Origin: an uncultured Methanosarcinales archaeon
Lineage (GTDB): Archaea > Nanobdellota > Nanobdellia > Woesearchaeales > GW2011-AR9
Reading direction: 5' to 3'
Length of the DNA stretch: 53,172 nucleotides
NCBI GenBank assembly: GCA_964598745.1
Contig: CAZRCV010000005.1
Span: forward strand, 1 to 53,172
A program made the position numbers and the translations under genes. Within the stretch, counting starts at the first letter, position 1. Every line of letters starts with the position of its first letter. The notes below the pieces were generated by a model that was given only the letters and a program-made list of their open reading frames with translations, did not search any database and had not been told where the DNA came from. This document shows, piece after piece, positions 1-53,172 of this stretch.

Positions 1-131
1 ACTTACCTTCCACCCTGCCCCCCACAGGGTAAACCTGGAAAGGGCAGTTATTTACCTAAGACTTTCTACAGAGCCCTTTTTACTCCTTCTGTTTGAAATA
101 ATTTTACCACTTGCCCCACAAGATAGAAATA

Positions 132-139
132 TTTATAAA
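132..139 (+). promoter_or_regulatory. Archaeal TATA box (TTTATAAA) with purine-rich BRE upstream of tfb; SD-like AGGTGAT at 198-204
   Basis: GAAATATTTATAAA upstream of the ATG at 216. Confidence 0.6.
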
Positions 140-215
140 CTAATCTTTAATTAACTATATAAGTTTTGCTTATGGACAATAGTAGTTCTGAGGGTATAGG
201 TGATTTAATTAGGCT

Positions 216-1139
216 ATGATGCGTAAATCTATCAAAGAATGCCCGGAATGTTCTAGTCAGAATATTTATCGTAATGTCGAACGAGGTGAAACTATCTGCC
301 GGGAATGCGGATATGTGATAGAAGACCGCATGGTTGATTTCTCACAAGAGTGGCGGGACTTCGAAGATGATGACAGCGGCAGCAAGCGGCGAACTGGAGC
401 GCCATCCTCGCAAACTCAATTTGATCAAGGATTAGGTACGGAAGTTGGCACCACTTCTGATTTTTATAAACTCAGCTCCGACAAAGAAAGAGATAAATTT
501 TTTCGGTTAAGGAAGTGGAACATCAGGATCAGTACTGCTATTGAAAGAAACTTAAAGGTAGCTTTAGCGGAATTGAAACGGGTTTCTTCCTTTTTGCGTT
601 TACCACGCTCAGTAGAAGAAGAAGCTGCCAGAATTTACCGCTTAGCGGTACAGAAAGGCTTAGTTAGGGGAAGATCCATGGAATCAGTAATTGCAGGAGC
701 TTTATATGCAGCCTGCAGGCGCCATGAAGTGCCACGGACATTAGATGAGATGGGAGAAGCCTCTGGCATTGAAAAAAAAGAAATTGGCCGGACTTACCGC
801 TTTGTAACCAGAGAATTAGAAATCAGCATTCGGCCAAGCAATCCAGCTGATTATATTCCTCGGTTTGCTTCAGCCTTAAAGCTAAGCCCAGAGACTCAGT
901 CCAAGTCAGTGGAAATTTTAGAAATGGCCCGGGATATTGAATTAACCTCAGGTAGAGGTCCAACCGGAATTGCCGCAGCAGCATTGTATGTTGCATCATT
1001 AATTCATGGAGAAAAAAGAACACAGCGTGAAGTGGCAGATGTAGCTGGTGTAACTGAAGTAACTATCAGAAATAGATATAAAGAGTTAATCAAAAAATTG
1101 AAATTAACTAAGGACGTAGAGAAGAGCAAGAAGAAATAA
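216..1139 (+). CDS. tfb: Transcription initiation factor IIB (TFB)
   Basis: N-terminal Zn ribbon CPEC...CRECG, EWR/RTGAP B-reader, two cyclin repeats (GRS, GRGPTG), C-terminal VTEVTIRNRYKEL. Confidence 0.98.
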   Translation: MMRKSIKECPECSSQNIYRNVERGETICRECGYVIEDRMVDFSQEWRDFEDDDSGSKRRTGAPSSQTQFDQGLGTEVGTTSDFYKLSSDKERDKFFRLRKWNIRISTAIERNLKVALAELKRVSSFLRLPRSVEEEAARIYRLAVQKGLVRGRSMESVIAGALYAACRRHEVPRTLDEMGEASGIEKKEIGRTYRFVTRELEISIRPSNPADYIPRFASALKLSPETQSKSVEILEMARDIELTSGRGPTGIAAAALYVASLIHGEKRTQREVADVAGVTEVTIRNRYKELIKKLKLTKDVEKSKKK

Positions 1140-1155
1140 ATTTTCATTAAGTCTT

Positions 1156-2235
1156 CTAACTTAACAATTGATATAAGGTATAAGCTAATGAGGACGGTGT
1201 AACTAAACCCACGGAGAATGAAGCTAAGCTCAGTTTACTTTGCTGTTTGTTAAACTGTTTTATTAACTCCGCCAATTTTTTCGGGTCATGTTTAGCTAAT
1301 TCAGCATGTTCAGAAGCTAAGTCAATAATCATTTGATCTTTTACACCATGAGTAAGAAAATATTTTATTTCAGGTACATGATCCCGTCCGCCCAAGAAAT
1401 TTTTATCCATAACAGAACTAGATGCTCTAAGGAATTCTGCCATGTAAGCGGAACGCCTGTGTGTCAGGGGTGGATAACTGGGATTAGAATTTCTATCACA
1501 CAATTCTAATTCAATTGGTGTTGGCAATTTATCCCTAACAGCAATTTCTAAAGGTAAATTTATTTGACCATGGTATTTTTCCAATACCTGTTTCGGATGA
1601 TTCGGTAATTTTTCAAAAGCCACTCGTAAAGGTGTTTTTTCAAATAGGCAACTTGAACTAAGTTGGCTACGTCTACGCTTTTCTCGTAAAACATCAACAC
1701 CAACCCTTAATAAAAAATACAACATAGCTAAGGGTAATGTAGAAACTCTCACTCCCATATTAAAAGCTGTCCTGCTATTTAATAAATCCACATAGACTTT
1801 AGAAACAATGTGGTCATTCATTTCAAAATGAGAACCATATCCATTATTCAAATCATCAAGCTCAAATCGTGATCCAATACATTGCTCGATAGCCCAAGTT
1901 TGGCCTTTAGTCTTGTCAACCAACTCTTTTACGGCCGATCCATAAGCTGTTGTTGAAACACCAGTGGGATGTACTACCCCCCATAAATTATAAACCTGAT
2001 CACCAACTGCAACAGATAAGCAATGAATTTCTTCTGCAGTCCTAGGAATTGGTTTTTGCTTGGCCGCAGCCAATTCTCTATCCTTAATAATTCGCCAATC
2101 CCGACGCAATCTTCTTAAAAAACTTCTTTCGCTAGGAAATTTTAACCCACTGTCAGCATATTTCTCACGCAGTGAAGCGATATTTTCTGCAGCGATAATT
2201 TCATCCAACGGCAAGGGAGTGGCTGTTTCCATCAA
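1156..2235 (-). CDS. Hypothetical protein, probable divergent TraB/PrgY/Tiki-like family member with C-terminal hydrophobic tail
   Basis: Ordered motifs LWGVVH ... WAIEQ ... RRSAYMAEFL ... GGRDHVPEI resemble TraB GxxH / E / R..M / GxxH. Confidence 0.45.
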   Translation of the reverse strand: MMETATPLPLDEIIAAENIASLREKYADSGLKFPSERSFLRRLRRDWRIIKDRELAAAKQKPIPRTAEEIHCLSVAVGDQVYNLWGVVHPTGVSTTAYGSAVKELVDKTKGQTWAIEQCIGSRFELDDLNNGYGSHFEMNDHIVSKVYVDLLNSRTAFNMGVRVSTLPLAMLYFLLRVGVDVLREKRRRSQLSSSCLFEKTPLRVAFEKLPNHPKQVLEKYHGQINLPLEIAVRDKLPTPIELELCDRNSNPSYPPLTHRRSAYMAEFLRASSSVMDKNFLGGRDHVPEIKYFLTHGVKDQMIIDLASEHAELAKHDPKKLAELIKQFNKQQSKLSLASFSVGLVTPSSLAYTLYQLLS

Positions 2236-2277
2236 TTCTTTTTTTAAGATTTAACTTATAAAGGTTTGTTAGAAAAA

Positions 2278-3354
2278 TTATATTTCCAAATGATTAACAT
2301 CTAAAATTTTCCGCTGCAATAATTTATCAGCAAAAACAAACATTTTCTTCCTAACTAGATCAGCTTGCGATTTGCTCCCAAAAAAGCTGTCGGGATAAAA
2401 CACTGGATTGATAACTACCATGGCCCGCAGGGTTAAAAACAAGGGAGCCAAGTGTAAAATTTCCCGATCGCCAGATAATTGTAGATAGTTCTGCCAAAAT
2501 AACTCCCAGCCACGCTTAAGTGCTCCAGAAAATTCCCCGCGTTCTTTAAGAGCATAAAAAATAAAATTTATGCTAAAGGCAGTTAAGTCATCGGCAGGTT
2601 CACCATAGGTCTGCCCTGAACGGTCCAGCAATGTCAACTGGCCATTTTCTTGATACCAAATATTTCCTGGGTGAAAGTCCCCATGCACGTGACAAAGACG
2701 GTTACTGTTAAAACGATAATTTGTCCAAAAAGAGATAGTTTTGCATATCAATTGCTGGAATTCATCAGCAGTAACCCAGCTAAGATTTTGCGGATACATG
2801 TCAATAATAGACATTATGGACGTATTTCCGCCAACCACGCTGCGCAAACTGCGTTTGTACAAACTATCTTTATTCTCGGCTGGTTTTTGTTGATGCAACT
2901 GGTTTAACAGAGTAGATAACTCGATGATCCGCTTTTGGTCCAGTAAAGATAAGTTCTCTTCTTTAGCCATTCTAGAAAAATCAGTAAATAAATTTGTTCC
3001 ATGCGCTTCATCCATCAAAATAAAAAATTCTTTAGCTTTACCCACAGAAATTATCTGGCCATCTTCAGCCACACTTCCTACATCTATGGATTTAACATGA
3101 TGAGGTACTTTATGATAATGCGAATGAGCCAGCAATAACGCTCCGGCTCGGTCAGAAAAATGATCCATTCCCAAGTTGGAAGTAAATAAAGTTTTCAAAA
3201 TCTTGCGCTGCGGCCGACCGTCAACTTTAAAATTGACAGAAAATCCTGTTCCAACGCAGCCGCTGCCTAATTGGGAAATTTTAACATCACTTACTGCCCC
3301 AAAAAATAATGAAGCTAAATAATTGCTTAAAAGTTCTGGTCTTAATTCCAACAT
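2278..3354 (-). CDS. Aminoglycoside phosphotransferase/choline-kinase-like (APH family) kinase
   Basis: LGSGCVG glycine loop, Brenner motif HGDFHPGNI, LLDRS, GEPADD. Confidence 0.85.
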   Translation of the reverse strand: MLELRPELLSNYLASLFFGAVSDVKISQLGSGCVGTGFSVNFKVDGRPQRKILKTLFTSNLGMDHFSDRAGALLLAHSHYHKVPHHVKSIDVGSVAEDGQIISVGKAKEFFILMDEAHGTNLFTDFSRMAKEENLSLLDQKRIIELSTLLNQLHQQKPAENKDSLYKRSLRSVVGGNTSIMSIIDMYPQNLSWVTADEFQQLICKTISFWTNYRFNSNRLCHVHGDFHPGNIWYQENGQLTLLDRSGQTYGEPADDLTAFSINFIFYALKERGEFSGALKRGWELFWQNYLQLSGDREILHLAPLFLTLRAMVVINPVFYPDSFFGSKSQADLVRKKMFVFADKLLQRKILDVNHLEI

Positions 3355-3407
3355 GATTATATTTAACCAAACATAACTTATATAAATATTTAGAAATTCT
3401 AATCGTT

Positions 3408-4697
3408 ATGGCTCAGCCTGGCGATAAGATTAAACTTTCCACTAAAACTGAAATTGTAGAAGGCATGTTAGTGCCATCTCCCAACAAGGAAATAGTGATT
3501 CTCAAATTGTCTAACGGGTATAATGTAGGTTTTCCTAAGCAGGAAATTAAAAAGATGGAATTGGTAGAGAAAAACAAACCTCCTTCGCCAACTACAAAAA
3601 AAGTTAAGTTGAGAAAGAAACTGCCCATCATAGCTATCTTGCATACTGGCGGGACCATTGCTTCCAAAGTTGATTACCAAACTGGCGGTGTTTCTGCTAG
3701 TTTCAAAGCTGAAGATTTCTTGCAGCTGTTTCCTGAATTTGCATCAACAGCTAATGTTAGGACAGTTCATGTAGCCAATTTGATGTCAGAAGATATGCGC
3801 TTTTCTCACTATCAAAAAATTGCTGCTGCCATTGAAGGTGAAATTGCTAACAAAGTAGATGGCATCATCATCGGACATGGAACAGATACCCTAGCTATTA
3901 CTGCCGCAGCTTTGAATTTCATGTTTGACAATTTGCCTGTACCAGTTATTTTGGTTGGCGCACAGCGATCCACTGACCGCGGCAGCAGCGATGCCGGCAT
4001 AAACCTGCTTTGCGCGGCCGAATTCATTACTAAGACTGATTTTGTGGGGGTGGCTATTTGCATGCATGGTTCTTCCAGTGACAATTACTGTAATATTTAT
4101 CCAGCAAGCAAAACTAAAAAACTGCACACTTCCCGCCGCGATGCTTTCCAGGCGGTCAATGATTCAGTAATCGCTACAGTAGATTATAACAGCAAGAAAA
4201 TAACTTTTAACAAGCCTTACTCAAAGCGCAGCGAAGTGACTGGCCAAATGCATTTAAAAGATAATTTTGAAGAAAAAGTGGCAGTAGTTAGAGTTTATCC
4301 CAATATGATGCCAACTTTGATAGAATCTTTAACTAAAGAACAGTATAAAGGGTTAGTGTTGGAAGCCACAGGAATCGGACAAGCGCCGGCTAACATCGAA
4401 GAAAACCTTCTTAACTATCAAGCATTGCAGAAATTCATTAGCCAAGGAGGCACTATCGTTTTGACCTCTCAGTGTATCTTTGGCCGAGTGCATCCAGATA
4501 TTTATGCTAATTGCCGGCGCCTTAAAGAGATCGGCATAATTTTTGGTGAAGATATGCTTACAGAAACTGCTCACGTTAAACTAGCTTGGCTGTTAGGCAA
4601 TTATCCACTAGAAAAAGTGCAGCAACTATTGCCCCTAAATTTAAAGGGGGAAATCAGCGAAGTGCTCAATTTTGAGGAGAGGATTTTAAAAAATTAA
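3408..4697 (+). CDS. gatD: Glu-tRNA(Gln) amidotransferase subunit D
   Basis: KLSNGYNVG N-domain, HTGGTIASKVDY, HGTDT, QRSTDRGSSD, HTSRRDAF. Confidence 0.96.
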   Translation: MAQPGDKIKLSTKTEIVEGMLVPSPNKEIVILKLSNGYNVGFPKQEIKKMELVEKNKPPSPTTKKVKLRKKLPIIAILHTGGTIASKVDYQTGGVSASFKAEDFLQLFPEFASTANVRTVHVANLMSEDMRFSHYQKIAAAIEGEIANKVDGIIIGHGTDTLAITAAALNFMFDNLPVPVILVGAQRSTDRGSSDAGINLLCAAEFITKTDFVGVAICMHGSSSDNYCNIYPASKTKKLHTSRRDAFQAVNDSVIATVDYNSKKITFNKPYSKRSEVTGQMHLKDNFEEKVAVVRVYPNMMPTLIESLTKEQYKGLVLEATGIGQAPANIEENLLNYQALQKFISQGGTIVLTSQCIFGRVHPDIYANCRRLKEIGIIFGEDMLTETAHVKLAWLLGNYPLEKVQQLLPLNLKGEISEVLNFEERILKN

Positions 4698-4778
4698 TTT
4701 ACGAAACCTATATTAAATACAAACCAAATTACAGGCTAGATTAACAGTTTTATAATAATAAAAAAAAGGTGATATGAT

Positions 4779-5054
4779 TTGAAGTTAATGTTGACAACTT
4801 TGGCATTGGTATCATTGCTGCTTGTTTCTTGCACTTCAAGTATACCTACGAAAAAAGTCTGCAGTAGTGATTTAGATTGTGTTCCATCTTCCTGTTGCCA
4901 CGCTACTGATGCTGTTAACAAACAATTTTCCCCCGATTGTCAAAATAAAATTTGCACCTTTGAATGCGTTCCTAACTCTATTGATTGCGGACAGGGAGGG
5001 GTAGCTTGTGTTGATGGCGGCTGCAAGGTAATATTTTATGATCAGTGGGATTAA
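4779..5054 (+). CDS. Small Cys-rich secreted/lipoprotein
   Basis: Hydrophobic signal ending LLVSC followed by eight Cys; AGGTGAT SD upstream. Confidence 0.7.
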   Translation: MKLMLTTLALVSLLLVSCTSSIPTKKVCSSDLDCVPSSCCHATDAVNKQFSPDCQNKICTFECVPNSIDCGQGGVACVDGGCKVIFYDQWD

Positions 5055-5733
5055 AACAGTCATCAGAGATTTTGTTTTTGGAATGGAAGATGGACTAGTC
5101 TCAAACTTAGGATTAGTTTTAGGCGTTTACATTGGCGGCGGTGGCACTTACGCTATTATTCTGTCCGGCATGGCCAGTATGTTAGCCGGCGCTTTCTCCA
5201 TGTCTGCAGGAAGTTATCTCTCAGCTAAATCACAGCGAGAAGTTTACCAACAAGAGATTGCTTCTACCAAAGAAGAGTTAAAACAATCGCCTAAGGCCGC
5301 ACTGCGTGAAATGCGTTCACTGTTGCGCAAAGAAGGTTTCGATCAGGATGAAATTAAAGCCATGGCCCATCATTTTGAAAAACATAATCAATCAACTTTT
5401 GCTATAAATTATATCCAAAAAAAGTTAGGGTTGTCAGAAGAGCGATTCGACCTGCCGCTGCGCAATGCCCTAACCATGTTTTTTTCTTTTCTTATTGGAT
5501 CGTTTTTTCCTATTATTCCTTTTTTAATTTACAGCAATAGCACTGCCGCAGCGGTAGCAACAGTATTGACTATCAGCACTCTCTTTTTAGTTGGCTTGGC
5601 CAAAACTAAGTATACTAAATTAGGTTGGTTCAAATCTGGATTGGAAATAGTATTAATCGGCCTTGGCGCAGCTGTTCTAGGTTATTTTGTAGGATGGTTT
5701 ATTCGGGTTATCTTCTCAGTATATACGGTATAA
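5038..5733 (+). CDS. VIT1/CCC1 family Fe/Mn transporter
   Basis: RDFVFGMEDGLVS, GAFSMSAGSYLS, about five TM segments. Confidence 0.93.
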   Translation: MISGIKTVIRDFVFGMEDGLVSNLGLVLGVYIGGGGTYAIILSGMASMLAGAFSMSAGSYLSAKSQREVYQQEIASTKEELKQSPKAALREMRSLLRKEGFDQDEIKAMAHHFEKHNQSTFAINYIQKKLGLSEERFDLPLRNALTMFFSFLIGSFFPIIPFLIYSNSTAAAVATVLTISTLFLVGLAKTKYTKLGWFKSGLEIVLIGLGAAVLGYFVGWFIRVIFSVYTV

Positions 5734-5778
5734 TTTCTTTAGGCAAAACTTATAATTTTAATCAATAGTTTAGGATTA

Positions 5779-5958
5779 ATGCTAGAAGCTTACATCATTG
5801 ATCAAATCAAAAAACAAGAAGAACAACGTCGAGAGAAAGAAGAAGAACGGTGGAGAATCCATAAGGAAATAGATATCCCAAACCCTGAGCTTGAACCAGA
5901 ACCTGTAACAGAAGATGAAGATAATTGCGATTATAATATAAAGATTTATATGATTTAA
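5779..5958 (+). CDS. Small acidic 59-aa protein (MLEAYIIDQIKKQEEQRREKEEERW...), absent from the ORF track
   Basis: ATG 5779 to TAA 5956-5958, TATA-like TTATAA about 25 nt upstream, fills an otherwise empty gap. Confidence 0.6.
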   Translation: MLEAYIIDQIKKQEEQRREKEEERWRIHKEIDIPNPELEPEPVTEDEDNCDYNIKIYMI

Positions 5959-6054
5959 AGGTCTGTACTGGCTCAGAAATAGCTGCTCCGCAGAATAGTC
6001 GATTTATTGTTAAAGAAGTTATCTTTTTATAAACAGAACAATTAACCTCATTTT

Positions 6055-6603
6055 ATGGACAAATTGCCTCGTTCTTTTTTTGCGCGCAATACCCTTACTG
6101 TAGCCAAAGAATTGGTAGGCAAGATTTTGCAAGTTAATGGAATTAATACCAGAATTGTAGAAACAGAAGCTTACGCTCAGGATCAAGCTTCTCATGCCTA
6201 TCATAAAACAGAGCGCAGCTCGATTATGTTTGATACCTATGGTTATGTGTACATTTATTTAATTTATGGAATGTATTATTGTTTAAATATTACTACTGAT
6301 AAAAGCACAGCCGGCGCGGTTTTAATTAGAGCAGTACAACCACTGTCACAGCTGGAATTGCTTAGAGTTAGGAGAAAAACTAATCTGGTTTACAGCCTTT
6401 GTTCCGGTCCCGGCAAATTGTGCCAGGCCTTAGCCATAACTAAAGAATATAACCATAAGCCTTTAGGAAAAAATATTCGAGTATTTGATGATGGATTCAA
6501 AACAGCAGTTGTCAGCAGCAAAAGAATCGGCATAACCAAATCTGCAGATTTACCATGGAGGTTCTTTATTCCAGGAAATAATTTTGTGAGTAGTTTAAAA
6601 TAA
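6055..6603 (+). CDS. mpg: 3-methyladenine DNA glycosylase (Mpg/AAG family)
   Basis: RIVETEAY, YIYLIYGMYYCLN, AVLIRA, GPGKLCQAL, RIGI..PWRF. Confidence 0.95.
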   Translation: MDKLPRSFFARNTLTVAKELVGKILQVNGINTRIVETEAYAQDQASHAYHKTERSSIMFDTYGYVYIYLIYGMYYCLNITTDKSTAGAVLIRAVQPLSQLELLRVRRKTNLVYSLCSGPGKLCQALAITKEYNHKPLGKNIRVFDDGFKTAVVSSKRIGITKSADLPWRFFIPGNNFVSSLK

Positions 6604-6647
6604 ACTGATGGTAGATAATTAAAAACTAAATAATAAAAATTCTTTCT

Positions 6648-7061
6648 TTAATCCGAAGCCAGTCGCCAAATAGCTTTTAATCCCACAATTACTGCTCCAG
6701 GAACCACAAACACTACAATATTGCTTAAGGACGAACTTAAACAGCCGCCGATTCCGGGAATTAAACTTAAATTAACAATTCCTGATAACATCAAAGCAAT
6801 AGCTGCGACTAGAAATGGAACTGTTTCTTTAGTGGTCAAGTTAAACAAACCAACAATTAAACCGAGAACTACTAATGTAGTTACCAAAGCTACGGGGCTA
6901 ACTACACGATTAGCAGAACAGCTACCATTAAAGATAAGGCTGTACCAACCTCCAGCAAGAATTGCAATAATTAAACCAACAAAGAAAGTATAATGAGCTA
7001 TGCGGTGAACTTCATAATTTTTTTTGCCTAATTGAATCTTAGACGTTTTCTTTTTCTCCAC
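6648..7061 (-). CDS. Small four-TM membrane protein
   Basis: Four hydrophobic segments; GAGGTGAT SD before GTG start. Confidence 0.75.
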   Translation of the reverse strand: MEKKKTSKIQLGKKNYEVHRIAHYTFFVGLIIAILAGGWYSLIFNGSCSANRVVSPVALVTTLVVLGLIVGLFNLTTKETVPFLVAAIALMLSGIVNLSLIPGIGGCLSSSLSNIVVFVVPGAVIVGLKAIWRLASD

Positions 7062-7278
7062 GGTACTATCACCTCTTATTCTCTGAATTAAGAGAATTTA
7101 GTATATAAACCTATCGAATCAAAAGCAAGGAGAATTTTAAGCTTCAAAGGTTAAATCTTTCTAAGTTTATACTGACGACAAGCAAAAGATTTTCAGGTAT
7201 AATGATTAACTATCGATAGATGGATTAAAGTATTTCACAACAAAATAATTTATATAAAATTCTTATTTATTTAAGTCT

Positions 7279-7977
7279 ATGATTATCTCCAAAAACATTG
7301 AGATTGTTAACACTGCCTTGTTGATAAATAAAGAGATCCTGGTAATCAATGATCTGCATCTTGGTTATGAAGAAGCCTTGAGAAAACGAGGAGTATTAGT
7401 GCCAAAGTTTCAGTTGAAAGAAATTTTAACTGTTATGACAAGAATATTAAGCCAAAGCAAACCTAAAAAAATAATTATTAATGGGGACCTTAAACATGAA
7501 TTTGGGTCGGTTTTAAGGCAGGAATGGACTGAGATATCACAATTGCTAGATTTTTTACAAAATTACTGTAAAGAGATAGTGATTATTAAAGGAAACCACG
7601 ACCCCGCCATCCAATCTATCGTAGAAAAACGCAATATTGCTGTAGTAAACAATGTTAGAATTAATGATATTTTGGTGGTGCATGGAGATAAATTAGTCAA
7701 AACCAGCGCTAAAAGAATAATTATTGGCCACGAACACCCTGCAATAACTATTAGGGAAGGCAGCAAATGGGAGAAATATAAGTGCTTCATGAAAGGCTAC
7801 TGGAAGAGAAATAAAGAATTAATAGCTGTGCCTAGCTTTAATCCGTTAATAGAAGGAACTGACATTTTAAGCGAACAACTGTTAAGCCCATTCTTACAAA
7901 ACATTAGAGAATTTACTATTTATATTGTTAATGAAGGAGAAATTTTCAAGTTTGGAAAAGTTAAAGAATTTCTGTAG
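7279..7977 (+). CDS. Calcineurin-like metallophosphoesterase (archaeal ICC/PdeM-like)
   Basis: DLHLG, NGDLKH, GNHD, HGD, GHEHP, PSFN. Confidence 0.9.
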   Translation: MIISKNIEIVNTALLINKEILVINDLHLGYEEALRKRGVLVPKFQLKEILTVMTRILSQSKPKKIIINGDLKHEFGSVLRQEWTEISQLLDFLQNYCKEIVIIKGNHDPAIQSIVEKRNIAVVNNVRINDILVVHGDKLVKTSAKRIIIGHEHPAITIREGSKWEKYKCFMKGYWKRNKELIAVPSFNPLIEGTDILSEQLLSPFLQNIREFTIYIVNEGEIFKFGKVKEFL

Positions 7978-7997
7978 AAAAAATAACTCAAAAGCTT

Positions 7998-8798
7998 TTA
8001 CTTTTGGCATTCCGGACAGTAACTTGTGCCACGGCCTCCGATTTTTGTCTTGAGAACTTTGTGGTTCTTGGGACAAAAATCACGGCCATAAACCGCTAAA
8101 AAATTCTGAAAATTGCCTTTGCCAGTTAAATGAGAAAAATTTTCCACGGTGGTACCATTGTTTTTTATAGCTGCGCGCAAAATACGCTGCATTTCCTCAT
8201 ATAGAACCAGCAGCTCCTTCTCAGAAACCGCATTGATCCGGCGAAGTGGATTGATTCCACTATGGTATAAAGCTTCTTGGGCATAGATATTGCCAATTCC
8301 AGCCAGACAAGATTGATCCAACAATTTCATCTTAAGATTAGCCCCTGGATAAGATTTAATCCTTTTCACAAATTCCTTACTGTTAATTTCTAATGGTTCC
8401 GGTCCAAGATCGGCCAGTTCCTTCTGCAATTGCTGTTTATTAAACAACCTGACTGAGCCAAACCGCCGAATCTCGTTAAAAGTCAATCGAGAATTATCAC
8501 TTAAATCAAAGATTCCAGAAAGATGTTTCTGATAAGAGTTATCTGAAGAGTTAGTATCTTCTATATAATAAAAATGGCCGGTCATACGCAGTTGAATTAA
8601 TAAGTTATTCCCTGAGTCTAAGGTTACAATGATAGATTTACCACGTCTCTCCACAGCTAAAATAGATGAAGGAAGAATGTTAAGTATCCTTTGATCAACG
8701 ACCATTTCATCAAAAATGCGTAAGTTAATAATGGTTTTACCGAGAATTTTGGAACGCAACTGCCGAACTACAGTTTCAACCTCTGGCAGCTCTGGCAT
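7998..8798 (-). CDS. mutM: Formamidopyrimidine-DNA glycosylase (Fpg/MutM)
   Basis: N-terminal MPELPEVE, RRGK, LRMTG, RRFG, LGPEPL, H2TH LLDQ..AGIGNIY, C-terminal Zn finger RGTSYCPECQ. Confidence 0.95.
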   Translation of the reverse strand: MPELPEVETVVRQLRSKILGKTIINLRIFDEMVVDQRILNILPSSILAVERRGKSIIVTLDSGNNLLIQLRMTGHFYYIEDTNSSDNSYQKHLSGIFDLSDNSRLTFNEIRRFGSVRLFNKQQLQKELADLGPEPLEINSKEFVKRIKSYPGANLKMKLLDQSCLAGIGNIYAQEALYHSGINPLRRINAVSEKELLVLYEEMQRILRAAIKNNGTTVENFSHLTGKGNFQNFLAVYGRDFCPKNHKVLKTKIGGRGTSYCPECQK

Positions 8799-8843
8799 TC
8801 TTTCCGGTGCTTCCCATAAAATATATAAACTTTTGTAGTTGTA

Positions 8844-9359
8844 TTGAAAATAATGGATTCTAAAGAGAAAGTTATTGCTATTTTAAGAAAAACGCGCAAA
8901 GCTTTTTTAATAGAATATGGATGCGGTTTTCTGCTGCTGGTATTTCTAATTATTTTAAACGAAAAAGAAATCTATCTAAAAGCTATTTTTTCCAAAGCTA
9001 TCTTTGGATTAGCCGTGTTCTCCATGTTAACAGCGGAATATTCAAGGATCACGCACCGCTACCTCATAACCAGTGATAAAATTAGTTACATCAAAGGCAT
9101 TATTAAACAATCAAGAAAAAACATTTACTTTGCCCCGCTTAGTTTCATCCCCAACATCAACTTAAGGCAGAACAGGATACAGCGATTGCTAGATTATGGC
9201 ACTATTTCTATTTCTGGCATCTCTGGAGAAAGTATGACCAACAGCAGTTTCGAGCTGCGCGACATCAGCAACCCGCATAAAGTCCTGAAAATCATTGAAG
9301 AGTGGATAGATTATCACCGAAACAAAAACTTCGGCGCACAACGACCGGATGTAAAATAA
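8844..9359 (+). CDS. Membrane protein with bacterial PH (bPH_2-like) domain
   Basis: Two TM segments, then Y.IT..I....GII...Q..IQRLLDYGTI.I...DI.NP pattern. Confidence 0.75.
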   Translation: MKIMDSKEKVIAILRKTRKAFLIEYGCGFLLLVFLIILNEKEIYLKAIFSKAIFGLAVFSMLTAEYSRITHRYLITSDKISYIKGIIKQSRKNIYFAPLSFIPNINLRQNRIQRLLDYGTISISGISGESMTNSSFELRDISNPHKVLKIIEEWIDYHRNKNFGAQRPDVK

Positions 9360-9386
9360 GTATAGTATTTTGGTAATTAAATAATC

Positions 9387-10832
9387 TTACGGCCCAATTA
9401 CATTATAACCTCCTGCTTTCAAGTTTACCACAGTTGGTGAGTTCTTGCAGGAAGAGGGAAATTTGTAGAGATTCAATGGAGGTAAATAGTATAATGGATC
9501 ACGATCATAACTATCCTTTCCAATATCTTCGCTAAAGTCAGCCGTTTTGTAAATTTCAAAATGCAGGTGGGTTCCATCGCCGCCAGAACCAGATACAGAA
9601 AAACCAGTATTGCCCATTCCACCAATTTGTTGCCCCACAGTTACCGGCGCGTTCTGATTTATATTAACTGTATCTAAATGCTGATATCTGGTATAAGTTC
9701 CATCAGCATGTTCTAAAATGATATAGTTTCCATAACCTGAATTACAGGGGTTCTGTCCAGGAGCGCAATTTGCTTCTACAATAATAGCTTTTCCCGCAGC
9801 CACAGCTTTAATTGGCGTCCCTTTAACACCATCCAAATCCAAACCATCATGCCATTGCTGATTATTTAAGGTACGATATCCATAACATGAGGTTATTATT
9901 GGATTATCAATCGGCCAGACTTTGGTTGCTGAGGAGGTATCCCTTAGGACTACCGAAGACGAACCGCTAATAGATTGCAATACCCATCCCGCAGAAGGAT
10001 CCCAGTCTTTGCCTTGAAAGCTAACAGACAAATCTTTCAATAAATAACTAATTTGACTCCAGACATTATCAATCTCGTTACAAGTAGGTGAGTTGCAGCT
10101 GCGAGCTAGGGGGGAACTGCCAACAACGTCAGTTAAAGTCTGACCCGGTTTAATTTCTACTTCAGTAAAACTAGTTTCCCAAGCTTTAGTGTTAGAATTC
10201 CAAAATACATTATAGACCTTACTGCCATCGCAAACTAATCCCCTTACTGCTTCAGAAATTCTAAAAGGGTCGTTAGCCATCCCAGTTCCAATTAACTTAG
10301 ACGATGGTAAAGAATTAGACCAACTAGAACCATCCCACTGTTTAGGCTGGCAATTGATATCAACTCCAACTAGCGCACCACTCCAATGATAAGGGTTAGT
10401 TGAAGAGCCATCACCATCTAATAAAGCGCCAACTTGCATACTGGAAACAGTAGTTCCAATACTAGAACTTGCTGCTGAAACCGGAGGCAAGCCTAGAATA
10501 AACAATCTCACTCCAAACAGAGTTCCTTGAGAACTTAATTCTTGAAAATAATTTAACCCTTGTTGTTCATTCTTTCCAAACAAGCTGGCTTTAATTTCTG
10601 GATGTATTCTTCCATTCGACACGGGTTGAATATCATCACTTTCCCAAACCCCCCAATAGCGATACTCCCATTTCCCCTGCTGAGCATTAAATCGATAGTC
10701 CCCAGACTTTGTTTCAAAGAAATTAGAGAGAGAAGTTTCTGGATTTACAGTTATAACCTCACCAGCAGAATGAACCAAAGGTATCAACAATATCACTATT
10801 AAAAACAATGAAATTAACAATTTTCTAGTCAT
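9387..10832 (-). CDS. Secreted protein with C-terminal M23 family metallopeptidase (peptidoglycan DD-endopeptidase-type)
   Basis: Signal peptide; WPI..IITSCYGYR, HDGLDL (HxxxD), GYGNYIILEH, YQHL, GNTG, HLHFEI (HxH). Confidence 0.92.
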   Translation of the reverse strand: MTRKLLISLFLIVILLIPLVHSAGEVITVNPETSLSNFFETKSGDYRFNAQQGKWEYRYWGVWESDDIQPVSNGRIHPEIKASLFGKNEQQGLNYFQELSSQGTLFGVRLFILGLPPVSAASSSIGTTVSSMQVGALLDGDGSSTNPYHWSGALVGVDINCQPKQWDGSSWSNSLPSSKLIGTGMANDPFRISEAVRGLVCDGSKVYNVFWNSNTKAWETSFTEVEIKPGQTLTDVVGSSPLARSCNSPTCNEIDNVWSQISYLLKDLSVSFQGKDWDPSAGWVLQSISGSSSVVLRDTSSATKVWPIDNPIITSCYGYRTLNNQQWHDGLDLDGVKGTPIKAVAAGKAIIVEANCAPGQNPCNSGYGNYIILEHADGTYTRYQHLDTVNINQNAPVTVGQQIGGMGNTGFSVSGSGGDGTHLHFEIYKTADFSEDIGKDSYDRDPLYYLPPLNLYKFPSSCKNSPTVVNLKAGGYNVIGP

Positions 10833-11439
10833 GACGACACCTCAAATTCTTGAGTTAGAATTGTTTTCTGCTCAATTAGTGGATTTTCCAGGATTAGTTC
10901 CAAAGTGTATCCACCAGTTTCACCTTGGCCTACTAGTGTAAAAAAATCTTTAAAAGTGATGGTTTTAGAGGGGCTAGGGCTGCGTTCATTAACATAAAAA
11001 TTGTTGTTGGAACTAGCATCGAGCAACAATTTTCCGCTGGGATTTTTAATTCGATAATTTTTAACTATCATCACCTGACCATTTAAGGCAGTAGTTTCCG
11101 CTTGATATTTAAAGTAAACATTATCCCCGAACTTAAACTGCCGCTGCTGTTGGCAATTAAAATTATCGTCAATCTGCGAACAGAAAGAAAAGTCTTTAAT
11201 CTCTAAGTAACCATAATTGCGTAACGGTAAAAATTGCACGTTTAGCACTTCTACTGGTTCATATTCCGCTTTGACTGAAATCAGGCCGGCCTGGACTAAA
11301 ATAAGAACCAGAGCGCTAGTGATGATCGCTACAACTAAAATAGAAAGAATTCTTACAGCTATATTTCCTTTATTACTGTAGGTAAAAGCCGTTGCTTTAG
11401 TTCTAACCATTAATTCATGATTAATTGTAATAGTCATAT
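10829..11439 (-). CDS. Single-TM membrane-anchored protein with predicted beta-sandwich ectodomain (start uncertain; ORF track begins at 11488)
   Basis: One hydrophobic helix then beta-rich region; stop codon overlaps the start of the M23 gene (ATGA). Confidence 0.7.
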
Positions 11440-11441
11440 TG

Positions 11442-14400
11442 TTAACAATAATTGTGATTACTATATTTTTTACCAAAACTGCCATCAACTTGACAGAGGT
11501 AAATTGCTATTTTCTTGAATTCATTCTTGTTTTCTTCTGCCGATTCGTAAGGCGTTTGCACTGCCGAGGGCCGATCAAAGAAAATTGAAAGCAAAGAATC
11601 AACTTCTCGTTGATACAGCTGCGGATTATTGCGCTCTTTCTCTCCTTTCTTAATCGTGGCCGCTACACTATAATAAATTGCCAAGGCATTAGCTAAATCA
11701 CCGCGCCGCTGTGAAATAATGGAGTTAGCCATTAGCAGAACCTGATCATAGTTTTTGCGCTGGAACTGTTCAGCTATGCCCGCGCCCTGTTGGAATACTT
11801 GCTCTTCTTTCTGGATGGTTATTAATTTGGCAGCAGCAGTTCTTCCTTGAGTTGTTCTCACCGGCAGGGTAGCGTATTGACAACCGCCAGCTTCATCGGC
11901 TTCCAACAATTGATACTGCACGGTAAATTGCCTAGTGTTAAGTTGCTGACTGGAGAAAGCTGCAGAACTAATGCGATACTCACAGAAATTCCTATTCTGT
12001 TCAGCACGAAGATCGTTAACATTGCGGATAACAGCAGTTACTTTTTCTCCACCCATGTTGAAAACAATCTTATTAATTTCACTCTCAGTAAACTTATTTT
12101 GGCTGCCACTAACCAATAAACTGCCTGAACCAGCATTAGCACCGGGGGCATAACCGGGAGTTTCAGGGAAAGTTCCCTGCATCTGCACTTGGAAAGTTCC
12201 ATCGCCTTGATCAATAAAAGTCAACCTGTAAGAACCACTGGCCGAAGAGGCAGTTGAACCGGGGATAAATCCTAAACCACAGCCGCGATTACTGATATCA
12301 CCAGCTAATTGAATACTGCTGCTGACTCCGCTAAACATAGAAGGATCTACAGTAGTAAGCACGTCAGGAATGATGAGTTGGCCAGGAGTGTTAGCTGGAA
12401 GAGGCCGGATAAATGGTGGATCATTCTGCACACCCGGAATTAACGGAGTAACAGTGCGCCGGAGGCATTTAGCATTATTATCTAAATTTACATGCACCCC
12501 TAATTTGATCGGATCGGTGGTACTAGCAACAAACAAATTAGGAGTATCGCAAGTCGTCCAGGCATTAGTATTTTTATTCCAGCAGCTGATCTGCGGTTCT
12601 TCAATGAATGCTCCGCCGAATCCAAGCAAGTTGCTTAGCTCTGGACAATGGTATTCTCCAGTAAGTAAATTAGCCTGGCAAGAAATTTGCGCTGGAGGGG
12701 AGGTATCCACCAACGGTTCATAGAACACGCCTTTAACTCCATCAAAATATCCTTCTTCAAAACAATTTTTAGCATTATCTTTTTCTAATTGATCCAAATA
12801 CAACTCTACTTTAACGTGATCGTAACGGTATGGAGCATCTACCTTGAGGGGAGATTCCAGTGGGATGCTGAATAGTTCTCCTGATTTAAGATTAAACCCG
12901 CTTTTTAATAAATATTCTTTCTGTCCAACGCCGCTGCTTTGCCCTTGGGCATTGAGACAGTCGCAGCCTTGGCCGCCGCAAGAAGAATCAACTCCGGGCT
13001 TGCTTAAATCCTCCGGACCAATGCATTTTAAGGAAAGTTTCCAGTTTCTCACTATACAACCTGGCATAATCACCCCCCCAATGTTATAATTAAATACTGC
13101 TGTTTGTCGGGCCGGGTTTACTGTACTTAATTCGCGCTGCCGCGGCCCTAATACTACAATGGACTTGGTAGGGAAAGTGTAAGCTGCATCCAGCAAGAAA
13201 TCAGTGCTAAACAAAGGAAATTCTATCCCAAAAGCAGCTAAGCACATCGATTGAGCAAACCCTTGCGCTCCTTCCCTGAAGTATTCGTTTAATTTAGCAT
13301 TGCCATAATCTCTTTGCACGTCGTTAATAGAATCCTGTAGAGCTTGAGGAATAGCTTTAAACCCTTGAGAAATAACCTCACCAGCATCGCCAAAAAGGTT
13401 GCCCTCTTTTTCTTTATCATCAAAAGTCAGCGGACTGCATTGATTACTTAGATAAGCAATGCCTTGGTACAGCAAACCGCAAACATGCTGGGTGAACAAA
13501 GTTTTGCAAGCACCGGCATCCTGCAAGCCAGTATATTTGGCTGAAACTAGGCAGTTACGCATGCCTACCAAAATACTGTTAAGAACTTTTAAATTTTTTA
13601 AAATACCAGATAAGCAAACACTTTGGAAAGTGCCGATCAATTGCGTATGCGGATTAACTTCATGCACTTCTTTTTCGCTGCCTAGATAATCCAACAAGTA
13701 ATCAGCGCCAAATGCGCCAGAGAAATCCCGGCCGGCATAGTATCTTTCTTTAGGATAATAAGTGCCAACAGTTCCTTTAGACTCCTTGAAAATTTGATCT
13801 TCGCGGAAAGAGTAAATTTCTTCCGCGCCATCCACGCTAGCCATAGCTGTGCGCAAAGTTCTATCTGTACTGGGGGGTATGGAAGATAAATCTGGTTGTT
13901 TTCCAGCGCAAACACATTGCTGGAAGACCGGCCTGCCATTTTCTCTAGCAATGTCGGCGGCGCTGCCTGGTTTATGAGGATCATAACCTTTAATGAAACA
14001 ATCTTTAGTATACCCTGCGGGATAACGGTTTTTAATTAATTTAGTATCGCCTCTCTCTAAAGTTACAGTTCCATCGGCTTGCACTTGTTCATCATAACAG
14101 CCTTCCATAACATATTGGTCTATTTTATTGCTGGTGCGGCAGAGATCAGCGCAGGTCACATCGCGAGCTACCATAAACGATTCTGATCCTTGCGGCTTGT
14201 AGACTAGCAGCGTATCTCCTTCTGGAACCAAACCGCCAAATAAATCTCCGACAGGTGTAAGAACATATATTCCGTTTTTATTATCGGTGGGATTTTGCAG
14301 AGCTGGATTTTTGTAATAGACAATATTTCCTGCCCGCCAACAAGTTCCGCCGGTTTCACTAACCTTAGTTGCAGCTACCGATAAGGTAGCTTTAGTAGCG

Positions 14401-16751
14401 CTGGAAGAAGGATTAGCCACGGCCGGAACTTGATTAATTATATTTGATTGAACATACTGTTGACAATTTTCAATAGGTGTCAGCGGCACGCCTTTGCCAG
14501 TCACAGCGCACTGCTGCTGCTTTAAAATTACCGTGCCAATCTTGTCTAACGATTCGCTAGCCGTCCACCCTGCCGGAACAGCCCGACAAAAGGAACGGTC
14601 CCAGCTCCAACGGTAAGCACTGTTCAATGAACTTTCCAACTTCCAAGCCGAAGCGGTCTGCGGACAATGCTCTTCTAAAGTAATGGTTTTCCCAGGTTCA
14701 CTGTCGGCTCCGCCAGCATTGCAAGCTGCTAGCACCGTAGAAGGAAGGTCTGAACTGTAAGCATTATGATTCCTAATTAAATCGCACCAGTTTTCAATAG
14801 TTTCGCGTAAATACAACTTGGATTGCGCAGCGACTTCTGGACATCTGGGCTGTTTGTCACTAGTTTTGCCAGCTATAGCTGTTGCCAGAGAAAAGTAAGC
14901 TTCCACTCGCGAAGTTACCAGCCGCGACCAGTGAGCTGCGGTTTTTAACACAAAGGCAGCCATGGAAACCACGGCTGTTACCAGATAGACTTTTTCAATA
15001 ATTGGAGTTACGGCTTCCAACTGAGCAATAGTAAAGTTAAGCGCATCTACCCCCTCATTAGCCAGAAAATCTGGAATCAAATTCTTGCTGTCGATGGGAA
15101 TATCAACCTGATAGGCCAAATCATAGCAGGAAGCCTGTACTTTAGAAGCGCCCCAAGTGCCGTCATTTTGCCGTTCTTGGTAATTAACCGTAATTTTTAA
15201 AGGAAATGTTAATCGCCTATTTTTAAATTCATTCCAAAAATCTTCCTTGGATTTGCTAAACTCTTTTGTTCGGCCTAATTTCCAGGTGACATAAAATTTG
15301 GTGCCATCATTATTCTTTACTACATGATTAGCATTCGGAATAATACGACAGCCTAAACCATTTTTTTCATCTTTAACTTGATTTTGTGTACAAGCTTTTT
15401 CAATTTGTAAACTGCTTACCCTAAACCCTTGTTCTGTATCAATCGTTTCCTGAGCTGAACTATAACCATAACTTCCATAAGCCGGGCCAACACCACCCAC
15501 ACCATAATTGCCCGAGCTGTAAGAAGGGCTGTAAGCCGGAGCAGACTTAGATTTCCAGGGAATACCTGTTCCCTGATACTGCAAGTCAAACACTGCTTGA
15601 ATTTCCTGACGGCCACCGTCCAGCAGTTGTGGAACTAACCGCAATGGCAGCTGAAATTGCGGCATGGACTGAATAGCAAAACTAAAGTCGCCTGAGCTGC
15701 ATGAATTAACCCTAACTGTCTGCTGCAGATATACTATTTGTTGCTGTGCATCTTCAGAAATTATAAAGATTTGATAAGTTAATTGCTGCTGCTGATTTTC
15801 TCCCGAGCTAGAAAATAATACTACTTTTAACAAATCAGGAGGAACTTGTTTTGGAGCTAAATCTTCTAAACGCAGATTAGCTATATCAGTAATATCCCTC
15901 GCAAAATTAACTTCTTTAAACTTGAACTCGCCTTTAGAATCAGCCACCACTACCGCTCTAGCTTTAGAAAAATCAGGAACATACTGGTAACCTAGAGGAC
16001 GGAATACATAAAGGTATACTTTAGAGTTGGGTTTAGTCTGGCCGCTGATATCGGAACTAGCGCTATTTTCATAATATTCATTGCCATTTTCAATTTCAGC
16101 GCGGACAAATTGTTTTTGCAAGTCAGCAGTTAAGACCACTTCTTGAGTAGCATTAAAGCCTACCTGGTCTGTAGCTGTAACCTTAAGGTTATTAACTCCA
16201 TCTTCTAAAGAGATTACTTTGTCAATCTTCTGCCCTTTGCTTTTAACTACAGAATGTTCATTAAGAAAAATTTCATAAGAACTTTCTTCCGAGATTGTTC
16301 CGGTTATCGTTAAAGAGCGCTCTGTCACTATTTTTGGCAGCTGATTGAGGGTTATTACTGGTGGCTGTAAATCGGAAATAATTTTGCCTTCTACTGATGC
16401 TTCATTCCCTGCGCTATCAACTGCAGTTACTGATACTACATGAGTTTCCTGCTCTTTTAAAATAATAGTGACAGTGAACTTACCCTCTTTATCAGCTTTA
16501 GCCAAAGCCTTCACTGTAGAATCGGCTGTAACCTTAATTACTGCCTCTGGCTCAGAAGAACCGGATAAAACTAAACTAGTTCCAGCGATTATCTCAGGAA
16601 ATTTTACTTCCAATTCCGGCGGGGTTTTATCAGCGCTGCTAGCAGGATCCGATCCTGAAGCAGAAACTTCTTGAGCTGCAGCTAAAGGAAGATTAAACAA
16701 TAAGAAGATAAGGAACAAGGCGGTGATTGAATTTAAGTTTTTCTGATTCAT
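11442..16751 (-). CDS. Giant (1769 aa) surface protein: signal peptide, 2-3 bacterial Ig-like repeats, long Cys-rich body
   Basis: DKTPPEL..G.SEP.A...V.AVDSAGN and DLQPPVI..G..N.LKVTATDQVG Ig-like repeats; many paired Cys. Confidence 0.8.
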   Translation of the reverse strand: MNQKNLNSITALFLIFLLFNLPLAAAQEVSASGSDPASSADKTPPELEVKFPEIIAGTSLVLSGSSEPEAVIKVTADSTVKALAKADKEGKFTVTIILKEQETHVVSVTAVDSAGNEASVEGKIISDLQPPVITLNQLPKIVTERSLTITGTISEESSYEIFLNEHSVVKSKGQKIDKVISLEDGVNNLKVTATDQVGFNATQEVVLTADLQKQFVRAEIENGNEYYENSASSDISGQTKPNSKVYLYVFRPLGYQYVPDFSKARAVVVADSKGEFKFKEVNFARDITDIANLRLEDLAPKQVPPDLLKVVLFSSSGENQQQQLTYQIFIISEDAQQQIVYLQQTVRVNSCSSGDFSFAIQSMPQFQLPLRLVPQLLDGGRQEIQAVFDLQYQGTGIPWKSKSAPAYSPSYSSGNYGVGGVGPAYGSYGYSSAQETIDTEQGFRVSSLQIEKACTQNQVKDEKNGLGCRIIPNANHVVKNNDGTKFYVTWKLGRTKEFSKSKEDFWNEFKNRRLTFPLKITVNYQERQNDGTWGASKVQASCYDLAYQVDIPIDSKNLIPDFLANEGVDALNFTIAQLEAVTPIIEKVYLVTAVVSMAAFVLKTAAHWSRLVTSRVEAYFSLATAIAGKTSDKQPRCPEVAAQSKLYLRETIENWCDLIRNHNAYSSDLPSTVLAACNAGGADSEPGKTITLEEHCPQTASAWKLESSLNSAYRWSWDRSFCRAVPAGWTASESLDKIGTVILKQQQCAVTGKGVPLTPIENCQQYVQSNIINQVPAVANPSSSATKATLSVAATKVSETGGTCWRAGNIVYYKNPALQNPTDNKNGIYVLTPVGDLFGGLVPEGDTLLVYKPQGSESFMVARDVTCADLCRTSNKIDQYVMEGCYDEQVQADGTVTLERGDTKLIKNRYPAGYTKDCFIKGYDPHKPGSAADIARENGRPVFQQCVCAGKQPDLSSIPPSTDRTLRTAMASVDGAEEIYSFREDQIFKESKGTVGTYYPKERYYAGRDFSGAFGADYLLDYLGSEKEVHEVNPHTQLIGTFQSVCLSGILKNLKVLNSILVGMRNCLVSAKYTGLQDAGACKTLFTQHVCGLLYQGIAYLSNQCSPLTFDDKEKEGNLFGDAGEVISQGFKAIPQALQDSINDVQRDYGNAKLNEYFREGAQGFAQSMCLAAFGIEFPLFSTDFLLDAAYTFPTKSIVVLGPRQRELSTVNPARQTAVFNYNIGGVIMPGCIVRNWKLSLKCIGPEDLSKPGVDSSCGGQGCDCLNAQGQSSGVGQKEYLLKSGFNLKSGELFSIPLESPLKVDAPYRYDHVKVELYLDQLEKDNAKNCFEEGYFDGVKGVFYEPLVDTSPPAQISCQANLLTGEYHCPELSNLLGFGGAFIEEPQISCWNKNTNAWTTCDTPNLFVASTTDPIKLGVHVNLDNNAKCLRRTVTPLIPGVQNDPPFIRPLPANTPGQLIIPDVLTTVDPSMFSGVSSSIQLAGDISNRGCGLGFIPGSTASSASGSYRLTFIDQGDGTFQVQMQGTFPETPGYAPGANAGSGSLLVSGSQNKFTESEINKIVFNMGGEKVTAVIRNVNDLRAEQNRNFCEYRISSAAFSSQQLNTRQFTVQYQLLEADEAGGCQYATLPVRTTQGRTAAAKLITIQKEEQVFQQGAGIAEQFQRKNYDQVLLMANSIISQRRGDLANALAIYYSVAATIKKGEKERNNPQLYQREVDSLLSIFFDRPSAVQTPYESAEENKNEFKKIAIYLCQVDGSFGKKYSNHNYC

Positions 16752-18724
16752 TTTATTTCTGGCAAAGGAATAAGTTGGCTCTTAGCTGGCAAATCTAGGA
16801 ATAACTGAAACTGTTCATTCTCGCTTAATCCTTCTTCAGCCAATACATGAAAAGTTATCTCTTGAGCGGATTCCAATAAACTCCAAGGAACATTCCATTT
16901 ACTGTTGTAGCCGCCAACAATTGCTTCATCTTCTAGCAAGTTAATTTCTAAATCATAAGTAAAGTCTGCTTTGCCTAGCAGAGCTAGAGTATCTTGAACC
17001 GTAAATTGTTCTCCTATAGCCGGCGATTTAACCGCAGTTACTTCATGAACTGGCGGCATGGTTTCATTCGGCCTGAATTTTAAGGTAATGAGAGCTACCT
17101 CTTGTTGATCCATTTCTTGAGATATACCAACTCGATTATTTCTAAAAGTATGTTTTACTACTTTGATCTTGTTTAGGGGAATGACCTTAAGTGGCAGCAA
17201 ATTTAATTCAATTTCTTGTTCTGCACGGCTGGCTAGCAAAACATAATTTTCTTTATAATTTTCTTTCGTGCCCCTTAATATCGCCCCAGAACAATATGGA
17301 AAGTTGGTTTTGAAAGCAGCTACATGGCCCAGCCCAGCATAACCATATTGTGTTTTTCCCATATCACAGCTGTATCTCAAACAGTTATATTTCAGGTCCA
17401 CACCAGACAACGGCCAGCGATTATAAGCTCCAGTCTGAGAATTTTCCACTAATTCGTAAGTTTTAACGGTCATGGGAATGGTAGCATCGCTACAATACTG
17501 ATCATCACCATAAGTATCAAAATAAGTAGAACGTTTAGTAAAAGTAGTCGCGGAACGATCGGCAATATTATTCTTTAAGTGAACGGTAGTTGCCAACTTT
17601 AAAGTATATCCAATTGTTTCATCGGTTATTTCGATCTGCACGGGAAATTCTAGATTGTAAACGAATTTCCAAGTTTGCAAGCATAAAGCAGAAGTTAAGT
17701 CGTTCTGGCCTCCGATCTGGTTGCTAGTAAGATATTGGCCGCTACGCGGCGTAACCTCAAAAGTGAAGGGAAAGTTATCCTCAAAGCTAAACTTGGCTGA
17801 AAGTTGAGGATGCAATACATCATCTTCCAAGTCCCACAAATAATGATTCTGATAATAAGTTAATTCCTTGGGAAAAGAAACAAACTCTGTTTCCTTAATT
17901 TTTAATTGAGGGATATTGGTCTTGAGTAGATTTTTAATGCCCTGCCTGACGGTATCAATCCTCCAGCGTTTTTCACTACAGCTAAAGGCAGTACCAAACA
18001 ACGGTACATCAGGATGCTCTAAGGCAAGTAAATCTTGAGTTAGATCTTCCAATTTTAATTGGCGTAGTTCGCGGTTAACTATAGCCGCAGCCAAATCTCT
18101 AACAGCTTTAAGCCGGATAGGTGAATCAACAGAAAAGTGTAATAGTTCAGCTACAATCTCACCATTCTGGTCTTTTACTTGGATATTCCAATCCACAGCA
18201 AAAATGATTTTTTGATCTACAATTTTAGTGTCAGCTAAAACTGGCGATTGCTCTTTTAAAACATAATTTTCTTGAAAGGCTGGAGTGCTTAGAACGCAAC
18301 GCCCCAGATTCTCCTCAATATGGCGGTTAAGCCGATCCTGCAAGTCCTTTATGGATGGAATGTCAGCAATTTCTCCATAAGCCCAATAGGGTATGAAAGT
18401 AAAAGGAGAAGTTTTAAGATGCAAATTTGCATCGTTAGCTATAGGAGATGGCACTTGGATAAAACCGCCTTGCTGTCCCATCAAGAATAAGCCTTCATTG
18501 GAAACTATTTCCAAGCAATGGCTAACAAAACTTTCTACAGAACCGCGCTCCACTGGAACAATTTCTTGTTTTCCGAAGGTTACAACTTGTTGCTGCAGAG
18601 CGATGATGACACCTACTGCAAAAATCAGTAAAATACCAATAATAATAAAGGTTGTAACTTGACCTTTTTTACAAGAAAATAGCTTAGCTTTACCTCTACT
18701 ATCCCTCTTTTGGTGCATGAGCAA
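16748..18724 (-). CDS. Large protein with class III (archaeal pilin/archaellin-type) signal peptide
   Basis: KKG|QVTTFIIIGILLIF prepilin-peptidase motif followed by a hydrophobic helix; Cys pairs in the ectodomain. Confidence 0.8.
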   Translation of the reverse strand: MLMHQKRDSRGKAKLFSCKKGQVTTFIIIGILLIFAVGVIIALQQQVVTFGKQEIVPVERGSVESFVSHCLEIVSNEGLFLMGQQGGFIQVPSPIANDANLHLKTSPFTFIPYWAYGEIADIPSIKDLQDRLNRHIEENLGRCVLSTPAFQENYVLKEQSPVLADTKIVDQKIIFAVDWNIQVKDQNGEIVAELLHFSVDSPIRLKAVRDLAAAIVNRELRQLKLEDLTQDLLALEHPDVPLFGTAFSCSEKRWRIDTVRQGIKNLLKTNIPQLKIKETEFVSFPKELTYYQNHYLWDLEDDVLHPQLSAKFSFEDNFPFTFEVTPRSGQYLTSNQIGGQNDLTSALCLQTWKFVYNLEFPVQIEITDETIGYTLKLATTVHLKNNIADRSATTFTKRSTYFDTYGDDQYCSDATIPMTVKTYELVENSQTGAYNRWPLSGVDLKYNCLRYSCDMGKTQYGYAGLGHVAAFKTNFPYCSGAILRGTKENYKENYVLLASRAEQEIELNLLPLKVIPLNKIKVVKHTFRNNRVGISQEMDQQEVALITLKFRPNETMPPVHEVTAVKSPAIGEQFTVQDTLALLGKADFTYDLEINLLEDEAIVGGYNSKWNVPWSLLESAQEITFHVLAEEGLSENEQFQLFLDLPAKSQLIPLPEIK

Positions 18725-18829
18725 ATGGATAGTTTAACGATTTATAAAATTATGGGTAAGTTATAGAGATAGACGTATTACTAAGGTTCATTTCTGATGG
18801 AAGTATATTAATTAACTTTTACTAAATTT

Positions 18830-19636
18830 TTATCCAATGTAATTTATGTCTTTATCCAGAGCTTTAGCGCCGGCTCGATTGCTGGCAATTTCCGCGGCCC
18901 AGTCTTTGGTTTTTTTGATCAGCTCCTTCTCAACTTCGCTAATTTCCTTGTCCATCTTATGGATATCTATATTCAGATTAAATCTTTTAACAATTACTTT
19001 CAACAACTCTTTAGCGCTTTTAATTCCCAAGTACATAGGATGCCCGAAAGTTTCAGCCAGCAGCGAAACACAGCGCACCTTTCTTAACTGACCTAACCCT
19101 AACAGGATACCGGAAACACCAGCAATTGGGCCAACCACTCCGAAAATTTCTTTCTCCAAGCCTAAATTTTTGTTGAGATAGGATTTAAGAGCATCCTCTT
19201 GATTGGCGGTACAAAAGATTCTTGGTTTTTCTGGAATGGATTGCAAGCCTATGCCTCCCGTAGTTATGGCTTCAGTACAATTAAATTTATTCATAATTTT
19301 GATTACTTCCTCACAAAAGGAAAAGCCGCTCTCTTCATCAATGGGTTGAATATCGCCAGTTAACAACAATAAATCAGGGATTTTTTGGTCTTTAAACTTC
19401 TTATAATAGATTTCTAGCTTGGGCATTTCAATTAAGTTTTCTTCATTGACAAACACCGAGTAAGGAAACTTATAGCAGAAAAAAGAATACAGTTTCTTAG
19501 CCTTCAATTCCTCAATTAAGAAATCAATAGCCACCTTACCAACATTGCCTATGCCCGGCAGACCTTCAATTAAGACGGGCTTATTAAATACTGGAATTTT
19601 AGCTACTTCTTGCCTAATTTCCCATGTGGCGGTCAT
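18830..19636 (-). CDS. PAC2 family proteasome assembly chaperone-like protein
   Basis: LIEGLPGIGNVGK, LLTGDIQP, ITTGG, GPIAGVSG, C-terminal YIG. Confidence 0.92.
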   Translation of the reverse strand: MTATWEIRQEVAKIPVFNKPVLIEGLPGIGNVGKVAIDFLIEELKAKKLYSFFCYKFPYSVFVNEENLIEMPKLEIYYKKFKDQKIPDLLLLTGDIQPIDEESGFSFCEEVIKIMNKFNCTEAITTGGIGLQSIPEKPRIFCTANQEDALKSYLNKNLGLEKEIFGVVGPIAGVSGILLGLGQLRKVRCVSLLAETFGHPMYLGIKSAKELLKVIVKRFNLNIDIHKMDKEISEVEKELIKKTKDWAAEIASNRAGAKALDKDINYIG

Positions 19637-19730
19637 TGATTAGCAGATTAAATTTAAAAGTTTATATAACTTTAGTTAAAAAATAAAACGTTAAGCATTA
19701 CAGTAAATTTAGGCTTATACTGAAACTAAG

Positions 19731-20015
19731 TTACTTCTTGGTTTGCAATTCTGCCAGTGTTTTCTTGAAGGCAGAAATCTGTTTTGCAGACAATGTTTTA
19801 AACATCAAATAAGATTGGCGAATGGATCTTAAAAAACGCGATTGCCGGTAAATAGAACGATCCAAGTTCAAAAAATCATAATCCTTATCAGTAATTTCTT
19901 CTGAAAAAATTTGCTTGACGTGACACTCATCACAAATTGGAAATTCGCGAGCAGTGAGAACTACCCACTCACGTTTACAGATACCACATTTTTGTTTAAA
20001 TTTAGGACGAGGCAT
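19731..20015 (-). CDS. Small Zn-finger-like hypothetical protein (likely start MPRPK at 20015)
   Basis: CxxC...CxxC; TATA-like TTATAAA about 25 nt upstream. Confidence 0.7.
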   Translation of the reverse strand: MPRPKFKQKCGICKREWVVLTAREFPICDECHVKQIFSEEITDKDYDFLNLDRSIYRQSRFLRSIRQSYLMFKTLSAKQISAFKKTLAELQTKK

Positions 20016-20102
20016 ACTATAGTTAATTAAGAATAACACTTTATAAGCATTCCGTGAAAATTATAGAGAACTTTGAAAAACTGCTCCATTCCTTTAAGAA
20101 AT

Positions 20103-21386
20103 TTAGAACAAGCTTCGGCCTTTCATCTCTGAATGAACAGTTAAATTCAACCGCGACAAAATAGATGGAGCTAAATCTAAACAGCTAATGGTAGTTCCAT
20201 CAACTTTCTGATTGGAGAAGAAAATTCCAGGCACAAAAACAGCATCAACATTGTTGGTGCCGTAAAATGGCCCAAGATTATCTTGCAGAAAACAGCTGTC
20301 GATACCGGCAGTTACCGTTGACCAAGCCATGGCAAAACCTGGATTAAAGCCAATGATTAAATCTGGAGTTGACTGCCAATTTTTAACCATGCCTAGTTCA
20401 TCTGGGCGATAGGCTTGATGAATTATTCGTTCATTAGTGGCAGGATCAACTAGTTTCTCCAATTTGCCGATCAGCTCTTTCAACAGTGGTTCTCGATATT
20501 GCACCGCTCCGCTTCCTTCGCGACCTTCACAATTCAAGTAAAGGCTGTTAAATCCTAAAGCATAAACTCGGGTGGTATTCCAATCAGCTACCTGGACTAA
20601 AGCTTTTCCAGTACTTGGTTCTATTTCTGGGATTAGCTGTAAAAACCCCTGTTGTAATAACCAAAAATTAAGGCCTACCGCCCTTTCCCAACCAGTAACT
20701 CCATGATTTGATATGACCACTACATTTATATCTGGATTTAATTTACTTACTACTTGGCCCAACCATCCGTCCTTTTCCTGGTAATAATCAACTATTCTCT
20801 GATGAAGAATGATCTTGTCTGTTTTCTTGCCTAGGGTTAAATCTTTCCAAAATAATTGCTGTAATAGTTGGCATCCATCGAATCTTATCATTAATAATCC
20901 CTGTCTGAAGTGATCGAATTCGGTTAATTCTTTCCTGAATTGTTGTTGCAGCGCTTGTTCGCGTTCAACGACAGTATTAACTAGTTTTAATAGGTCTAAT
21001 TTATAATCCGTATTTTCCAAAATATCACTGAATAAATTCTTTGCTGGCCAACAGCGAGTTGAAATAAACAGTCCGGGATGTTTAATATTATTCCAAAAAT
21101 AATCATTGTTGTTTTGATCCATCGCTATAAGCTTAGGGCTATAAGTTAATGGATCACGACTAACCAGATCAAACCATTGATGCTGTTGTGGACTAAGACC
21201 AGTAGCAATAGAATGCCAAGCTACAGTGGATTCTGAAGGGATAGAAGTATCACAGCGCAAAAAACTCCCCTCCTCTGCCAGTTGCTGAAAATGGGGTAAT
21301 TTTCCCGCAGCCATCAGTCCTTTGGTTACCTTATAATCCATGCCGCTGATTCCGATTACCAATACTTTTTCAGATTTAGAACTCAT
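20103..21386 (-). CDS. Alkaline-phosphatase-superfamily nucleotide pyrophosphatase/phosphodiesterase-like protein, degenerate active site
   Basis: KVLVIGISGMD, LPHF..L..EG, AWHSIATG, SNHG, DW..T..YALG, GRE..G.V, PDL, DLAP. Confidence 0.8.
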   Translation of the reverse strand: MSSKSEKVLVIGISGMDYKVTKGLMAAGKLPHFQQLAEEGSFLRCDTSIPSESTVAWHSIATGLSPQQHQWFDLVSRDPLTYSPKLIAMDQNNNDYFWNNIKHPGLFISTRCWPAKNLFSDILENTDYKLDLLKLVNTVVEREQALQQQFRKELTEFDHFRQGLLMIRFDGCQLLQQLFWKDLTLGKKTDKIILHQRIVDYYQEKDGWLGQVVSKLNPDINVVVISNHGVTGWERAVGLNFWLLQQGFLQLIPEIEPSTGKALVQVADWNTTRVYALGFNSLYLNCEGREGSGAVQYREPLLKELIGKLEKLVDPATNERIIHQAYRPDELGMVKNWQSTPDLIIGFNPGFAMAWSTVTAGIDSCFLQDNLGPFYGTNNVDAVFVPGIFFSNQKVDGTTISCLDLAPSILSRLNLTVHSEMKGRSLF

Positions 21387-21453
21387 GCAGTTATCCGCTC
21401 TGATTTAAATTTAAAAAAATATCTAACTACGAAAGCAGTGATTACAGTAGTGA

Positions 21454-22476
21454 TTAACAACTAGCATAAGCCACTGTAACCAAACCTGCTATCGGCACTA
21501 TTTTAACCGCTGCCGGAAGCTTGCTGAGAGCATACGGCAACCTGGTTTCTAAAGTATCTCTTCTTCGCAAAAATTCTTCCCTTACTCCGGGAAGACCATA
21601 AATAAGTTCCATTTCTCTAGCGTGCGCTGTACCTATTACTAAATCTACTGATCTTAAATTTCTTAATCGAGCCTGTTCTAAAGCAAACTCTCCTTGTCCC
21701 AAAGACCTACTGGCACTTACGAATATGTCGGCAACTGGTTTAGGAGAACTACCAGAATATGCAATGGCTTCAATGGGATCTGTACCTCCAACAATATAAG
21801 CCGCTCGACCTCTGGCTAGTGGAGGTGTTAATGGTGCATTTATACCTTTTTTTATCCTCAATAATTGATCTTTGGAAAGAGAGGCACGCAATTCAGCATG
21901 TTCTCTTACTGCTTTAAAATAAGGAACAATCTTAAGATGCAATAGTAATGCGGTACAGTAATTATAACCATGTTCATACAATCTTGCATAACGCATTTCC
22001 TCTGCCCTGGACATAACCATAACTTCTTTGGCTCCAGTAAAATAGCTTCTCATAGTCGTACCTGGCAAAATATTTCCATTAAGTAAGTTTGGCTCTAAAA
22101 CGACTAAATCTGAATGTTTTATAGTTGAACCAACTTCTTTAATTCCTTCTCGATCATGATTCACACCATGGACTATTAATTCCATACCCCCAACACTATG
22201 GCGGTTATGTGTAGAAGTTCTCCTGAAAGGTTTAGAATTATCTTGGATATAGCCTTGATTTAATAAAAATCTAGTTATTTCTACTAAAACTGTCCGACCG
22301 CCGACACTCTCAGTTGTTGGAGGAAATCCCAAATAAGCTATTACCTCTTGACAAGTTTTATCAGTCCTAATTAATTCACGACCAAGGTTATCTTCTAACA
22401 ATAACTTTTCCACAAAACTCCAATCACTAGCATTACAAAGCTTCCTTAAAATTTCTTGTTCTGGGCTCTTGGACAT
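21454..22476 (-). CDS. Hypothetical protein, probable divergent TraB/PrgY/Tiki-like family member with C-terminal hydrophobic tail
   Basis: IVHGVNH ... VVLEP ... SRSLGQGEFA ... VIGTAHAREM. Confidence 0.5.
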   Translation of the reverse strand: MSKSPEQEILRKLCNASDWSFVEKLLLEDNLGRELIRTDKTCQEVIAYLGFPPTTESVGGRTVLVEITRFLLNQGYIQDNSKPFRRTSTHNRHSVGGMELIVHGVNHDREGIKEVGSTIKHSDLVVLEPNLLNGNILPGTTMRSYFTGAKEVMVMSRAEEMRYARLYEHGYNYCTALLLHLKIVPYFKAVREHAELRASLSKDQLLRIKKGINAPLTPPLARGRAAYIVGGTDPIEAIAYSGSSPKPVADIFVSASRSLGQGEFALEQARLRNLRSVDLVIGTAHAREMELIYGLPGVREEFLRRRDTLETRLPYALSKLPAAVKIVPIAGLVTVAYASC

Positions 22477-22521
22477 AGAGCATTAAAAACAGGCCGTTAT
22501 TTATAAAAATAATCAAAAAAA

Positions 22522-22845
22522 TTATTTCTTCTTGCTTTTTTTAGTTTTAGATGATTTCTTTGGCCACAGATGTCGACGCATTTTTTCTTTCATGCAAGAT
22601 AATTCGTTCTTTTTCACTAACTTGGACTTAACTAGCGCCTCTGACAGATGCTTATCCACCATTTTAATCACGTCTAGTGTAACTTTCTCCGATGAAGCTA
22701 CCAGTTGTTTAGCCAACTGCAGACTTTCTTTTTTATCTAAATGCAAGTCGTCCCTAAGTTGTTCGGCGATAGCTCTAGCTTTGGCCGCGCTAAGCAGTCC
22801 CAACCCATAACCTGTTTTTAAAACCCGATGCAATTTATCTTTCAT
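22522..22845 (-). CDS. Phasin-like small helical protein
   Basis: GYGLGLLS..KA...A..L pattern; start overlaps the stop of the ABC1 kinase gene (ATGA). Confidence 0.6.
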   Translation of the reverse strand: MKDKLHRVLKTGYGLGLLSAAKARAIAEQLRDDLHLDKKESLQLAKQLVASSEKVTLDVIKMVDKHLSEALVKSKLVKKNELSCMKEKMRRHLWPKKSSKTKKSKKK

Positions 22846-24512
22846 AGTTCATACCTCCAATGAAAATTGTACTTTGAAATTAAAGAATATAATATTACAA
22901 TAATAACCAGTATTAACAAAATAACACTAATTGGCAAGCCTAAAAAGCTGTTTTTCCCTTCCAAATAAAAGAAAATTAATGCTGCTAACAACAACCAAAT
23001 AGTAATAGAAGTTAGTTGATGCTGCAGCAAAGATTTAGCAATTTTCTGCTCCAGGTTATTCCAATGCTGCTCTTCACAGTGTGGCGCAACTGGGCTTTGC
23101 TCCAGGCGTTCCATCAATTTGAGGATATGTTCTGGAAAACTAATGATAGCTTCTTTCTGTGTTTTAAGATTGGTGGTTATGGCCTTAACTAACTGCAAAG
23201 GATTGTAAGTTTGCATTAAAAATTTACGCTCAAATCCCTGCAGTTCTTTTCCCACATTAAAATTAGGATAAAGCTGCAGCGCCAGCCCTTCAGCTTGATA
23301 AACCGCCTTAGCCATCAATACATGATTTGAATCAAAGATTATGTTATTTTGCGCGCCCAAGCAGATTACCTTATATAGGGCTCTTCCTAAACTAACTTGG
23401 CTTATGGTGTTGGTGTAAACTGAGCGCAAAATAGGCAGAGCTTGGTCTTTAAACTCATCCACTTGCTGCGGATCAACCGATCGAGCTAAGGAAAGGATTA
23501 TTTTGAAACTCTTATTAGGATCTTTCTCTGGCAAGGAGCGAATAAATTCGATAATCTTTTTTCTATCGGTAATAGACAACTCGCCGACAATGCCAAAATC
23601 AAGATAAACTAAGGTTTTGTCCTGATCTACAAAAATGTTAGCCGGGTGAGGATCAGCATGAAAAATGCCGTGAAGCAAAGCCTGCTCCAAGATAGAACAG
23701 AAATAAATTTTAACAATGTTGCGATTATGTTTCTTCTGACTGATTAATGCGCTTAACTTCTGACCGTGGATATACTCCATTACCAACACGCGCTGAGAAC
23801 AGTATTTAGTATAAATAGCCGGTATCTTTATCTTAGGATTGCTACTGGCAGCAGCCTTAATGCGCAGAGCATTTTCCGCTTCTCTGGTAAAATCCAGCTC
23901 CCTTCTAGTCCAAAGAGCAAACTCTTTAATGATATTTATGGGCTTATAGTTGCGTGTTTCAGGGAATCTTTTTTCTAAGGTATAAGCAATAAGGAATAAG
24001 ATATCCAAATCAGTATCAATGATTTCTTTAATATTAGGCCTCCTTACTTTAACTGCAACTTCTTCTCCTGAAGCTAAACGAGCGCGGTGCACTTGTGAAA
24101 CAGAAGCTGAAGCGATCGGTTCATGCTCAAAATAAGGAAATAAGTTTTCTAGGGGAACTTTAAAATCTTGTTCAATGGTTTGCTTTACTTCAGGATAAGA
24201 AAATTTAGGCACAGAATCCTGCAGCTTTTCAAATTCCTTAGCCCAGATCTCTGGTACCAAATCTGGACGCAATGATAACAGCTGCCCTAATTTAACAAAT
24301 GTCGGCCCTAATTTTTCAAACGATTTCCGCAATCGCGATGCCAACTGTTGCTGGTCGTTAATGCAACTGTGGCGGCCTAATTTGTGTTTAAACGGCAGAT
24401 GCAAAGAAAATTTAGATTTATGGATATAATATCCAAACCCTGCCTTAAAAAAAATAACCAGTATCTCTTTGAGCCGCCGGAGATCCTTAATATCCTGTTG
24501 GATGCTAAGCAT
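22842..24512 (-). CDS. ABC1/UbiB (AarF) family atypical kinase
   Basis: LGPTFVKLGQLLS, ASASVSQVH, VAVKV, FHADPHPAN, LDFG; two C-terminal TM segments. Confidence 0.95.
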   Translation of the reverse strand: MLSIQQDIKDLRRLKEILVIFFKAGFGYYIHKSKFSLHLPFKHKLGRHSCINDQQQLASRLRKSFEKLGPTFVKLGQLLSLRPDLVPEIWAKEFEKLQDSVPKFSYPEVKQTIEQDFKVPLENLFPYFEHEPIASASVSQVHRARLASGEEVAVKVRRPNIKEIIDTDLDILFLIAYTLEKRFPETRNYKPINIIKEFALWTRRELDFTREAENALRIKAAASSNPKIKIPAIYTKYCSQRVLVMEYIHGQKLSALISQKKHNRNIVKIYFCSILEQALLHGIFHADPHPANIFVDQDKTLVYLDFGIVGELSITDRKKIIEFIRSLPEKDPNKSFKIILSLARSVDPQQVDEFKDQALPILRSVYTNTISQVSLGRALYKVICLGAQNNIIFDSNHVLMAKAVYQAEGLALQLYPNFNVGKELQGFERKFLMQTYNPLQLVKAITTNLKTQKEAIISFPEHILKLMERLEQSPVAPHCEEQHWNNLEQKIAKSLLQHQLTSITIWLLLAALIFFYLEGKNSFLGLPISVILLILVIIVILYSLISKYNFHWRYEL

Positions 24513-24634
24513 ATGAATTAGAGTATTTTAAAAAAACAAATCCTAGGCCTCCTTTTAAGTTACTTAAGAATAATTAGTTTATAATAGTATCGCCATAATC
24601 CGCAGCTAATCTATACCCGCCACATCTTACAAGA

Positions 24635-24823
24635 TTAAGCTTCTCTTTTTTTAAGGCGAGTCATATAGCCAGCAATGGCATTGCGCAACTTTTTGCTTAG
24701 GATCTGAGTGCATTGCTGCATTAATTTCTTGTTCTGATCAAAATCTGTAGTGAATTTGTCACTATGCAAATTCCACAAAGCTTTAGTTTTTCTTTTGACA
24801 TAAGTGGTCTTAATTCTGCCCAT
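24635..24823 (-). CDS. rps17e: 30S ribosomal protein S17e
   Basis: MGRIKT..VKR...F..DF..NK...SKKLRN.IAGY.T. Confidence 0.97.
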   Translation of the reverse strand: MGRIKTTYVKRKTKALWNLHSDKFTTDFDQNKKLMQQCTQILSKKLRNAIAGYMTRLKKREA

Positions 24824-25152
24824 GGTGCCATTATTCTGAGAAATTATATATAAACCTTTCCACGATGTTATGAAAATGCCTAACTAAACCTTCTCAACTG
24901 GTAAATTTTATAGTGAATAAAACTTAGTGTAGCTATGCTTAAGATAAAAATCAGAGTTCTGGACTTACTGTTCTACAATTAAAGAAAATCCCGAAAAGCA
25001 ACTAGACCCAACCATAAATGTTAGGAATTTCTGTTTCTTTGATTTAAAGTTACTGAAATTAACTTAATAGTGGTAAATTAAGTAAATAACTGGAAAAATT
25101 TATAAAATAAGCCCAATGTTCTCAACTAAAACCACCTAATGGGGGAATAAGA

Positions 25153-25506
25153 ATGACAGACAAAACAAGTATTGAACAAAGAATTGCTAATTATTTAGAT
25201 GCTAATAACATTACTATAATACCTGAAAGCCGGGGAAGCAAAGAAACACTCTGTTATATGCAACACAGGCCAACTGGTGCGGTAGTAGAAATTGGAGTAA
25301 CTGTATACGAACCGTTAACTGGGGTAACCGATGCAGTTCCAGCTTCTGAAATGGCAAGAAGATTACAAGTTAAAGGTTTTGTAACTGAGGTAACAAAACT
25401 AATGGCTATACTTTTAAAGCAAACTAATGGTCGCTTTTATGAGGATGATATATTTGATCCAATTCATGATGCTTGTGATCGTGTAGAAGCAAGGTATAGC
25501 TGGTAA
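25153..25506 (+). CDS. Hypothetical protein
   Basis: 117-aa ORF with TTTATAAA upstream. Confidence 0.6.
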   Translation: MTDKTSIEQRIANYLDANNITIIPESRGSKETLCYMQHRPTGAVVEIGVTVYEPLTGVTDAVPASEMARRLQVKGFVTEVTKLMAILLKQTNGRFYEDDIFDPIHDACDRVEARYSW

Positions 25507-25669
25507 AATCAAGTGCTACATTTTATTTTAGTTCCCTAGTAAAACCTAAACGTCAAAAGAGAAGAGCAATTTCACCGTCCTCTTGTATTCTTATCCCTTT
25601 AGCTAAGTCAGCCACCCTGGAGTTCAGTATACATTAGCGTAATATTTATATATTATTCTACTATTTTTT

Positions 25670-26071
25670 GTGGTTATGGTAATTCTCTTTGACCAATTCA
25701 ATTTGCCGGATGATATTTACAAAGTAATCTTTCCTACAGAGCAGCAGCAAGCCGTAGCTAAAATGCTCATTTCTTACATGGGAGAAAACAAAGGCGAGAT
25801 TGGCAAGACAGAAATGAGCTTATTTGCTACCCGGTTACATGATGGAGAAACAGTCTTGAAAGAACGCGGCAAGTCGCCGTTGGAAAACGAAGAAAGGATT
25901 TCCTATAATAAAAGACAATTTTATGATCGCATTCTAACCCCTATGCGAGGAATGGGTCTAATAGATTATGATTTATATAAAAAAACTTATCGAATTTCTG
26001 ACAAATTTAACAAACTAGTTATTAGGATCGGTTTAATGTGGCTTCGTGAAATAGATAAAACTAAAAAATAA
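25670..26071 (+). CDS. Hypothetical protein, possibly winged-helix-like
   Basis: 133-aa ORF with TTTATATA upstream; C-terminal GLIDY..YKKTYRIS resembles a wing. Confidence 0.7.
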   Translation: MVMVILFDQFNLPDDIYKVIFPTEQQQAVAKMLISYMGENKGEIGKTEMSLFATRLHDGETVLKERGKSPLENEERISYNKRQFYDRILTPMRGMGLIDYDLYKKTYRISDKFNKLVIRIGLMWLREIDKTKK

Positions 26072-26177
26072 TTCTAAAGGGCTGCATTAAACAACTGGAA
26101 CTCGATTTTTCATAACCTTTATAAAAACTGTTCTGAAGCTAGTTAAAATTTCAACGTAAAATCTAAAGTGATTCTCC

Positions 26178-27788
26178 ATGACTAATACCAATTTGCAGCC
26201 TATTTTTATAATGCCTGAGGATACTAAACAAACCACGGGAAAAGATGCGCAACATAGTAATATTGCTGCAGCTAAAGCTGTAGCGCAAGCAGTGCGAACC
26301 ACACTTGGACCGAAAGGCATGGATAAAATGATTGTTGGTCCTGCAGGCGAGGTGACTATAACCAATGATGGAGTAACCATTCTCACGGAAATGCAGATTG
26401 AACATCCGGCAGCTAGAATGGTAGTGGAAATTGCCAAAACACAAGAAGAGGCTGTAGGCGATGGAACAACCACCGCAGTGATTTTAGCCGGCGAATTGTT
26501 AAAAAAAGCCGAAGATTTACTGGATCAAGAAATTCATCCTGCAGTTTTGGCTAAAGGCTATCGTCTGGCAGAAGCCGAAGCACAAAAAATTTTGCAGCGT
26601 GAAGCAGAAAACATTAACTTAAACAGCGATCAGCTGCTAAAGCAAATCGCCATCACTGCCATGACCGGTAAAGGGGCCGAAGCTAATAAAGAAAAGTTAG
26701 CGGAAATTATTGTCAAAGCTATAAAACAAATAGCAGAAAATAACCAAGTAAATGTTGATAATATCAAAATTGAACAGCAGATTGGTGAAAGCGCTGATAA
26801 CAGCGAATTAATAGAAGGATTGGTTATTGACAAAGAACGGGTTCATCCAGAAATGCCTGTGCGTGTCGAAAATGCTAAGGTAGCGCTGCTAGACTCGCCT
26901 TTAGAAATCAAGAACACGGAAATTGACGCAAAAATTCAAATAACTGATCCTAACCAGCTAACTGCATTCTTAGATATGGAAGAAAAAACGTTGCGAAAGA
27001 TGGTGGAAAAAATTGAACAAAGCGGCGCCAAAGTATTATTTTGCCAACGAGGGATAGATGATCTAGCCCAACATTTCTTAGCCAAATCAGGAATTTTAGC
27101 AGCCAGGCGAGTAACCAAAGGTGATATGGAAAAGCTAGCCCAAGCTACCGGCGCAAGGATTGTAAGCAACTGGAAGGAATTACAGTCAGAAGACTTGGGA
27201 CAAGCCGGAGTAGTAAGAGAAGAAAAACAAGGAGCAACTGAATTAATTTTTATTGAAAAATGTAAAAATCCTAAAGCAGTAACTTTGTTGGTTAAAGGTG
27301 GAACTGAACATGTAGCTGAAGAAGTCAAGAGAGCTGTGATTGACTCATTGGGAGATTTGGCTGCAGCGATAAAAGTAGGCAAAGTTGTGGCTGGAGCTGG
27401 CGCTATGGAAATGAAAATAGCCCAAGGGCTGCGAACTTACGCTCAAAGACTAATAGGGCGAGAACAATTAGCGGTGCAAGCTTTTGCAGAAGCCATGGAG
27501 ATCATACCTCGAACTTTAGCTGAAAACGCAGGATTAGATCCTTTAGAAATTATTACTCAACTGCGCGCCGCCCAGCATCTAAAATGGCCGGGAATTGATG
27601 TATTTTCAGGAAAGATTATAGACGCTTGGAATGCTGGTGTGATTGAACCATTAAAAATAAAGACCCAAGCTCTCTCCTCTGCTACTGAAGTAGCTGAAAT
27701 GATCATCAGGATCGATGACATTATTGTAGGAAGCAATAAAAAATATTCTGCCCAAGAGCATAGTCTTCCTTCCGGAATGGGAATTTAA
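26178..27788 (+). CDS. ths: Thermosome (group II chaperonin) subunit
   Basis: [34 protein letters not shown]. Confidence 0.98.
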
Positions 27789-27850
27789 TTATTTGTCTTA
27801 GTGATTTTAATTTAGAAACATTTTTAACAGTTTTAGGCAATCTTAAGATT

Positions 27851-29305
27851 ATGCGTAATTCGCTGGCTGTACTGCAAATTTTAATCATTCCTATTATCAT
27901 TTACTTAGTTTCGCAAAGAACAAGAAATTACTTGTTGGTTGGAATAGTCTTATTAATTGTGTCTATAATAATTAGTTTTACCGAATGGCTGTATGCTAAA
28001 CATGCCCGCCGAGACCAGGAATCATTCCTTAGGCCTTACGCTGACAAAATCCTAGCAGTAAGTTTACTTCTTTGGTTGACTGCCACTAAGATATTCCCCC
28101 TTTCTGTTTTAGTAATTTTAATAGCGCGTGACATAATTGTTAGCGTAATTCGCTTCATGGCGACTAGAGATAACATTTTATTAGGGAAACAATGGTCTGG
28201 AAAATTAATTACCATTAGTGAACTAAGTTTGGTTTTTTTAATTCTTGTTCAGAATTTTTTACAGCAAAATGCTGTTCACAATTGGCTGCCAGCATTAACT
28301 GCCATAGTCCAGATTGTTACCATAATTACAGCAGTTTTAGCTATGACCTCCATCATTGATTACAGTTCTAATTATAGTTACAATATCCGGCAAAAAAAGG
28401 GCCCAGGAACGGTTTTGGATAAAGAAAAACTATTAATTTTAGCTAACCCCAAGTCGGGTGGTTTTAATGATCATTATCGAAAGCATTTATTAAAAGTTTT
28501 CGCTAAAAGAAGAAAAGCCAGGATTATCTTTCTGCCCAAAACCAAAGATATTTTTGCAGAAGTTGAAGAAAAGATAAGAGATTATCAACAGATTATTATT
28601 GCAGGGGGGGATGGATCATTTGAAAGCGCTTTAAATCACGACATTTTTAAAGATAAAAGCCTGGGCTTTTTTCCATTGGGTGCAGGCAATAGCTATTATT
28701 CTTACTTCTATAAAGGCAAGCGATTTGAGTATCTAAGATCAAGGTTTAAGTTTAAAGAAGTGTTGCTGGATATTTTAGAATTAGGGTTTAATCAAAAAAA
28801 AATTCAAACTACTTTTCTTAGTTTGGGTATAGATGCAGAAGTTGTCAAAAACATCAAATCTATACAAAATCATAATTTAGCGGATTATGTTACAGCTTCA
28901 TTAAAAGTCGTACTTGGCCCTAGGCTGGCTTATACCATTCACTGCCTGGTTGAAGATAGAATTTACCGCTGGGAAAACTGTTTTAACTTGATTATTTCCA
29001 AAATTCCGTTTATTGGCTACGGGCTGCGCTCTACTATCGGTAAAGTTGACAGCGATGATGGAGTTATTTTAGGCCTGGCTAATGTTAATACCCATTCTTC
29101 TTGGTTTAATAAAGGACTTAGAATATGGGCCATCATCTTTACTCAATTAGGACTAAATAAAGCGCCGCTAATACCATTTAAAGGAAAAGTGTTTACTATT
29201 GAAAGCAGGACTGAATTTCCTCTGCAAGCCGGAGGCGATTTTTTAGGATACACTACTAAATTAAACGTAGCCGTTAAGAGAAAGCAAAAGGTACTGATGA
29301 TCTAA
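27851..29305 (+). CDS. Fusion of a degenerate CDP-alcohol phosphatidyltransferase-like membrane domain and a diacylglycerol/lipid kinase (DAGK/YegS) domain
   Basis: ARR...LRPYADK, ARDIIVS.IR in the N-terminal half; NPKSG, AGGDGS, PLGAGN, GIDAEV in the C-terminal half. Confidence 0.8.
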   Translation: MRNSLAVLQILIIPIIIYLVSQRTRNYLLVGIVLLIVSIIISFTEWLYAKHARRDQESFLRPYADKILAVSLLLWLTATKIFPLSVLVILIARDIIVSVIRFMATRDNILLGKQWSGKLITISELSLVFLILVQNFLQQNAVHNWLPALTAIVQIVTIITAVLAMTSIIDYSSNYSYNIRQKKGPGTVLDKEKLLILANPKSGGFNDHYRKHLLKVFAKRRKARIIFLPKTKDIFAEVEEKIRDYQQIIIAGGDGSFESALNHDIFKDKSLGFFPLGAGNSYYSYFYKGKRFEYLRSRFKFKEVLLDILELGFNQKKIQTTFLSLGIDAEVVKNIKSIQNHNLADYVTASLKVVLGPRLAYTIHCLVEDRIYRWENCFNLIISKIPFIGYGLRSTIGKVDSDDGVILGLANVNTHSSWFNKGLRIWAIIFTQLGLNKAPLIPFKGKVFTIESRTEFPLQAGGDFLGYTTKLNVAVKRKQKVLMI

Positions 29306-29347
29306 GGAAAATTTTTAAAGAAGTGGAAATAACTGCAACTAGAAGAT

Positions 29348-29439
29348 GGCGGCTGTCGTATAATGGTCAGTATGCAGGTCTGTGGAATTAGCTTTGCAGC
29401 AAACCTGTGGAGGGGGTTCGATTCCCCCCAGCTGCCCCA
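29348..29439 (+). tRNA. tRNA-His(GUG) with encoded G-1, encoded CCA and a 16-nt intron at 37/38 (29386-29401)
   Basis: Acceptor G-GCGGCTG/CAGCTGC-C-CCA; anticodon stem CAGGT/ACCTG; T-arm GGGGG TTCGATT CCCCC; BHB central helix CTGT/GCAG. Confidence 0.93.
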
Positions 29440-29502
29440 TTATTATCAATAACAAACATAGGCATTAGCGAATTATTTATATATCAATTTTCTTTTCCAT
29501 TA

Positions 29503-30225
29503 ATGATGGCGTTATATACTTTTCCGGATATATTCTCATTAATCATTGCCTTGTCAGCCACCTTAGCAGCTAGCGTGGGAGTAATTGTGTTAGAAGGTTT
29601 TTTTCGCAATAAGTTGAAAGATCTATTTGACGATACCAACTATTTTATTTTCTTTTTCATGGTCAGTGGCTACTTGCTTTACGCCTTGGGCGAGGTATCT
29701 TACTTTCTGGCTAGGGTGGTGTTTAAAGATACATCTGCCATTGGTATACAAGACGTTTACTGGACAACCGGCGCATTAGTCATTTTGATCTCCTTTATTG
29801 CTTTAAGTTACAACTTAATCAAAGACTATGGCAGTAGTTCCAAGTTAGTTTTAATACTACTAATTGGAATTGGATTGTTGGGGCTGACTTTAACCATTTT
29901 ATCCAGCCTGGTTAATCCAAAACAAGGTTACCTTTTTAGCTACCTTTATCCAATATTGAGCTCGCTGATTGTAACTGCTTCATTCAGCATCATTTTATTT
30001 TATCGGCAACTGAACGCTATGTCTAAGCCGCTGTTGATCTTTTTTTTAGCTAGTGGCAGTATTTGGATCGGCGACATTTTCTTTCACTACGCCACGGCAT
30101 CAAGTATTTATGGCACAACCGCAGTACTCTCAGACACGTTTTATTTATGGGGTTACACTTTAAGTTTGGTAGCCTTTATTTCACTGCGCCGGCGCATGAG
30201 CCAGTTAGCTGCAATAGGGAGATAA
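29503..30225 (+). CDS. Multi-pass (about 7 TM) membrane protein; true start probably 29503/29506, not 29407
   Basis: Hydrophobic helices; TTTATATA at about 29476; the ORF-track start lies inside the tRNA. Confidence 0.75.
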   Translation: MMALYTFPDIFSLIIALSATLAASVGVIVLEGFFRNKLKDLFDDTNYFIFFFMVSGYLLYALGEVSYFLARVVFKDTSAIGIQDVYWTTGALVILISFIALSYNLIKDYGSSSKLVLILLIGIGLLGLTLTILSSLVNPKQGYLFSYLYPILSSLIVTASFSIILFYRQLNAMSKPLLIFFLASGSIWIGDIFFHYATASSIYGTTAVLSDTFYLWGYTLSLVAFISLRRRMSQLAAIGR

Positions 30226-30276
30226 AAGAGTTTACTAGACAAAAACCTTATAAATAACTACGGTTCTGAACAGATT

Positions 30277-30531
30277 ATGGAAGCTACCGTGGTTAGTTTC
30301 AGACGCTGCAAGCATCATCAGAATACTGGGCAGATTATTCTCAAAATCGCTGATACTGCAGAAGAAGCAGGAAAAGTTCTGGGGAAAACTGTAACTTGGA
30401 CTTCTCCTGCCGGCAAAGAGCTGAAAGGTAAAGTGTCCGCTCTGCATGGAAGAACTGGCAGCGTAAGAGCTATTTTTTCTGAAGCAGGATTGCCAGGACA
30501 AGCTTTGGGAAGCAAAGTAAAACTTAGTTAA
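30277..30531 (+). CDS. rpl35ae: 50S ribosomal protein L35Ae (eL33)
   Basis: FRR..H.Q..Q...A...GK.V.W..P...GKV..HG..G.VRA.F..GLPGQALG. Confidence 0.95.
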   Translation: MEATVVSFRRCKHHQNTGQIILKIADTAEEAGKVLGKTVTWTSPAGKELKGKVSALHGRTGSVRAIFSEAGLPGQALGSKVKLS

Positions 30532-30532
30532 T

Positions 30533-31213
30533 TTATAGGTTTTTAGTTATATCTTTTACATCTACTTCTAATCCGAGAATTTCTGAGTTTATTTTTTCGC
30601 AGGAAGTTTTCATTGAAGCAAGATACGCCTGAAAAGCTGATTTGTTTAAACCAGCTAGAGCAGGGCCATACTTATCCAACTTATCTTTGATATTAGATAA
30701 TTCCTTCTGCATTAATTTATTAAGAGTATCTAACCTGGTTTTCAATGTAGGATTAGAAACAATTACTGGATCCACTTTGGCAATCACATCAGTAACTAAA
30801 GCATCAATGTCTACTACTGTACCTCTAAACTTTTTGGCCTCTTCTAGATAATTAGTTATTTTAGTTTTGTCTGGTGGTGTATTAAATGACTCTCTATGAG
30901 CTTTCTTAATATCTTCATACATTTTGCGATTGTACCTATAGGCCTTCCTTAAAGCCCTGGCCAAAACTCGTTCCAACCCTTTAGCTACTTTTTTCTTTTT
31001 GCTGCTGGGACTGCCCGGCTGAGGTAACTTGCTCTTGGCCAGGTTCCACCACTTACCTAAATAAGATGGTTGGCTGGAAGATGCAGCTCCGGCCTCCTTA
31101 AAAGTAAACCACTTCCAGATCTCGAGGATTAGCATAATAAATATAATAGCTATTCCCCAGTTTACTAACTCTAAAATCCATATGGACATTGCTTCAAAGT
31201 TTAAGGTAACCAT
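30533..31213 (-). CDS. Hypothetical single-TM protein with a basic helical domain
   Basis: N-terminal TM then Lys-rich helices. Confidence 0.7.
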   Translation of the reverse strand: MVTLNFEAMSIWILELVNWGIAIIFIMLILEIWKWFTFKEAGAASSSQPSYLGKWWNLAKSKLPQPGSPSSKKKKVAKGLERVLARALRKAYRYNRKMYEDIKKAHRESFNTPPDKTKITNYLEEAKKFRGTVVDIDALVTDVIAKVDPVIVSNPTLKTRLDTLNKLMQKELSNIKDKLDKYGPALAGLNKSAFQAYLASMKTSCEKINSEILGLEVDVKDITKNL

Positions 31214-31217
31214 TTTT

Positions 31218-31736
31218 CTAAGGCAGGCCTAGTCCAGCTATAGCGAAATTTTTAATTATAATTAGTAAAGCCAATAATAAACCAATAATAGCAACTTTGA
31301 TACCAATCAACCAGCGATTGGTTGAGGGAAGCAGGTATATTACATACAATCCGGCAAATACCGGCACGCCAATTAAGAAAAATGAAACTACTGTGCCATA
31401 AGCTACACCTATCCCCGCCAAAACTCCCTTAGGCATAAATACTGTAGCAATAATAGATAATACCAAGGAAACAGTAATCTGTGTATTTCGTTGCAAACCA
31501 AGCAATCTACTGCCCTCAAACAACAGAGCAAAGACCAAGATGAACACCATTAACCGCATAAATCCAACGGGAGTTTCCGGCCCAAATTGTGTGCCCAAAA
31601 ATCCCAGAGTGCCAACCCAAATTATTTTTTCCCAGATTTCTTTAAGCGTAGGAAGTGTTGCACTACCGCTTTGGCAAGCAGTTAGCAACAAAAACGGCAA
31701 GAACCAAATTCTTCTTACCACATCTTTTAAGTTCAT
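31218..31736 (-). CDS. Hypothetical multi-TM membrane protein with lipobox-like LLTAC
   Basis: About five hydrophobic segments; 4-nt gap to the next gene. Confidence 0.7.
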   Translation of the reverse strand: MNLKDVVRRIWFLPFLLLTACQSGSATLPTLKEIWEKIIWVGTLGFLGTQFGPETPVGFMRLMVFILVFALLFEGSRLLGLQRNTQITVSLVLSIIATVFMPKGVLAGIGVAYGTVVSFFLIGVPVFAGLYVIYLLPSTNRWLIGIKVAIIGLLLALLIIIKNFAIAGLGLP

Positions 31737-31874
31737 ATTCCATTAGAAAGAAACTTTAAAGTTTTAAATGTTTTGTTTTTCCAAGTTTATCAAAATATGA
31801 CTTAACACTCAGTTGCCGTTAAGCAAATCATCTTTCCCAAAACATTTATAAAGAACTAGTTATCCCGGAGAGGC

Positions 31875-32321
31875 ATGACTCATATCTTGGTAGTAAGCCC
31901 GCAAACACTAATTACCCAGGCTGCAGAGGAACTAAAAAACCAACGGTTGGTGGAATTTCCTTCCTGGGCTAAGTTTGTAAAGACTGGCCGCCATAAAGAG
32001 CGGCTGCCGGATAACTTTAATTGGTGGTTTTACCGATCAGCAGCAGTGTTAAGAAGCGTAGCTAAATGTGGTCCTATTGGCACAGAAAAATTAAGAACTA
32101 AATATGGCGGCTTGAAAGGAAGAGGCCACAAGCCAGAAAGATTTTACAAAGGTTCTGGATCGATTATTAGAGAAATTTTACAACAACTAGAGCAATCTGG
32201 TTTAGTCAAACAGGAACAAAAAGGTGTGCACAAAGGCCGAGTGTTAACACCTAAAGGAACTTCCTTTTTAGATAAATTAGCAGTACAAATTTCTAAAAGC
32301 GAGCATAAAGCTTGTAAATAA
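31875..32321 (+). CDS. rps19e: 30S ribosomal protein S19e
   Basis: P.WAKFVKTG.HKER.P...WW..R.A..LR, YGG..R, GSGSIIR..LQQLE. Confidence 0.97.
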   Translation: MTHILVVSPQTLITQAAEELKNQRLVEFPSWAKFVKTGRHKERLPDNFNWWFYRSAAVLRSVAKCGPIGTEKLRTKYGGLKGRGHKPERFYKGSGSIIREILQQLEQSGLVKQEQKGVHKGRVLTPKGTSFLDKLAVQISKSEHKACK

Positions 32322-32336
32322 TTAGTAAGAATTAAC

Positions 32337-32510
32337 ATGACACGCTACAAACATCCTGCCAAGAAAAGACGTTTAATAAAATTAAACAAGCAAACTAAAT
32401 GGGCGCCCTTTTGGACTGTGTTTAAAGTCTATGGCAAAGGCCGGAGAGTTCATCCATCTAGGCATACGGAAGTAAAACGCAGTTGGCGGCGCGGCAAAAC
32501 TAAAGTATAA
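32337..32510 (+). CDS. rpl39e: 50S ribosomal protein L39e (57 aa, absent from the ORF track)
   Basis: MTRYKHPAKKRRLIKLNKQTKWAPFW...HP...KRSWRR; conserved position between S19e and L31e. Confidence 0.9.
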   Translation: MTRYKHPAKKRRLIKLNKQTKWAPFWTVFKVYGKGRRVHPSRHTEVKRSWRRGKTKV

Positions 32511-32512
32511 AT

Positions 32513-32944
32513 ATGGCTAAAAACGAAGCAAAAATAATTGAAAGAACTTATAATATTCCTTTACGAAGAGAATACTTAAAAGCGCCGCGTTGGAATAGAA
32601 CTAAAAAAGCGGTTAGAGCATTAAGACAATTCTTGGTTAAGCACATGAAATCACCGGATGTAAGATTAGGCGTTCAATTAAACCAAGAATTATGGAAGCA
32701 TGGAATTCGGAATCCACCTCATCATATCAAAGTTTTAGCCTCCAAGACTAAAGAAGGAGTGGTAACTGCAGAATTATTTGGCGTGAAGAAAAAAGAACCT
32801 TCAGTTAAAGCAAAACCAATCGATTCTAAGATCTCCAAAACAGAAAAAAAGCCGGCAGAAACAGCAGTGCAAGAAGAACAACCCTTAGAAGCAAACATGG
32901 AAAAGAAAAGTAAAATTGCCGTAAGCAAAAAACAGAAAGAATAA
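32513..32944 (+). CDS. rpl31e: 50S ribosomal protein L31e with a charged C-terminal extension
   Basis: ER.YNIPLR, RTKKAV..LR.F..KHMK, LN..LW..GI..PP..I.V. Confidence 0.96.
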   Translation: MAKNEAKIIERTYNIPLRREYLKAPRWNRTKKAVRALRQFLVKHMKSPDVRLGVQLNQELWKHGIRNPPHHIKVLASKTKEGVVTAELFGVKKKEPSVKAKPIDSKISKTEKKPAETAVQEEQPLEANMEKKSKIAVSKKQKE

Positions 32945-33017
32945 TAACACCCTTTGCTAGCCTGATTGATTCTTAAGTTGTTTATCAAAATTCTTTTTAG
33001 AAAATCTTTTAACTGTC

Positions 33018-33971
33018 ATGAAAAAAATACTATTTATGGATCGACAAATATTTATAAAGAAAGAAGAACCGGGCGTATTTGGACAATATCCCCTGGAACG
33101 AACTACTGAGGAATTAATCAATTATGGAATTGTTAACATTGACAAACCTAAAGGCCCAACTTCTCACCAGTTAGCTGATTTTGTAAAAAAGATCCTTAAA
33201 ATTTCCAAATCTGGCCATTCTGGAACTCTCGACCCGCAGGTGACAGGAGTGCAACCGGTAGCTCTAGGCAGAGCTACCAAGATCACTCAATTCTTTTTGA
33301 CTGCGCCAAAAGAATACATTTGTTTAATGCATCTGCATAAACCAGTGCCAGAAGAAACACTGAGAAAAGCAACCAATACATTCCTTGGAAAGATACAACA
33401 ATTGCCTCCGATTAAAAGCTCAGTTAAGCGACAGCTAAGAACCAGGGAAATCTATGAATTTAAACTGTTGGAAATTGAACAGCAAGAGGTGCTATTTAGA
33501 GTTAAATGCCAGGCTGGAACTTATATCCGAAAATTAGTGCATGATCTAGGGCAGCAACTGAAAGTAGGAGCTCACATGGCTGAACTAAGAAGAACCCACG
33601 CTGGACCATTCAGTGAAAAAGATAACTTGGTTACTTTAGATGATCTGCAAGATGCATATTATTTTTATAACGAAGAAGGCAACGACAAATACCTACGTTA
33701 CTGTATCCAACCAATTGAAAACGCTTTAAAACACCTACCCCAATGCTGGATTATTGATAGCGCTATAGTTAGTTTAACCCACGGCCGAGATTTAGCCATT
33801 CCTGGAATCAGCAAACTGGAAGAATTCAATCCAGGAGAATTTGTAGCAATACTAACTTTAAAGGGAGAATTGGTGGCTATTGGTAATTCCTTGCTCTCTA
33901 CTTCTGAAATTAATAAGCAAAACCATGGTTTAGCGATAAAGGTAAGTAAAGTATTTATGGAAGCGCAATAG
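33018..33971 (+). CDS. cbf5: RNA-guided pseudouridine synthase Cbf5 (TruB family)
   Basis: DKPKGPTSHQ, GHSGTLDP, Q.PP..S.VKR.LR.R, GTYIRKL.HD, PUA domain. Confidence 0.96.
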   Translation: MKKILFMDRQIFIKKEEPGVFGQYPLERTTEELINYGIVNIDKPKGPTSHQLADFVKKILKISKSGHSGTLDPQVTGVQPVALGRATKITQFFLTAPKEYICLMHLHKPVPEETLRKATNTFLGKIQQLPPIKSSVKRQLRTREIYEFKLLEIEQQEVLFRVKCQAGTYIRKLVHDLGQQLKVGAHMAELRRTHAGPFSEKDNLVTLDDLQDAYYFYNEEGNDKYLRYCIQPIENALKHLPQCWIIDSAIVSLTHGRDLAIPGISKLEEFNPGEFVAILTLKGELVAIGNSLLSTSEINKQNHGLAIKVSKVFMEAQ

Positions 33972-33982
33972 AGTCTTAAAAA

Positions 33983-34105
33983 ATGGTACTTCTCAAGTGT
34001 GGATGTCAAGTAACTGAACGAGGAAAGTTTATTGTCAGCCAGCATTGTCAAGAAGCTCGATGCCGGATTTGCCTGGCTTTAGAAAATAGCCATCCTTTCA
34101 ATTAA
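33983..34105 (+). CDS. Small 40-aa Cys-rich protein MVLLKCGCQVTERGKFIVSQHCQEARCRICLALENSHPFN (absent from the ORF track)
   Basis: ATG 11 nt after the cbf5 stop; five Cys (CGC, C, CxxC) plus His; fills the gap. Confidence 0.55.
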   Translation: MVLLKCGCQVTERGKFIVSQHCQEARCRICLALENSHPFN

Positions 34106-34149
34106 AAATTGGATAAGAAACAGAAATAACTTCACCAGAAATTCTTAGA

Positions 34150-34749
34150 TTATTTCAGCTCAATAACCATTCCATTACAGCCAGGATTAACTATTTTAGT
34201 GGTATCGATCTTGTCAATAACATTAAATGTTTCATGAAGATGACCCGAAATAGACAGCTTAGGTTTCATACGCTTAATGAACTTAGTGTAATCTTTGTTG
34301 CCAACAGGGCCTACCTCCAACAAATCAAGTTTGGTGCCAAAGGGCGGCATATGATGTATGAACACAGTTTTTTCTTGCTTTAATCGGCCATACCATTCAC
34401 GAGCAATCTTCCTAAATCTTGGATCTTCCATGGCAAAGCCGCCGCCGCCATAACCTAGAAAATAATAATTTCCAACCTGTATTGATTTTAAGTGAAGATT
34501 GATCCAGTGTTCATATGCAGAAACCATCTCTGCAAAACTTTCTTCCGGCTCTTCATGGTTTCCGTGAACAACATAAACCGGCTTGCCGATTTGGTTAAAG
34601 GCATTAAGAGTGTTTTTTAAGCCACGCCTGAAATTAGAAATATCCCCACAACAAACTAAAAAATCAATGTCACCTTGTTTACCACGATTAACTAGGTTAG
34701 CAATAGTCCGCTGATCTTCATGAACATCCGTAAAGGCAAGAAACCTCAT
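34150..34749 (-). CDS. Icc-like metallophosphoesterase
   Basis: DVH, CGD, GNHE, HH.PP, SGHLHE, NPG. Confidence 0.9.
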   Translation of the reverse strand: MRFLAFTDVHEDQRTIANLVNRGKQGDIDFLVCCGDISNFRRGLKNTLNAFNQIGKPVYVVHGNHEEPEESFAEMVSAYEHWINLHLKSIQVGNYYFLGYGGGGFAMEDPRFRKIAREWYGRLKQEKTVFIHHMPPFGTKLDLLEVGPVGNKDYTKFIKRMKPKLSISGHLHETFNVIDKIDTTKIVNPGCNGMVIELK

Positions 34750-34777
34750 GGCATCTCCAACATAAGCAAAATTTAGT

Positions 34778-35446
34778 TTATACTGTACTTACAGATGACT
34801 CTAAATGATTATTATCTGAAACTTCTTTGGATTCGCTGACTTCAGTGACAGTAGCAGAAACCGGTTGAGAGCAAAGAGACAATTTTCTGATAGCAACTTC
34901 TTTTAAAGGGTAAATTTTAGCCAGTCTTTTCCTAGCTGGCTGCTGTATTTTGCTAGCAACAACATTGCCAAATACAACATCAAAATTATTTTTTTGAAAT
35001 TCATCTGATAATATTTCTTTTAAACCATTACGCAGACTTACTTGTATAGAACGAGGCACCTTATGAAGGGTAAGCATCAACGTTTTTACTACGACCTGCT
35101 TTCCATCTTTGGTAGTAAAGCTAAAGTAATCATCTAACCTATTACTGTTTTTTTTCACCATTCGTTTTATTGAAGCTGGAGTTAATTCATAACCAATATG
35201 AGCCGTTTCTAGAATTGTGCCGTGCCATTTAACTATTTTAAACGAAACGTAAGCATTCTGATCGCGCAAGTTTCCAGTAAGATCTTTAAGATTTACTTTT
35301 AAACAACGCCCTTGAGCCTCGGAAGCAGAACCAAGATAAGATTCTCCTATTTCTTTTTTAACGAAAACAGGAGTGGATAAAATCTTATGCCAGAGTTTCT
35401 TTCTGGTTTTAATCCGGCTTACTTTCTTTTGTTCATTCTTAGCCAT
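34778..35446 (-). CDS. rps3ae: 30S ribosomal protein S3Ae (eS1)
   Basis: K.W..I..P.F...IG, L.DLTG, YEL...IKRMV...R.DD, KIYPL....IRK. Confidence 0.92.
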   Translation of the reverse strand: MAKNEQKKVSRIKTRKKLWHKILSTPVFVKKEIGESYLGSASEAQGRCLKVNLKDLTGNLRDQNAYVSFKIVKWHGTILETAHIGYELTPASIKRMVKKNSNRLDDYFSFTTKDGKQVVVKTLMLTLHKVPRSIQVSLRNGLKEILSDEFQKNNFDVVFGNVVASKIQQPARKRLAKIYPLKEVAIRKLSLCSQPVSATVTEVSESKEVSDNNHLESSVSTV

Positions 35447-35529
35447 TGGTAATTTCCAAACGAATAGGTTATTTATAAAGGTTTGTGTATTGTTTAGAAT
35501 AAAATAGTTTAAGCGTATTTAATTAAAAG

Positions 35530-35671
35530 TGGACCTGCCCAGATTTGAATTCCCCAAATCCAGCTGTTGCCAGCGGGGTTTGCTGGGGATCTTCTCGATT
35601 ATGCGCTTAGCCAGCTCGTCAACGAGATGTCATTTATGGCACTTAACGTGTAGCCACTAGACCACAGGTCC
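35530..35671 (-). tRNA. tRNA-Val(GAC) with three introns: D-loop (35634-35651, 18 nt), anticodon loop (35599-35616, 18 nt) and T-arm 53/54 (35550-35582, 33 nt)
   Basis: Splicing gives the 73-nt GGACCTGTGGTCTAGTGGCTATGACATCTCGTTGACGTCGAGAAGATCCCCAGTTCAAATCTGGGCAGGTCCA; BHB motifs at the junctions. Confidence 0.85.
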
Positions 35672-35863
35672 GCTCAGGGCTAGCCGCCCGCAGTTATTTA
35701 TTAAAGTTTTGTTTCTCGTCAGATAAGGCCAAATTCAGCATAAATTTTATAAACAGCAGACTATTTTAAACTTAATTCGAGAGACGCATCGGCTTATGTT
35801 GTTAACTATGGCTTGTGCGTACTGGAGATGGGCAACAGAGCTTCTTCTCCGAGGTTTATTATC

Positions 35864-36316
35864 ATGGCACGAATGCATTCACGGCGTAAAGGAAAAAGTG
35901 GCAGTAAAATTCCACCTAAACGTATTCCCAGTTGGGCGCCTTACAAAGGCAAAGAAGTGGAAAAACTAATTCCCAAGCTGGCTAAAACTGGAAAATCCAG
36001 CAGTGAAATTGGTCTTATTCTCCGAGATTGTTACGGAATAAACAGTGTTAAAGCCCTCACCGGTAAAAAAGTAACAGCTATCCTGAAAGAACAAGAACTA
36101 TCTCGTTCCTTGCCAGAAGACATCTTATCTTTAATTAAACGGCTAATTACTGTTAAAACACACCTAGAAAAAAACAAACAAGATCAAACTGCTAAGCGCG
36201 GGTTGATTTTAACTAGTTCCAAAATCCGGCGATTAGTTAAATATTACAAACGGATAGGCAGACTTGAACCGGAGTGGAATCTGGATATGGATAGGCTAAA
36301 AATATACTTAGAATAA
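35864..36316 (+). CDS. rps15: 30S ribosomal protein S15 (uS15/S13e); true start MARMH at 35864
   Basis: MARMHSRRKGKSGS, S.IG..LRD.YG, PED, N..D..AKRGL....SKIRRL.KYY. Confidence 0.97.
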   Translation: MARMHSRRKGKSGSKIPPKRIPSWAPYKGKEVEKLIPKLAKTGKSSSEIGLILRDCYGINSVKALTGKKVTAILKEQELSRSLPEDILSLIKRLITVKTHLEKNKQDQTAKRGLILTSSKIRRLVKYYKRIGRLEPEWNLDMDRLKIYLE

Positions 36317-36342
36317 AAGTAATTTAGAATTTTATTTACAAC

Positions 36343-37464
36343 GTGGTTATGGCAACAAACACGGTAATCGTCCTAAAACATATTGGCATAACAGTTCCTA
36401 GCTCTAGCTTGCCACTAGTTCATGAGGTAGCTCATTCTTTGCATTATGAAATTGACCGCGCTGATAAGGGAGCATTTTCACAAAGATGGTTTGAGCGATA
36501 TCGTCGCAACAAAAGTGTAGATTCAGTAAATAACCACTATAGGCCAGCCGCTTTAGAATGGCATCAGCTAAAATTAAGACAGCTGATAGAATGCGGTTCC
36601 ATTGACAGCTATGCTGAATTTGATACCAGTATTGATACTCCTCTTAGAGTTACAACGTCAGGTGAAAAAAAAGAATATATAGCCAAAGATGGATTAACTT
36701 TATTTTATGATAAACAAGAAGTTGCAGCCAGCCCAGAATTGCTATTAGGAACCTTATTAAGAGATAGAAAAAACCTGCCGGAAAAAATGGCCGAAACTTT
36801 ATCTAGGGTCATTTTTGACCCTACAGCCAGCACCGAACATTTTCGCCATCCTGCTGAAGATGTCAGTTCGGGGTATGATAGAATTAGAGAAGATATAGCC
36901 ACACATACAGAAAATTTCACTAGGGCCGCATTATTTCCTAGCAGTAATAGAAGGGAACTGGCTAGAATCAGGACTGAACCAAAATTGAAGTCCAAGGTAG
37001 ATGACCTGGCTGAAACTGGATTTATTAAACCAGAAGTCGCTAATTATCTGTTAGATCCATCTGCGCCTCTCGATGCTTCTTACGGAGCCGGGTGGGCCGT
37101 TGGCACTGTATTTCCCCCGTTCATTGGAATTGTTCCATTCCAATTACCAGCAGATTTAGCTGAATCTGCGAAAGTAGTAACAATAGTCAATCTTGCCAAA
37201 GGTAGAGTTATGGCTAAATTAACTTTAGGTTCGTTGGAGATGTTCAGTGGTACTTCTTATCCTCGTGCATCAGCTTTAGCTCAAGATTTGGCTTATTTTA
37301 TTGGAAGCAGAAGCGATTTGGGAGTTCATTATTTTCTGGTTGGCCCGTCGGCTTGTAGCGATAAAAATAAAGAAAGTGTTTGGTTATACGATCCAGCGAT
37401 TAAAACAACCCGAGATTTGGCTAATTTAGAACAACGAATTCACCAACAATATCTTAGCAGATGA
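36343..37464 (+). CDS. Hypothetical protein
   Basis: 373-aa ORF with no recognised motif. Confidence 0.65.
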   Translation: MVMATNTVIVLKHIGITVPSSSLPLVHEVAHSLHYEIDRADKGAFSQRWFERYRRNKSVDSVNNHYRPAALEWHQLKLRQLIECGSIDSYAEFDTSIDTPLRVTTSGEKKEYIAKDGLTLFYDKQEVAASPELLLGTLLRDRKNLPEKMAETLSRVIFDPTASTEHFRHPAEDVSSGYDRIREDIATHTENFTRAALFPSSNRRELARIRTEPKLKSKVDDLAETGFIKPEVANYLLDPSAPLDASYGAGWAVGTVFPPFIGIVPFQLPADLAESAKVVTIVNLAKGRVMAKLTLGSLEMFSGTSYPRASALAQDLAYFIGSRSDLGVHYFLVGPSACSDKNKESVWLYDPAIKTTRDLANLEQRIHQQYLSR

Positions 37465-37553
37465 TATTATCGCCATTACTTTTTTAACAGGGTAACTTAA
37501 GTTTATATATTTAAAAATTATATTTCTTTAACATTTTCCAATAGGAGATAAAA

Positions 37554-38528
37554 ATGAAAGTATTCATAACTAGAAAAATACCCGGCCCGGGCATTACGCT
37601 ATTAAAAAAGCATTTTGTGGTTAAAGTTTACCCCAAGGATGAAGTTATCTCCCGCCAAGAATTATTAAACGGAGTAAAATGGTGTGATGCTTTGTTATGC
37701 CTAATCACCGATAGAATCGATCAAGAAGTGATTAAGGCTAATACCCAGTTAAAGGTGATTTCTAACTATGCGGTAGGTTATGACAACATCGATGTGAAAT
37801 ATGCTACCCACCGAAAAATCCCCGTGTGCAACACACCCAGCCAGCAGGTTTCCGATGCCGTAGCTGAGCATACTGTTACTTTGTTGTTAGCTTTAGCTAA
37901 AAGGATCCATGAAGGAGATGATTATGTTAGAACTCACCGCTGGAAAAGTTGGGATCCTCAACTGCTGCTGGGAACGCAGGTAACTGGCAAAACTTTAGGA
38001 ATTATTGGCTTAGGCAGGATTGGTTCTGGTGTAGCTGAACGCTGTTCGCACGGAATGGGAATGAAAGTATTGTACCATGATGTAGTCAGATACAAAGATT
38101 TCGAACGGCGCTATAAAGCCAAGAAAGTTTCCTTGCCTTACTTATTGAGAAATTCAGATTTTATTACCCTTCATGTACCACTGCTTAAAACAACTAAGCA
38201 TATTATTGGCGCCAAAGAATTAAAATTAATTAAACCAACTGCTTACTTAATTAATACTTCTCGAGGCTCAGTGGTAGATGAAATTGCCCTAATTAAGTGT
38301 TTGCGAAAACAACAAATTGCCGGCGCCGGCCTGGATGTTTACGAATCTGAACCAAATGTTGATCATCGATTGACTAAACTTTATAATGTTATTTTAACCC
38401 CACATACAGCTTCAGCTACGGTTGAAGTTAGAACGCAAATGAGCTTAGATGCAGCAAATAATATTATTTCGGTGTTATCTGGAAAGAAACCTGAAAAGAT
38501 AGTCAATCCAGAAGTTTATGATGATTAG
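37554..38528 (+). CDS. D-isomer-specific 2-hydroxyacid dehydrogenase (glyoxylate reductase/D-glycerate dehydrogenase type)
   Basis: AVGYDNID, GIIGLGRIG, LINTSRG, GLDVYESEP, TPHTASAT. Confidence 0.93.
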   Translation: MKVFITRKIPGPGITLLKKHFVVKVYPKDEVISRQELLNGVKWCDALLCLITDRIDQEVIKANTQLKVISNYAVGYDNIDVKYATHRKIPVCNTPSQQVSDAVAEHTVTLLLALAKRIHEGDDYVRTHRWKSWDPQLLLGTQVTGKTLGIIGLGRIGSGVAERCSHGMGMKVLYHDVVRYKDFERRYKAKKVSLPYLLRNSDFITLHVPLLKTTKHIIGAKELKLIKPTAYLINTSRGSVVDEIALIKCLRKQQIAGAGLDVYESEPNVDHRLTKLYNVILTPHTASATVEVRTQMSLDAANNIISVLSGKKPEKIVNPEVYDD

Positions 38529-38592
38529 TTTTCTTTAGAAATTTTAAATAACAATAAATAAAATTATAAAAAAATAATTATTAATTAAACTT

Positions 38593-38754
38593 TTACTTCT
38601 TTTTTCCCATAATTCTGAACATAGTAGTTCCGCAATTAGGACACTGGCCTTTCATAGCTCTTCTTTGTACTCCGCCCTTCCCTTTCATGGCTACTTCCTT
38701 GCCATTTTTCATTAGCCGTTTGGCTTTGCACTTTACACAATATGCTTCTGTCAT
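38593..38754 (-). CDS. Small Zn-ribbon protein (DUF5679-like), 53 aa
   Basis: MTEAYCVKCK...G.CPNCGTTMFRI; GAGGTG SD upstream. Confidence 0.8.
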   Translation of the reverse strand: MTEAYCVKCKAKRLMKNGKEVAMKGKGGVQRRAMKGQCPNCGTTMFRIMGKKK

Positions 38755-38933
38755 AATGGACACCTCGAAATCCGTATTTAGAACAAAACTCGCCTGTTCT
38801 AGGCTTTTCAAGAGAGCTTTCCTTAAAAACGTTTCGCAAAATAAGCTTTAATCTGAACTAGTTTGCTTGTTACTAGATAGTAATCCTTATTAGATTTCTG
38901 AACATTTAAATATTCATCATACTGCGGCAGTGC

Positions 38934-39497
38934 ATGCAACAACGCGGGCCATGGAGGATTAAACGAACCACAGCCAAATATAAAAATCCCTGGATTGAAG
39001 TTTATGAACATCAAGTAATCCGCCCCGATGGAAAAGCTGGAATTTATGGAACCATAAAAGCCACTTCTGGATCATTGATTTTGCCTATAGACGATGAAAA
39101 CAATGTTTATTTAGTCCAAGATTACCGCTTCGCTCTTGGTCATGAAAGTATAGAGTTACCTGGTGGAGCTATTGAAAAGGCAGAAGAATCTTTAAGTGCA
39201 GCTCGGCGAGAACTTAAAGAAGAGTTAGGTATTATAGCTAGGCAGTGGATTCCTCTGGGAAAATTCGATCAGTTCACTAGTTCTATTGAATCTATTTCTT
39301 ACTTATTTATAGCCAAAAACTTAACTTTTAGCACAGCAGAAATGGATGGAACAGAACAAATAAAAATGATTAAAGTGCCATTCATTGAAGCAGTAAAAAT
39401 GGTGATGGATGGAAGAATCAGCCATGGAGCTAGCTGCTTATTGATTTTAAAAGCTAAGCAATATTTTAACAATAAATTTCATCATGAAATTAAATAG
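38934..39497 (+). CDS. NUDIX hydrolase (ADP-ribose pyrophosphatase-like)
   Basis: ELPGGAIE..E....AARRELKEELG Nudix box. Confidence 0.92.
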   Translation: MQQRGPWRIKRTTAKYKNPWIEVYEHQVIRPDGKAGIYGTIKATSGSLILPIDDENNVYLVQDYRFALGHESIELPGGAIEKAEESLSAARRELKEELGIIARQWIPLGKFDQFTSSIESISYLFIAKNLTFSTAEMDGTEQIKMIKVPFIEAVKMVMDGRISHGASCLLILKAKQYFNNKFHHEIK

Positions 39498-39517
39498 AAT
39501 GAATATTGAAACAAAAC

Positions 39518-39721
39518 TTAACAGGTCATCCTAATCTCTAAATCACCGGTTCTAATCTTACAAGATTCTTCTAAAGCACGATACTGTGGTTCTAACATTC
39601 TATCCCATTCCTTTATTCTTTCTTTAATTCTAGCTTTTTGCTCTGGTGTTAAACACTTTAATTGTGGAGCATAAACTACTTCTTGGCCAACTTTAAGATT
39701 AGTATATAACTCAGCCATCAT
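39518..39721 (-). CDS. Small hypothetical protein
   Basis: 67-aa ORF filling the gap, AT-rich promoter-like region upstream. Confidence 0.5.
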   Translation of the reverse strand: MMAELYTNLKVGQEVVYAPQLKCLTPEQKARIKERIKEWDRMLEPQYRALEESCKIRTGDLEIRMTC

Positions 39722-39787
39722 TTATTAAAAAAAGGCTAACACATTAATATATTTTTCTAAAACAACACTTTTTTAAACTTTATTTGC

Positions 39788-40204
39788 TTGCTATTGATTG
39801 TGAATAGAATACTATTAGCAGTGTTGTTGGCTGGATTCGGCGCACAGGTGATTAAATTAATTATCTACTGGTTCAGACTCAAAACTTTGTCCGTTCATGA
39901 CTTGTTTGTAACCGGCGGCATGCCTTCTTCACATGCAGCTTTTGTAAGTTCTTTAGCCGCTAGTATCTACTTGCAAGAAGGGAATACTACTACTTTTGCC
40001 ATTGCCCTAATTTTGGCGTTCATTGTTCTACGCGACGCCTACGGCGTAAGAAGAACGGTTGGCAAAGAAGGATTAGCTATAAAAAAATTGTTCCAAATTC
40101 ACCATATCAAATCTAAAGAGCATTATGCTTTAGGACATACACCATTAGAGGTAGTGATTGGCGCAGTGATAGGTATAGCTGTAGCTATAGCAGTTTATTT
40201 TTAG
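39788..40204 (+). CDS. Divergent PAP2 family (DUF212, acid phosphatase/vanadium haloperoxidase-related) membrane protein
   Basis: AQ.IK, TGGMPSSH, DAYGVRR, LGHTP.EV. Confidence 0.92.
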   Translation: MLLIVNRILLAVLLAGFGAQVIKLIIYWFRLKTLSVHDLFVTGGMPSSHAAFVSSLAASIYLQEGNTTTFAIALILAFIVLRDAYGVRRTVGKEGLAIKKLFQIHHIKSKEHYALGHTPLEVVIGAVIGIAVAIAVYF

Positions 40205-40210
40205 TTATAT

Positions 40211-41116
40211 TTATCTTCTTGACCGTAGTGATAAATTTGGTAAAGTAACACTGTCGGGTATCTTTACACGGTAAGGTTCAAAGACATTAACTTTATCCCG
40301 AGGAAAAATTTGGCTTACTAGACAATAATCAAATAAACTAAATTTAGTGTGACTCTTTTGTGGAGTTTGGCAGTAAACAGCTACTCTTTGCAACAAGTTA
40401 AGACTTTCTATTGGCGATAATTCATTAGCAATAGCCCTAACAATACGAGGGATGTCGTGGTCATTAGTAACTACCCCCACTCTTTTATCTGAACAAGCAG
40501 TGGCATAAGCAACAGCCGCGCCAGCAATAGCATGGTCTGTTTTATCCATAGTTACGGTAGATTCTACTAAGTTTCTTGGACCATCGTAACTAGTTAGTGA
40601 AGCTGCTGTTTCATTAACAATACAAGCTAACTCAGCCAAGCGTTTTACTGAATGGCGATAATCTGTTATAGTACAAAATCTAAGAATGGACAAATTTCTA
40701 GTAAATTCATCTACTACACTACGTTGATTTCCAGGCGGTCGTGTTGTATATCGTTGAAGTTTTCCACCCGGCTGAAGGAGCTGATTACAATTCAACATCA
40801 AATGGATGATGTAAGGTATAAGCTCGCTGGTAGTCTCTGGTAGAGCTCTCACCTTGTTACTAGCAGCAAGGTGATCTTTCTGCCATTGATAAGTAGAAAT
40901 TTCCTTATCAATCCGGTCTAAAGATTTATTTAAATCGCTTATAGTTCTAGCCAAGTAAACTAAATCTCCTACCAATGGTTGACCATATTTTCCACGCACT
41001 TTGTTTCCGAAAATAGAATTATCAACTAAAACTAAATCACGGTCTTCCAGAATTTCATCTATAGTAAAGTTACTAGATTTATCTATAAGCATCCAAGTTG
41101 AAGCTGTACCTTCCAT
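40211..41116 (-). CDS. Hypothetical protein with a probable divergent PIN-like domain
   Basis: LVLVDNSIF ... E ... TDHAI ... VVTNDHDI acidic motif spacing. Confidence 0.5.
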   Translation of the reverse strand: MEGTASTWMLIDKSSNFTIDEILEDRDLVLVDNSIFGNKVRGKYGQPLVGDLVYLARTISDLNKSLDRIDKEISTYQWQKDHLAASNKVRALPETTSELIPYIIHLMLNCNQLLQPGGKLQRYTTRPPGNQRSVVDEFTRNLSILRFCTITDYRHSVKRLAELACIVNETAASLTSYDGPRNLVESTVTMDKTDHAIAGAAVAYATACSDKRVGVVTNDHDIPRIVRAIANELSPIESLNLLQRVAVYCQTPQKSHTKFSLFDYCLVSQIFPRDKVNVFEPYRVKIPDSVTLPNLSLRSRR

Positions 41117-41207
41117 AACTGTAAAAAAACTTTATTTTTATATAAATATTAAGCTAAAATTGTGCCAAAGGCCAAAATGAACGTTTGCCATTTCTCGAGA
41201 TATTATC

Positions 41208-42293
41208 TCAAAACTCTGTCAACTTCTTTTCGGCAGTGCAGTTTACGATAGTAGTATGGCCATCCTTCCCGGAAACTTTTTCCGTGGAGATAAATCTCCC
41301 TTCGCTAAGCTTGGTAATGCGCCGATGAAAGCTCTTATAACTTAACTGCCCCCCTGTTTCCAGGTACTTAGAAAACAAGTCGCCGATCTTGGCATTGCCA
41401 GTATCTTTGGCCAAGTTAAGAATTAGCTGCGTTTCATCGTCCAGAATTTCCTTGGGCTTGATATAAAATTCATCGGCTTTCTTAACCGCAGCGGCTACTT
41501 GTTCCAGGGAAACTTTTCGTAAACTTTTTTCTTCAGCTAAATTGCCAGCCTCCCGCATCAAATACAAACCTACGCGAATATCTTTAGCGGCAGTGCATTT
41601 TTCTACCACCTCTTCAAATGCTGCCTCTTCCCAACAACTCGTGGTAAAAGCATAACCGCGCCGCTCCAACAAAATTCCTGAAATTTCCGATTGTGAATAA
41701 GATCTAAAAAACACGAATTCTGGCGCCAAGCGGCTTCTGATCCGTTCATCTAACTCAGGATAAGAATCACGATAGTTAGTAATCAAAAAGATAGATTTAC
41801 GATAAATATCCTCCAGGACGGTGTATAAAAAATCTAAATCTTCTAATTTGTCAATTTCATCAAAAACAAACACTGCTGACTTTTTATTTACCTTCTGCTG
41901 AATTAAACTAAACAATTCGGAAGTTTTCTTGCTTTGGATAAATTTGTATCCCAAATCTTCGCAAATCTTTAAAAAAACCTTGAAAGTAGTATTTTCCTTC
42001 CAGCAATTAATGTAAATGGGAATAATCTCACTGGTTTCTTCTTCCAATTCCTTTAGGACATGTTTGCAAGCAGTGGTTTTTCCAATGCCCGGAGCGCCAT
42101 AAACAAAAATATTGCGCCCATTATGGCCGTCCAATAATGGGCGGATGGCCGTAGCGAAACGCATTTGCTCATTCTCTCGATACTTCAACAGCTTGGGCTG
42201 AAAATCATAATCTAAAATTACAGTGTCACGAAATAAAGATTCTCCACTCTTTAGCATATCCTTAAATAAAGACATAACTAGAAAGTAAGGCAA
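41208..42293 (-). CDS. cdc6: Cdc6/Orc1 replication initiator
   Basis: L.YRE.E, Walker A GAPGIGKT, YINC, Walker B VFDEID, RIRSRL, DIR. Confidence 0.93.
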   Translation of the reverse strand: MPYFLVMSLFKDMLKSGESLFRDTVILDYDFQPKLLKYRENEQMRFATAIRPLLDGHNGRNIFVYGAPGIGKTTACKHVLKELEEETSEIIPIYINCWKENTTFKVFLKICEDLGYKFIQSKKTSELFSLIQQKVNKKSAVFVFDEIDKLEDLDFLYTVLEDIYRKSIFLITNYRDSYPELDERIRSRLAPEFVFFRSYSQSEISGILLERRGYAFTTSCWEEAAFEEVVEKCTAAKDIRVGLYLMREAGNLAEEKSLRKVSLEQVAAAVKKADEFYIKPKEILDDETQLILNLAKDTGNAKIGDLFSKYLETGGQLSYKSFHRRITKLSEGRFISTEKVSGKDGHTTIVNCTAEKKLTEF

Positions 42294-42572
42294 ACTGTAT
42301 ATTAAGGTTGTGTTTTATTAAAACAAATAATTAACTAAGTTTAGAAAGATTATTTATTTATCTTAAAAGAGCAAGGCATCTAGCGAGCTAGTTCTTCCAA
42401 TCGTTTCAGAATCAAATTTTTAACTTCATTTGTAGTAACTTCCCCTTCATAGGTCGTACTAACTGAAGGAGCACCCATACCCTCTTCTTCTGTACTTAAC
42501 CATGCGGCCGGTGTATTAGGTAGATATTATCAAAGAACAAAAATTGAGTGTAAACGTTCAATGAAAAATTTT

Positions 42573-42836
42573 TTAGTTATTTTTAATTCTGTGCTTAATC
42601 CATAACCTTTTGAAAAAAGGCAGAGATAATGTAGAAAGCACAAAACCGGTTGTTGGAATAATAGAATTAACGAATGGTTTGGGCAATTGAGCCACAACGA
42701 AAAGTAATACCACTATAATATAAGTTAAAACTGCGATAATTATTTTTCTGGTCCAACTTGTTTCCCAAGCTTTATCTAATTCAACTTTCTTGTTTCTTTG
42801 CTCAATTACATCAAGCCTTATTTTAACATTACTCAT
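42573..42836 (-). CDS. Small conserved-type membrane protein
   Basis: RNKKVELDKAWETSWTR followed by two TM segments. Confidence 0.75.
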   Translation of the reverse strand: MSNVKIRLDVIEQRNKKVELDKAWETSWTRKIIIAVLTYIIVVLLFVVAQLPKPFVNSIIPTTGFVLSTLSLPFFKRLWIKHRIKNN

Positions 42837-42897
42837 ACTAACAAGATTATAGACTAAAATTCATAAATATTTCTATTTAGTAGCCGATGAATAAACA

Positions 42898-44169
42898 TTA
42901 CTTCAATTCCGTAATTCCATTCATATATGGCCATAACACTTTAGGAATCTTAATTGTTCCTTGTTTGGTTTGACAATTTTCTAAGATGCCTACCATGATC
43001 CGAGAAGTGGCTAAAGCGGTATTATTCAAAGTATGCACCACCTCGCGCTGGCCATTTCGCTCTACTTTAATGCCTAGTTTGCGAGCTTGATAATCAGTGC
43101 AGTTGCTTAGCGACATTACTTCCCCATAATGATTTAATGTTGGTCGCCATACCTCTAAATCATAGCTTCTTTGCTTCCATTGAGCAAGATCCCCAGCGCA
43201 AATCTCTAATATCCGGTAAGGCAGCTTTAAAGCTTGCAAAATTTGCTCCGAGTTTTGCAGCAGTTCATTAAAAAATTTATCACTGTCTTCAGGCTTACAG
43301 AAAACAAACTGTTCCACTTTGTTGAACTGGTGGGTTCTCCACAAACCTTTTTCGTTAATGCCATGCGAACCAACCTCTTTGCGGAAGCACAGGCTGTAGG
43401 AGAAGTATTTTTGCGGCAGTTGTTTTTCAATAAAGCATTTACCAGCATTTATGCCTAATAAAGCATGTTCACTGGTGCCAATAAGAGCTAAATTTTCATT
43501 TTGCACAGAGTAAATAGTTTTATCCCATTCTTTAGCATCAATGGCTGCATCGAGTATTTCTTTTTTTATCATTAGCGGCGGCTCAATGTACAGATAGCCT
43601 TTTTGCTGCATGAAATTTATCGCAAACTGGATCAAGGCTTGATTCAGTAACGCCAGTTTTCCTTTCAAGAAATAAAACCCATTTCCTGAAGTTTGAGCCG
43701 AAGCATCAAAGTCTACTAAATCTAGGGCTTCGATTAATTCTACGTGAGTTTTTACAGGAAATTTAAAGTCAGGTTTCCTGCCCCAAGTTTTAATTTCCAA
43801 ATTTTCCGAATCGTCCTTGCCAGGTGGAACTCCCGAATGCATTAAATTGCCAACTAATTTTAATTGATCGTTTCGTTTAAACAGCCACTCTTCAGCTTTT
43901 TGCTCACCATTTTTGATGGCTTCAACCACTGACTGCATTTTCTTGATTTTAATCCTAGCTGTTTTTTCATCCTTGCTTTTTTTGGCAGCATTGATTACCT
44001 GAGAAACAACATTGCGCTGATGTTTGAGCTGTTCGACCAGTTTTAATTCCTTGCGCCATTGGTCGTCAGCTTTAAGAACCGTGTCTATTAAAACTGGGGA
44101 CTTGCCCCGCTTCTTTTCTGAAGCCTTAAATGATTCGGGATTACTTCTTAACTGATTGATGTCAATCAT
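42898..44169 (-). CDS. serS: Seryl-tRNA synthetase
   Basis: N-terminal coiled coil, GTSE, FRKE.G, R.HQFNKVE, SNCTDYQAR, HTLNNTALATSR. Confidence 0.98.
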   Translation of the reverse strand: MIDINQLRSNPESFKASEKKRGKSPVLIDTVLKADDQWRKELKLVEQLKHQRNVVSQVINAAKKSKDEKTARIKIKKMQSVVEAIKNGEQKAEEWLFKRNDQLKLVGNLMHSGVPPGKDDSENLEIKTWGRKPDFKFPVKTHVELIEALDLVDFDASAQTSGNGFYFLKGKLALLNQALIQFAINFMQQKGYLYIEPPLMIKKEILDAAIDAKEWDKTIYSVQNENLALIGTSEHALLGINAGKCFIEKQLPQKYFSYSLCFRKEVGSHGINEKGLWRTHQFNKVEQFVFCKPEDSDKFFNELLQNSEQILQALKLPYRILEICAGDLAQWKQRSYDLEVWRPTLNHYGEVMSLSNCTDYQARKLGIKVERNGQREVVHTLNNTALATSRIMVGILENCQTKQGTIKIPKVLWPYMNGITELK

Positions 44170-44302
44170 AAATTTTCTAATTCCTTATTATTATATAAAG
44201 TTTTAGCAACAAGCCGCGTTGCAGGACAATTGGTTTGAGATTATAACCAACAAACCCAAAACTATATAAAATAAAAAAAGCTACCTTCCCTTAGTTGCAT
44301 TT

Positions 44303-45700
44303 ATGAAAAAGGAGTTGATACTACTATTAGGTATAATATTTCTAGTTATACCTCTTAGCTTAGCGGACTTAAATAGTGGCATTCCCTGCGCTGCTGATGG
44401 CAATTGCGTCGCTTGTGAAAGTAGCTACCAAAATCAATACCGATGTTATTGTTATAGTCAAACCAATACTTGCTGGATTAACACTTCTTCTCTAGGATCG
44501 AACCAAGCAACTGGACAGCCAGATGACACTTTAACTGCTCCTAGTTCAACCAACAATCAACCTAATTTAACTGCAGTTACCAGTGATAGCGGTTCTTTAC
44601 AAACAGCCTTGGGAATGTTGCAGCAGCAAGTATCGGCTTCCGATTCTAGAAACCAGCAACAGCTGACGACTTTGCAATCCAGTTTAAGTTCGCTACAGCA
44701 ACAGGTTTCGCAATTAAGCCTGCAAGTGCAGAGTGTTTCCTTGCAAGAAGGACAAGTTAGCAGTTTGCGCACTGAGCTAGGTTCTGTATCTTCCGGGTTG
44801 GCTTCGTTGCAACAGAATTTTGATTCTACCAAATCCGAGCTAAGCGCTATTGAAAATAATTTTAAGAACGAACAGAAAAGAACTAAACTGCTTTCTGGGT
44901 TGGTTTACAGCCTGGTAGTGCTGGCAGCAGCTGGCACATTAGTTTATTTCATCAGCAGCAGAAGACGCAAGATTGACCCGCAGATCTTAAAATATATTAC
45001 TAATCATCTAAAAAAAGGAGCAAGGTATCCTGAAATTAAAGCCAATCTCCAAAACGCTGGTTGGGGTGTAGAAGATATCGACTGGGTTTACCAAGCTACT
45101 TTAAAACATTATCGGAAATATCACTCTGAAAATAACAATAGAACCAACTTTGATAAAAATAAAATAGCAGGAATATCAATTGTAAGCATCCTAATTATCG
45201 TTTCTTTGATATTTCTGCTGAAAGGGATAACCACTGGCCAAGCTATCAGATTTGAAACAGAAGAAGAATTAAGCCGGAACGTGCTGCAAACATTACAGAG
45301 CCGCTTGGCCAACAATCAATTCTATAATTTAGTGCAATCTGCAACGCTATGTGTAGAAGTAAAAGATGGGCTAAAATCAGTTTCCTATCGGATCGTTAAA
45401 ACAATGGCTGGCCAAAGCATTGATCCTGCGCTTCGTTCATGCTCTGAAGATACCAATTATAATGCAGCAGTTAAATTCACCGGCTGGAATAGCTTTGAAC
45501 ACTTAATGAATGACTTTACCTGCAGAACAGCCAGAGAATTACATCTAGAACGAAATGGAATTAGGGGAATATATGTATTGCCATCACAATTAGTACTTCC
45601 TGGATTTAGAAAAAATCCACAAGTTAACTACCAGCTATTTTGTCCGCTGCTTAGGGCCTGCTTAACACCAACAGAACTAGCCGTGTTAGGATGCAATTAA
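44303..45700 (+). CDS. Membrane/surface protein: signal peptide, Cys knot, coiled coil, TM, 'L..AGW..DI' domain, TM, Cys-containing ectodomain
   Basis: Architecture read directly from the translation. Confidence 0.75.
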   Translation: MKKELILLLGIIFLVIPLSLADLNSGIPCAADGNCVACESSYQNQYRCYCYSQTNTCWINTSSLGSNQATGQPDDTLTAPSSTNNQPNLTAVTSDSGSLQTALGMLQQQVSASDSRNQQQLTTLQSSLSSLQQQVSQLSLQVQSVSLQEGQVSSLRTELGSVSSGLASLQQNFDSTKSELSAIENNFKNEQKRTKLLSGLVYSLVVLAAAGTLVYFISSRRRKIDPQILKYITNHLKKGARYPEIKANLQNAGWGVEDIDWVYQATLKHYRKYHSENNNRTNFDKNKIAGISIVSILIIVSLIFLLKGITTGQAIRFETEEELSRNVLQTLQSRLANNQFYNLVQSATLCVEVKDGLKSVSYRIVKTMAGQSIDPALRSCSEDTNYNAAVKFTGWNSFEHLMNDFTCRTARELHLERNGIRGIYVLPSQLVLPGFRKNPQVNYQLFCPLLRACLTPTELAVLGCN

Positions 45701-45801
45701 GTGATTATACTAGAAAACCACTATAAATTGTGGCTTGCGGAGATAAGATTATAGCAAATTATATAAATCTAGTTAGGCTGTTTATAACAGAAAAGAGGAA
45801 G

Positions 45802-47544
45802 ATGGAACGCAGCCATTGTTATATTATAGTATTAAGCTTATTACTATTAGCTGTTGTTCCTGCAATCTTTCTTTCTGTTAATACGAGTTCTTTAACTGGG
45901 TTGGCGGCCGCAGAACCGGTCGCACCGATGCCGTTAGCTACAGAAGAGTCAGTAAACCTTCTCAAAACTCAAGTGAACCAACTGCAACAAGAAATAACTT
46001 TAATACAGAGCACTGCTGAGGCCAATGACCAAGAGATTAAAAGGTTAAATGGAAATATCCAAAGCTTAAATGCTCAACTAAGCCAGTTGCAACAAACAGT
46101 TGATGGAAAAATCAATTCCATTTCTACAGGGCTGGCTGGACTTCAGACAGAAGTAAAATCAACACAAAATGATTTATCACAGGTTAGGGCTTCCAGTGCG
46201 AGAAAAAATATTTTGTTAGCTGTTCTTATTTTGCTAATATTAGCTGCAACCAGTTGCGGAATCTACTTTTACCAAAAAGGGTTCTTTAACTCCAGAACTA
46301 CATCCCAACCTGCTAAAATGATGATGGACTTTATCACCAGGCAAATTAAACAAGGCAAAAAATTTCCGCAAATAAAGCAGGCTTTACTGCAAGCTGGCTG
46401 GAAGGATGAACAAATCAAGGAAGCTTATCAGGCCACCATGAACCAAAATTATCAGCAGTATCAAAAAAAAAACTATTCTGATCCCCTAGATAATTTAGAT
46501 AAAGATAAAATAAAAATTTTAGGCATCATTGGCATATTGGTTATTGTTACAATAATTATTGTGTTCTTAATTTATCGATCTTCTGCCACTGGACAAGCCT
46601 ACCAATTCTACGGGGGCGTGGCTGATTACGAAGAAGGGACCGGGTTAAACAGGGATATAACCCAACAACAATGTTTTCCGCCACGCCTCTTTATTCAAGG
46701 AGTTTGTTGCGACGATCGCAACCAAAACAATGTTTGCGACAGCAGCGATGGCTACCAGGAAACTGCCTTGGCTACTTATACTGGAACGCTCTATATCAGG
46801 CCAGCTTCTCCACAAGACATAGTACATAACCAGCAAATCATTATCGATTCGCAGGGTTTCAATCCTTCACCATTAAATGCCACCAGGGGAGATGTAGTTA
46901 ATTTTGTTAACCAGAGGCAGGAATCAGTCCGGATCATTCCAGGCACCGGATGTCCACCGATGAACAGCGGCTTAATTGCGCCAGGCAACACTTTTACTTG
47001 GGTGCCGGTTAATCCTGGAATTTGTTCTGTCACCCTAGGGACAGGAACCACAGGAGAGGCTTGCGCTGATAATTCTCAGTGCGCCAATGGCCGGTCTTGT
47101 GTGGATAACCAATGCCAATTCATTGCAGATCTGTATCAAACCAATAATTGTGGTGAATACTGCACGGTAATTAGAGTAAAGGTAGCAACATTTAATGTTG
47201 ATTCCGCCGGCAATGATGTTCAGCAAAATTATACCCTGCGCATGGGCTTGGGAAGCTACACTGGAGGAGGAGCTTTAGATTGGACTATCCAACCTATGCC
47301 TGATTTTTGCAAACCTTCTTCTGCTAGTCGAATTCACCAGGAAAGCAATACTTGGCGAGCTGACATAGCCATCCCTTTCGAGCTGAGAGAATTTAATAAT
47401 GGCAACTTGCTTTCTGCTAGGACTGAAACCGTTAACACTAGACAACAAAAGGCAATCAGCCACAGCCAGTTAAACTTAAACCAGTTTAGACTGCAAGTTC
47501 AAGATGTCCATTTGACTTGCGGTGGACAAACTGTTTTTGGGTAA
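45802..47544 (+). CDS. Paralogous membrane/surface protein with coiled coil, 'L..AGW..QI' domain, CC.D.N.N..CD motif and cupredoxin-like module (likely start 45802)
   Basis: GAGGAAG before ATG 45802; shares motifs with the upstream gene; GFNP..L....GD.V.F.N...SG.I.PG..F. Confidence 0.75.
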   Translation: MERSHCYIIVLSLLLLAVVPAIFLSVNTSSLTGLAAAEPVAPMPLATEESVNLLKTQVNQLQQEITLIQSTAEANDQEIKRLNGNIQSLNAQLSQLQQTVDGKINSISTGLAGLQTEVKSTQNDLSQVRASSARKNILLAVLILLILAATSCGIYFYQKGFFNSRTTSQPAKMMMDFITRQIKQGKKFPQIKQALLQAGWKDEQIKEAYQATMNQNYQQYQKKNYSDPLDNLDKDKIKILGIIGILVIVTIIIVFLIYRSSATGQAYQFYGGVADYEEGTGLNRDITQQQCFPPRLFIQGVCCDDRNQNNVCDSSDGYQETALATYTGTLYIRPASPQDIVHNQQIIIDSQGFNPSPLNATRGDVVNFVNQRQESVRIIPGTGCPPMNSGLIAPGNTFTWVPVNPGICSVTLGTGTTGEACADNSQCANGRSCVDNQCQFIADLYQTNNCGEYCTVIRVKVATFNVDSAGNDVQQNYTLRMGLGSYTGGGALDWTIQPMPDFCKPSSASRIHQESNTWRADIAIPFELREFNNGNLLSARTETVNTRQQKAISHSQLNLNQFRLQVQDVHLTCGGQTVFG

Positions 47545-47708
47545 AGAGAATTTTGACAAACAGTTTATATTCAAAATTCCTCTATTTAGTTGTATAAGGA
47601 AGGTGTTAAATTTTCGTACCTTTTTCTTCTGAGTTATATATAAAAATATAAAAGCGGAAATGGAGGGGGGTACGAATATTTAGTGCCTTTAGTATATTAA
47701 TAGTTATT

Positions 47709-47993
47709 TCATTGAAGATATTTAGCCAGAGTCTGACCAACCAGTAACCCAGCAGTAGCATAAGGCAACGTTTCAGTTACAATGGTTATATTCCTGTCAT
47801 GTTCCCTAAATAACTTACCAAGGACAGGAATTTTATACGTGTATTTTACAGCAAAAAATCCTAATCCACTTCCAATAGCCACTGATTCTATAACGTTTTG
47901 AATATTACTATCTGGACCTAAGGCACTTTCAAGAATAAACCCTGCAACTACTGAATCAGTAAATGTAGATAATCTTTCTATTAGGGTTTTCAT
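47709..47993 (-). CDS. Small hypothetical membrane protein
   Basis: 94 aa with hydrophobic segments; TTTTATAAA about 25 nt upstream. Confidence 0.6.
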   Translation of the reverse strand: MKTLIERLSTFTDSVVAGFILESALGPDSNIQNVIESVAIGSGLGFFAVKYTYKIPVLGKLFREHDRNITIVTETLPYATAGLLVGQTLAKYLQ

Positions 47994-48152
47994 GGTTACT
48001 ATTTTAGATAGTCCATTTATAAAACTTCTAGAAATATGGGCTCTGTAGAAAATATCACTAAAGCTCGGTCAGCACAAGCTCAGTACTTGATTTCTTAACT
48101 GGGTTCATACCCCGTTGCTTTGCTCCGATTAGGATTTTTTATTTAAAAGAAA

Positions 48153-48467
48153 TTATGGTATCATCTCCCGGCGCAAATCGAAATCAAAACGCTGCAGGAA
48201 TTCTTTGCTTAACGGCTCATTTTTGCTCCGTAATAATTGGTAAACATCTTTGCTAAAACAATGAGCGCATAATCCCATGGGGTTGTTGCAAATAATACAT
48301 TTGGTCGCGCCGCTAACGTTAATTCCCTTAACGTATTCCACTAACTGTTGATCATATTCACCAACCATCACCATCATCTGTGCCGCCAAACAATTAGGGC
48401 AAACAGGGTTGGTTATTATATCATCGCACTCTACACAGCGATTTTGTGCTGCAATCACTAGCCTCAC
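48153..48467 (-). CDS. Cys-rich Zn-finger-like hypothetical protein
   Basis: Four CxxC pairs. Confidence 0.75.
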   Translation of the reverse strand: MRLVIAAQNRCVECDDIITNPVCPNCLAAQMMVMVGEYDQQLVEYVKGINVSGATKCIICNNPMGLCAHCFSKDVYQLLRSKNEPLSKEFLQRFDFDLRREMIP

Positions 48468-48524
48468 CTCTTTTCAAGAAAAAAGTAATAAAACTTATAT
48501 ATATAGTTTTCATTTTTACGGCAT

Positions 48525-48986
48525 ATGGTATATATACGCATCAAGCAGGTGAGTAACAAGCCTTATGCTTACCTAGTTGAAAATATTTCTACTGAGAATG
48601 GGCCGCGGCAGAAAGTCAGAAAATATTTGGGGAGGGTATATCATTTCGAAAAACAACAAGAAATAAAATCTAATTTCAACGCCGAAAATAAATTGGAATT
48701 TCTAAAACAGTTAATTTCACACCATCTCCTGGGTTGTGGTTTTGCCCAAAAAGAAAAATCTTTGATTAATAACAAAGTAAATTTTTCTTTAACTGATCTG
48801 CAGTTTGAGTCTGGTGTTGTGTCCATTAATGATGGATTTCTGTGTAATCATACCATCGGCCAACTGCTGGAATTCCAGAAAACGTCTGACCTAAAAAATG
48901 ATGCCCAACAATTAGCCAAATATTTTATTACAGCCGGATTGCCTCTTTCGCCACCGGAATTTGTGCAATTTTATCAATTGCTTTGA
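48525..48986 (+). CDS. Hypothetical protein with N-terminal 'YIRIK...YAYLVE...RQKV.KYLG' nucleic-acid-binding-like motif
   Basis: 153-aa ORF divergent from the 48467 gene across a shared TATATA region. Confidence 0.7.
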   Translation: MVYIRIKQVSNKPYAYLVENISTENGPRQKVRKYLGRVYHFEKQQEIKSNFNAENKLEFLKQLISHHLLGCGFAQKEKSLINNKVNFSLTDLQFESGVVSINDGFLCNHTIGQLLEFQKTSDLKNDAQQLAKYFITAGLPLSPPEFVQFYQLL

Positions 48987-49172
48987 AAGATCAGCTACCA
49001 CACCTAAAACAAGTGATTATTAAGAAATAATTTAAAACCACTATTTGCAGCAATTTTAGGCATAAATTTCAAAACAACTTTAAACTAATCCTAAAGCCAG
49101 TAAGAGCTATATAAATCTTTAGAAAGACCTACCCAGTGTTTATATATAATAACTACTTATTTTAATATTGTT

Positions 49173-52100
49173 ATGGTCCTCCGTTCTTTATGTTCTTTAG
49201 TAGCAGCAATGATTGTAGGTTACGCAGTTCCAGCTAAAGCATATGGACAAGATATTGGAAACAACACTAAACCTGTTATCACCAGCACAGCTAGCACCAA
49301 ACCTTTTGAAGACAATTTAATTTTCTTAGGACCTAAAGTTAAAGCAAGAGCGCAAAATTTGGATTTATCGGTTAAACCAGATCCAGCCAATTCCTGTCCC
49401 TATCCTTCATTAATCTTAGAACCTGAACAACCCTTTCCATTCGAACTTGTCGCTTCTCCTAATTTTTTAGAAACAGGGATTAATTCCGAAGATAAAAAAT
49501 CTTCAGATCATTATCAAAGATTAGTATTGGAAATTGTTAGTCCGAATATATCCTGTCTACCTAAGGCTGCAGCGAATTTTACTGATTTAACTTCGCAAAC
49601 AACAGAAATTTCTTTATTTCCAGATTACGGGGATTGGCAAAATAAAACAGGCAGCAGCACCATGGAAATAAGATTAGAATTGCCTGGTGATTTACGCTAT
49701 GTGCTGCTGGGCTCTGATCACAATAATATTATTTATGAAAGGGGTGGCCTAGCTTACGATCTAAAAGACAAACGCATTAGGCTTCACACCGGCGAAGGAA
49801 ATCTCAGCAGACATCTACCCCAGTTAAGTTTAGAACGTCTGGCCATCGGTTCAATGAACTGGCCAGCATTTACTGATGCGATACTGGGAAAGGGAACAGA
49901 TAGTTTAAGACTGGCTACGAACCACTTGGGGAATTCACTAGAAACTTTGGCAAACCAAGTAGTAACCAACCTTAATCTCAGTGATGAAACTGGCGATCTA
50001 AATGCCCGCGCTATTGAATTAACTTTAAAACTGCGCGGCATTTTTGAACAAGTCTTACCACAATATGTTTCTAATGATGGAGTGGTTGACCCGGAAGAGT
50101 GGAGTAAAATCCAAGAGACTATAGAAGGAAAAATCAAGGAGTTTGAAGCGCGAGAATTAAAAACAGAAGAAAGGGAAGGCATAACTAGCGCGATTAATGG
50201 ATTTCGAGAAGAATTTCAGAGCCTGCAGAAAGAACACCCCATTCTAGCAAATATTTGGTCTATCTATGGCTCTGCTGATCCGGCCGCATTAATTAGCTGG
50301 GATGGAATTACTTTAAGAAATTTGATAACCTTTTTTGCAGCTTTAGATCCCGACTTATACACTCTGACAGTTGAAGATAATAAATTAGGATTCAAAACCA
50401 ATCGGCTTAATAGCACGCTAGTAGGACAATCATCTAATTATACTGAATTTACTGATGGAATTAACAGAACTTTTATTGAAACTGCAGCTGGAAGATTAGC
50501 CATGGAAGCTGCAGGCGATATTAGTTTAACTGCAGCTTTAAGCGAAGGTTTGGAAATTGAAGAAATAGTTCCAGAAAAATATCAAAATAGTTATGGTCTT
50601 TTAAAATTAATATTAGGGATAGACCCAAAACTAGTAAATATGACTTTAAACGGCGAAGCGCATTTTGCATCACGGCTGCATGCGGAAAGGATGCGAGGAT
50701 TTAGCATGAGGTGGAACAAAAACAAATTATCTTTAGGCTTAAACATTTCTTTTGGATCATTATATGGCAATTATGCTAACGGACAAGCCCAAGTGGCTGG
50801 TTCTGCCGATAGCCAAAATGATTTAATTAGTGCTTATTTTATGGGGGGTTTGCAGATAGAACAAGTGTTAGGTTCAAAGCAAACCATCAGCCTAAATTTA
50901 GATAAAATGAATAATGTCTTCTGGTTCAATCTTCAGCTAGGAATGGACCTAGAACAAGCCCGGCGGTTAAGAGAATCTTGGCTCGCTGGCGGCGTGTTTA
51001 AAGCCGATTATCGAGGAAATATAAGCCAAAATGCTTATTATTTAGCTCATTCCAAAGATATTACTACTAACAATACCCTTAATCCCCTTGCAGGATTACG
51101 AGTGGGCCGAACACTGGGGTTAGTTGATATCCTAGCCTTTACAGATCTCAGAGAATTAGGCCTGGGCGCCATTTTAGCCAGCCCACGGATCTCAGCCTTA
51201 GCAGAATGCGCATTTATCAATTATTGTCAGCTAACAGCTAGAATAGCTTTGGATAGAGAATTTAACCCAAAAAATGAACGAAACCATTTTTTACGCCTGC
51301 AGCAGTTAGCTAACACCCATTTAGCGGGAGTAGAAGCCATTATAGCTGGCGAGAATCATTACCACACCCTTGCTAATCCTGGCTTACATTTAGAACTTCA
51401 AGCTTATCGAGCTTTAGTTTCACAATTTCCATACCTTACACCCTCTAAAGCTAAATTAAGTTTAGTAATGGTCGAACCAGATAGTGTTGATAGCTTAAAT
51501 TTATATTTTGCATTAGGCTATGACGGAAATTTTGATTCCGTTAACGGTGGATTGATTAATTTAGGATCAAGATATTGGCAAAGTTTCTTTGGTTATACTG
51601 CGACTAAAGATCAGCTGAGGAACTCCAATTCACAATATGGCACTGCCGGGTTAACAGTACATACTAAACCTATCGATATTCTAACTAGAGCAGAACTATA
51701 CCCAGATCCATTGGATGAAGAGCCAGAGGTTAAATCTTCGACCAAAGTTGATCCTAATACCCAACAGAAAATAGAAACTTATAGTTTAAAACATGAAGGA
51801 GAATTTAGGATGTTGGTGGAAATTAGAGCACCCCCTGGGTTTTTAGACGAATTGTTAACAGCAATCCCACGACCAGAATTACGGTTGCTGCAGGTGACAG
51901 CTGAAAAAAGTTTGCTGTTGCTGGAGGGAATTAATGGTGGACTAACCTCAGACTTCACTTTTGGAAGGTTATCGCTGCATCAACAAGTTGGAACTACTTA
52001 TTCCGATGCTAGGGGAACTTCTTTCGATTGGGAAGGAGAAGCTATTTATAGGTTGATTAATGGAGAAATTGGCCCAGCTTTAACTATCTCCAAACAATGG

Positions 52101-52412
52101 AGTCCAGAAAACAATTCTCATCGTCTTTCGCCAGGCCTAGGCTGGCAAGCTGCCAATAAAGGCCATTATTTAAACTTATTAGTTACAGGAATACCACCAC
52201 AATTTTCCTTGCGTTATATTTACGATCCCAAAACTGCAGAATTAGCTCCTTATGTTAAGGCGGGCCTTTCTAATTCCCAAGGACTATTAGAGCTGGGTGT
52301 ACGAACTGGACCCATGATCTTTACTACAGAAGTTGGATTCATTCCAAAAGGTAAACAAGATTTAGAATTTACATTAGGGTTAAAAACAACGGTTGACCTA
52401 ACTTCATTTTAG
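49173..52412 (+). CDS. Large exported protein (1079 aa) with a beta-strand-rich C-terminal half ending in Phe
   Basis: Signal peptide (AKA|YG); alternating hydrophobic/polar strands; TTTATATATA upstream. Confidence 0.75.
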   Translation: MVLRSLCSLVAAMIVGYAVPAKAYGQDIGNNTKPVITSTASTKPFEDNLIFLGPKVKARAQNLDLSVKPDPANSCPYPSLILEPEQPFPFELVASPNFLETGINSEDKKSSDHYQRLVLEIVSPNISCLPKAAANFTDLTSQTTEISLFPDYGDWQNKTGSSTMEIRLELPGDLRYVLLGSDHNNIIYERGGLAYDLKDKRIRLHTGEGNLSRHLPQLSLERLAIGSMNWPAFTDAILGKGTDSLRLATNHLGNSLETLANQVVTNLNLSDETGDLNARAIELTLKLRGIFEQVLPQYVSNDGVVDPEEWSKIQETIEGKIKEFEARELKTEEREGITSAINGFREEFQSLQKEHPILANIWSIYGSADPAALISWDGITLRNLITFFAALDPDLYTLTVEDNKLGFKTNRLNSTLVGQSSNYTEFTDGINRTFIETAAGRLAMEAAGDISLTAALSEGLEIEEIVPEKYQNSYGLLKLILGIDPKLVNMTLNGEAHFASRLHAERMRGFSMRWNKNKLSLGLNISFGSLYGNYANGQAQVAGSADSQNDLISAYFMGGLQIEQVLGSKQTISLNLDKMNNVFWFNLQLGMDLEQARRLRESWLAGGVFKADYRGNISQNAYYLAHSKDITTNNTLNPLAGLRVGRTLGLVDILAFTDLRELGLGAILASPRISALAECAFINYCQLTARIALDREFNPKNERNHFLRLQQLANTHLAGVEAIIAGENHYHTLANPGLHLELQAYRALVSQFPYLTPSKAKLSLVMVEPDSVDSLNLYFALGYDGNFDSVNGGLINLGSRYWQSFFGYTATKDQLRNSNSQYGTAGLTVHTKPIDILTRAELYPDPLDEEPEVKSSTKVDPNTQQKIETYSLKHEGEFRMLVEIRAPPGFLDELLTAIPRPELRLLQVTAEKSLLLLEGINGGLTSDFTFGRLSLHQQVGTTYSDARGTSFDWEGEAIYRLINGEIGPALTISKQWSPENNSHRLSPGLGWQAANKGHYLNLLVTGIPPQFSLRYIYDPKTAELAPYVKAGLSNSQGLLELGVRTGPMIFTTEVGFIPKGKQDLEFTLGLKTTVDLTSF

Positions 52413-52783
52413 AGAAATTTTGAAAACATAGATTTTCCTATTACAATTAGGTCTTAAAAGGATAGGATAAAAAGTGAGGGCTCCAAAGAGGGGGTGAGGG
52501 TGGTAGAATAATTCTATGGAGCCCACGGGATTAGGAAATCCGAACCCCTTGCACTGGATTCGGAAAGTGCATACTCAACGTTGATTACAATTGCACCTCT
52601 TTTTCCTTATTTGTGCATAAATGTAGACAAATATATAAATGTTGCTATTCTGTATACTAGCTTACTAAAAATACCTCTTAGGTCTAAGAAATTAAGAAGA
52701 ACAGCTTATTTTTGCCAGCTGCAGTACAGACTTCGTTAAGAAATCAAAGGGCTGATTTTGTACTACTAGTAAATGGCGAAATA

Positions 52784-52794
52784 TTTAAATATAA
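52784..52794 (+). promoter_or_regulatory. Archaeal BRE/TATA-like element upstream of the AAA+ gene
   Basis: CGAAATATTTAAATATAA about 40-50 nt upstream of ATG 52836. Confidence 0.5.
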
Positions 52795-52835
52795 CCTTTA
52801 ATTTGCTAACTGGTTTATCAAAATTCATAGTCAAA

Positions 52836-53172
52836 ATGCCAGAAACAAATTATGAAACCATGTTCGGAATGATTGGAACAAGTGAACCGATGTTAACAGT
52901 TTATGACCGTATTCGTAGAGTAGCTGACAGCATTAGTAGAACAGCCCAAGCTGGTGCCACAGTGCACATTTCCGGCGAGCGTGGAACTGGAAAAGAACTG
53001 GTAGCTACCGCCTTGCATTCTGCCGGTGCCAGAAAAGGACCTTTTATTGATGTTAACGCCGCAGAGTATAAGGATGATGATACCTTGTTACGAGCGGACT
53101 TATTTGGAATAGGCAATAAGGTTGCGACCGGTGTTGAAAGTAGACCAGGATACTTTGAACAAGCCACAGGTG
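52836..53172 (+). CDS. Sigma54-interaction (bacterial enhancer-binding protein-like) AAA+ ATPase, truncated by the window end; absent from the ORF track
   Basis: MPETNYETMFGMIGTSEPMLTVYDRIRRVA...TVHISGERGTGKELVATALH...RKGPFIDVNAA...ADLFGIGNKVATGVESRPGYFEQATG. Confidence 0.88.
   Translation, partial: MPETNYETMFGMIGTSEPMLTVYDRIRRVADSISRTAQAGATVHISGERGTGKELVATALHSAGARKGPFIDVNAAEYKDDDTLLRADLFGIGNKVATGVESRPGYFEQATG

Follow-up and report, generated by a model that had tools for sequence, protein, structure and literature searches.

In the window, a 53,172-nucleotide stretch of DNA from a groundwater archaeon of the Woesearchaeota type, one region is best explained as a single operon for a cell-surface module. 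It encodes, back to back, two prepilin-signal proteins (genes 1 and 3), a Sec-secreted disulfide-rich giant (gene 2), and a Sec-secreted enzyme (gene 4). The reading that we favor, and consider somewhat probable, is that of a prepilin-anchored surface module with plug-in enzymes against bacterial envelopes, the enzyme being used on a bacterium that the archaeon touches. The synteny of genes 1, 2, and 3, a ~55-aa motif, and the interchangeable enzyme domains are new; that Woesearchaeota have peptidoglycan hydrolases had been known before. No literature description of the operon, the motif, or the domain swapping was found. The conserved surface set and its swapped wall-cutting enzymes point to life on, or feeding from, bacteria.

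Gene layout and host genome

A preliminary description of this DNA had claimed four co-oriented genes in an archaeal, DPANN-like setting, with ATGA stop/start overlaps and only a few nt between genes 2 and 3, and all of this was borne out. Four minus-strand ORFs are present, the 4-nt ATGA overlaps of genes 1 and 2 (16748-16751) and of genes 3 and 4 (10829-10832) can be read directly in the sequence, and 4 nt separate the stop codon of gene 2 (TAA, 11444-11442) from the first in-frame ATG of gene 3. The gene 1 ORF (16748-18724, minus strand) gives 658 aa from a TTG or 656 aa from the ATG at 18718, and the gene 3 ORF (10829-11488, minus strand) gives 219 aa from a TTG, the likelier starts being the ATG at 11437 or that at 11410. 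About 27 nt 5' of the gene 1 ATG, by reading of the sequence, lies a TATA-like box, TTTATAAA (18741..18748, minus strand). Archaeal TATA boxes have a usual spacing, and on this basis the box is a candidate archaeal promoter that may give rise to a leaderless or short-leader transcript.

The window also holds TFIIB, GatD, thermosome, and PAC2 genes, and the MAG records of relatives are titled Woesearchaeota or Nanoarchaeota. The host genome measures 1.0 Mb and is 99% complete; murein synthesis genes are absent from it (no Mur_ligase_M, PBP transpeptidase, or FtsW/RodA (SEDS)), so the archaeon has no wall of its own for gene 4 to cut.

Two prepilin-type proteins

Gene 1 (16748..18718, minus strand) encodes a 656-aa prepilin-type protein composed of a class III signal, an alpha/beta domain, and beta-sandwich domains. 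The class III signal KKG|Q claimed earlier is present (18584..18718, minus strand), with a charged leader and a ~25-residue hydrophobic helix; the N-terminus reads ...SCKKG|QVTTFIIIGILLIFAVGVIIAL, and 29 aligned orthologues give the consensus KKGQVTxFIILGI. Homologues occur in 60 of 61 related genomes. The protein matched no family of Pfam or NCBIfam. In its AF2 model (pLDDT 83.4), known-fold matches were confined to aa ~410-514, a transthyretin/CnaB-like sandwich (best Z 10.3), and the fold of the alpha/beta domain was not recognised.

Gene 3 (10829..11437, minus strand) had been described as a single-TM beta-rich protein. It does have one hydrophobic helix, but its orthologues (64-sequence alignment A5) reveal a second prepilin-type protein (KKG|xxxxE), small in size at about 193-202 aa. 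They begin M-x-KKG|xxxxE-(hydrophobic)20, and most have a Glu at +5 like that of bacterial pilins, whereas the window's own gene 3 reads NKG|N and has Arg at +5. The globular part of ~140 aa contains two invariant Cys.

The genome carries one Peptidase_A24 (prepilin peptidase) gene and one T2SSE ATPase gene, the latter adjoined by a ~9-TM 631-aa ORF. A PF00482 search of the genome detected no T2SSF platform protein, nor did the 631-aa ORF match T2SSF in Pfam. Since, in addition, type IV filament systems are sparse in DPANN according to the available part of a survey (PMC13705601), a true filament is doubtful. Of the pilus-linked attachment complex said to deliver a wall-cutter, the association of surface genes with a wall enzyme survives, while its pilus is called into question by the undetected T2SSF.

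The prepilin-type signals, the A24 peptidase, and the T2SSE-family ATPase would also suit a type II secretion-like piston, in which genes 1 and 3 are pseudopilins that drive gene 2 and the enzyme across the cell coat into the medium, where the enzyme would diffuse and attack bacterial competitors like a bacteriocin. The available text of PMC12352652, in which archaeal M23 hydrolases kill bacteria when secreted, counts for such a role. Besides the undetected platform protein, however, the cluster is not beside the ATPase (contig C5 vs C2), and a role as cargo leaves the conservation and size of gene 2 unexplained. We regard this arrangement as quite improbable.

A giant disulfide-rich surface protein

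Gene 2 (11442..16751, minus strand) encodes a 1769-aa Sec-secreted protein with an Ig-like N-terminus and a disulfide-rich core. The size and the Cys richness given for it earlier are correct (40 Cys, about 35 of them invariant in 14 orthologues), but the Pfam Ig-like domains are restricted to aa 55-210 (16122..16589, minus strand; Big_6, E 4.6e-9; Big_13, E 2.7e-7; Glucodextran_B, E 4e-6), so that the term "Ig-repeat" is true of the N-terminus alone. A Ca_tandemer repeat match (33.4 bits) lay under its cut-off. The Cys-rich conserved core (aa 335-1500; 12252..15749, minus strand; 66-sequence alignment A3) comprises beta-sandwiches and very long helix bundles (AF2 model, pLDDT 75.7, pTM 0.64). 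One 66-residue helix (aa 561-626; 14874..15071, minus strand) includes a moderately hydrophobic segment, aa 583-606, whose hydropathy varies from 0.6 to 2.1 across 14 orthologues and which is thus not conserved as a transmembrane helix. Foldseek returned 0 matches at E<=0.001 for the core model against the PDB, VIA-align found generic sandwiches or coiled coils (best Z 7.2) and no fold relative, and no adhesin or PilY1-like fold was recognisable in gene 2 besides the generic Ig-like domains. The gene 2 profile was found, as a single copy, in 40 of 41 same-family genomes, the one without a match by this query being G008 (95% complete).

Genes 1 and 2 could instead correspond to SlaB and SlaA, as the anchor and the lattice of the archaeon's own S-layer-like envelope, with gene 3 as a further anchor and the motif tying helper enzymes to the coat. 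As in SlaA/SlaB of Sulfolobales (PDB 8qox), a membrane-anchored beta-sandwich stalk protein is encoded next to a secreted partner of very large size. Throughout the order the gene 1-gene 2 pair is retained beside housekeeping genes, gene 2 is large, secreted, and single-copy, and Sulfolobus SlaB is one of the matches to aa ~410-514 of gene 1 (Foldseek E 5.9e-6; Z 9.3, rmsd 2.3 over 84 residues). That match, however, is one generic transthyretin/CnaB-like sandwich to which dozens of unrelated proteins compare at similar Z, the anchor of gene 1 is an N-terminal prepilin-type helix as opposed to the C-terminal TM of SlaB, and the cysteine-rich gene 2 has no match to SlaA. About 35 invariant cysteines are unusual for S-layer proteins, Glu+5 prepilin-type signals typify filament subunits and not S-layer anchors, and the profile miss in G008 also speaks against a coat. 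We consider a coat of this kind unlikely.

The secreted M23 enzyme

Gene 4 (9387..10832, minus strand) encodes a 481-aa secreted enzyme with a signal peptide, an N-terminal region, the shared motif, and an M23 peptidase. Its description as a secreted M23 peptidase with intact Zn ligands holds: in addition to a hydrophobic N-terminal signal, there is a Peptidase_M23 domain at aa 328-431 (9540..9851, minus strand; E 1e-22, 80.6 bits against a Pfam cut-off of 28.7) in which H328 and D332 of the HxxxD motif (HDGLD), H422 and H424 of the HxH motif (HLH), and also H385 are kept. The nearest relatives of this domain are bacterial M23 proteins with 50% identity or less, the named ones being mostly from Paenibacillus and many having G5 and LysM domains. 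The protein (P0004) forms a singleton cluster. The genome has no M23 gene other than gene 4 and lacks the SLT domain; a second peptidoglycan-type amidase gene located elsewhere encodes a cytoplasmic-looking Amidase_2 protein (G000:C7:19282-20760) with neither a signal peptide nor the shared motif.

A conserved gene order with an exchangeable enzyme

Genes 1, 2, and 3 occur in this order in 14 of 14 same-family loci. In a set of 71 public MAG loci found with the gene 2 profile, 67 have gene 1 on the upstream side and 66 have gene 3 on the downstream side, and 8 of the 9 missing cases are contig ends. Gene 3 is followed, always on the same strand, by an ORF with a shared ~55-aa Cys/Trp motif in 58 of the 71 loci, 10 of the other 13 being contig ends. 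In gene 4 the motif (C-x4-C-x-E-I-D-x-V-W ... G-x-D-W-D ... G-W) spans aa 243-304 (9921..10106, minus strand); elsewhere it may lie at the N-terminus, in the middle, or in the C-terminal half. No Pfam family is reported over this previously unannotated motif. An HMM built from 32 seeds matches the ORF after gene 3 irrespective of its catalytic domain, scores 47.1 bits on P0004, and has gene 4 as its single match when the genome is searched in six frames (E 3.6e-13). The expected co-occurrence in related genomes was thus found for genes 1-3 and for a following enzyme gene, but not for the M23 domain, which varies: it was beside the cluster in 0 of the 20 loci first examined.

The domains joined to the motif in this slot include SLT, M15, Amidase_2, M23, DUF2272, phage lysozyme, SGNH, and others. 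By hand count, 44 of 63 motif ORFs contain a peptidoglycan-acting Pfam domain at E<=0.001, and 35 of 63 do so at or above the gathering score; the remaining 19 have SGNH, phosphoesterase, or FGE-sulfatase-like domains or nothing, so that the range of substrates may extend beyond murein. Among 1.84 billion proteins, 262 representatives with the motif were found at E<=0.001. An automated tally of the top 70 of these 262 gave SLT 17, DUF2272 11, M15_4 5, Phage_lysozyme2 5, M23 4, Polysacc_deac_1 2, and 3D 2, one each of Amidase_2, Amidase_3, M74, Lysozyme_like, and Hydrolase_2, and also FGE-sulfatase 20, GDSL 17, and Metallophos 8. The exchanged catalytic parts therefore cover at least 10 peptidoglycan-cutting or -modifying families as well as SGNH esterases, phosphoesterases, and lipases. 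A slot filled by many bacterial-wall enzymes with a common motif ties the surface proteins more firmly to peptidoglycan cutting. In the closest relative, genes 1-3 are about 60% identical and the enzyme has DUF2272 in place of M23, a domain placed among NlpC/P60-CHAP amidases such as Tse1 in the available text of PMC10318531. That enzyme resembles P0004 in essentially the motif alone (53% over 45 aa), apart from one weak N-terminal match (23% identity, E 0.002).

The motif was found in 5 of 301 genomes of the order, all within its own family and one neighbouring family. Both gene 3 and the motif are missing in 6 of 6 loci from other families, and by this distribution the gene 1-gene 2 pair alone is the old part of the cluster. 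In one genome of the neighbouring family the motif lies within the gene 2 reading frame, at its C-terminal end, with a weak score of 17 bits, and we count this as a link between motif and gene 2. Its pattern there is clear by eye despite the score. An unrelated cytoplasmic gene lies between gene 3 and the motif gene in seven loci (enolase in 5, SLFN/AlbA_2 in 2), so tight coupling of the two is not universal.

Were gene 4 a recent bacterial transfer placed beside surface genes by chance, or a mis-assembly, there would be no system. Its M23 domain is of bacterial type, P0004 is a singleton, the nearest relatives have no M23 at this position, and none of the contig pieces listed spans the gene 3/gene 4 junction by at least 31 nt. 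Against this, the motif follows gene 3 in the loci described above and occurs nowhere else in this genome, aa 138-291 of gene 4 share 32% identity with the N-terminal part of a further motif-family member, synteny with relatives extends to the downstream flank (bPH, Fpg), and one run spans all 30 bins of the region. Such a coincidence is very improbable and has largely been refuted already. A chimeric contig was likewise judged unlikely, both flanks being syntenic (PAC2 upstream, Fpg downstream) and gene 4 carrying a family-specific motif.

Discussion

We infer pilus formation, docking, and attack on a live host by the module as follows. The A24 prepilin peptidase would cleave the products of genes 1 and 3, which would then form, or serve as the anchor of, a short stalk, either pilus-like or membrane-anchored, carrying gene 2 as a contact or adhesion element. 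We propose that the ~55-aa motif is a docking or recognition tag, which would hold the enzyme in place there, with gene 2 as its most likely site. The enzyme would cut cross-links in the wall of the bacterium touched by the archaeon, whether for attachment, to reach the cell contents, or to release wall fragments as food, and by exchanging the enzyme domain, species may adapt the module to the wall chemistry of their partners. Weighing against this reading are the undetected platform protein, the Arg at +5 in the window's gene 3, the lack of a recognisable adhesin fold in gene 2, the 19 motif proteins with no peptidoglycan-acting domain, the genes inserted before the motif gene in seven loci, the narrow spread of the motif, and the amidase gene that lacks it.

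Alternatively, the surface complex may digest free wall debris and dead bacteria, with no specific living host, and so let a metabolically poor archaeon take up sugars, amino acids, and phosphate. The breadth of the repertoire (glycosidases, amidases, endopeptidases, deacetylases, SGNH esterases, phosphoesterases, and lipases) is like that of a degradative toolkit. AmpD processes imported muropeptides in bacteria, and the Amidase_2 protein without a signal peptide could do the same here. Recycling of microbial biomass by Woesearchaeota, proposed in the available text of PMC9723730, also counts for scavenging. A free enzyme, however, needs neither conserved prepilin-type and giant Ig-bearing partners nor a dedicated motif, one or two such enzymes per genome are few for general digestion, and swapping of catalytic domains at the species level fits adaptation to particular walls. 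We consider scavenging possible but rather unlikely, and retain the contact-dependent module as the preferred reading.

Large extracellular SLT/GH23 lytic transglycosylases and other peptidoglycan hydrolases are reported from Woesearchaeota, Pacearchaeota, and Nanoarchaeota and taken to indicate that these archaea are episymbionts of bacteria or prey on them in the available parts of PMC8204110, PMC9723730, and PMC12352652. They share with gene 4 the lineage, the secretion of anti-murein enzymes, and makers without murein, and the gene 4 proteins of relatives include SLT proteins of exactly this kind, one of which (L109) exceeds 3000 aa. Unlike the module, those enzymes are treated as single genes or one protein family, and the available texts describe no conserved neighbours, ~55-aa motif, or one-slot domain exchange; their main text has 0 occurrences of "pilin" and "operon" (PMC12352652) or of "pili" (PMC9723730, PMC8204110). 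The window's enzyme also differs in being an M23 peptidase in a genome without SLT.

The clustering of a small and a large prepilin-type protein with a big Sec-dependent surface protein resembles type IV filament tip complexes. Such tips consist of minor pilins and a large Sec-secreted non-pilin adhesin of the PilY1/PilC type. Gene 3 orthologues are pilin-like in their class III signal with Glu+5, and gene 1 in a pilin-type helix with grafted domains; modular pilins exist, for example PilB of S. sanguinis (PMC8179133, as far as its available text goes). In contrast to tip clusters, the cluster has no major pilin or platform gene, an enzyme gene is included, and gene 2 does not resemble PilY1 in sequence or fold.

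Polymorphic effectors combine a conserved marker or trafficking module (T6SS MIX/FIX/PAAR, T7SS LXG) with variable catalytic ends; peptidoglycan effectors such as Tse1 (PMC10318531) are counted with them. Like these effectors, the motif proteins join a short conserved module to alternative envelope-targeting catalytic domains, have their genes next to those of the presumed delivery structure, and are exchanged among close relatives. They differ in their archaeal producer, a motif new to Pfam, Sec signals, an unrelated delivery structure, and immunity genes that are neither expected nor seen.

Pilin-based surface machinery of ultrasmall or predatory microbes is directed at a bacterial partner or prey, with wall or cell lysis, in the Tad-like Kil apparatus of Myxococcus xanthus, which kills prey on contact (PMC8460266), and in the type IV pili that serve Saccharibacteria in episymbiosis (PMC11623550). 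Those systems, in the text available from both sources, are bacterial, with full assembly machineries and no fixed hydrolase slot in a pilin operon, whereas here two clustered prepilin-type genes only are found, in an archaeon.

Genomic setting and conservation of the gene cluster

The source genome (1.0 Mb, 99% complete) is distributed over 46 contigs, of which the window is contig C5. The window also encodes TFIIB, GatD, a thermosome subunit, PAC2, and archaeal ribosomal proteins. Relatives identified by sequence were titled Candidatus Woesearchaeota, Nanoarchaeota, or Nanoarchaeia MAGs, and many others carried the depositor's label "uncultured Methanosarcinales," which conflicts with the kinship found here. 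Positions 9387-18724 are taken up by four ORFs on the minus strand, encoding a prepilin-type protein (gene 1), a giant Cys-rich protein (gene 2), a small prepilin-type protein (gene 3), and an M23 enzyme (gene 4). The ATGA overlaps listed in the preliminary description at 16748-16751 and 10829-10832 are both present as written, and the first in-frame ATG of gene 3 lies 4 nt beyond the TAA of gene 2. A TTTATAAA box is located ∼27 nt before the gene 1 ATG, and a convergent bPH-domain gene closes the unit on its downstream side. A mobile-element or viral origin was rejected on the basis of the flanks, which are the syntenic housekeeping genes PAC2 and Fpg, and of the GC content (0.39-0.44 versus 0.33-0.40 nearby).

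Chance adjacency of the four genes, a rival to any functional reading, was weighed against their conservation. A synteny search for all four had been suggested as a check; among 20 fetched loci, genes 1, 2, and 3 occurred in order in 14/14 from the same family, but a match to the M23 part of gene 4 turned up in 0/20. The remaining six loci, from other families, all contained gene 1 and a weaker gene 2 (6/6), with gene 3 absent. In relatives the cluster lies behind PAC2 and often ahead of Fpg, as in the window. A gene 1 homologue was present in 60/61 related genomes (36/36 in the family and 23/24 other families of the order). The gene 2 profile identified 71 further loci in public MAGs, with gene 1 upstream in 67 (the four misses being contig starts) and gene 3 downstream in 66 (four misses being contig ends, with gene 3 not found in one). 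At E≤1e-10 this profile matched 199/401 sampled genomes of the phylum, a tally that takes in five unpublished genomes (G271, G272, G345, G381, and G417), on which no other result depends. Full-length strong matches came from the organism's own family (40/41) and a few neighboring families; other orders of the class gave weak matches only, with E from 1e-11 to 1e-18.

Four DNA runs from groundwater metagenomes of one study were used for a read check and yielded short contigs; among the contig pieces listed from these runs, none bridged the gene 3/gene 4 junction by at least 31 nt. At window positions 11813 and 12777, contigs of three of the four runs (X1, X3, and X4) match the right side, and to the left of both points they carry the same differing sequence. 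These contigs may derive from a strain that occurs alongside this one and differs in the 3' part of gene 2 and the sequence beyond.

Genes 1 and 3 encode prepilin-type proteins

Genes 1 and 3 each show the pattern of a class III signal at the N terminus, a short positively charged leader closed by Gly/Ala with ∼20 hydrophobic residues behind it, and the hydropathy is 3.1 for both. The class III signal attributed to the operon was borne out for gene 1 (656 aa counted from the ATG at 18718), whose N terminus consists of a charged leader, KKG|Q, and a hydrophobic helix of 25 residues; by pattern and hydropathy, this signal (KKG|QVTTFIIIGILLIFAVGVIIAL) is kept in orthologues. Gene 3 had been described as a single-TM, beta-rich protein; it does possess a single hydrophobic helix, but its orthologues reveal a prepilin-type signal (KKG|xxxxE). 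These small proteins begin M-x-KKG|xxxxE plus 20 hydrophobic residues, and the same analysis assigned the class III signal NKG|NIAVRILSILVVAIITSALVLILV to the window's gene 3, which reads NKG|NIAVR and thus has Arg at +5. Glutamate at +5 of the mature protein belongs to the classic prepilin pattern and is typical of polymerising bacterial pilins. By eye, it is present in most gene 3 orthologues; gene 1 has Phe/Ile there.

No Pfam or NCBIfam family was detected for gene 1, nor an NCBIfam family for gene 3. The gene 1 structure predicted from 29 orthologues (pLDDT 83.4) would comprise an N-terminal helix, an alpha/beta domain, and several beta-sandwiches. Known folds were matched solely by residues ∼410-514, a transthyretin/CnaB-like sandwich (best Z 10.3) that is common to Gram-positive pilins, SlaB, and many others. 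This one sandwich filled the lists, and the fold searches named no family for the N-terminal domain. A comparison of gene 1 with the ESM Atlas returned only Woesearchaeota/Nanobdellota clusters.

Genomes each contained 1-12 matches to gene 1, including large ORFs (about 250-1050 aa) that share solely its N-terminal ∼200 residues, i.e. the prepilin-type signal and first domain. Such matches occur in many relatives and in the organism's own genome (G000) at C11:10293-11708, C19:15679-16194, and C1:85853-86107. Judged by their sequences, they are a predicted expanded family of modular prepilin-type surface proteins.

We then considered whether these proteins could be processed and assembled, a matter that also bears on the rival reading of the cluster as a secretion piston. 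The genome encodes one Peptidase_A24 (57.7 bits) and one T2SSE ATPase (53.6 bits), both on contigs other than the window. No T2SSF platform protein was matched in the genome at E≤0.001, and a 631-aa ORF with ∼9 hydrophobic segments that adjoins the ATPase gave no T2SSF match even at E≤1. Because A24 is present and T2SSF was undetected, cleavage of the gene 1 and 3 products is plausible and a true filament is no more than possible. A recent survey describes type IV filament systems as sparse in DPANN and class III signals as also occurring on substrate-binding proteins that give the cell surface added functions (PMC13705601).

Gene 2 encodes a giant cysteine-rich protein

The gene 2 product has 1769 aa, a Sec-type signal, and 40 Cys, of which ∼35 are invariant among 14 orthologues. 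Its size and Cys content agree with the preliminary description, which had also called it an Ig-repeat protein; the Ig-like domains assigned by Pfam are, however, confined to aa 55-210. Residues 335-1500, modeled from 66 sequences (pLDDT 75.7, pTM 0.64), are predicted to form sandwiches and bundles of very long helices. This core gave nothing at E≤0.001 with Foldseek, a generic best Z of 7.2 with no family named by VIA-align, and no usable match in the ESM Atlas; against NCBIfam, gene 2 produced sub-threshold repeat matches only. A hydrophobic stretch at aa 583-606 sits within a 66-residue helix. Its interpretation as a conserved transmembrane helix was rejected because its hydropathy ranges from 0.6 to 2.1 across the 14 orthologues.

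Comparison with known surface proteins bears on another rival explanation, a cell-coat role for genes 1 and 2. The single gene 1 sandwich matches SlaB (Z 9.3 over 84 residues), and SlaA did not appear among the Foldseek or VIA-align results for gene 2. To the PilY1/PilC tip adhesins, gene 2 is alike by role and gene context only: their C-terminal beta-propeller had no Pfam or NCBIfam match in gene 2 and was absent from the Foldseek and VIA-align results for aa 335-1500.

Gene 4 encodes a predicted peptidoglycan hydrolase

Gene 4 encodes a 481-aa protein (P0004) with a signal peptide and an M23 domain (PF01551, aa 328-431, 80.6 bits versus a cut-off of 28.7, E 1e-22) that keeps every catalytic residue. 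The zinc ligands previously reported as intact, H328-D332 (HDGLD) and H422/H424 (HLH), are present, together with H385 (YQHL); we take the roles of these residues to be those of their counterparts in LytM and lysostaphin. Among solved structures the best matches are to DipM, zoocin A, and lysostaphin, and the first His is kept in P0004 but missing from DipM, the top match. The nearest M23 relatives are bacterial, with ≤50% identity. By profile and residues P0004 is a member of the M23 family, with peptidoglycan cross-bridge hydrolysis as its predicted activity.

Mur_ligase_M, PBP transpeptidase, and FtsW/RodA were not found in the 99%-complete genome, in which positive controls were detected. 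Given the lack of Mur, PBP, and SEDS genes, the M23 enzyme is without a home substrate of the murein or pseudomurein kind, and for the same reason we rejected an autolysin role on the organism's own wall. Scavenging of wall debris is a rival to the use of the enzyme on living bacteria. A haloarchaeal M23 enzyme is reported to have killed bacteria in experiments (PMC12352652). An Amidase_2 ORF elsewhere in the genome (G000:C7:19282-20760, minus strand; 492 aa, 54.2 bits) lacks both an N-terminal signal peptide and the motif described below; its product may act on muropeptides as an amidase of the cytoplasm, a role that would agree with wall-fragment uptake.

A shared motif tags a variable enzyme slot

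The ORF after gene 3, a position that we term the slot, varies between genomes. Its Pfam domains include SLT, M15_4/VanY, Amidase_2, M23, GH25, Phage_lysozyme2, Hydrolase_2, Glucosaminidase, Polysacc_deac_1, and DUF2272, as well as GDSL/SGNH, DUF218, Metallophos, Exo_endo_phos, Lipase_3, and FGE-sulfatase-like domains. DUF2272 is papain-like, is grouped with NlpC/P60-CHAP, and includes the amidase Tse1 (PMC10318531). Joined to these domains is a ∼55-aa motif with the pattern C-x4-5-C-x-E-I-D-x-V-W ... G-x-V-W-D ... W (aa 243-304 in P0004), over which no Pfam family was reported. A motif HMM built from 32 seeds scored 53/62 slot ORFs at domain E below 0.01, the nine unscored being five enolases, two SLFN/AlbA_2 proteins, one 147-aa ORF, and one GDSL protein. 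Six-frame translations revealed a motif ORF in 58/71 loci, always on the same strand and downstream of gene 3; the 13 loci lacking one comprised 10 contig ends plus L085, L095, and L107 (weak). Six loci contained two tandem motif genes. Where an enolase or SLFN gene follows gene 3, the motif gene came next wherever the contig continued. Within the organism's own genome, gene 4 was the sole match.

By hand count, a peptidoglycan-acting domain was present in 44/63 motif ORFs (42/57 loci) at E≤0.001 and in 35/63 (34/57 loci) at or above the Pfam gathering score; 19/63 had other domains only or none. When 1.84 billion representative proteins were searched with the motif profile, 262 matched at E≤0.001 and 71 at E≤1e-10. 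An automated Pfam tally of the best 70 of these 262, independent of the hand count, gave FGE-sulfatase (20), GDSL (17), SLT (17), DUF2272 (11), Metallophos (8), M15_4 (5), Phage_lysozyme2 (5), M23 (4), Polysacc_deac_1 (2), DUF218 (2), 3D (2), and one each of Amidase_3, Amidase_2, M74, Lysozyme_like, and Hydrolase_2. The gene 4 family therefore has the composition of polymorphic effectors, one conserved module combined with many catalytic domains.

Additional genes were noted around the slot. In two same-genus relatives (L042:8586-9947 and L052:11677-13020), a non-secreted SLFN_AlbA_2 plus HATPase_c_4 gene separates gene 3 from the motif gene; its absence from the window points to recent insertion of a defence-like gene into these clusters. 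Five loci (L072, L074, L077, L078, and L108) have an enolase gene between gene 3 and the motif-bearing enzyme gene, and an ORF of ∼410 aa stands behind the enzyme gene in many others, the one scanned (L108) being an enolase; from these cases, enolase may be a common cluster neighbor. The slot gene at L109:16060-25293 encodes more than 3078 aa, is cut by the contig end, and contains SLT, VanY, and weak Amidase_2 and EF-hand matches. Its product is probably a member of the SLT family of "up to 3,000 aa" noted in PMC8204110.

Exchange of catalytic domains and the link between the motif and gene 2

Genes 1-3 of the closest relative (L042) are ∼60% identical to those of the window, and its motif gene carries DUF2272. 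Its product matches P0004 in the motif (53% over 45 aa) and otherwise in one weak N-terminal stretch (23% identity, E 0.002). Residues 138-291 of P0004 share 32% identity with the N-terminal region of a further member, which likewise ends in DUF2272. We conclude from these comparisons that the catalytic end was exchanged and the front kept.

Across 301 order-wide genomes the motif was found in five: the organism's own, three of four from the same family, and G079 of a neighboring family. In G079 it lies within the 2165-aa gene 2 reading frame (locus L118, G079:C4, 5599-12096, minus strand) at aa 1943-1983, just past the gene 2 homology; the score is weak (17 bits), but ...CDECQAIDEAW...GTYYNPASGRWE... 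plainly follows the pattern. Another genome from that family encodes a separate secreted variant-motif protein 1.1 kb after gene 2. The G079 fusion is a lead, not proof, that motif proteins may act with gene 2. A complex prediction for the motif with gene 1 (aa 53-656) and gene 3 (aa 45-193), gene 2 being too large to include, returned 0.00, a value that, obtained without controls and with an uncertain partner fold, speaks neither for nor against binding.

The C terminus of the L118 gene 2 carries the variant motif and a Cys-rich tail of ∼180 aa that matched no Pfam family. At L119 (G187:C4, 11703-12638), gene 2 is separated from the motif gene by a nucleotidyltransferase (NTP_transf_2) gene and a small partner ORF, a pair that resembles a toxin-antitoxin-like insertion.

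Proposed function and relation to described systems

The solid result of this analysis is a surface module of four parts that is conserved in the family; the last of these parts is an enzyme against bacterial envelopes, which bears a tag and can be swapped. The preliminary description had proposed a pilus-associated attachment complex that brings a wall-cutting M23 enzyme to a bacterial host or prey. We consider the following joint mechanism most likely: genes 1 and 3 would anchor or build a stalk, gene 2 would be the contact element, the motif would dock the enzyme, probably on gene 2, and the docked enzyme would open the wall of the touched bacterium. More tentatively, and with doubt outweighing confidence, genes 1-3 might be a contact organelle that attacks or taps bacteria across the domain boundary, with the motif as a plug for an acquired wall-cutting enzyme. 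A prepilin-anchored stalk would then present the giant disulfide-rich gene 2 protein, whose long helices and hydrophobic stretch might insert into or grip the bacterial envelope, and the ∼55-aa motif would dock whichever wall-cutting enzyme the species has acquired. If true, archaea would thus have a plug-and-play equivalent of the machines that kill on contact, made of parts without known fold relatives.

Few uncultured archaea are as widespread as Woesearchaeota. Single peptidoglycan hydrolase genes were previously taken as a hint that some of them live on bacteria; that hint is now a defined, conserved four-part genetic module. Published work reports that Woesearchaeota and Pacearchaeota have large SLT proteins (PMC8204110), describes a "vampiristic" lifestyle for these archaea along with GH23 genes (PMC9723730), and, in a survey, shows peptidoglycan hydrolases to be prominent in Nanoarchaeota, four Nanoarchaeia genomes having M23 (PMC12352652). 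Many relatives' slot proteins share SLT with the Woesearchaeota/Pacearchaeota proteins of fam00969 (PMC8204110), but no SLT (GH23) domain was found in P0004 or its genome; with the motif in common, P0004 is therefore a sister of fam00969 by motif and not a member by catalytic domain. Our literature search for the operon, motif, and slot returned no prior description in the passages covered; the supplements of PMC8204110, PMC12352652, and PMC13705601 may list the families. As far as we have seen, the biology hinted at is known, and the machine-level organization, the tag, and the domain exchange are new.

The motif is a sequence tag with which slot enzymes can be found in any metagenome (262 representatives so far), and the slot proteins form a natural collection of archaeal enzymes with predicted activity against bacterial walls. 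What the variable slot holds should reflect the chemistry of the partner's wall, so that slot domain type could serve as a host-range predictor and recombinant slot enzymes could reveal which bacterial walls are cut. Antibodies or tags directed at gene 2 or the motif would provide a handle for imaging contact sites. Two sizeable conserved proteins without a recognizable fold relative are also added, namely the N-terminal domain of gene 1 and the core of gene 2.

Further features were recorded elsewhere in the window. The tRNA-His gene at 29349-29439 (plus strand) measures 91 nt by ARAGORN and 88 nt by Rfam, and because this exceeds the 71-position model it probably contains an intron. An ORF running off the end at 52773-53171 (plus strand) has a Sigma-54 interaction (AAA+) domain (E 8.5e-16), unusual for an archaeal genome. 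Three plus-strand ORFs at 49173-52412, 44303-45700, and 45730-47544 (1079, 465, and 604 aa) matched no Pfam family, with a weak DUF2207_C match in the 604-aa ORF as the sole exception; they may encode further surface proteins.

Follow-up and report, generated by a model that had tools for sequence, protein, structure and literature searches.

The locus at positions 35671 to 35530 on the minus strand of the analysed window, a stretch of 53,172 nucleotides of DNA, is very probably a functional gene for tRNA-Val(GAC), interrupted by three introns of the BHB type. Its host (G000, the source genome) is a groundwater DPANN-type archaeon with a genome of 1.0 Mb and 38% GC that is 99.08% complete. The parts of the gene are as follows.

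35671..35530, minus strand: tRNA-Val(GAC) gene, 142 nt in four exons separated by three introns; the discriminator is A (35530), CCA not encoded
35671-35652, minus strand: exon 1, 20 nt, acceptor 5' strand, U8, D-stem 5' strand and D-loop through position 20a
35651-35634, minus strand: intron 1, 18 nt, in the D-loop immediately 5' of A21
35633-35617, minus strand: exon 2, 17 nt, A21, D-stem 3' strand, position 26, anticodon stem 5' strand and loop positions 32-37 with GAC
35616-35599, minus strand: intron 2, 18 nt, at the canonical 37/38 site
35598-35583, minus strand: exon 3, 16 nt, position 38, anticodon stem 3' strand, variable loop and T-stem 5' strand
35582-35550, minus strand: intron 3, 33 nt, at the 53/54 site
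35549-35530, minus strand: exon 4, 20 nt, T-loop UUCAAAU, T-stem 3' strand, acceptor 3' strand and A73

The exons add up to 73 nt (20+17+16+20) after removal of all three introns, and the ends of the gene, GGACCUG on the 5' side and CAGGUCC-A on the 3' side, provide a 7-bp acceptor stem and the discriminator A. Pairing in the spliced form is 7/7 in the acceptor stem, 3/4 in the D-stem (a U13.U22 mismatch), 5/5 in the anticodon stem and 5/5 in the T-stem, and all of these 20 pairs are Watson-Crick. The spliced form has U8, A14, G18G19, U33, G37, the T-loop UUCAAAU and A73, and the locus passes the hard filters of the intron-aware finder for the nucleotides that are conserved in class I tRNAs (U8, A14, G18 G19, U33, purine 37, G53 U54 U55 C56 A58 C61). 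When each of the eight splice combinations of the three candidate introns was given to ARAGORN, a 73-nt tRNA-Val(gac) was obtained solely on removing all three. With the D-loop and T-arm introns taken out, ARAGORN called Val(gac) and itself placed an 18-nt intron in the anticodon loop; with the anticodon-loop and T-arm introns taken out, it reported an unassignable tRNA; the remaining five combinations gave no call. The proposal of the initial annotation, that removing 18, 18 and 33 nt at these sites restores a 73-nt tRNA-Val(GAC) cloverleaf, is borne out, on the minus strand. The G+C content is 53% in the exons and 39-58% in the introns, as compared to 29% and 41% in the 200-nt flanks.

The splice motifs were scored by the pairs of the central 4-nt helix, the consecutive exon-side pairs and the consecutive intron-side pairs, with 3-nt bulges placed 3' of each central strand; the scores are (4,2,3) for the D-loop, (2,4,3) for the anticodon-loop and (4,0,3) for the T-arm intron, and all three junction pairs are BHB-like by this measure. 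In the D-loop intron the central helix GUGG/CCAU is paired 4/4, with bulges CU^A and AA^A (the caret marks the predicted junction). Central helix and bulges had been described correctly before, whereas the CAC/GUG helix, which had been taken for the outer one, is internal to the intron; the exon-side flank shows just a 2-bp out-of-register pairing, or the 3-bp D-stem in the MFE fold. At 37/38 the outer helix is the anticodon stem, the inner helix is GCU/AGC, and the bulges CG^A and AA^U are correctly spaced. The central UUGA/GCAU of this intron has 2/4 pairs (U.U and A.G mismatches), in agreement with its earlier description as relaxed, and is the weakest among the orthologs, which have 3-4/4. 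The T-arm motif with CCCC/GGGG had also been recognized: exon CCCC (C48-C51) pairs 4/4 with intron GGGG, the bulges are AG^C and AA^U, and the inner side forms an AAA/UUU helix plus a GCUG-GCAA-CAGC hairpin, with no adjacent outer helix (A=0), which makes it a relaxed motif. The 3-nt bulges and a 4/4 central helix are therefore present together in the D-loop and 53/54 introns, while 37/38 has the right spacing with 2/4 pairs. By the strict hBHBh' definition, both flanking helices are found at 37/38 only; two of the three motifs are of the relaxed kind because on the exon side 53/54 has no adjacent helix and the D-loop intron just the two out-of-register pairs. The MFE fold of the precursor holds the acceptor, D and anticodon stems together with all three intron helices, and it beats 200 of 200 shuffles (z -3.15).

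The locus was compared by BLAST with 40 related genomes, which yielded colinear pieces, and orthologs were then obtained with the intron-aware finder and by direct reading. Their introns are distributed as follows.

G002, same genus, L005 (G002:C15) 277-515, plus strand: D-loop 22 nt, 37/38 32 nt, 53/54 87 nt, 59/60 25 nt
G053, same family, L035 (G053:C3) 1444-1632, plus strand: D-loop none, 37/38 16 nt, 53/54 74 nt, 59/60 26 nt
G009, same family: D-loop 37 nt, 37/38 29 nt, 53/54 none, 59/60 30 nt
G019, same family: D-loop none, 37/38 14 nt, 53/54 none, 59/60 23 nt
G003, other genus: D-loop 38 nt, 37/38 15 nt, 53/54 91 nt, 59/60 none
G034, another family: D-loop, 37/38 and 53/54 none, 59/60 130 nt

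The orthologs carry one to four introns, at shared or other sites; these counts leave out L006 (G022), L012 (G006) and L011 (G024), whose parses are ambiguous or non-standard. The spliced products of the six orthologs are 73 nt long and 61-68/73 identical to the G000 gene, identity being scored with five of them (G002, G003, G009, G019 and G034) and G053 entering the stem-pair comparison. The four-intron ortholog of G002 has 3-4/4 central pairs in each motif, and its 73-nt spliced form is identical to G000 at 68/73 positions. In the same ortholog, the T-stem outer helix of the 59/60 motif is available only once the 53/54 intron is gone. No ortholog was found in G001, a genome of the same genus that is 89% complete, by BLAST or with the D-loop pattern.

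The D-loop is uninterrupted in G019, G034 and G053, and the anticodon loop TTGACGT is uninterrupted in G034; such intron-free relatives read straight across the predicted junctions (D-loop GGCU-AUGAC, anticodon loop UUGACGU). The junctions are fixed by the relatives, since the exons are uninterrupted in some of them and introns of other lengths occupy the same sites elsewhere. Length and sequence of the introns vary among the orthologs while the splice helices are retained; the inner helices of the D-loop motif range from 1 to 13 bp and are unrelated in sequence, and the homologous 53/54 intron of G002, G003 and G053 retains the relaxed motif. Across seven spliced orthologs, 140 of 147 stem cells are paired, and the seven exceptions are the invariant U13.U22. 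Among the 21 stem pairs of these seven orthologs there are five compensatory double changes, two one-sided changes and 14 invariant pairs. The U13.U22 mismatch of the D-stem speaks against function, yet it is invariant in 7/7 orthologs.

The D-loop intron was followed through 114 genomes of the family, from 58 genera, with a strict pattern consisting of the 5' half of the gene and a 12-42-nt insertion. The D-loop intron occurs at the same site in 20/114 genomes (7/58 genera) and the uninterrupted sequence, with exons 1 and 2 contiguous, in 4/114, these strict patterns covering 24 of the 114 genomes while the other 90 match neither form. Reversed-pattern controls gave 0 matches in the same 114 genomes. 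In the D-loop splice helix of the 21 matched strings, compared by eye, exon C16 stands opposite an intron G in 14/15 cases and U16 opposite A in 6/6, and the congeneric G000 and G002 differ by exactly this double change. The C16 and U16 states are each found in four genera, kin among them not being independent. The 53/54 junction was found in 4/114 genomes (3/58 genera) of the same set. An intron at the same D-loop site also interrupts the tRNA-Val(UAC) of G000, G004 and G017; in G000 this gene lies at C23:2292-2385 on the plus strand, its intron is 21 nt long, and ARAGORN miscalls the locus as tRNA-Arg(ccg).

The genome encodes both enzymes that the splicing of such a gene would call for. RtcB is matched at 568.9 bits, and there is exactly one EndA, a 197-aa ORF at C40:196-789 (L001) on the plus strand with N-terminal and catalytic C-terminal domains (PF01974 5.8e-30, PF02778 4.6e-15, TIGR00324 114.8 bits against a cutoff of 59.6). 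Over its full length the protein can be aligned with 1a79, the subunit of the homotetrameric M. jannaschii EndA (E 1.5e-34), and the catalytic Tyr, His and Lys fall in register. No beta subunit or EndA paralog was found in the genome with the protein itself and a beta-subunit model as queries. A single strong PF01974 match is present in 39/41 genomes of the order, a closed one-contig genome included, and the other two, 79% and 89% complete, have no PF01974 match. The initial annotation had expected an endonuclease of broad specificity, an expectation that the EndA found here does not bear out for any of the known types: it is an alpha subunit only, and none of the loops that mark broad specificity (CSL/L1, ASL/L2, N. 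equitans-type L3) is present. The alpha subunit of A. pernix has nine extra residues holding the Crenarchaea-specific loop, of which the G000 EndA has none at that place; it likewise lacks the six basic-loop residues that the N. equitans alpha subunit has inserted between its catalytic Tyr and His, and an ARMAN-2-type ASL insertion is absent too. In 11/11 aligned EndAs of the order, Tyr and His are exactly as far apart as in the M. jannaschii protein. The G000 EndA is hence of the M. jannaschii-like alpha type and would presumably act as a homotetramer. A Lys-rich low-complexity N-terminal tail is seen in 10 of the 11 aligned proteins, its length varying from about 0 to 75 residues among the 11.

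The gene appears to be single-copy. A second Val(GAC) gene was found neither by ARAGORN -i (15 calls) nor by the Rfam tRNA model (18 matches at E<=10), and neither by the intron-aware finder nor by BLAST of the locus in this 99.08%-complete genome. An intron-less Val(GAC) elsewhere, named beforehand as one of two observations that together would make the gene a relic, was thus not found in that genome. When the three introns and the leader were searched for by BLAST in their own genome, no further copies came up, just chance words of 9-12 nt, and to judge by these sequences there appears to be no sign of recent intron transposition within G000. The gene is flanked by two putative signals.

35705-35695, minus strand: TATA-like box TTTAATAAATA, 24-34 nt ahead of the 5' end of the mature tRNA, putative promoter
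35525..35528, minus strand: T-run TTTT, starting 2 nt past the discriminator, putative terminator

A similar A/T box lies at about -33 to -25 in eight Val(GAC)/Val(UAC) genes and in the G002 ortholog, and T-runs follow 7/8 Val(GAC)/Val(UAC) genes (not that of G034) as well as the G002 and G053 orthologs. In G000, a GC-rich leader of 20 nt (35672-35691, minus strand) separates the TATA-like box from the start of the mature tRNA and could form a small hairpin, GGGC-GGCUA-GCCC; the leaders of the orthologs are AT-rich.

Motif scores of this kind are to be read against a high background. The relaxed BHB criterion is met by 1.8% of the (position, length) pairs of the genome (4,315,268 of about 2.4e8), so that a single motif alone is not significant, while at this rate all three junctions would pass with a frequency of ~6e-6 before sliding by +/-1 nt. 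It could accordingly be argued that a GC-richer intergenic stretch has had a cloverleaf carved out of it by three arbitrary removals, a reading to which we assign a vanishingly small probability. In its favour, permissive BHB rules with four removable segments turned one locus into 68,490 combinations and at least about 40 ARAGORN calls, with the homologous four-intron solution among them, and two loci of a reversed-genome decoy reach 20, the raw score of the Val(GAC) locus. With the same finder and a 7/7 acceptor, however, the decoy gave 0 loci at score 21 and those 2 at score 20, as compared to 15 and 12 in the real genome, and both decoy loci are AT-rich (25-32% GC) against 53% for the Val(GAC) exons; the decoy is an imperfect one, in that reversed tRNAs retain their stems. 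Because permissive rules carve many artificial tRNAs from one locus, the decisive support is comparative, and it comes from the colinear orthologs in at least six other genomes with their identity after splicing, from the contiguity of the exon junctions in relatives and from the covariation.

The same comparison bears on whether the gene still works. A decaying relic, in which cleavage has been lost at the weak motifs of 37/38 and 53/54 and GUY codons are read by, for example, tRNA-Val(UAC), would fit the 2/4 central helix at 37/38, the missing outer helix at 53/54, a sole EndA without known broad-specificity loops and the presence of the Val(UAC) gene at C23:2292-2385. We nevertheless consider it very unlikely, as evident from the 20/20 intact Watson-Crick stem pairs and the conserved nucleotides, the relaxed 53/54 motif kept in three other genomes, the compensatory stem changes, the lack of any other detected Val(GAC) gene and the retention of promoter box and T-run. 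For a functional gene, a narrower question is whether the middle intron sits at 38/39, leaving the loop UUGACGA, rather than at 37/38, leaving UUGACGU. Both placements remove 18 nt and keep a 7-nt loop, and i(39,18) is ARAGORN's own placement once the D-loop and T-arm introns are out. The 38/39 junction is nonetheless absent from the table of BHB-like pairs, in which 37/38 appears with both flanking helices, and orthologs that are uninterrupted or differently interrupted there all yield the loop TTGACGT, which renders the shifted placement highly improbable.

A processing path can be proposed on the basis of the predicted fold. A 142-nt precursor would be transcribed from the TATA-box promoter and would fold such that each pair of intron-exon boundaries is set in two 3-nt bulges, four positions apart. 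Exon G15-G19 would base-pair with the last intron nucleotides in the D-loop motif; at 53/54 the partners would be exon C48-C51 and the intron GGGG; and the 37/38 motif would be stacked atop the anticodon stem. EndA may then cleave past the second nucleotide of each bulge, and the RtcB ligase may join the four exons into the 73-nt tRNA. The D- and T-arm introns would tie up G18/G19 and the T-stem 5' strand, and the tRNA elbow would therefore form only after both have been removed.

In its unspliced form the locus receives no call from ARAGORN and no Rfam RF00005 match at the gathering cutoff or at E<=10, which confirms the earlier supposition that standard annotation would miss it. The only Rfam match near the locus, SNORA81 (E 3.9), was taken as chance. 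The sole tRNA found in this genome that would read GUC/GUU directly is thus missed by both ARAGORN and the Rfam tRNA model. It shares this fate with much of the tRNA set, as only six tRNA genes of this 99%-complete genome score above the Rfam cutoff, while the intron-aware finder gives at least 30 credible tRNA genes, of which 27 are interrupted and three intron-free (examples: C24:3150-3025, minus; C4:28262-28450, plus; C1:28772-28904, plus; C8:19391-19200, minus). At least 55 introns are distributed over those 30 genes, about 1.8 per gene. Three introns each are carried by Arg(CCU), Arg(GCG), Arg(UCU), Val(GAC) and Trp(CCA), the last with two of them in the T-arm, and Ile(GAU) and Asn(GUU) may belong here too, for a total of 5-7. 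Triple-intron tRNAs, described as rare in the initial annotation, are not so in this lineage, given at least five such genes in this genome alone. About 15 expected isoacceptors (for example Ala UGC, Gln, Tyr, Thr UGU, a second CAU tRNA, Pro GGG and Lys CUU) were not found by a search that allowed up to five introns, two of them in the T-arm, in ORF-free segments with a GC-rich window, and that excluded introns in positions 1-14 or 66-73 and any longer than 130 nt. As tRNA genes are hidden from the standard finders, claims of tRNA loss in such DPANN genomes that are based on gene counts are unsafe. A tRNA-His(GUG) at 29349-29436 on the plus strand of the window is called by both ARAGORN and Rfam; its additional nucleotides are best accounted for by a 16-nt intron, located at or beside 37/38 (BHB 4,4,1), and not by a long variable arm.

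The three-intron layout is already known in archaea, and the Val(GAC) gene is not exceptional within its own genome; it adds a well-documented case to a known class, with a series of orthologs carrying 1, 2, 3 and 4 introns. Multi-intron tRNA genes of Thermoproteales (Pyrobaculum, Thermofilum, Caldivirga) were reportedly described by Sugahara in 2007/2008. In the available text of Yoshihisa 2014 (PMC4090602), tRNA genes with three introns are documented, as are the sites 20/21, 53/54 and 59/60, and the tRNAscan-SE 2.0 paper (PMC8450103), in its corresponding part, gives 'up to three' introns per gene and a record of 71 introns in 46 genes. According to these two sources, the Thermoproteales resemble the present archaeon in having up to three BHB introns at 37/38 and non-canonical sites, strict as well as relaxed BHB motifs, and genes that default finders miss. 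They differ in being hyperthermophilic Crenarchaeota with an (alpha-beta)2 EndA that bears the Crenarchaea-specific loop, whereas here a 1-Mb DPANN-type genome encodes a loop-less alpha subunit.

[quoted passage not shown] There too, nearly all tRNA genes are interrupted, by about two introns each, many of them in the D-arm, and standard annotation misses many of these genes (PMC11291895; bioRxiv 10.64898/2026.10.13.758758). The Asgard archaea, however, belong to another superphylum and possess an (alpha-beta)2 EndA with an L1 loop (Kaneta 2018, PMC5829648, in its available text). DPANN is not covered in the available text of those Asgard surveys (PMC11291895, bioRxiv 10.64898/2026.10.13.758758), and such genes are not described in the accessible portions of the literature that pairs Woesearchaeota with tRNA introns, Kaneta 2018 (PMC5829648) included. 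ARMAN-2 (Ca. Micrarchaeum) is likewise a DPANN host with relaxed T-arm BHB motifs and use of the 59/60 site (Hirata 2012, PMC3488258, as far as its available text goes), a site that is also used by the Val(GAC) orthologs of G002, G009, G019, G034 and G053. Its three-unit epsilon2 EndA, as set out in the same text, owes its broad specificity to the ASL loop (K161), in contrast to the 197-aa alpha subunit without ASL in G000. Outside the archaea, the tRNA-Ile(UAU) of Cyanidioschyzon merolae has three BHB introns, in the D-arm, at 37/38 and in the T-loop, and its RT-PCR intermediates indicate that the outer introns leave before that at 37/38 (Soma 2013, PMC3728597, available part). That gene differs in being nuclear and eukaryotic, with a eukaryotic enzyme and a measured order of removal, whereas for G000 we infer the order.

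The combination of these introns with this EndA bears on the question of how relaxed motifs are cut. In the available text of Hirata 2012 (PMC3488258), enzymes without a specificity loop cut relaxed motifs poorly in assays, and there and in the corresponding part of Kaneta 2018 (PMC5829648) the cleavage of relaxed motifs is attributed to the loops. The latter text further reports that DPANN alpha4 enzymes with an L3 loop go with more disrupted tRNA genes, and that the (alpha-beta)2 EndA with the L1 loop extends across the TACK and Asgard superphyla. A loop-less single-subunit EndA facing relaxed motifs runs counter to the link between loops and disrupted genes as published in those texts (PMC5829648, PMC3488258). 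It is conceivable, and we put it forward tentatively as somewhat less than an even prospect, that the order splices nearly all of its tRNAs, relaxed D- and T-arm motifs such as the 53/54 motif without an outer helix included, with a single loop-less alpha EndA and no beta subunit. If so, this would be a fourth, undescribed route to broad specificity, for which the Lys-rich N-terminal tail is a candidate, or else the loops would not be needed at all for relaxed motifs.

Two smaller observations concern the T- and D-arms of relatives. A GC-rich module (ggcaggcat...gccc-like) is common to their long T-arm introns and is absent from the 33-nt 53/54 intron of G000; it is found at the following places.

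L004, 1456-1672: GC-rich T-arm intron module
L005, 384-470: GC-rich T-arm intron module
L035, about 1514-1587: GC-rich T-arm intron module
L022, 1502-1704: GC-rich T-arm intron module

Locus L011 (G024:C6, about 1520-1415, minus strand), read by eye, has A for G18 in the D-loop and G for U55 in the T-loop, which may reflect either a co-change of the tertiary pair or a decaying copy; the central helix of its D-loop intron still pairs, as GUAG/CUGC.

Follow-up and report, generated by a model that had tools for sequence, protein, structure and literature searches.

A sensor-less AAA+ protein of the sigma-54 activator type encoded by an archaeon in which no sigma-54 was found

We analyzed a stretch of 53,172 nucleotides (the window), which is the whole of contig C5 from the assembly of a small groundwater archaeon with a genome of 1.0 Mb (46 contigs, completeness 99.08%). 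At the right-hand end of the window lies the 5' part of a gene for a protein that resembles bacterial bEBPs. The bEBPs (bacterial enhancer-binding proteins) are classically known for working with a single bacterial sigma factor, sigma-54, and to our knowledge no other bacterial activator hydrolyzes ATP in order to open the promoter complex. The main features of the locus are as follows.

52780..52796, + strand: candidate promoter read from the sequence, a purine-rich (BRE-like) stretch and then an A/T-rich TATA-like box, cgaaatatttaaatata
52836..53172, + strand: 5' part of the bEBP-like gene, codons 1-112; the reading frame is open at the 3' end of the window (PF00158, E 5e-16)
52974..52997, + strand: Walker A motif or P-loop, codons G47-E54 (GERGTGKE), from the translation; the columns G-x-x-G-x-G-K-E are conserved
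53118..53135, + strand: L1-loop codons K95-V100 (KVATGV), at the GAFTGA site in alignments
53118..53172, + strand: exact overlap of 55 bases between contigs C5 and C3, identical to the reverse complement of C3:76799-76853; it starts on a codon boundary and marks an assembly break within the gene
G000:C3:76080-76853 (= L003:9227-10000:-), minus strand, outside the window: remainder of the bEBP-like gene to codon 351, and the stop codon

The reading frame is listed at 52773/52836..53171 on the + strand with two alternative in-frame starts, ATG 52773 and ATG 52836; the former is the sole in-frame start upstream of the latter and adds 21 residues. An earlier note on this DNA, made from the letters of the window, had proposed to retrieve the rest of the gene. 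It was found on the minus strand of C3, where the frame continues for 257 codons and then stops. Across the assembly the 55-mer of the overlap is present only in C5 and C3, and the ORF merged over it encodes an intact protein of 351 amino acids. A frameshifted pseudogene, which the note had considered, is not what lies downstream, since all 351 codons are free of a frameshift. A search for sequencing runs returned four DNA runs of one groundwater-metagenome study, and the contigs of the individual runs confirm the continuity of the locus in part. Record 16 of X3 covers 53007-53172 plus 80 letters past the window end, and record 6 of X1 passes this end by 272 letters. The per-run coverage is 2-6x and fragmented, and no single piece crosses the whole stretch.

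A chimera with a bacterial contig near 52.4-52.8 kb had also been considered. Record 3 of X1 (524 nt) is continuous over 52480-53003 and joins the core of a conserved upstream element to the first 168 nt of the gene; this element is kept in 17 of 24 same-family archaeal genomes. Both flanks of the gene are archaeal-type genes. Its GC and GC3 (0.415 and 0.293, vs 0.386±0.029 and 0.336±0.043 in 345 long ORFs) are within the range of the genome, and its composition is ameliorated to the host. Homologues are present in the same phylum, deep in other archaeal contigs, one of them 1.47 Mb long, and in three genomes (G029, G219, G271) the homologue and TBP are on one contig. The gene is therefore native; an assembly chimera and a pseudogene can both be dismissed.

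The promoter-like element at 52780-52796 sits 40-56 nt before ATG 52836. The archaeal BRE/TATA-like sequence that had been read ahead of the gene gains weight from similar candidate elements in five homologues, which precede the start by about 26-55 nt. Just upstream of the gene there is also a candidate small RNA, which is conserved and contains an invariant C-rich 18-mer; RNA family and tRNA scans of 52300-52900 gave no match. The six clade genes share no palindromic operator upstream, only AT-rich chance palindromes that are each private to one locus, and no conserved operon partner of the gene was found. Because neither an operator nor a partner is conserved, the surroundings give no clue to the targets of the protein. 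A convergent gene of ~432 codons, presumably an Asn/Asp-tRNA synthetase, recurs in 3 of 7 genomes (G003, G091, G307); we rejected it as a functional partner and take it as plain synteny. A link to Fe-S proteins was also rejected. The copy in G214 follows a SUF operon and the copy in G013 precedes BolA, but such neighbors recur at no other locus among the 27 checked with 1.5-kb flanks (five also with flanks of ~8 kb), nor at either end of the window gene.

The translation from ATG 52836 contains the motifs MIGTSEPM (residues 12-19), GERGTGKELVA (47-57), PFIDVNAA (69-76), LFG (89-91), KVATGV (95-100) and GYFEQA (105-110). The Pfam family Sigma54_activat (PF00158) matches residues 24-112 of the window part over profile positions 6-94 of 168, with 59.3 bits against a cut-off of 20.2. 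The part on C3 contains the C-terminal half of the same domain (4e-23; 82.4 bits) as well as AAA_lid_14 (7e-21; 74.3 bits, cut-off 27). These matches confirm the earlier assignment as a bEBP-type AAA+ gene. The claim that the protein has no sensor domain was likewise borne out: the AAA+ domain begins at about residue 10, homologues start likewise, and the upstream ATG would add just 21 residues, too few to accommodate a receiver or GAF domain. At E<=1e-3 a sensor domain was found in none of 28 archaeal homologues.

The catalytic apparatus is largely retained. The window gene keeps the P-loop columns, which are at least 96% conserved in 67 bacterial AAA+ rows, and 40 of 48 near-invariant columns, defined by a conservation of 90% or more across 67 bacterial domains; its relatives keep 40-45. 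Present are the Walker A lysine K53, the switch residue N74, D118 and E119 of Walker B, the arginine fingers R175 and R181, and the sensor II residue R238. The threonine of sensor I is replaced by Ala161, at a position occupied by Ser in the rest of the clade. The window protein further has a private change of Arg to Met at residue 156, GERG in place of GESG and an insertion of 7 residues; this copy is the most divergent member of its clade.

Since the gene is split over two contigs, the structure model is limited to the 257 amino acids encoded on C3. It has a mean pLDDT of 87 and ends in three helices (195-217, 220-227 and 231-252) with block-mean pLDDT values of 81-95. The best Foldseek matches of this model are bEBPs; for ZraR and NtrX, two proteins crystallized together with their DNA-binding domain, the alignments comprise 229-243 columns and reach over the C-terminal helices. 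NCBIfam alignments to NtrC, NorR, TyrR and PrdR also extend to the C-terminus. The earlier note had proposed to look for a C-terminal HTH, and here the outcome is mixed. A three-helix module is predicted, and of 28 archaeal homologues 13 have a Pfam HTH_8 call, among them the window-clade members G003 and G401a. However, HTH_8 is not called in the C-terminus of the window protein, where only HTH_29 (E 0.0054) and HTH_1 (E 0.012) match below threshold. The 351-aa protein is a sensor-less bEBP homologue, that is a clade-6 AAA+ protein with an L1 loop, pre-sensor-I hairpin, lid, linker and predicted C-terminal HTH module.

At the GAFTGA site both the translation and the alignments read KVATGV, as had been noted. 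GAFTGA itself is absent, and compared with proteins that have it the loop lacks one residue. At positions 2-6 it agrees with the natural variant GVATGV. The string VATGV is shared with four further genomes of archaea (G029, G307, G091, G003), with P0002-P0004, which are metagenome proteins, and with proteins from bacteria such as DVUA0100 of D. vulgaris. The top 150 profile matches comprise 189 AAA+ domains, of which 32 have GVATGV or TATGV; the loop of the window protein likewise fits the pattern [G/K/R]-[V/T]-A-T-G-V. The bacterial GVATGV members carry FHA, GAF, TPR or kinase domains. Judged from these sequences, GVATGV/TATGV is an existing signature of a bacterial bEBP subfamily, one that appears in many sensor-fused bEBPs. 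The window clade most likely inherited its VATGV loop, and the loop is not an archaeal adaptation. The altered loop had been read as a sign of repurposing, which is a tempting inference; it has to be corrected because the Phe-less loop is already a bacterial bEBP variant and thus provides no evidence of repurposing. Among 29 archaeal bEBP-like sequences the F/Y-T type of loop is kept in 20. Within the window clade the L1 loop has a mean column identity of 0.86 vs 0.69 for the domain, and 34 of the 229 segments compared are as high, i.e. the conservation of the loop is above average but not extreme. The fact that a conserved L1 loop is retained suggests that it has a role beyond the needs of a plain DNA-binding regulator.

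Next to this we considered the distribution of the gene and its phylogenetic relationship to the bacterial bEBPs. The great majority of the PF00158-type family (207,201 representatives at E<=0.001) is bacterial. Of 401 genomes from the archaeal phylum of the host, 26 have a homologue. The distribution is patchy, with homologues in 6 of the 41 other same-family genomes of this sample; the gene was not found in two other genomes of the genus (89% and 84% complete). A tree calculated without the loop columns places the window protein in a clade of 10 sequences (SH-aLRT 97) with pairwise identities of 44-72%, in which one genome has three paralogues and in which the end branch of the window protein is the longest (0.61-0.73). 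The phylogeny against bEBPs that had been proposed earlier gave a divided answer on the VATGV loop. In the free quick tree, again without loop columns, an archaeal group of 16 rows (support 98) stands apart from the main VATGV group of bacteria with 21 rows (support 92), albeit with a poorly supported backbone between them. On the other hand, one clade of all VATGV domains (43 rows, loop columns out) is not rejected by the AU test (p-AU 0.82), and the constrained tree beats the free quick tree by 43.8 log-likelihood units. A scan of the genome collection for the sister-group proteins P0160, P0161, P0165 and P0209 returned only three gammaproteobacterial loci with 39-40% identity. Most likely, Woesearchaeota-like DPANN archaea acquired the VATGV branch from bacteria, and it diversified after its arrival there.

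The host genome encodes TBP twice in tandem on C1, and Sigma70_r2 was not found in it. A search for rpoN had been recommended earlier. The sigma-54 domains PF04552 and PF04963 (Sigma54_DBD, Sigma54_CBD) have no match in the host genome even at E<=1, and neither does a profile of the truncated family described below; the two halves of this profile (Region-I-like and C-terminal-like), run through unfiltered HMMER on 7,572 frames, gave best E values of 0.053 and 0.097, which we take as chance. With no sigma-54 found in the host genome, any function of the bEBP-like protein there must be sigma-54-independent. For a PspA-type partner, PF04012 gave two weak matches of 21.7 and 17.6 bits, under the cut-off of 33.9 bits. 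A second bEBP in the genome was also considered and rejected: the next-best PF00158 match lies on C25 in a 438-aa frame, presumably a Lon-type protease, and the others are weak cross-matches in long frames.

A truncated sigma-54-like protein of ~275 aa ("mini sigma-54") is encoded by 6 of 401 related genomes, the host genome excluded. It consists of Region I and the DNA-binding part and has no core-binding domain. Two of the six genomes in the phylum sample also have a bEBP-like gene; in G214 the two genes lie 7.5 kb apart on the same contig. Of the 27 archaeal genomes with bEBP-like sequences, only three have any sigma-54-like gene. None was found in the other four VATGV genomes (G029, G307, G091, G003) or in G401. 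The general statement of the earlier note that archaea use TBP/TFB and lack sigma-54 thus holds for the host genome as far as TBP and sigma-54 are concerned, but by the sequence of these truncated forms it is not strictly true for the gene content of archaea. Our literature searches returned no paper on bEBP-type or sigma-54-like genes in DPANN archaea.

Together, these results favor the view that the gene encodes a horizontally acquired, sensor-less bEBP, which is native in Woesearchaeota-like archaea and acts without sigma-54 as an ATP-dependent DNA-binding regulator; we assign this reading a probability of roughly 55%. The protein would function as an ATP-dependent oligomer, and its C-terminal module would bind specific DNA sites. 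The bound protein may then modulate archaeal TBP/TFB-dependent promoters, either by activation or by repression. This mode is modelled by analogy on sigma-54-independent relatives at bacterial sigma-70 promoters; regulation of such promoters by GAFTGA-less bEBP relatives has been described (bioRxiv 10.1101/2023.06.06.543975). In a protein that lacks a sensor, activity would depend on how strongly the gene is expressed or on a partner that acts in trans. Several findings count against this reading: HTH_8 is not called in the window protein, this copy diverges most within its clade, two other genomes of the genus yielded no such gene, neither an operator nor an operon partner turned up, and the L1 loop, which known sigma-54-independent relatives have mostly deleted, is retained.

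Other explanations have to be weighed against such a regulator. The retained loop and catalytic residues could mean that the protein is a mechanical remodeller, in which the L1 loop contacts not sigma-54 but some archaeal target (for example a basal factor, the polymerase or promoter DNA) and ATP hydrolysis drives a step of initiation. It speaks for this possibility that the loop is near full length and conserved in a clade without detected sigma-54, that the F/Y-T loop persists in archaeal genomes which rarely have a sigma-54-like gene, and that L1/L2 loops also contact promoter DNA at -12/-11, as described in a review (PMC7175178). We nonetheless consider it the less likely explanation, since no candidate partner emerged (no Region-I-like frame, conserved neighbor or PspA above cut-off), the conservation is not extreme, and the loop may serve just the coupling within the ATPase ring. 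It is unlikely that the gene is a decaying leftover, useful in other lineages and intact here by chance with no present function. The long end branch, the private changes at conserved sites (Thr to Ala in sensor I, Arg to Met156) and the patchy occurrence in genus and family would fit such a decay, but 351 uninterrupted codons in a streamlined 1-Mb genome, near-invariant positions kept within the range of the relatives, a promoter-like element and a composition ameliorated to the host all argue against it.

A partnership with a sigma-54-type factor, which escaped assembly in the 46 contigs or is too diverged for recognition, is improbable. The truncated genes of related genomes, above all the copy in G214, and the predicted sigma-54 dependence of the GVATGV protein DVUA0100 (PMC4641369) are in its favor; the completeness of the genome, the negative searches with full and half profiles, the absence of hits in the five related genomes and the rare co-occurrence of the two families stand against it. 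We regard it as extremely improbable that the gene is mis-assembled or mis-binned bacterial sequence, or that its product is secreted as an effector against a bacterial host. The overwhelmingly bacterial family would suggest this. However, a single per-run contig joins the conserved archaeal element to the gene start, and flanks, GC and GC3 as well as the position of close homologues are those of archaeal genes. Against the effector, which had been offered earlier as an alternative and which nothing supports, speak also the absence of a leader peptide, the AAA+ domain at the N-terminus, the protein's own predicted DNA-binding module, the chromosomal location of the family and the archaeal-type promoter elements.

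A more far-reaching and quite unlikely idea is that DPANN archaea run a bEBP-based, ATP-driven gate on transcription. Intact bEBP ATPases, with loops of either the GAFTGA or the GVATGV type, occur in ~6% of the phylum genomes, nearly all without sigma-54, which would place the target of the L1 loop in the archaeal initiation machinery. Mini sigma-54 could in a few lineages be a DNA-bound lock that the ATPase would open. It would have kept only Region I, where the activator makes contact, and the half that binds the promoter, and would have lost the part gripping the bacterial polymerase; the window copy would be lock-free.

Intact, motif-complete bEBPs that are native in archaea are a natural experiment on a motor whose only known substrate is gone. 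If they are simple DNA-binding regulators, as in the reading that we prefer, atypical EBPs are no longer confined to one domain of life. An archaeal target of the conserved loop, on the other hand, would mean that transcription in archaea is controlled in a new way. Bacterial transcription components have a precedent in DPANN archaea: Woesearchaeota have sigma-70 genes in addition to TBP/TFB/TFE, although how these sigma factors act is unclear (Castelle et al. 2021, PMC8204110). They belong to a different protein family, of which the window genome has no Sigma70_r2 member, and the main text of that paper mentions neither sigma-54 nor NtrC-type ATPases.

Three known systems lend themselves to a comparison. 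PspF has a GAFTGA loop, acts on sigma-54 polymerase and is controlled by PspA. The window protein resembles PspF and HrpR/HrpS, the group 4 bEBPs (PMC7175178), in that a regulatory domain is missing from the N-terminus, in its clade-6 AAA+ domain and its size, and probably also in a C-terminal HTH. The NCBIfam pspF models match the G029 homologue with 1.6e-58 and the C3 part with 3.6e-36, both below the equivalog cut-off. Unlike PspF, the window protein has KVATGV and resides in a genome without detected sigma-54 and without PspA above cut-off; among proteins of solved structure, NifA and ZraR rather than PspF are nearest to it in sequence.

DVUA0100 of Desulfovibrio (Nitratidesulfovibrio) vulgaris has the same L1 loop (FGIERGVATGV) together with AAA+, lid and HTH. 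The gene that we used encodes 575 aa and adjoins sctU on plasmid pDV; its record does not contain the old locus tag, and it is probably DVUA0100 by its loop, product name and place beside type III secretion genes. Unlike the window protein, it has a long N-terminal region. DVUA0100 is predicted to drive sigma-54 promoters and belongs to an operon with such predicted promoters in a bacterium with sigma-54 (Kazakov et al. 2015, PMC4641369), whereas no sigma-54 was found in the window genome. The archaeal clade also differs from the bacterial GVATGV members in having no FHA, GAF, TPR or kinase domains. For bacteria, the loop raises the question of whether GVATGV can engage sigma-54.

TyrR is a sigma-54-independent, atypical bEBP relative. 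In its proposed mode the window protein would be similar to further proteins of this kind, i.e. NtrC of R. capsulatus and of Caulobacter, NtrX, and VpsR of V. cholerae, which combine AAA+ and HTH, are independent of sigma-54 and bind DNA at promoters that another initiation system serves (10.1101/2023.06.06.543975). These relatives differ from it in that their L1 loop is shortened or, mostly, deleted (10.1101/2023.06.06.543975), that they work with sigma-70 polymerase and that they mostly have sensor domains. The window protein, in contrast, has kept a conserved L1 loop, has no sensor and is found with an archaeal polymerase.

The gene that resembles those of bacterial enhancer-binding proteins (bEBPs, activators of sigma-54) starts close to the end of the window, and its 3' part lies on the minus strand of another contig, C3. 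The portion contained in the window is as follows:

52836..53172, plus strand: 5' part of the bEBP-like ORF, with an ATG start and open at the window end

An in-frame upstream ATG at 52773 in the ORF listing would add merely 21 residues. The bEBP motifs that the earlier note had listed are all present in the translation from ATG 52836, and a Pfam scan of the 112 residues encoded in the window matched the sigma-54 interaction domain (PF00158) with an E value of 5e-16. The sequence KVATGV occupies residues 95-100, at the place of the canonical GAFTGA. The window is the whole of contig C5, and its last 55 bases reappear, in reverse complement, at the C3 end; this overlap of exactly 55 bases begins at a codon boundary, has no third occurrence in the assembly (1,001,444 bases in 46 contigs, completeness 99.08%, contamination 0.13%) and looks like the k-mer overlap of the assembler. 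On C3 the frame extends for 257 codons to a stop; Pfam matches in this part were the remaining half of PF00158 at 4e-23 and, at 7e-21, the lid of the AAA+ domain. Joining the two parts by script gave a protein of 351 aa, and its alignment with complete homologues of 330-342 aa is unbroken across the junction; the frame is intact, and the frameshifted pseudogene considered in the earlier note was not found. Per-run contigs from public groundwater metagenomes, with a coverage of 2-6x, span 52480-53003 and overrun the window end by 80 and 272 letters.

The host genome has a TBP gene present in tandem. Searches of this genome found no match to sigma-70 region 2, no truncated sigma-54-like gene (here called mini sigma-54) and no PspA above the cut-off; for the DNA-binding and core-binding domains of sigma-54, a threshold as lax as E<=1 gave nothing. 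The assembly has no SSU rRNA. An archaeal genome in which sigma-54 is not found is thereby supported. Compared with 345 long ORFs of the genome, the gene is at the 87th percentile for GC (0.415) and at the 15th for GC3 (0.293). Downstream of it, C3 encodes a helicase of the XPD type, a small winged-helix protein, a transketolase in split genes and VKOR; the flanks are consistent with an archaeal host.

Upstream of the gene lies an ORF of 1,079 aa (49173-52412, plus strand) with a hydrophobic, leader-like N-terminus; its product is predicted to be secreted and had no Pfam match at E<=0.01. The 423-nt gap between this ORF and the gene contains a GC-rich element (about 52459-52663), which is a candidate small RNA on the minus strand. 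In 17 of 24 genomes of the same family the element is conserved at 78-100% identity across stretches of 20-72 nt, usually as a single copy, and it was found in 0/16 genomes of other families; Rfam and tRNA scans gave no match to it, and no gene adjoins it constantly. On the minus strand an A/T-rich promoter-like block comes first, with hairpins and a T-run behind it. An invariant C-rich loop of 18 nt makes up the centre of the core; it is enclosed by the stem GGGCTCC/GGAGCCC, in which two genomes show compensatory changes. The fold z-score is -2.7 for the minus strand versus -0.9 for the plus strand. The 32-nt core (52478-52509) also occurs in high-depth contigs of other organisms from the same metagenome runs. 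Two genomes of the same genus, G001 and G002, have both the element and the large secreted-protein gene, the homologues of the 1,079-aa ORF adjoining the candidate small RNA in each. Searches of these two genomes, which are 89% and 84% complete, did not find the bEBP-like gene, and it therefore marks a break in synteny.

The family is spread through the archaeal phylum. With the C3-encoded part as query, a homologue was found in 3 of 36 other genomes of the same family. With the complete protein of G029 as query (E<=1e-15), 26 of 401 phylum genomes, the host included, gave a match; they belong to several families, orders and classes and include six of the 41 other genomes of the same family. 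One of the 26, G271, is flagged unpublished, which affects this count, the loop-deleted form and one of the TBP cases below. The homologue of G029, a genome of the same family, is 100% identical to the collection entry P0001 and lies on a contig of 1.47 Mb; on this basis we take the lineage to be Woesearchaeota-like DPANN archaea. Adding G013 from the same-family search gives 27 carriers; TBP is present in 26 of them, and it shares a contig with the bEBP-like gene in G029, G219 and G271. Together, these results argue against an assembly chimera. No sensor domain was recognisable in 28 archaeal homologues at E<=1e-3, and in most of them the AAA+ domain is right at the start; because the first Met of each open frame was taken as the start codon, N-terminal lengths are perhaps overestimated.

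We compared the catalytic positions with 48 reference columns that are conserved to at least 90% in 67 bacterial domains. The window protein keeps 40 of these columns and its relatives 40-45, against 29 and 36 in two clearly degenerate archaeal copies, those of G193 and G271. It retains the Walker A lysine K53, the switch asparagine N74, Walker B residues D118 and E119, Arg fingers R175 and R181, and sensor II R238. K95 replaces the first Gly in the loop, and A161 replaces the Thr of sensor I, where the remaining members of its clade have Ser. M156, in the window protein only, replaces an Arg in the strand before sensor I; five more changed positions are conservative or peripheral. The predicted fold of the 257 C3-encoded residues, obtained with an alignment of 23 relatives, has a mean pLDDT of 87; the model contains a beta-hairpin before sensor I and three terminal helices (195-217, 220-227 and 231-252). 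The best Foldseek matches were ZraR, NtrX, NtrC4, LuxO, NtrC1, FleQ, FlrC and VpsR, and the ZraR and NtrX alignments (229-243 columns) are long enough to cover the C-terminal helices. Pfam called HTH_8 in 13 of the 28 homologues but not in the C-terminus of the window protein. At the C-terminus, where the earlier note had suggested looking for an HTH, a DNA-binding module is predicted from clade homology and the three modelled helices, not from a family match.

A survey of the sigma-54-contact (L1) loop in 29 archaeal sequences, the 28 homologues and the window protein, revealed VATGV in five (the host, G029, G307, G091 and G003), VASSV in G401a and IASNV in G214. Loops of the F/Y-T type occur in 20 of the 29: GAFTGA in nine, GSFTGA in three, GAYTGA in two, and NAFTGA, GSYTGA, GSFTDA, GAYTDA, GAFTDA and NTFTGV in one each. 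The loop is TNFAGS in G193 and deleted in G271. The F/Y-T carriers include loci L024-L043 (G205, G219, G149, G226, G115, G363, G117, G303 and others). A profile of the VATGV clade gave 207,201 matches at E<=0.001 among 1.84 billion representatives. The best 150 of these contain 189 AAA+ domains, a sample biased toward the query loop; 32 of the domains have [V/T/I]-A-[T/S]-[G/S]-V, 126 have [A/S]-[F/Y]-T-[G/D/N], and 31 have other loops. The variant was found with FHA, GAF, TPR and kinase-TPR-GAF N-termini as well as in stand-alone proteins, and the kinase-fused architecture is seen in P0172 and P0221; one of the proteins with the variant bears the name of a deltaproteobacterium. The Desulfovibrio vulgaris megaplasmid (pDV) regulator DVUA0100 is listed with the loop GVATGV, and from sigma-54 promoters and a binding motif predicted at the type III secretion operons it was argued that the substitutions would not block activation (Kazakov et al. 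2015, PMC4641369). On pDV, the regulator gene that adjoins sctU encodes FGIERGVATGV, with HTH_8 at 4e-13. Hence the loop is altered as the earlier note said, but the alteration is shared with many bacterial bEBPs.

The phylogenetic relationship to bEBPs was analyzed with IQ-TREE (quick search, LG+G4) on 103 AAA+ cores from which the L1 columns had been removed. The alignment comprised 29 archaeal-genome rows (the 28 homologues and the merged window protein), two metagenome entries that cluster with these (P0003 and P0004), a further 32 domains of the VATGV type and 40 random canonical domains; P0123 and P0147, which duplicate G401a and G003, were omitted. The window protein falls into a clade of 10 (SH-aLRT 97; mean pairwise identity 0.56) comprising eight archaeal sequences of the VAT type, G401b (NTFTGV) and G401c (GAFTGA). 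Its sister group contains G214 and the stand-alone proteins P0160, P0161, P0165 and P0209/P0271, and the clade and its sister group together (16 rows) have a support of 98. Twenty-one bacterial VATGV domains, including the DVUA0100-like one, form a separate group (support 92), and the backbone is unresolved. An AU test of a single clade of 43 VATGV-lineage rows versus the other 60 gave p 0.82, for a group defined after the free tree was seen, by the loop trait plus two nested non-VAT paralogues; the constrained tree is 43.8 log-likelihood units above that of the free quick search. Judged from these sequences, a single origin of the variant loop is most likely, on the bacterial side, where its architectures are diverse. 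The archaeal clade would then have inherited it, with transfer from bacteria as the inferred direction. Within this clade the loop evidently changes: the three paralogues of G401 (L022, L044 and L046) carry VASSV, NTFTGV and GAFTGA, so the loop can change again.

Despite the 20/29 F/Y-T loops, nine of them exact GAFTGA, only three of the 27 carrier genomes have a sigma-54-like gene, with a match above cut-off to the Pfam sigma-54 DNA-binding domain:

L048:1036-1869, plus strand: mini sigma-54 gene of G013
L047:1513-2325, minus strand: mini sigma-54 gene of G214
L049:41-742, minus strand: mini sigma-54 gene of G303
L055-L058: further mini sigma-54 loci

The three proteins (277, 270 and 233 aa; mutual identity about 41%) cover only positions 258-425, approximately, of the 434-position rpoN model. 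Against an E. coli-type sigma-54 their profile aligned with residues 1-66 (Region I; a weak 7.9 bits) and 272-463 (28 bits); Region II and the core-binding domain are missing, and a Region-I-like N-terminus and the long-helix/HTH/RpoN-box half are kept. The 49 protein clusters of the family are, with few exceptions, 253-290 aa long; their contigs reach 417 kb, and the sole organism name among them is Candidatus Nanoarchaeia archaeon. It occurs in six of the 401 phylum genomes (one, G272, flagged unpublished), only two of which have the bEBP-like gene; the link is loose. In G214 the two genes are 7.5 kb apart on one contig, and the bEBP-like gene is directly 3' of a SUF operon (L064:49-4239: SufBD, class-V aminotransferase, NifU-like protein and FeS-assembly protein). 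In G013 (L017:1228-2831) it is followed by BolA and by an ORF that resembles a CGFS monothiol glutaredoxin. Both genomes with Fe-S neighbours thus also carry mini sigma-54; the Fe-S association did not recur in the other bEBP-like loci checked.

No conserved neighbour gene was found for the bEBP-like loci compared, and no shared upstream operator in the clade genes compared. With the known partners missing, what would remain is a motif-complete ATPase that has a predicted DNA-binding tail and, upstream, a putative promoter of archaeal type. On archaeal promoters, HTH regulators of bacterial type act routinely. Since the partners are absent, archaeal promoters accept such regulators and atypical bEBPs offer a precedent, we favour by analogy, with a probability of roughly 0.55, an ATP-dependent, sigma-54-independent DNA-binding regulator. 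In that precedent, sigma-54-independent relatives are DNA-binding regulators at sigma-70 promoters, some of which need ATP binding and not hydrolysis (10.1101/2023.06.06.543975).

The protein could instead be a true remodeller of some archaeal target. We consider this unlikely, albeit worth keeping in view, mainly because the archaea retain the L1 loop, which is mostly deleted in the atypical bacterial regulators (10.1101/2023.06.06.543975). In the clade of 10, mean identity is 0.86 for the five loop columns and 0.69 for the full set of 233; among 229 five-column windows, 34 equal or exceed the loop in conservation. It is rather improbable that the gene is a decaying copy; the frame is open to its stop. 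A sigma-54-type partner that escaped detection has a still smaller chance, with no sigma-54 domain found in the host even at E<=1. The earlier note had proposed a repurposed ATPase, either a sigma-54-independent regulator or an effector acting in a bacterial host. The former is the DNA-binding regulator favoured here, while the latter, like an artefact, is hardly credible.

The literature searched contained no report of DPANN genes of the bEBP or sigma-54-like type, although the supplementary tables of Castelle et al. 2021 might list such families; papers that name both sigma54 and DPANN treat other matters in their accessible parts. Sigma-70 genes are reported from Woesearchaeota (Castelle et al. 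2021, PMC8204110). Automatic NCBI annotation labels such archaeal proteins "sigma-54-dependent", a term that is almost certainly mistaken in these genomes. Its predicted domain content places the protein in the bEBP superfamily. The architecture resembles that of group 4 bEBPs (PspF, HrpR/S), and the L1 loop resembles that of the DVUA0100 group. Working bEBPs, in contrast, combine an exact GAFTGA with a genomic sigma-54, and the window protein and its genome are without both. Because these two defining features are missing, we file the protein as a bEBP homologue and not as a sigma-54 activator.
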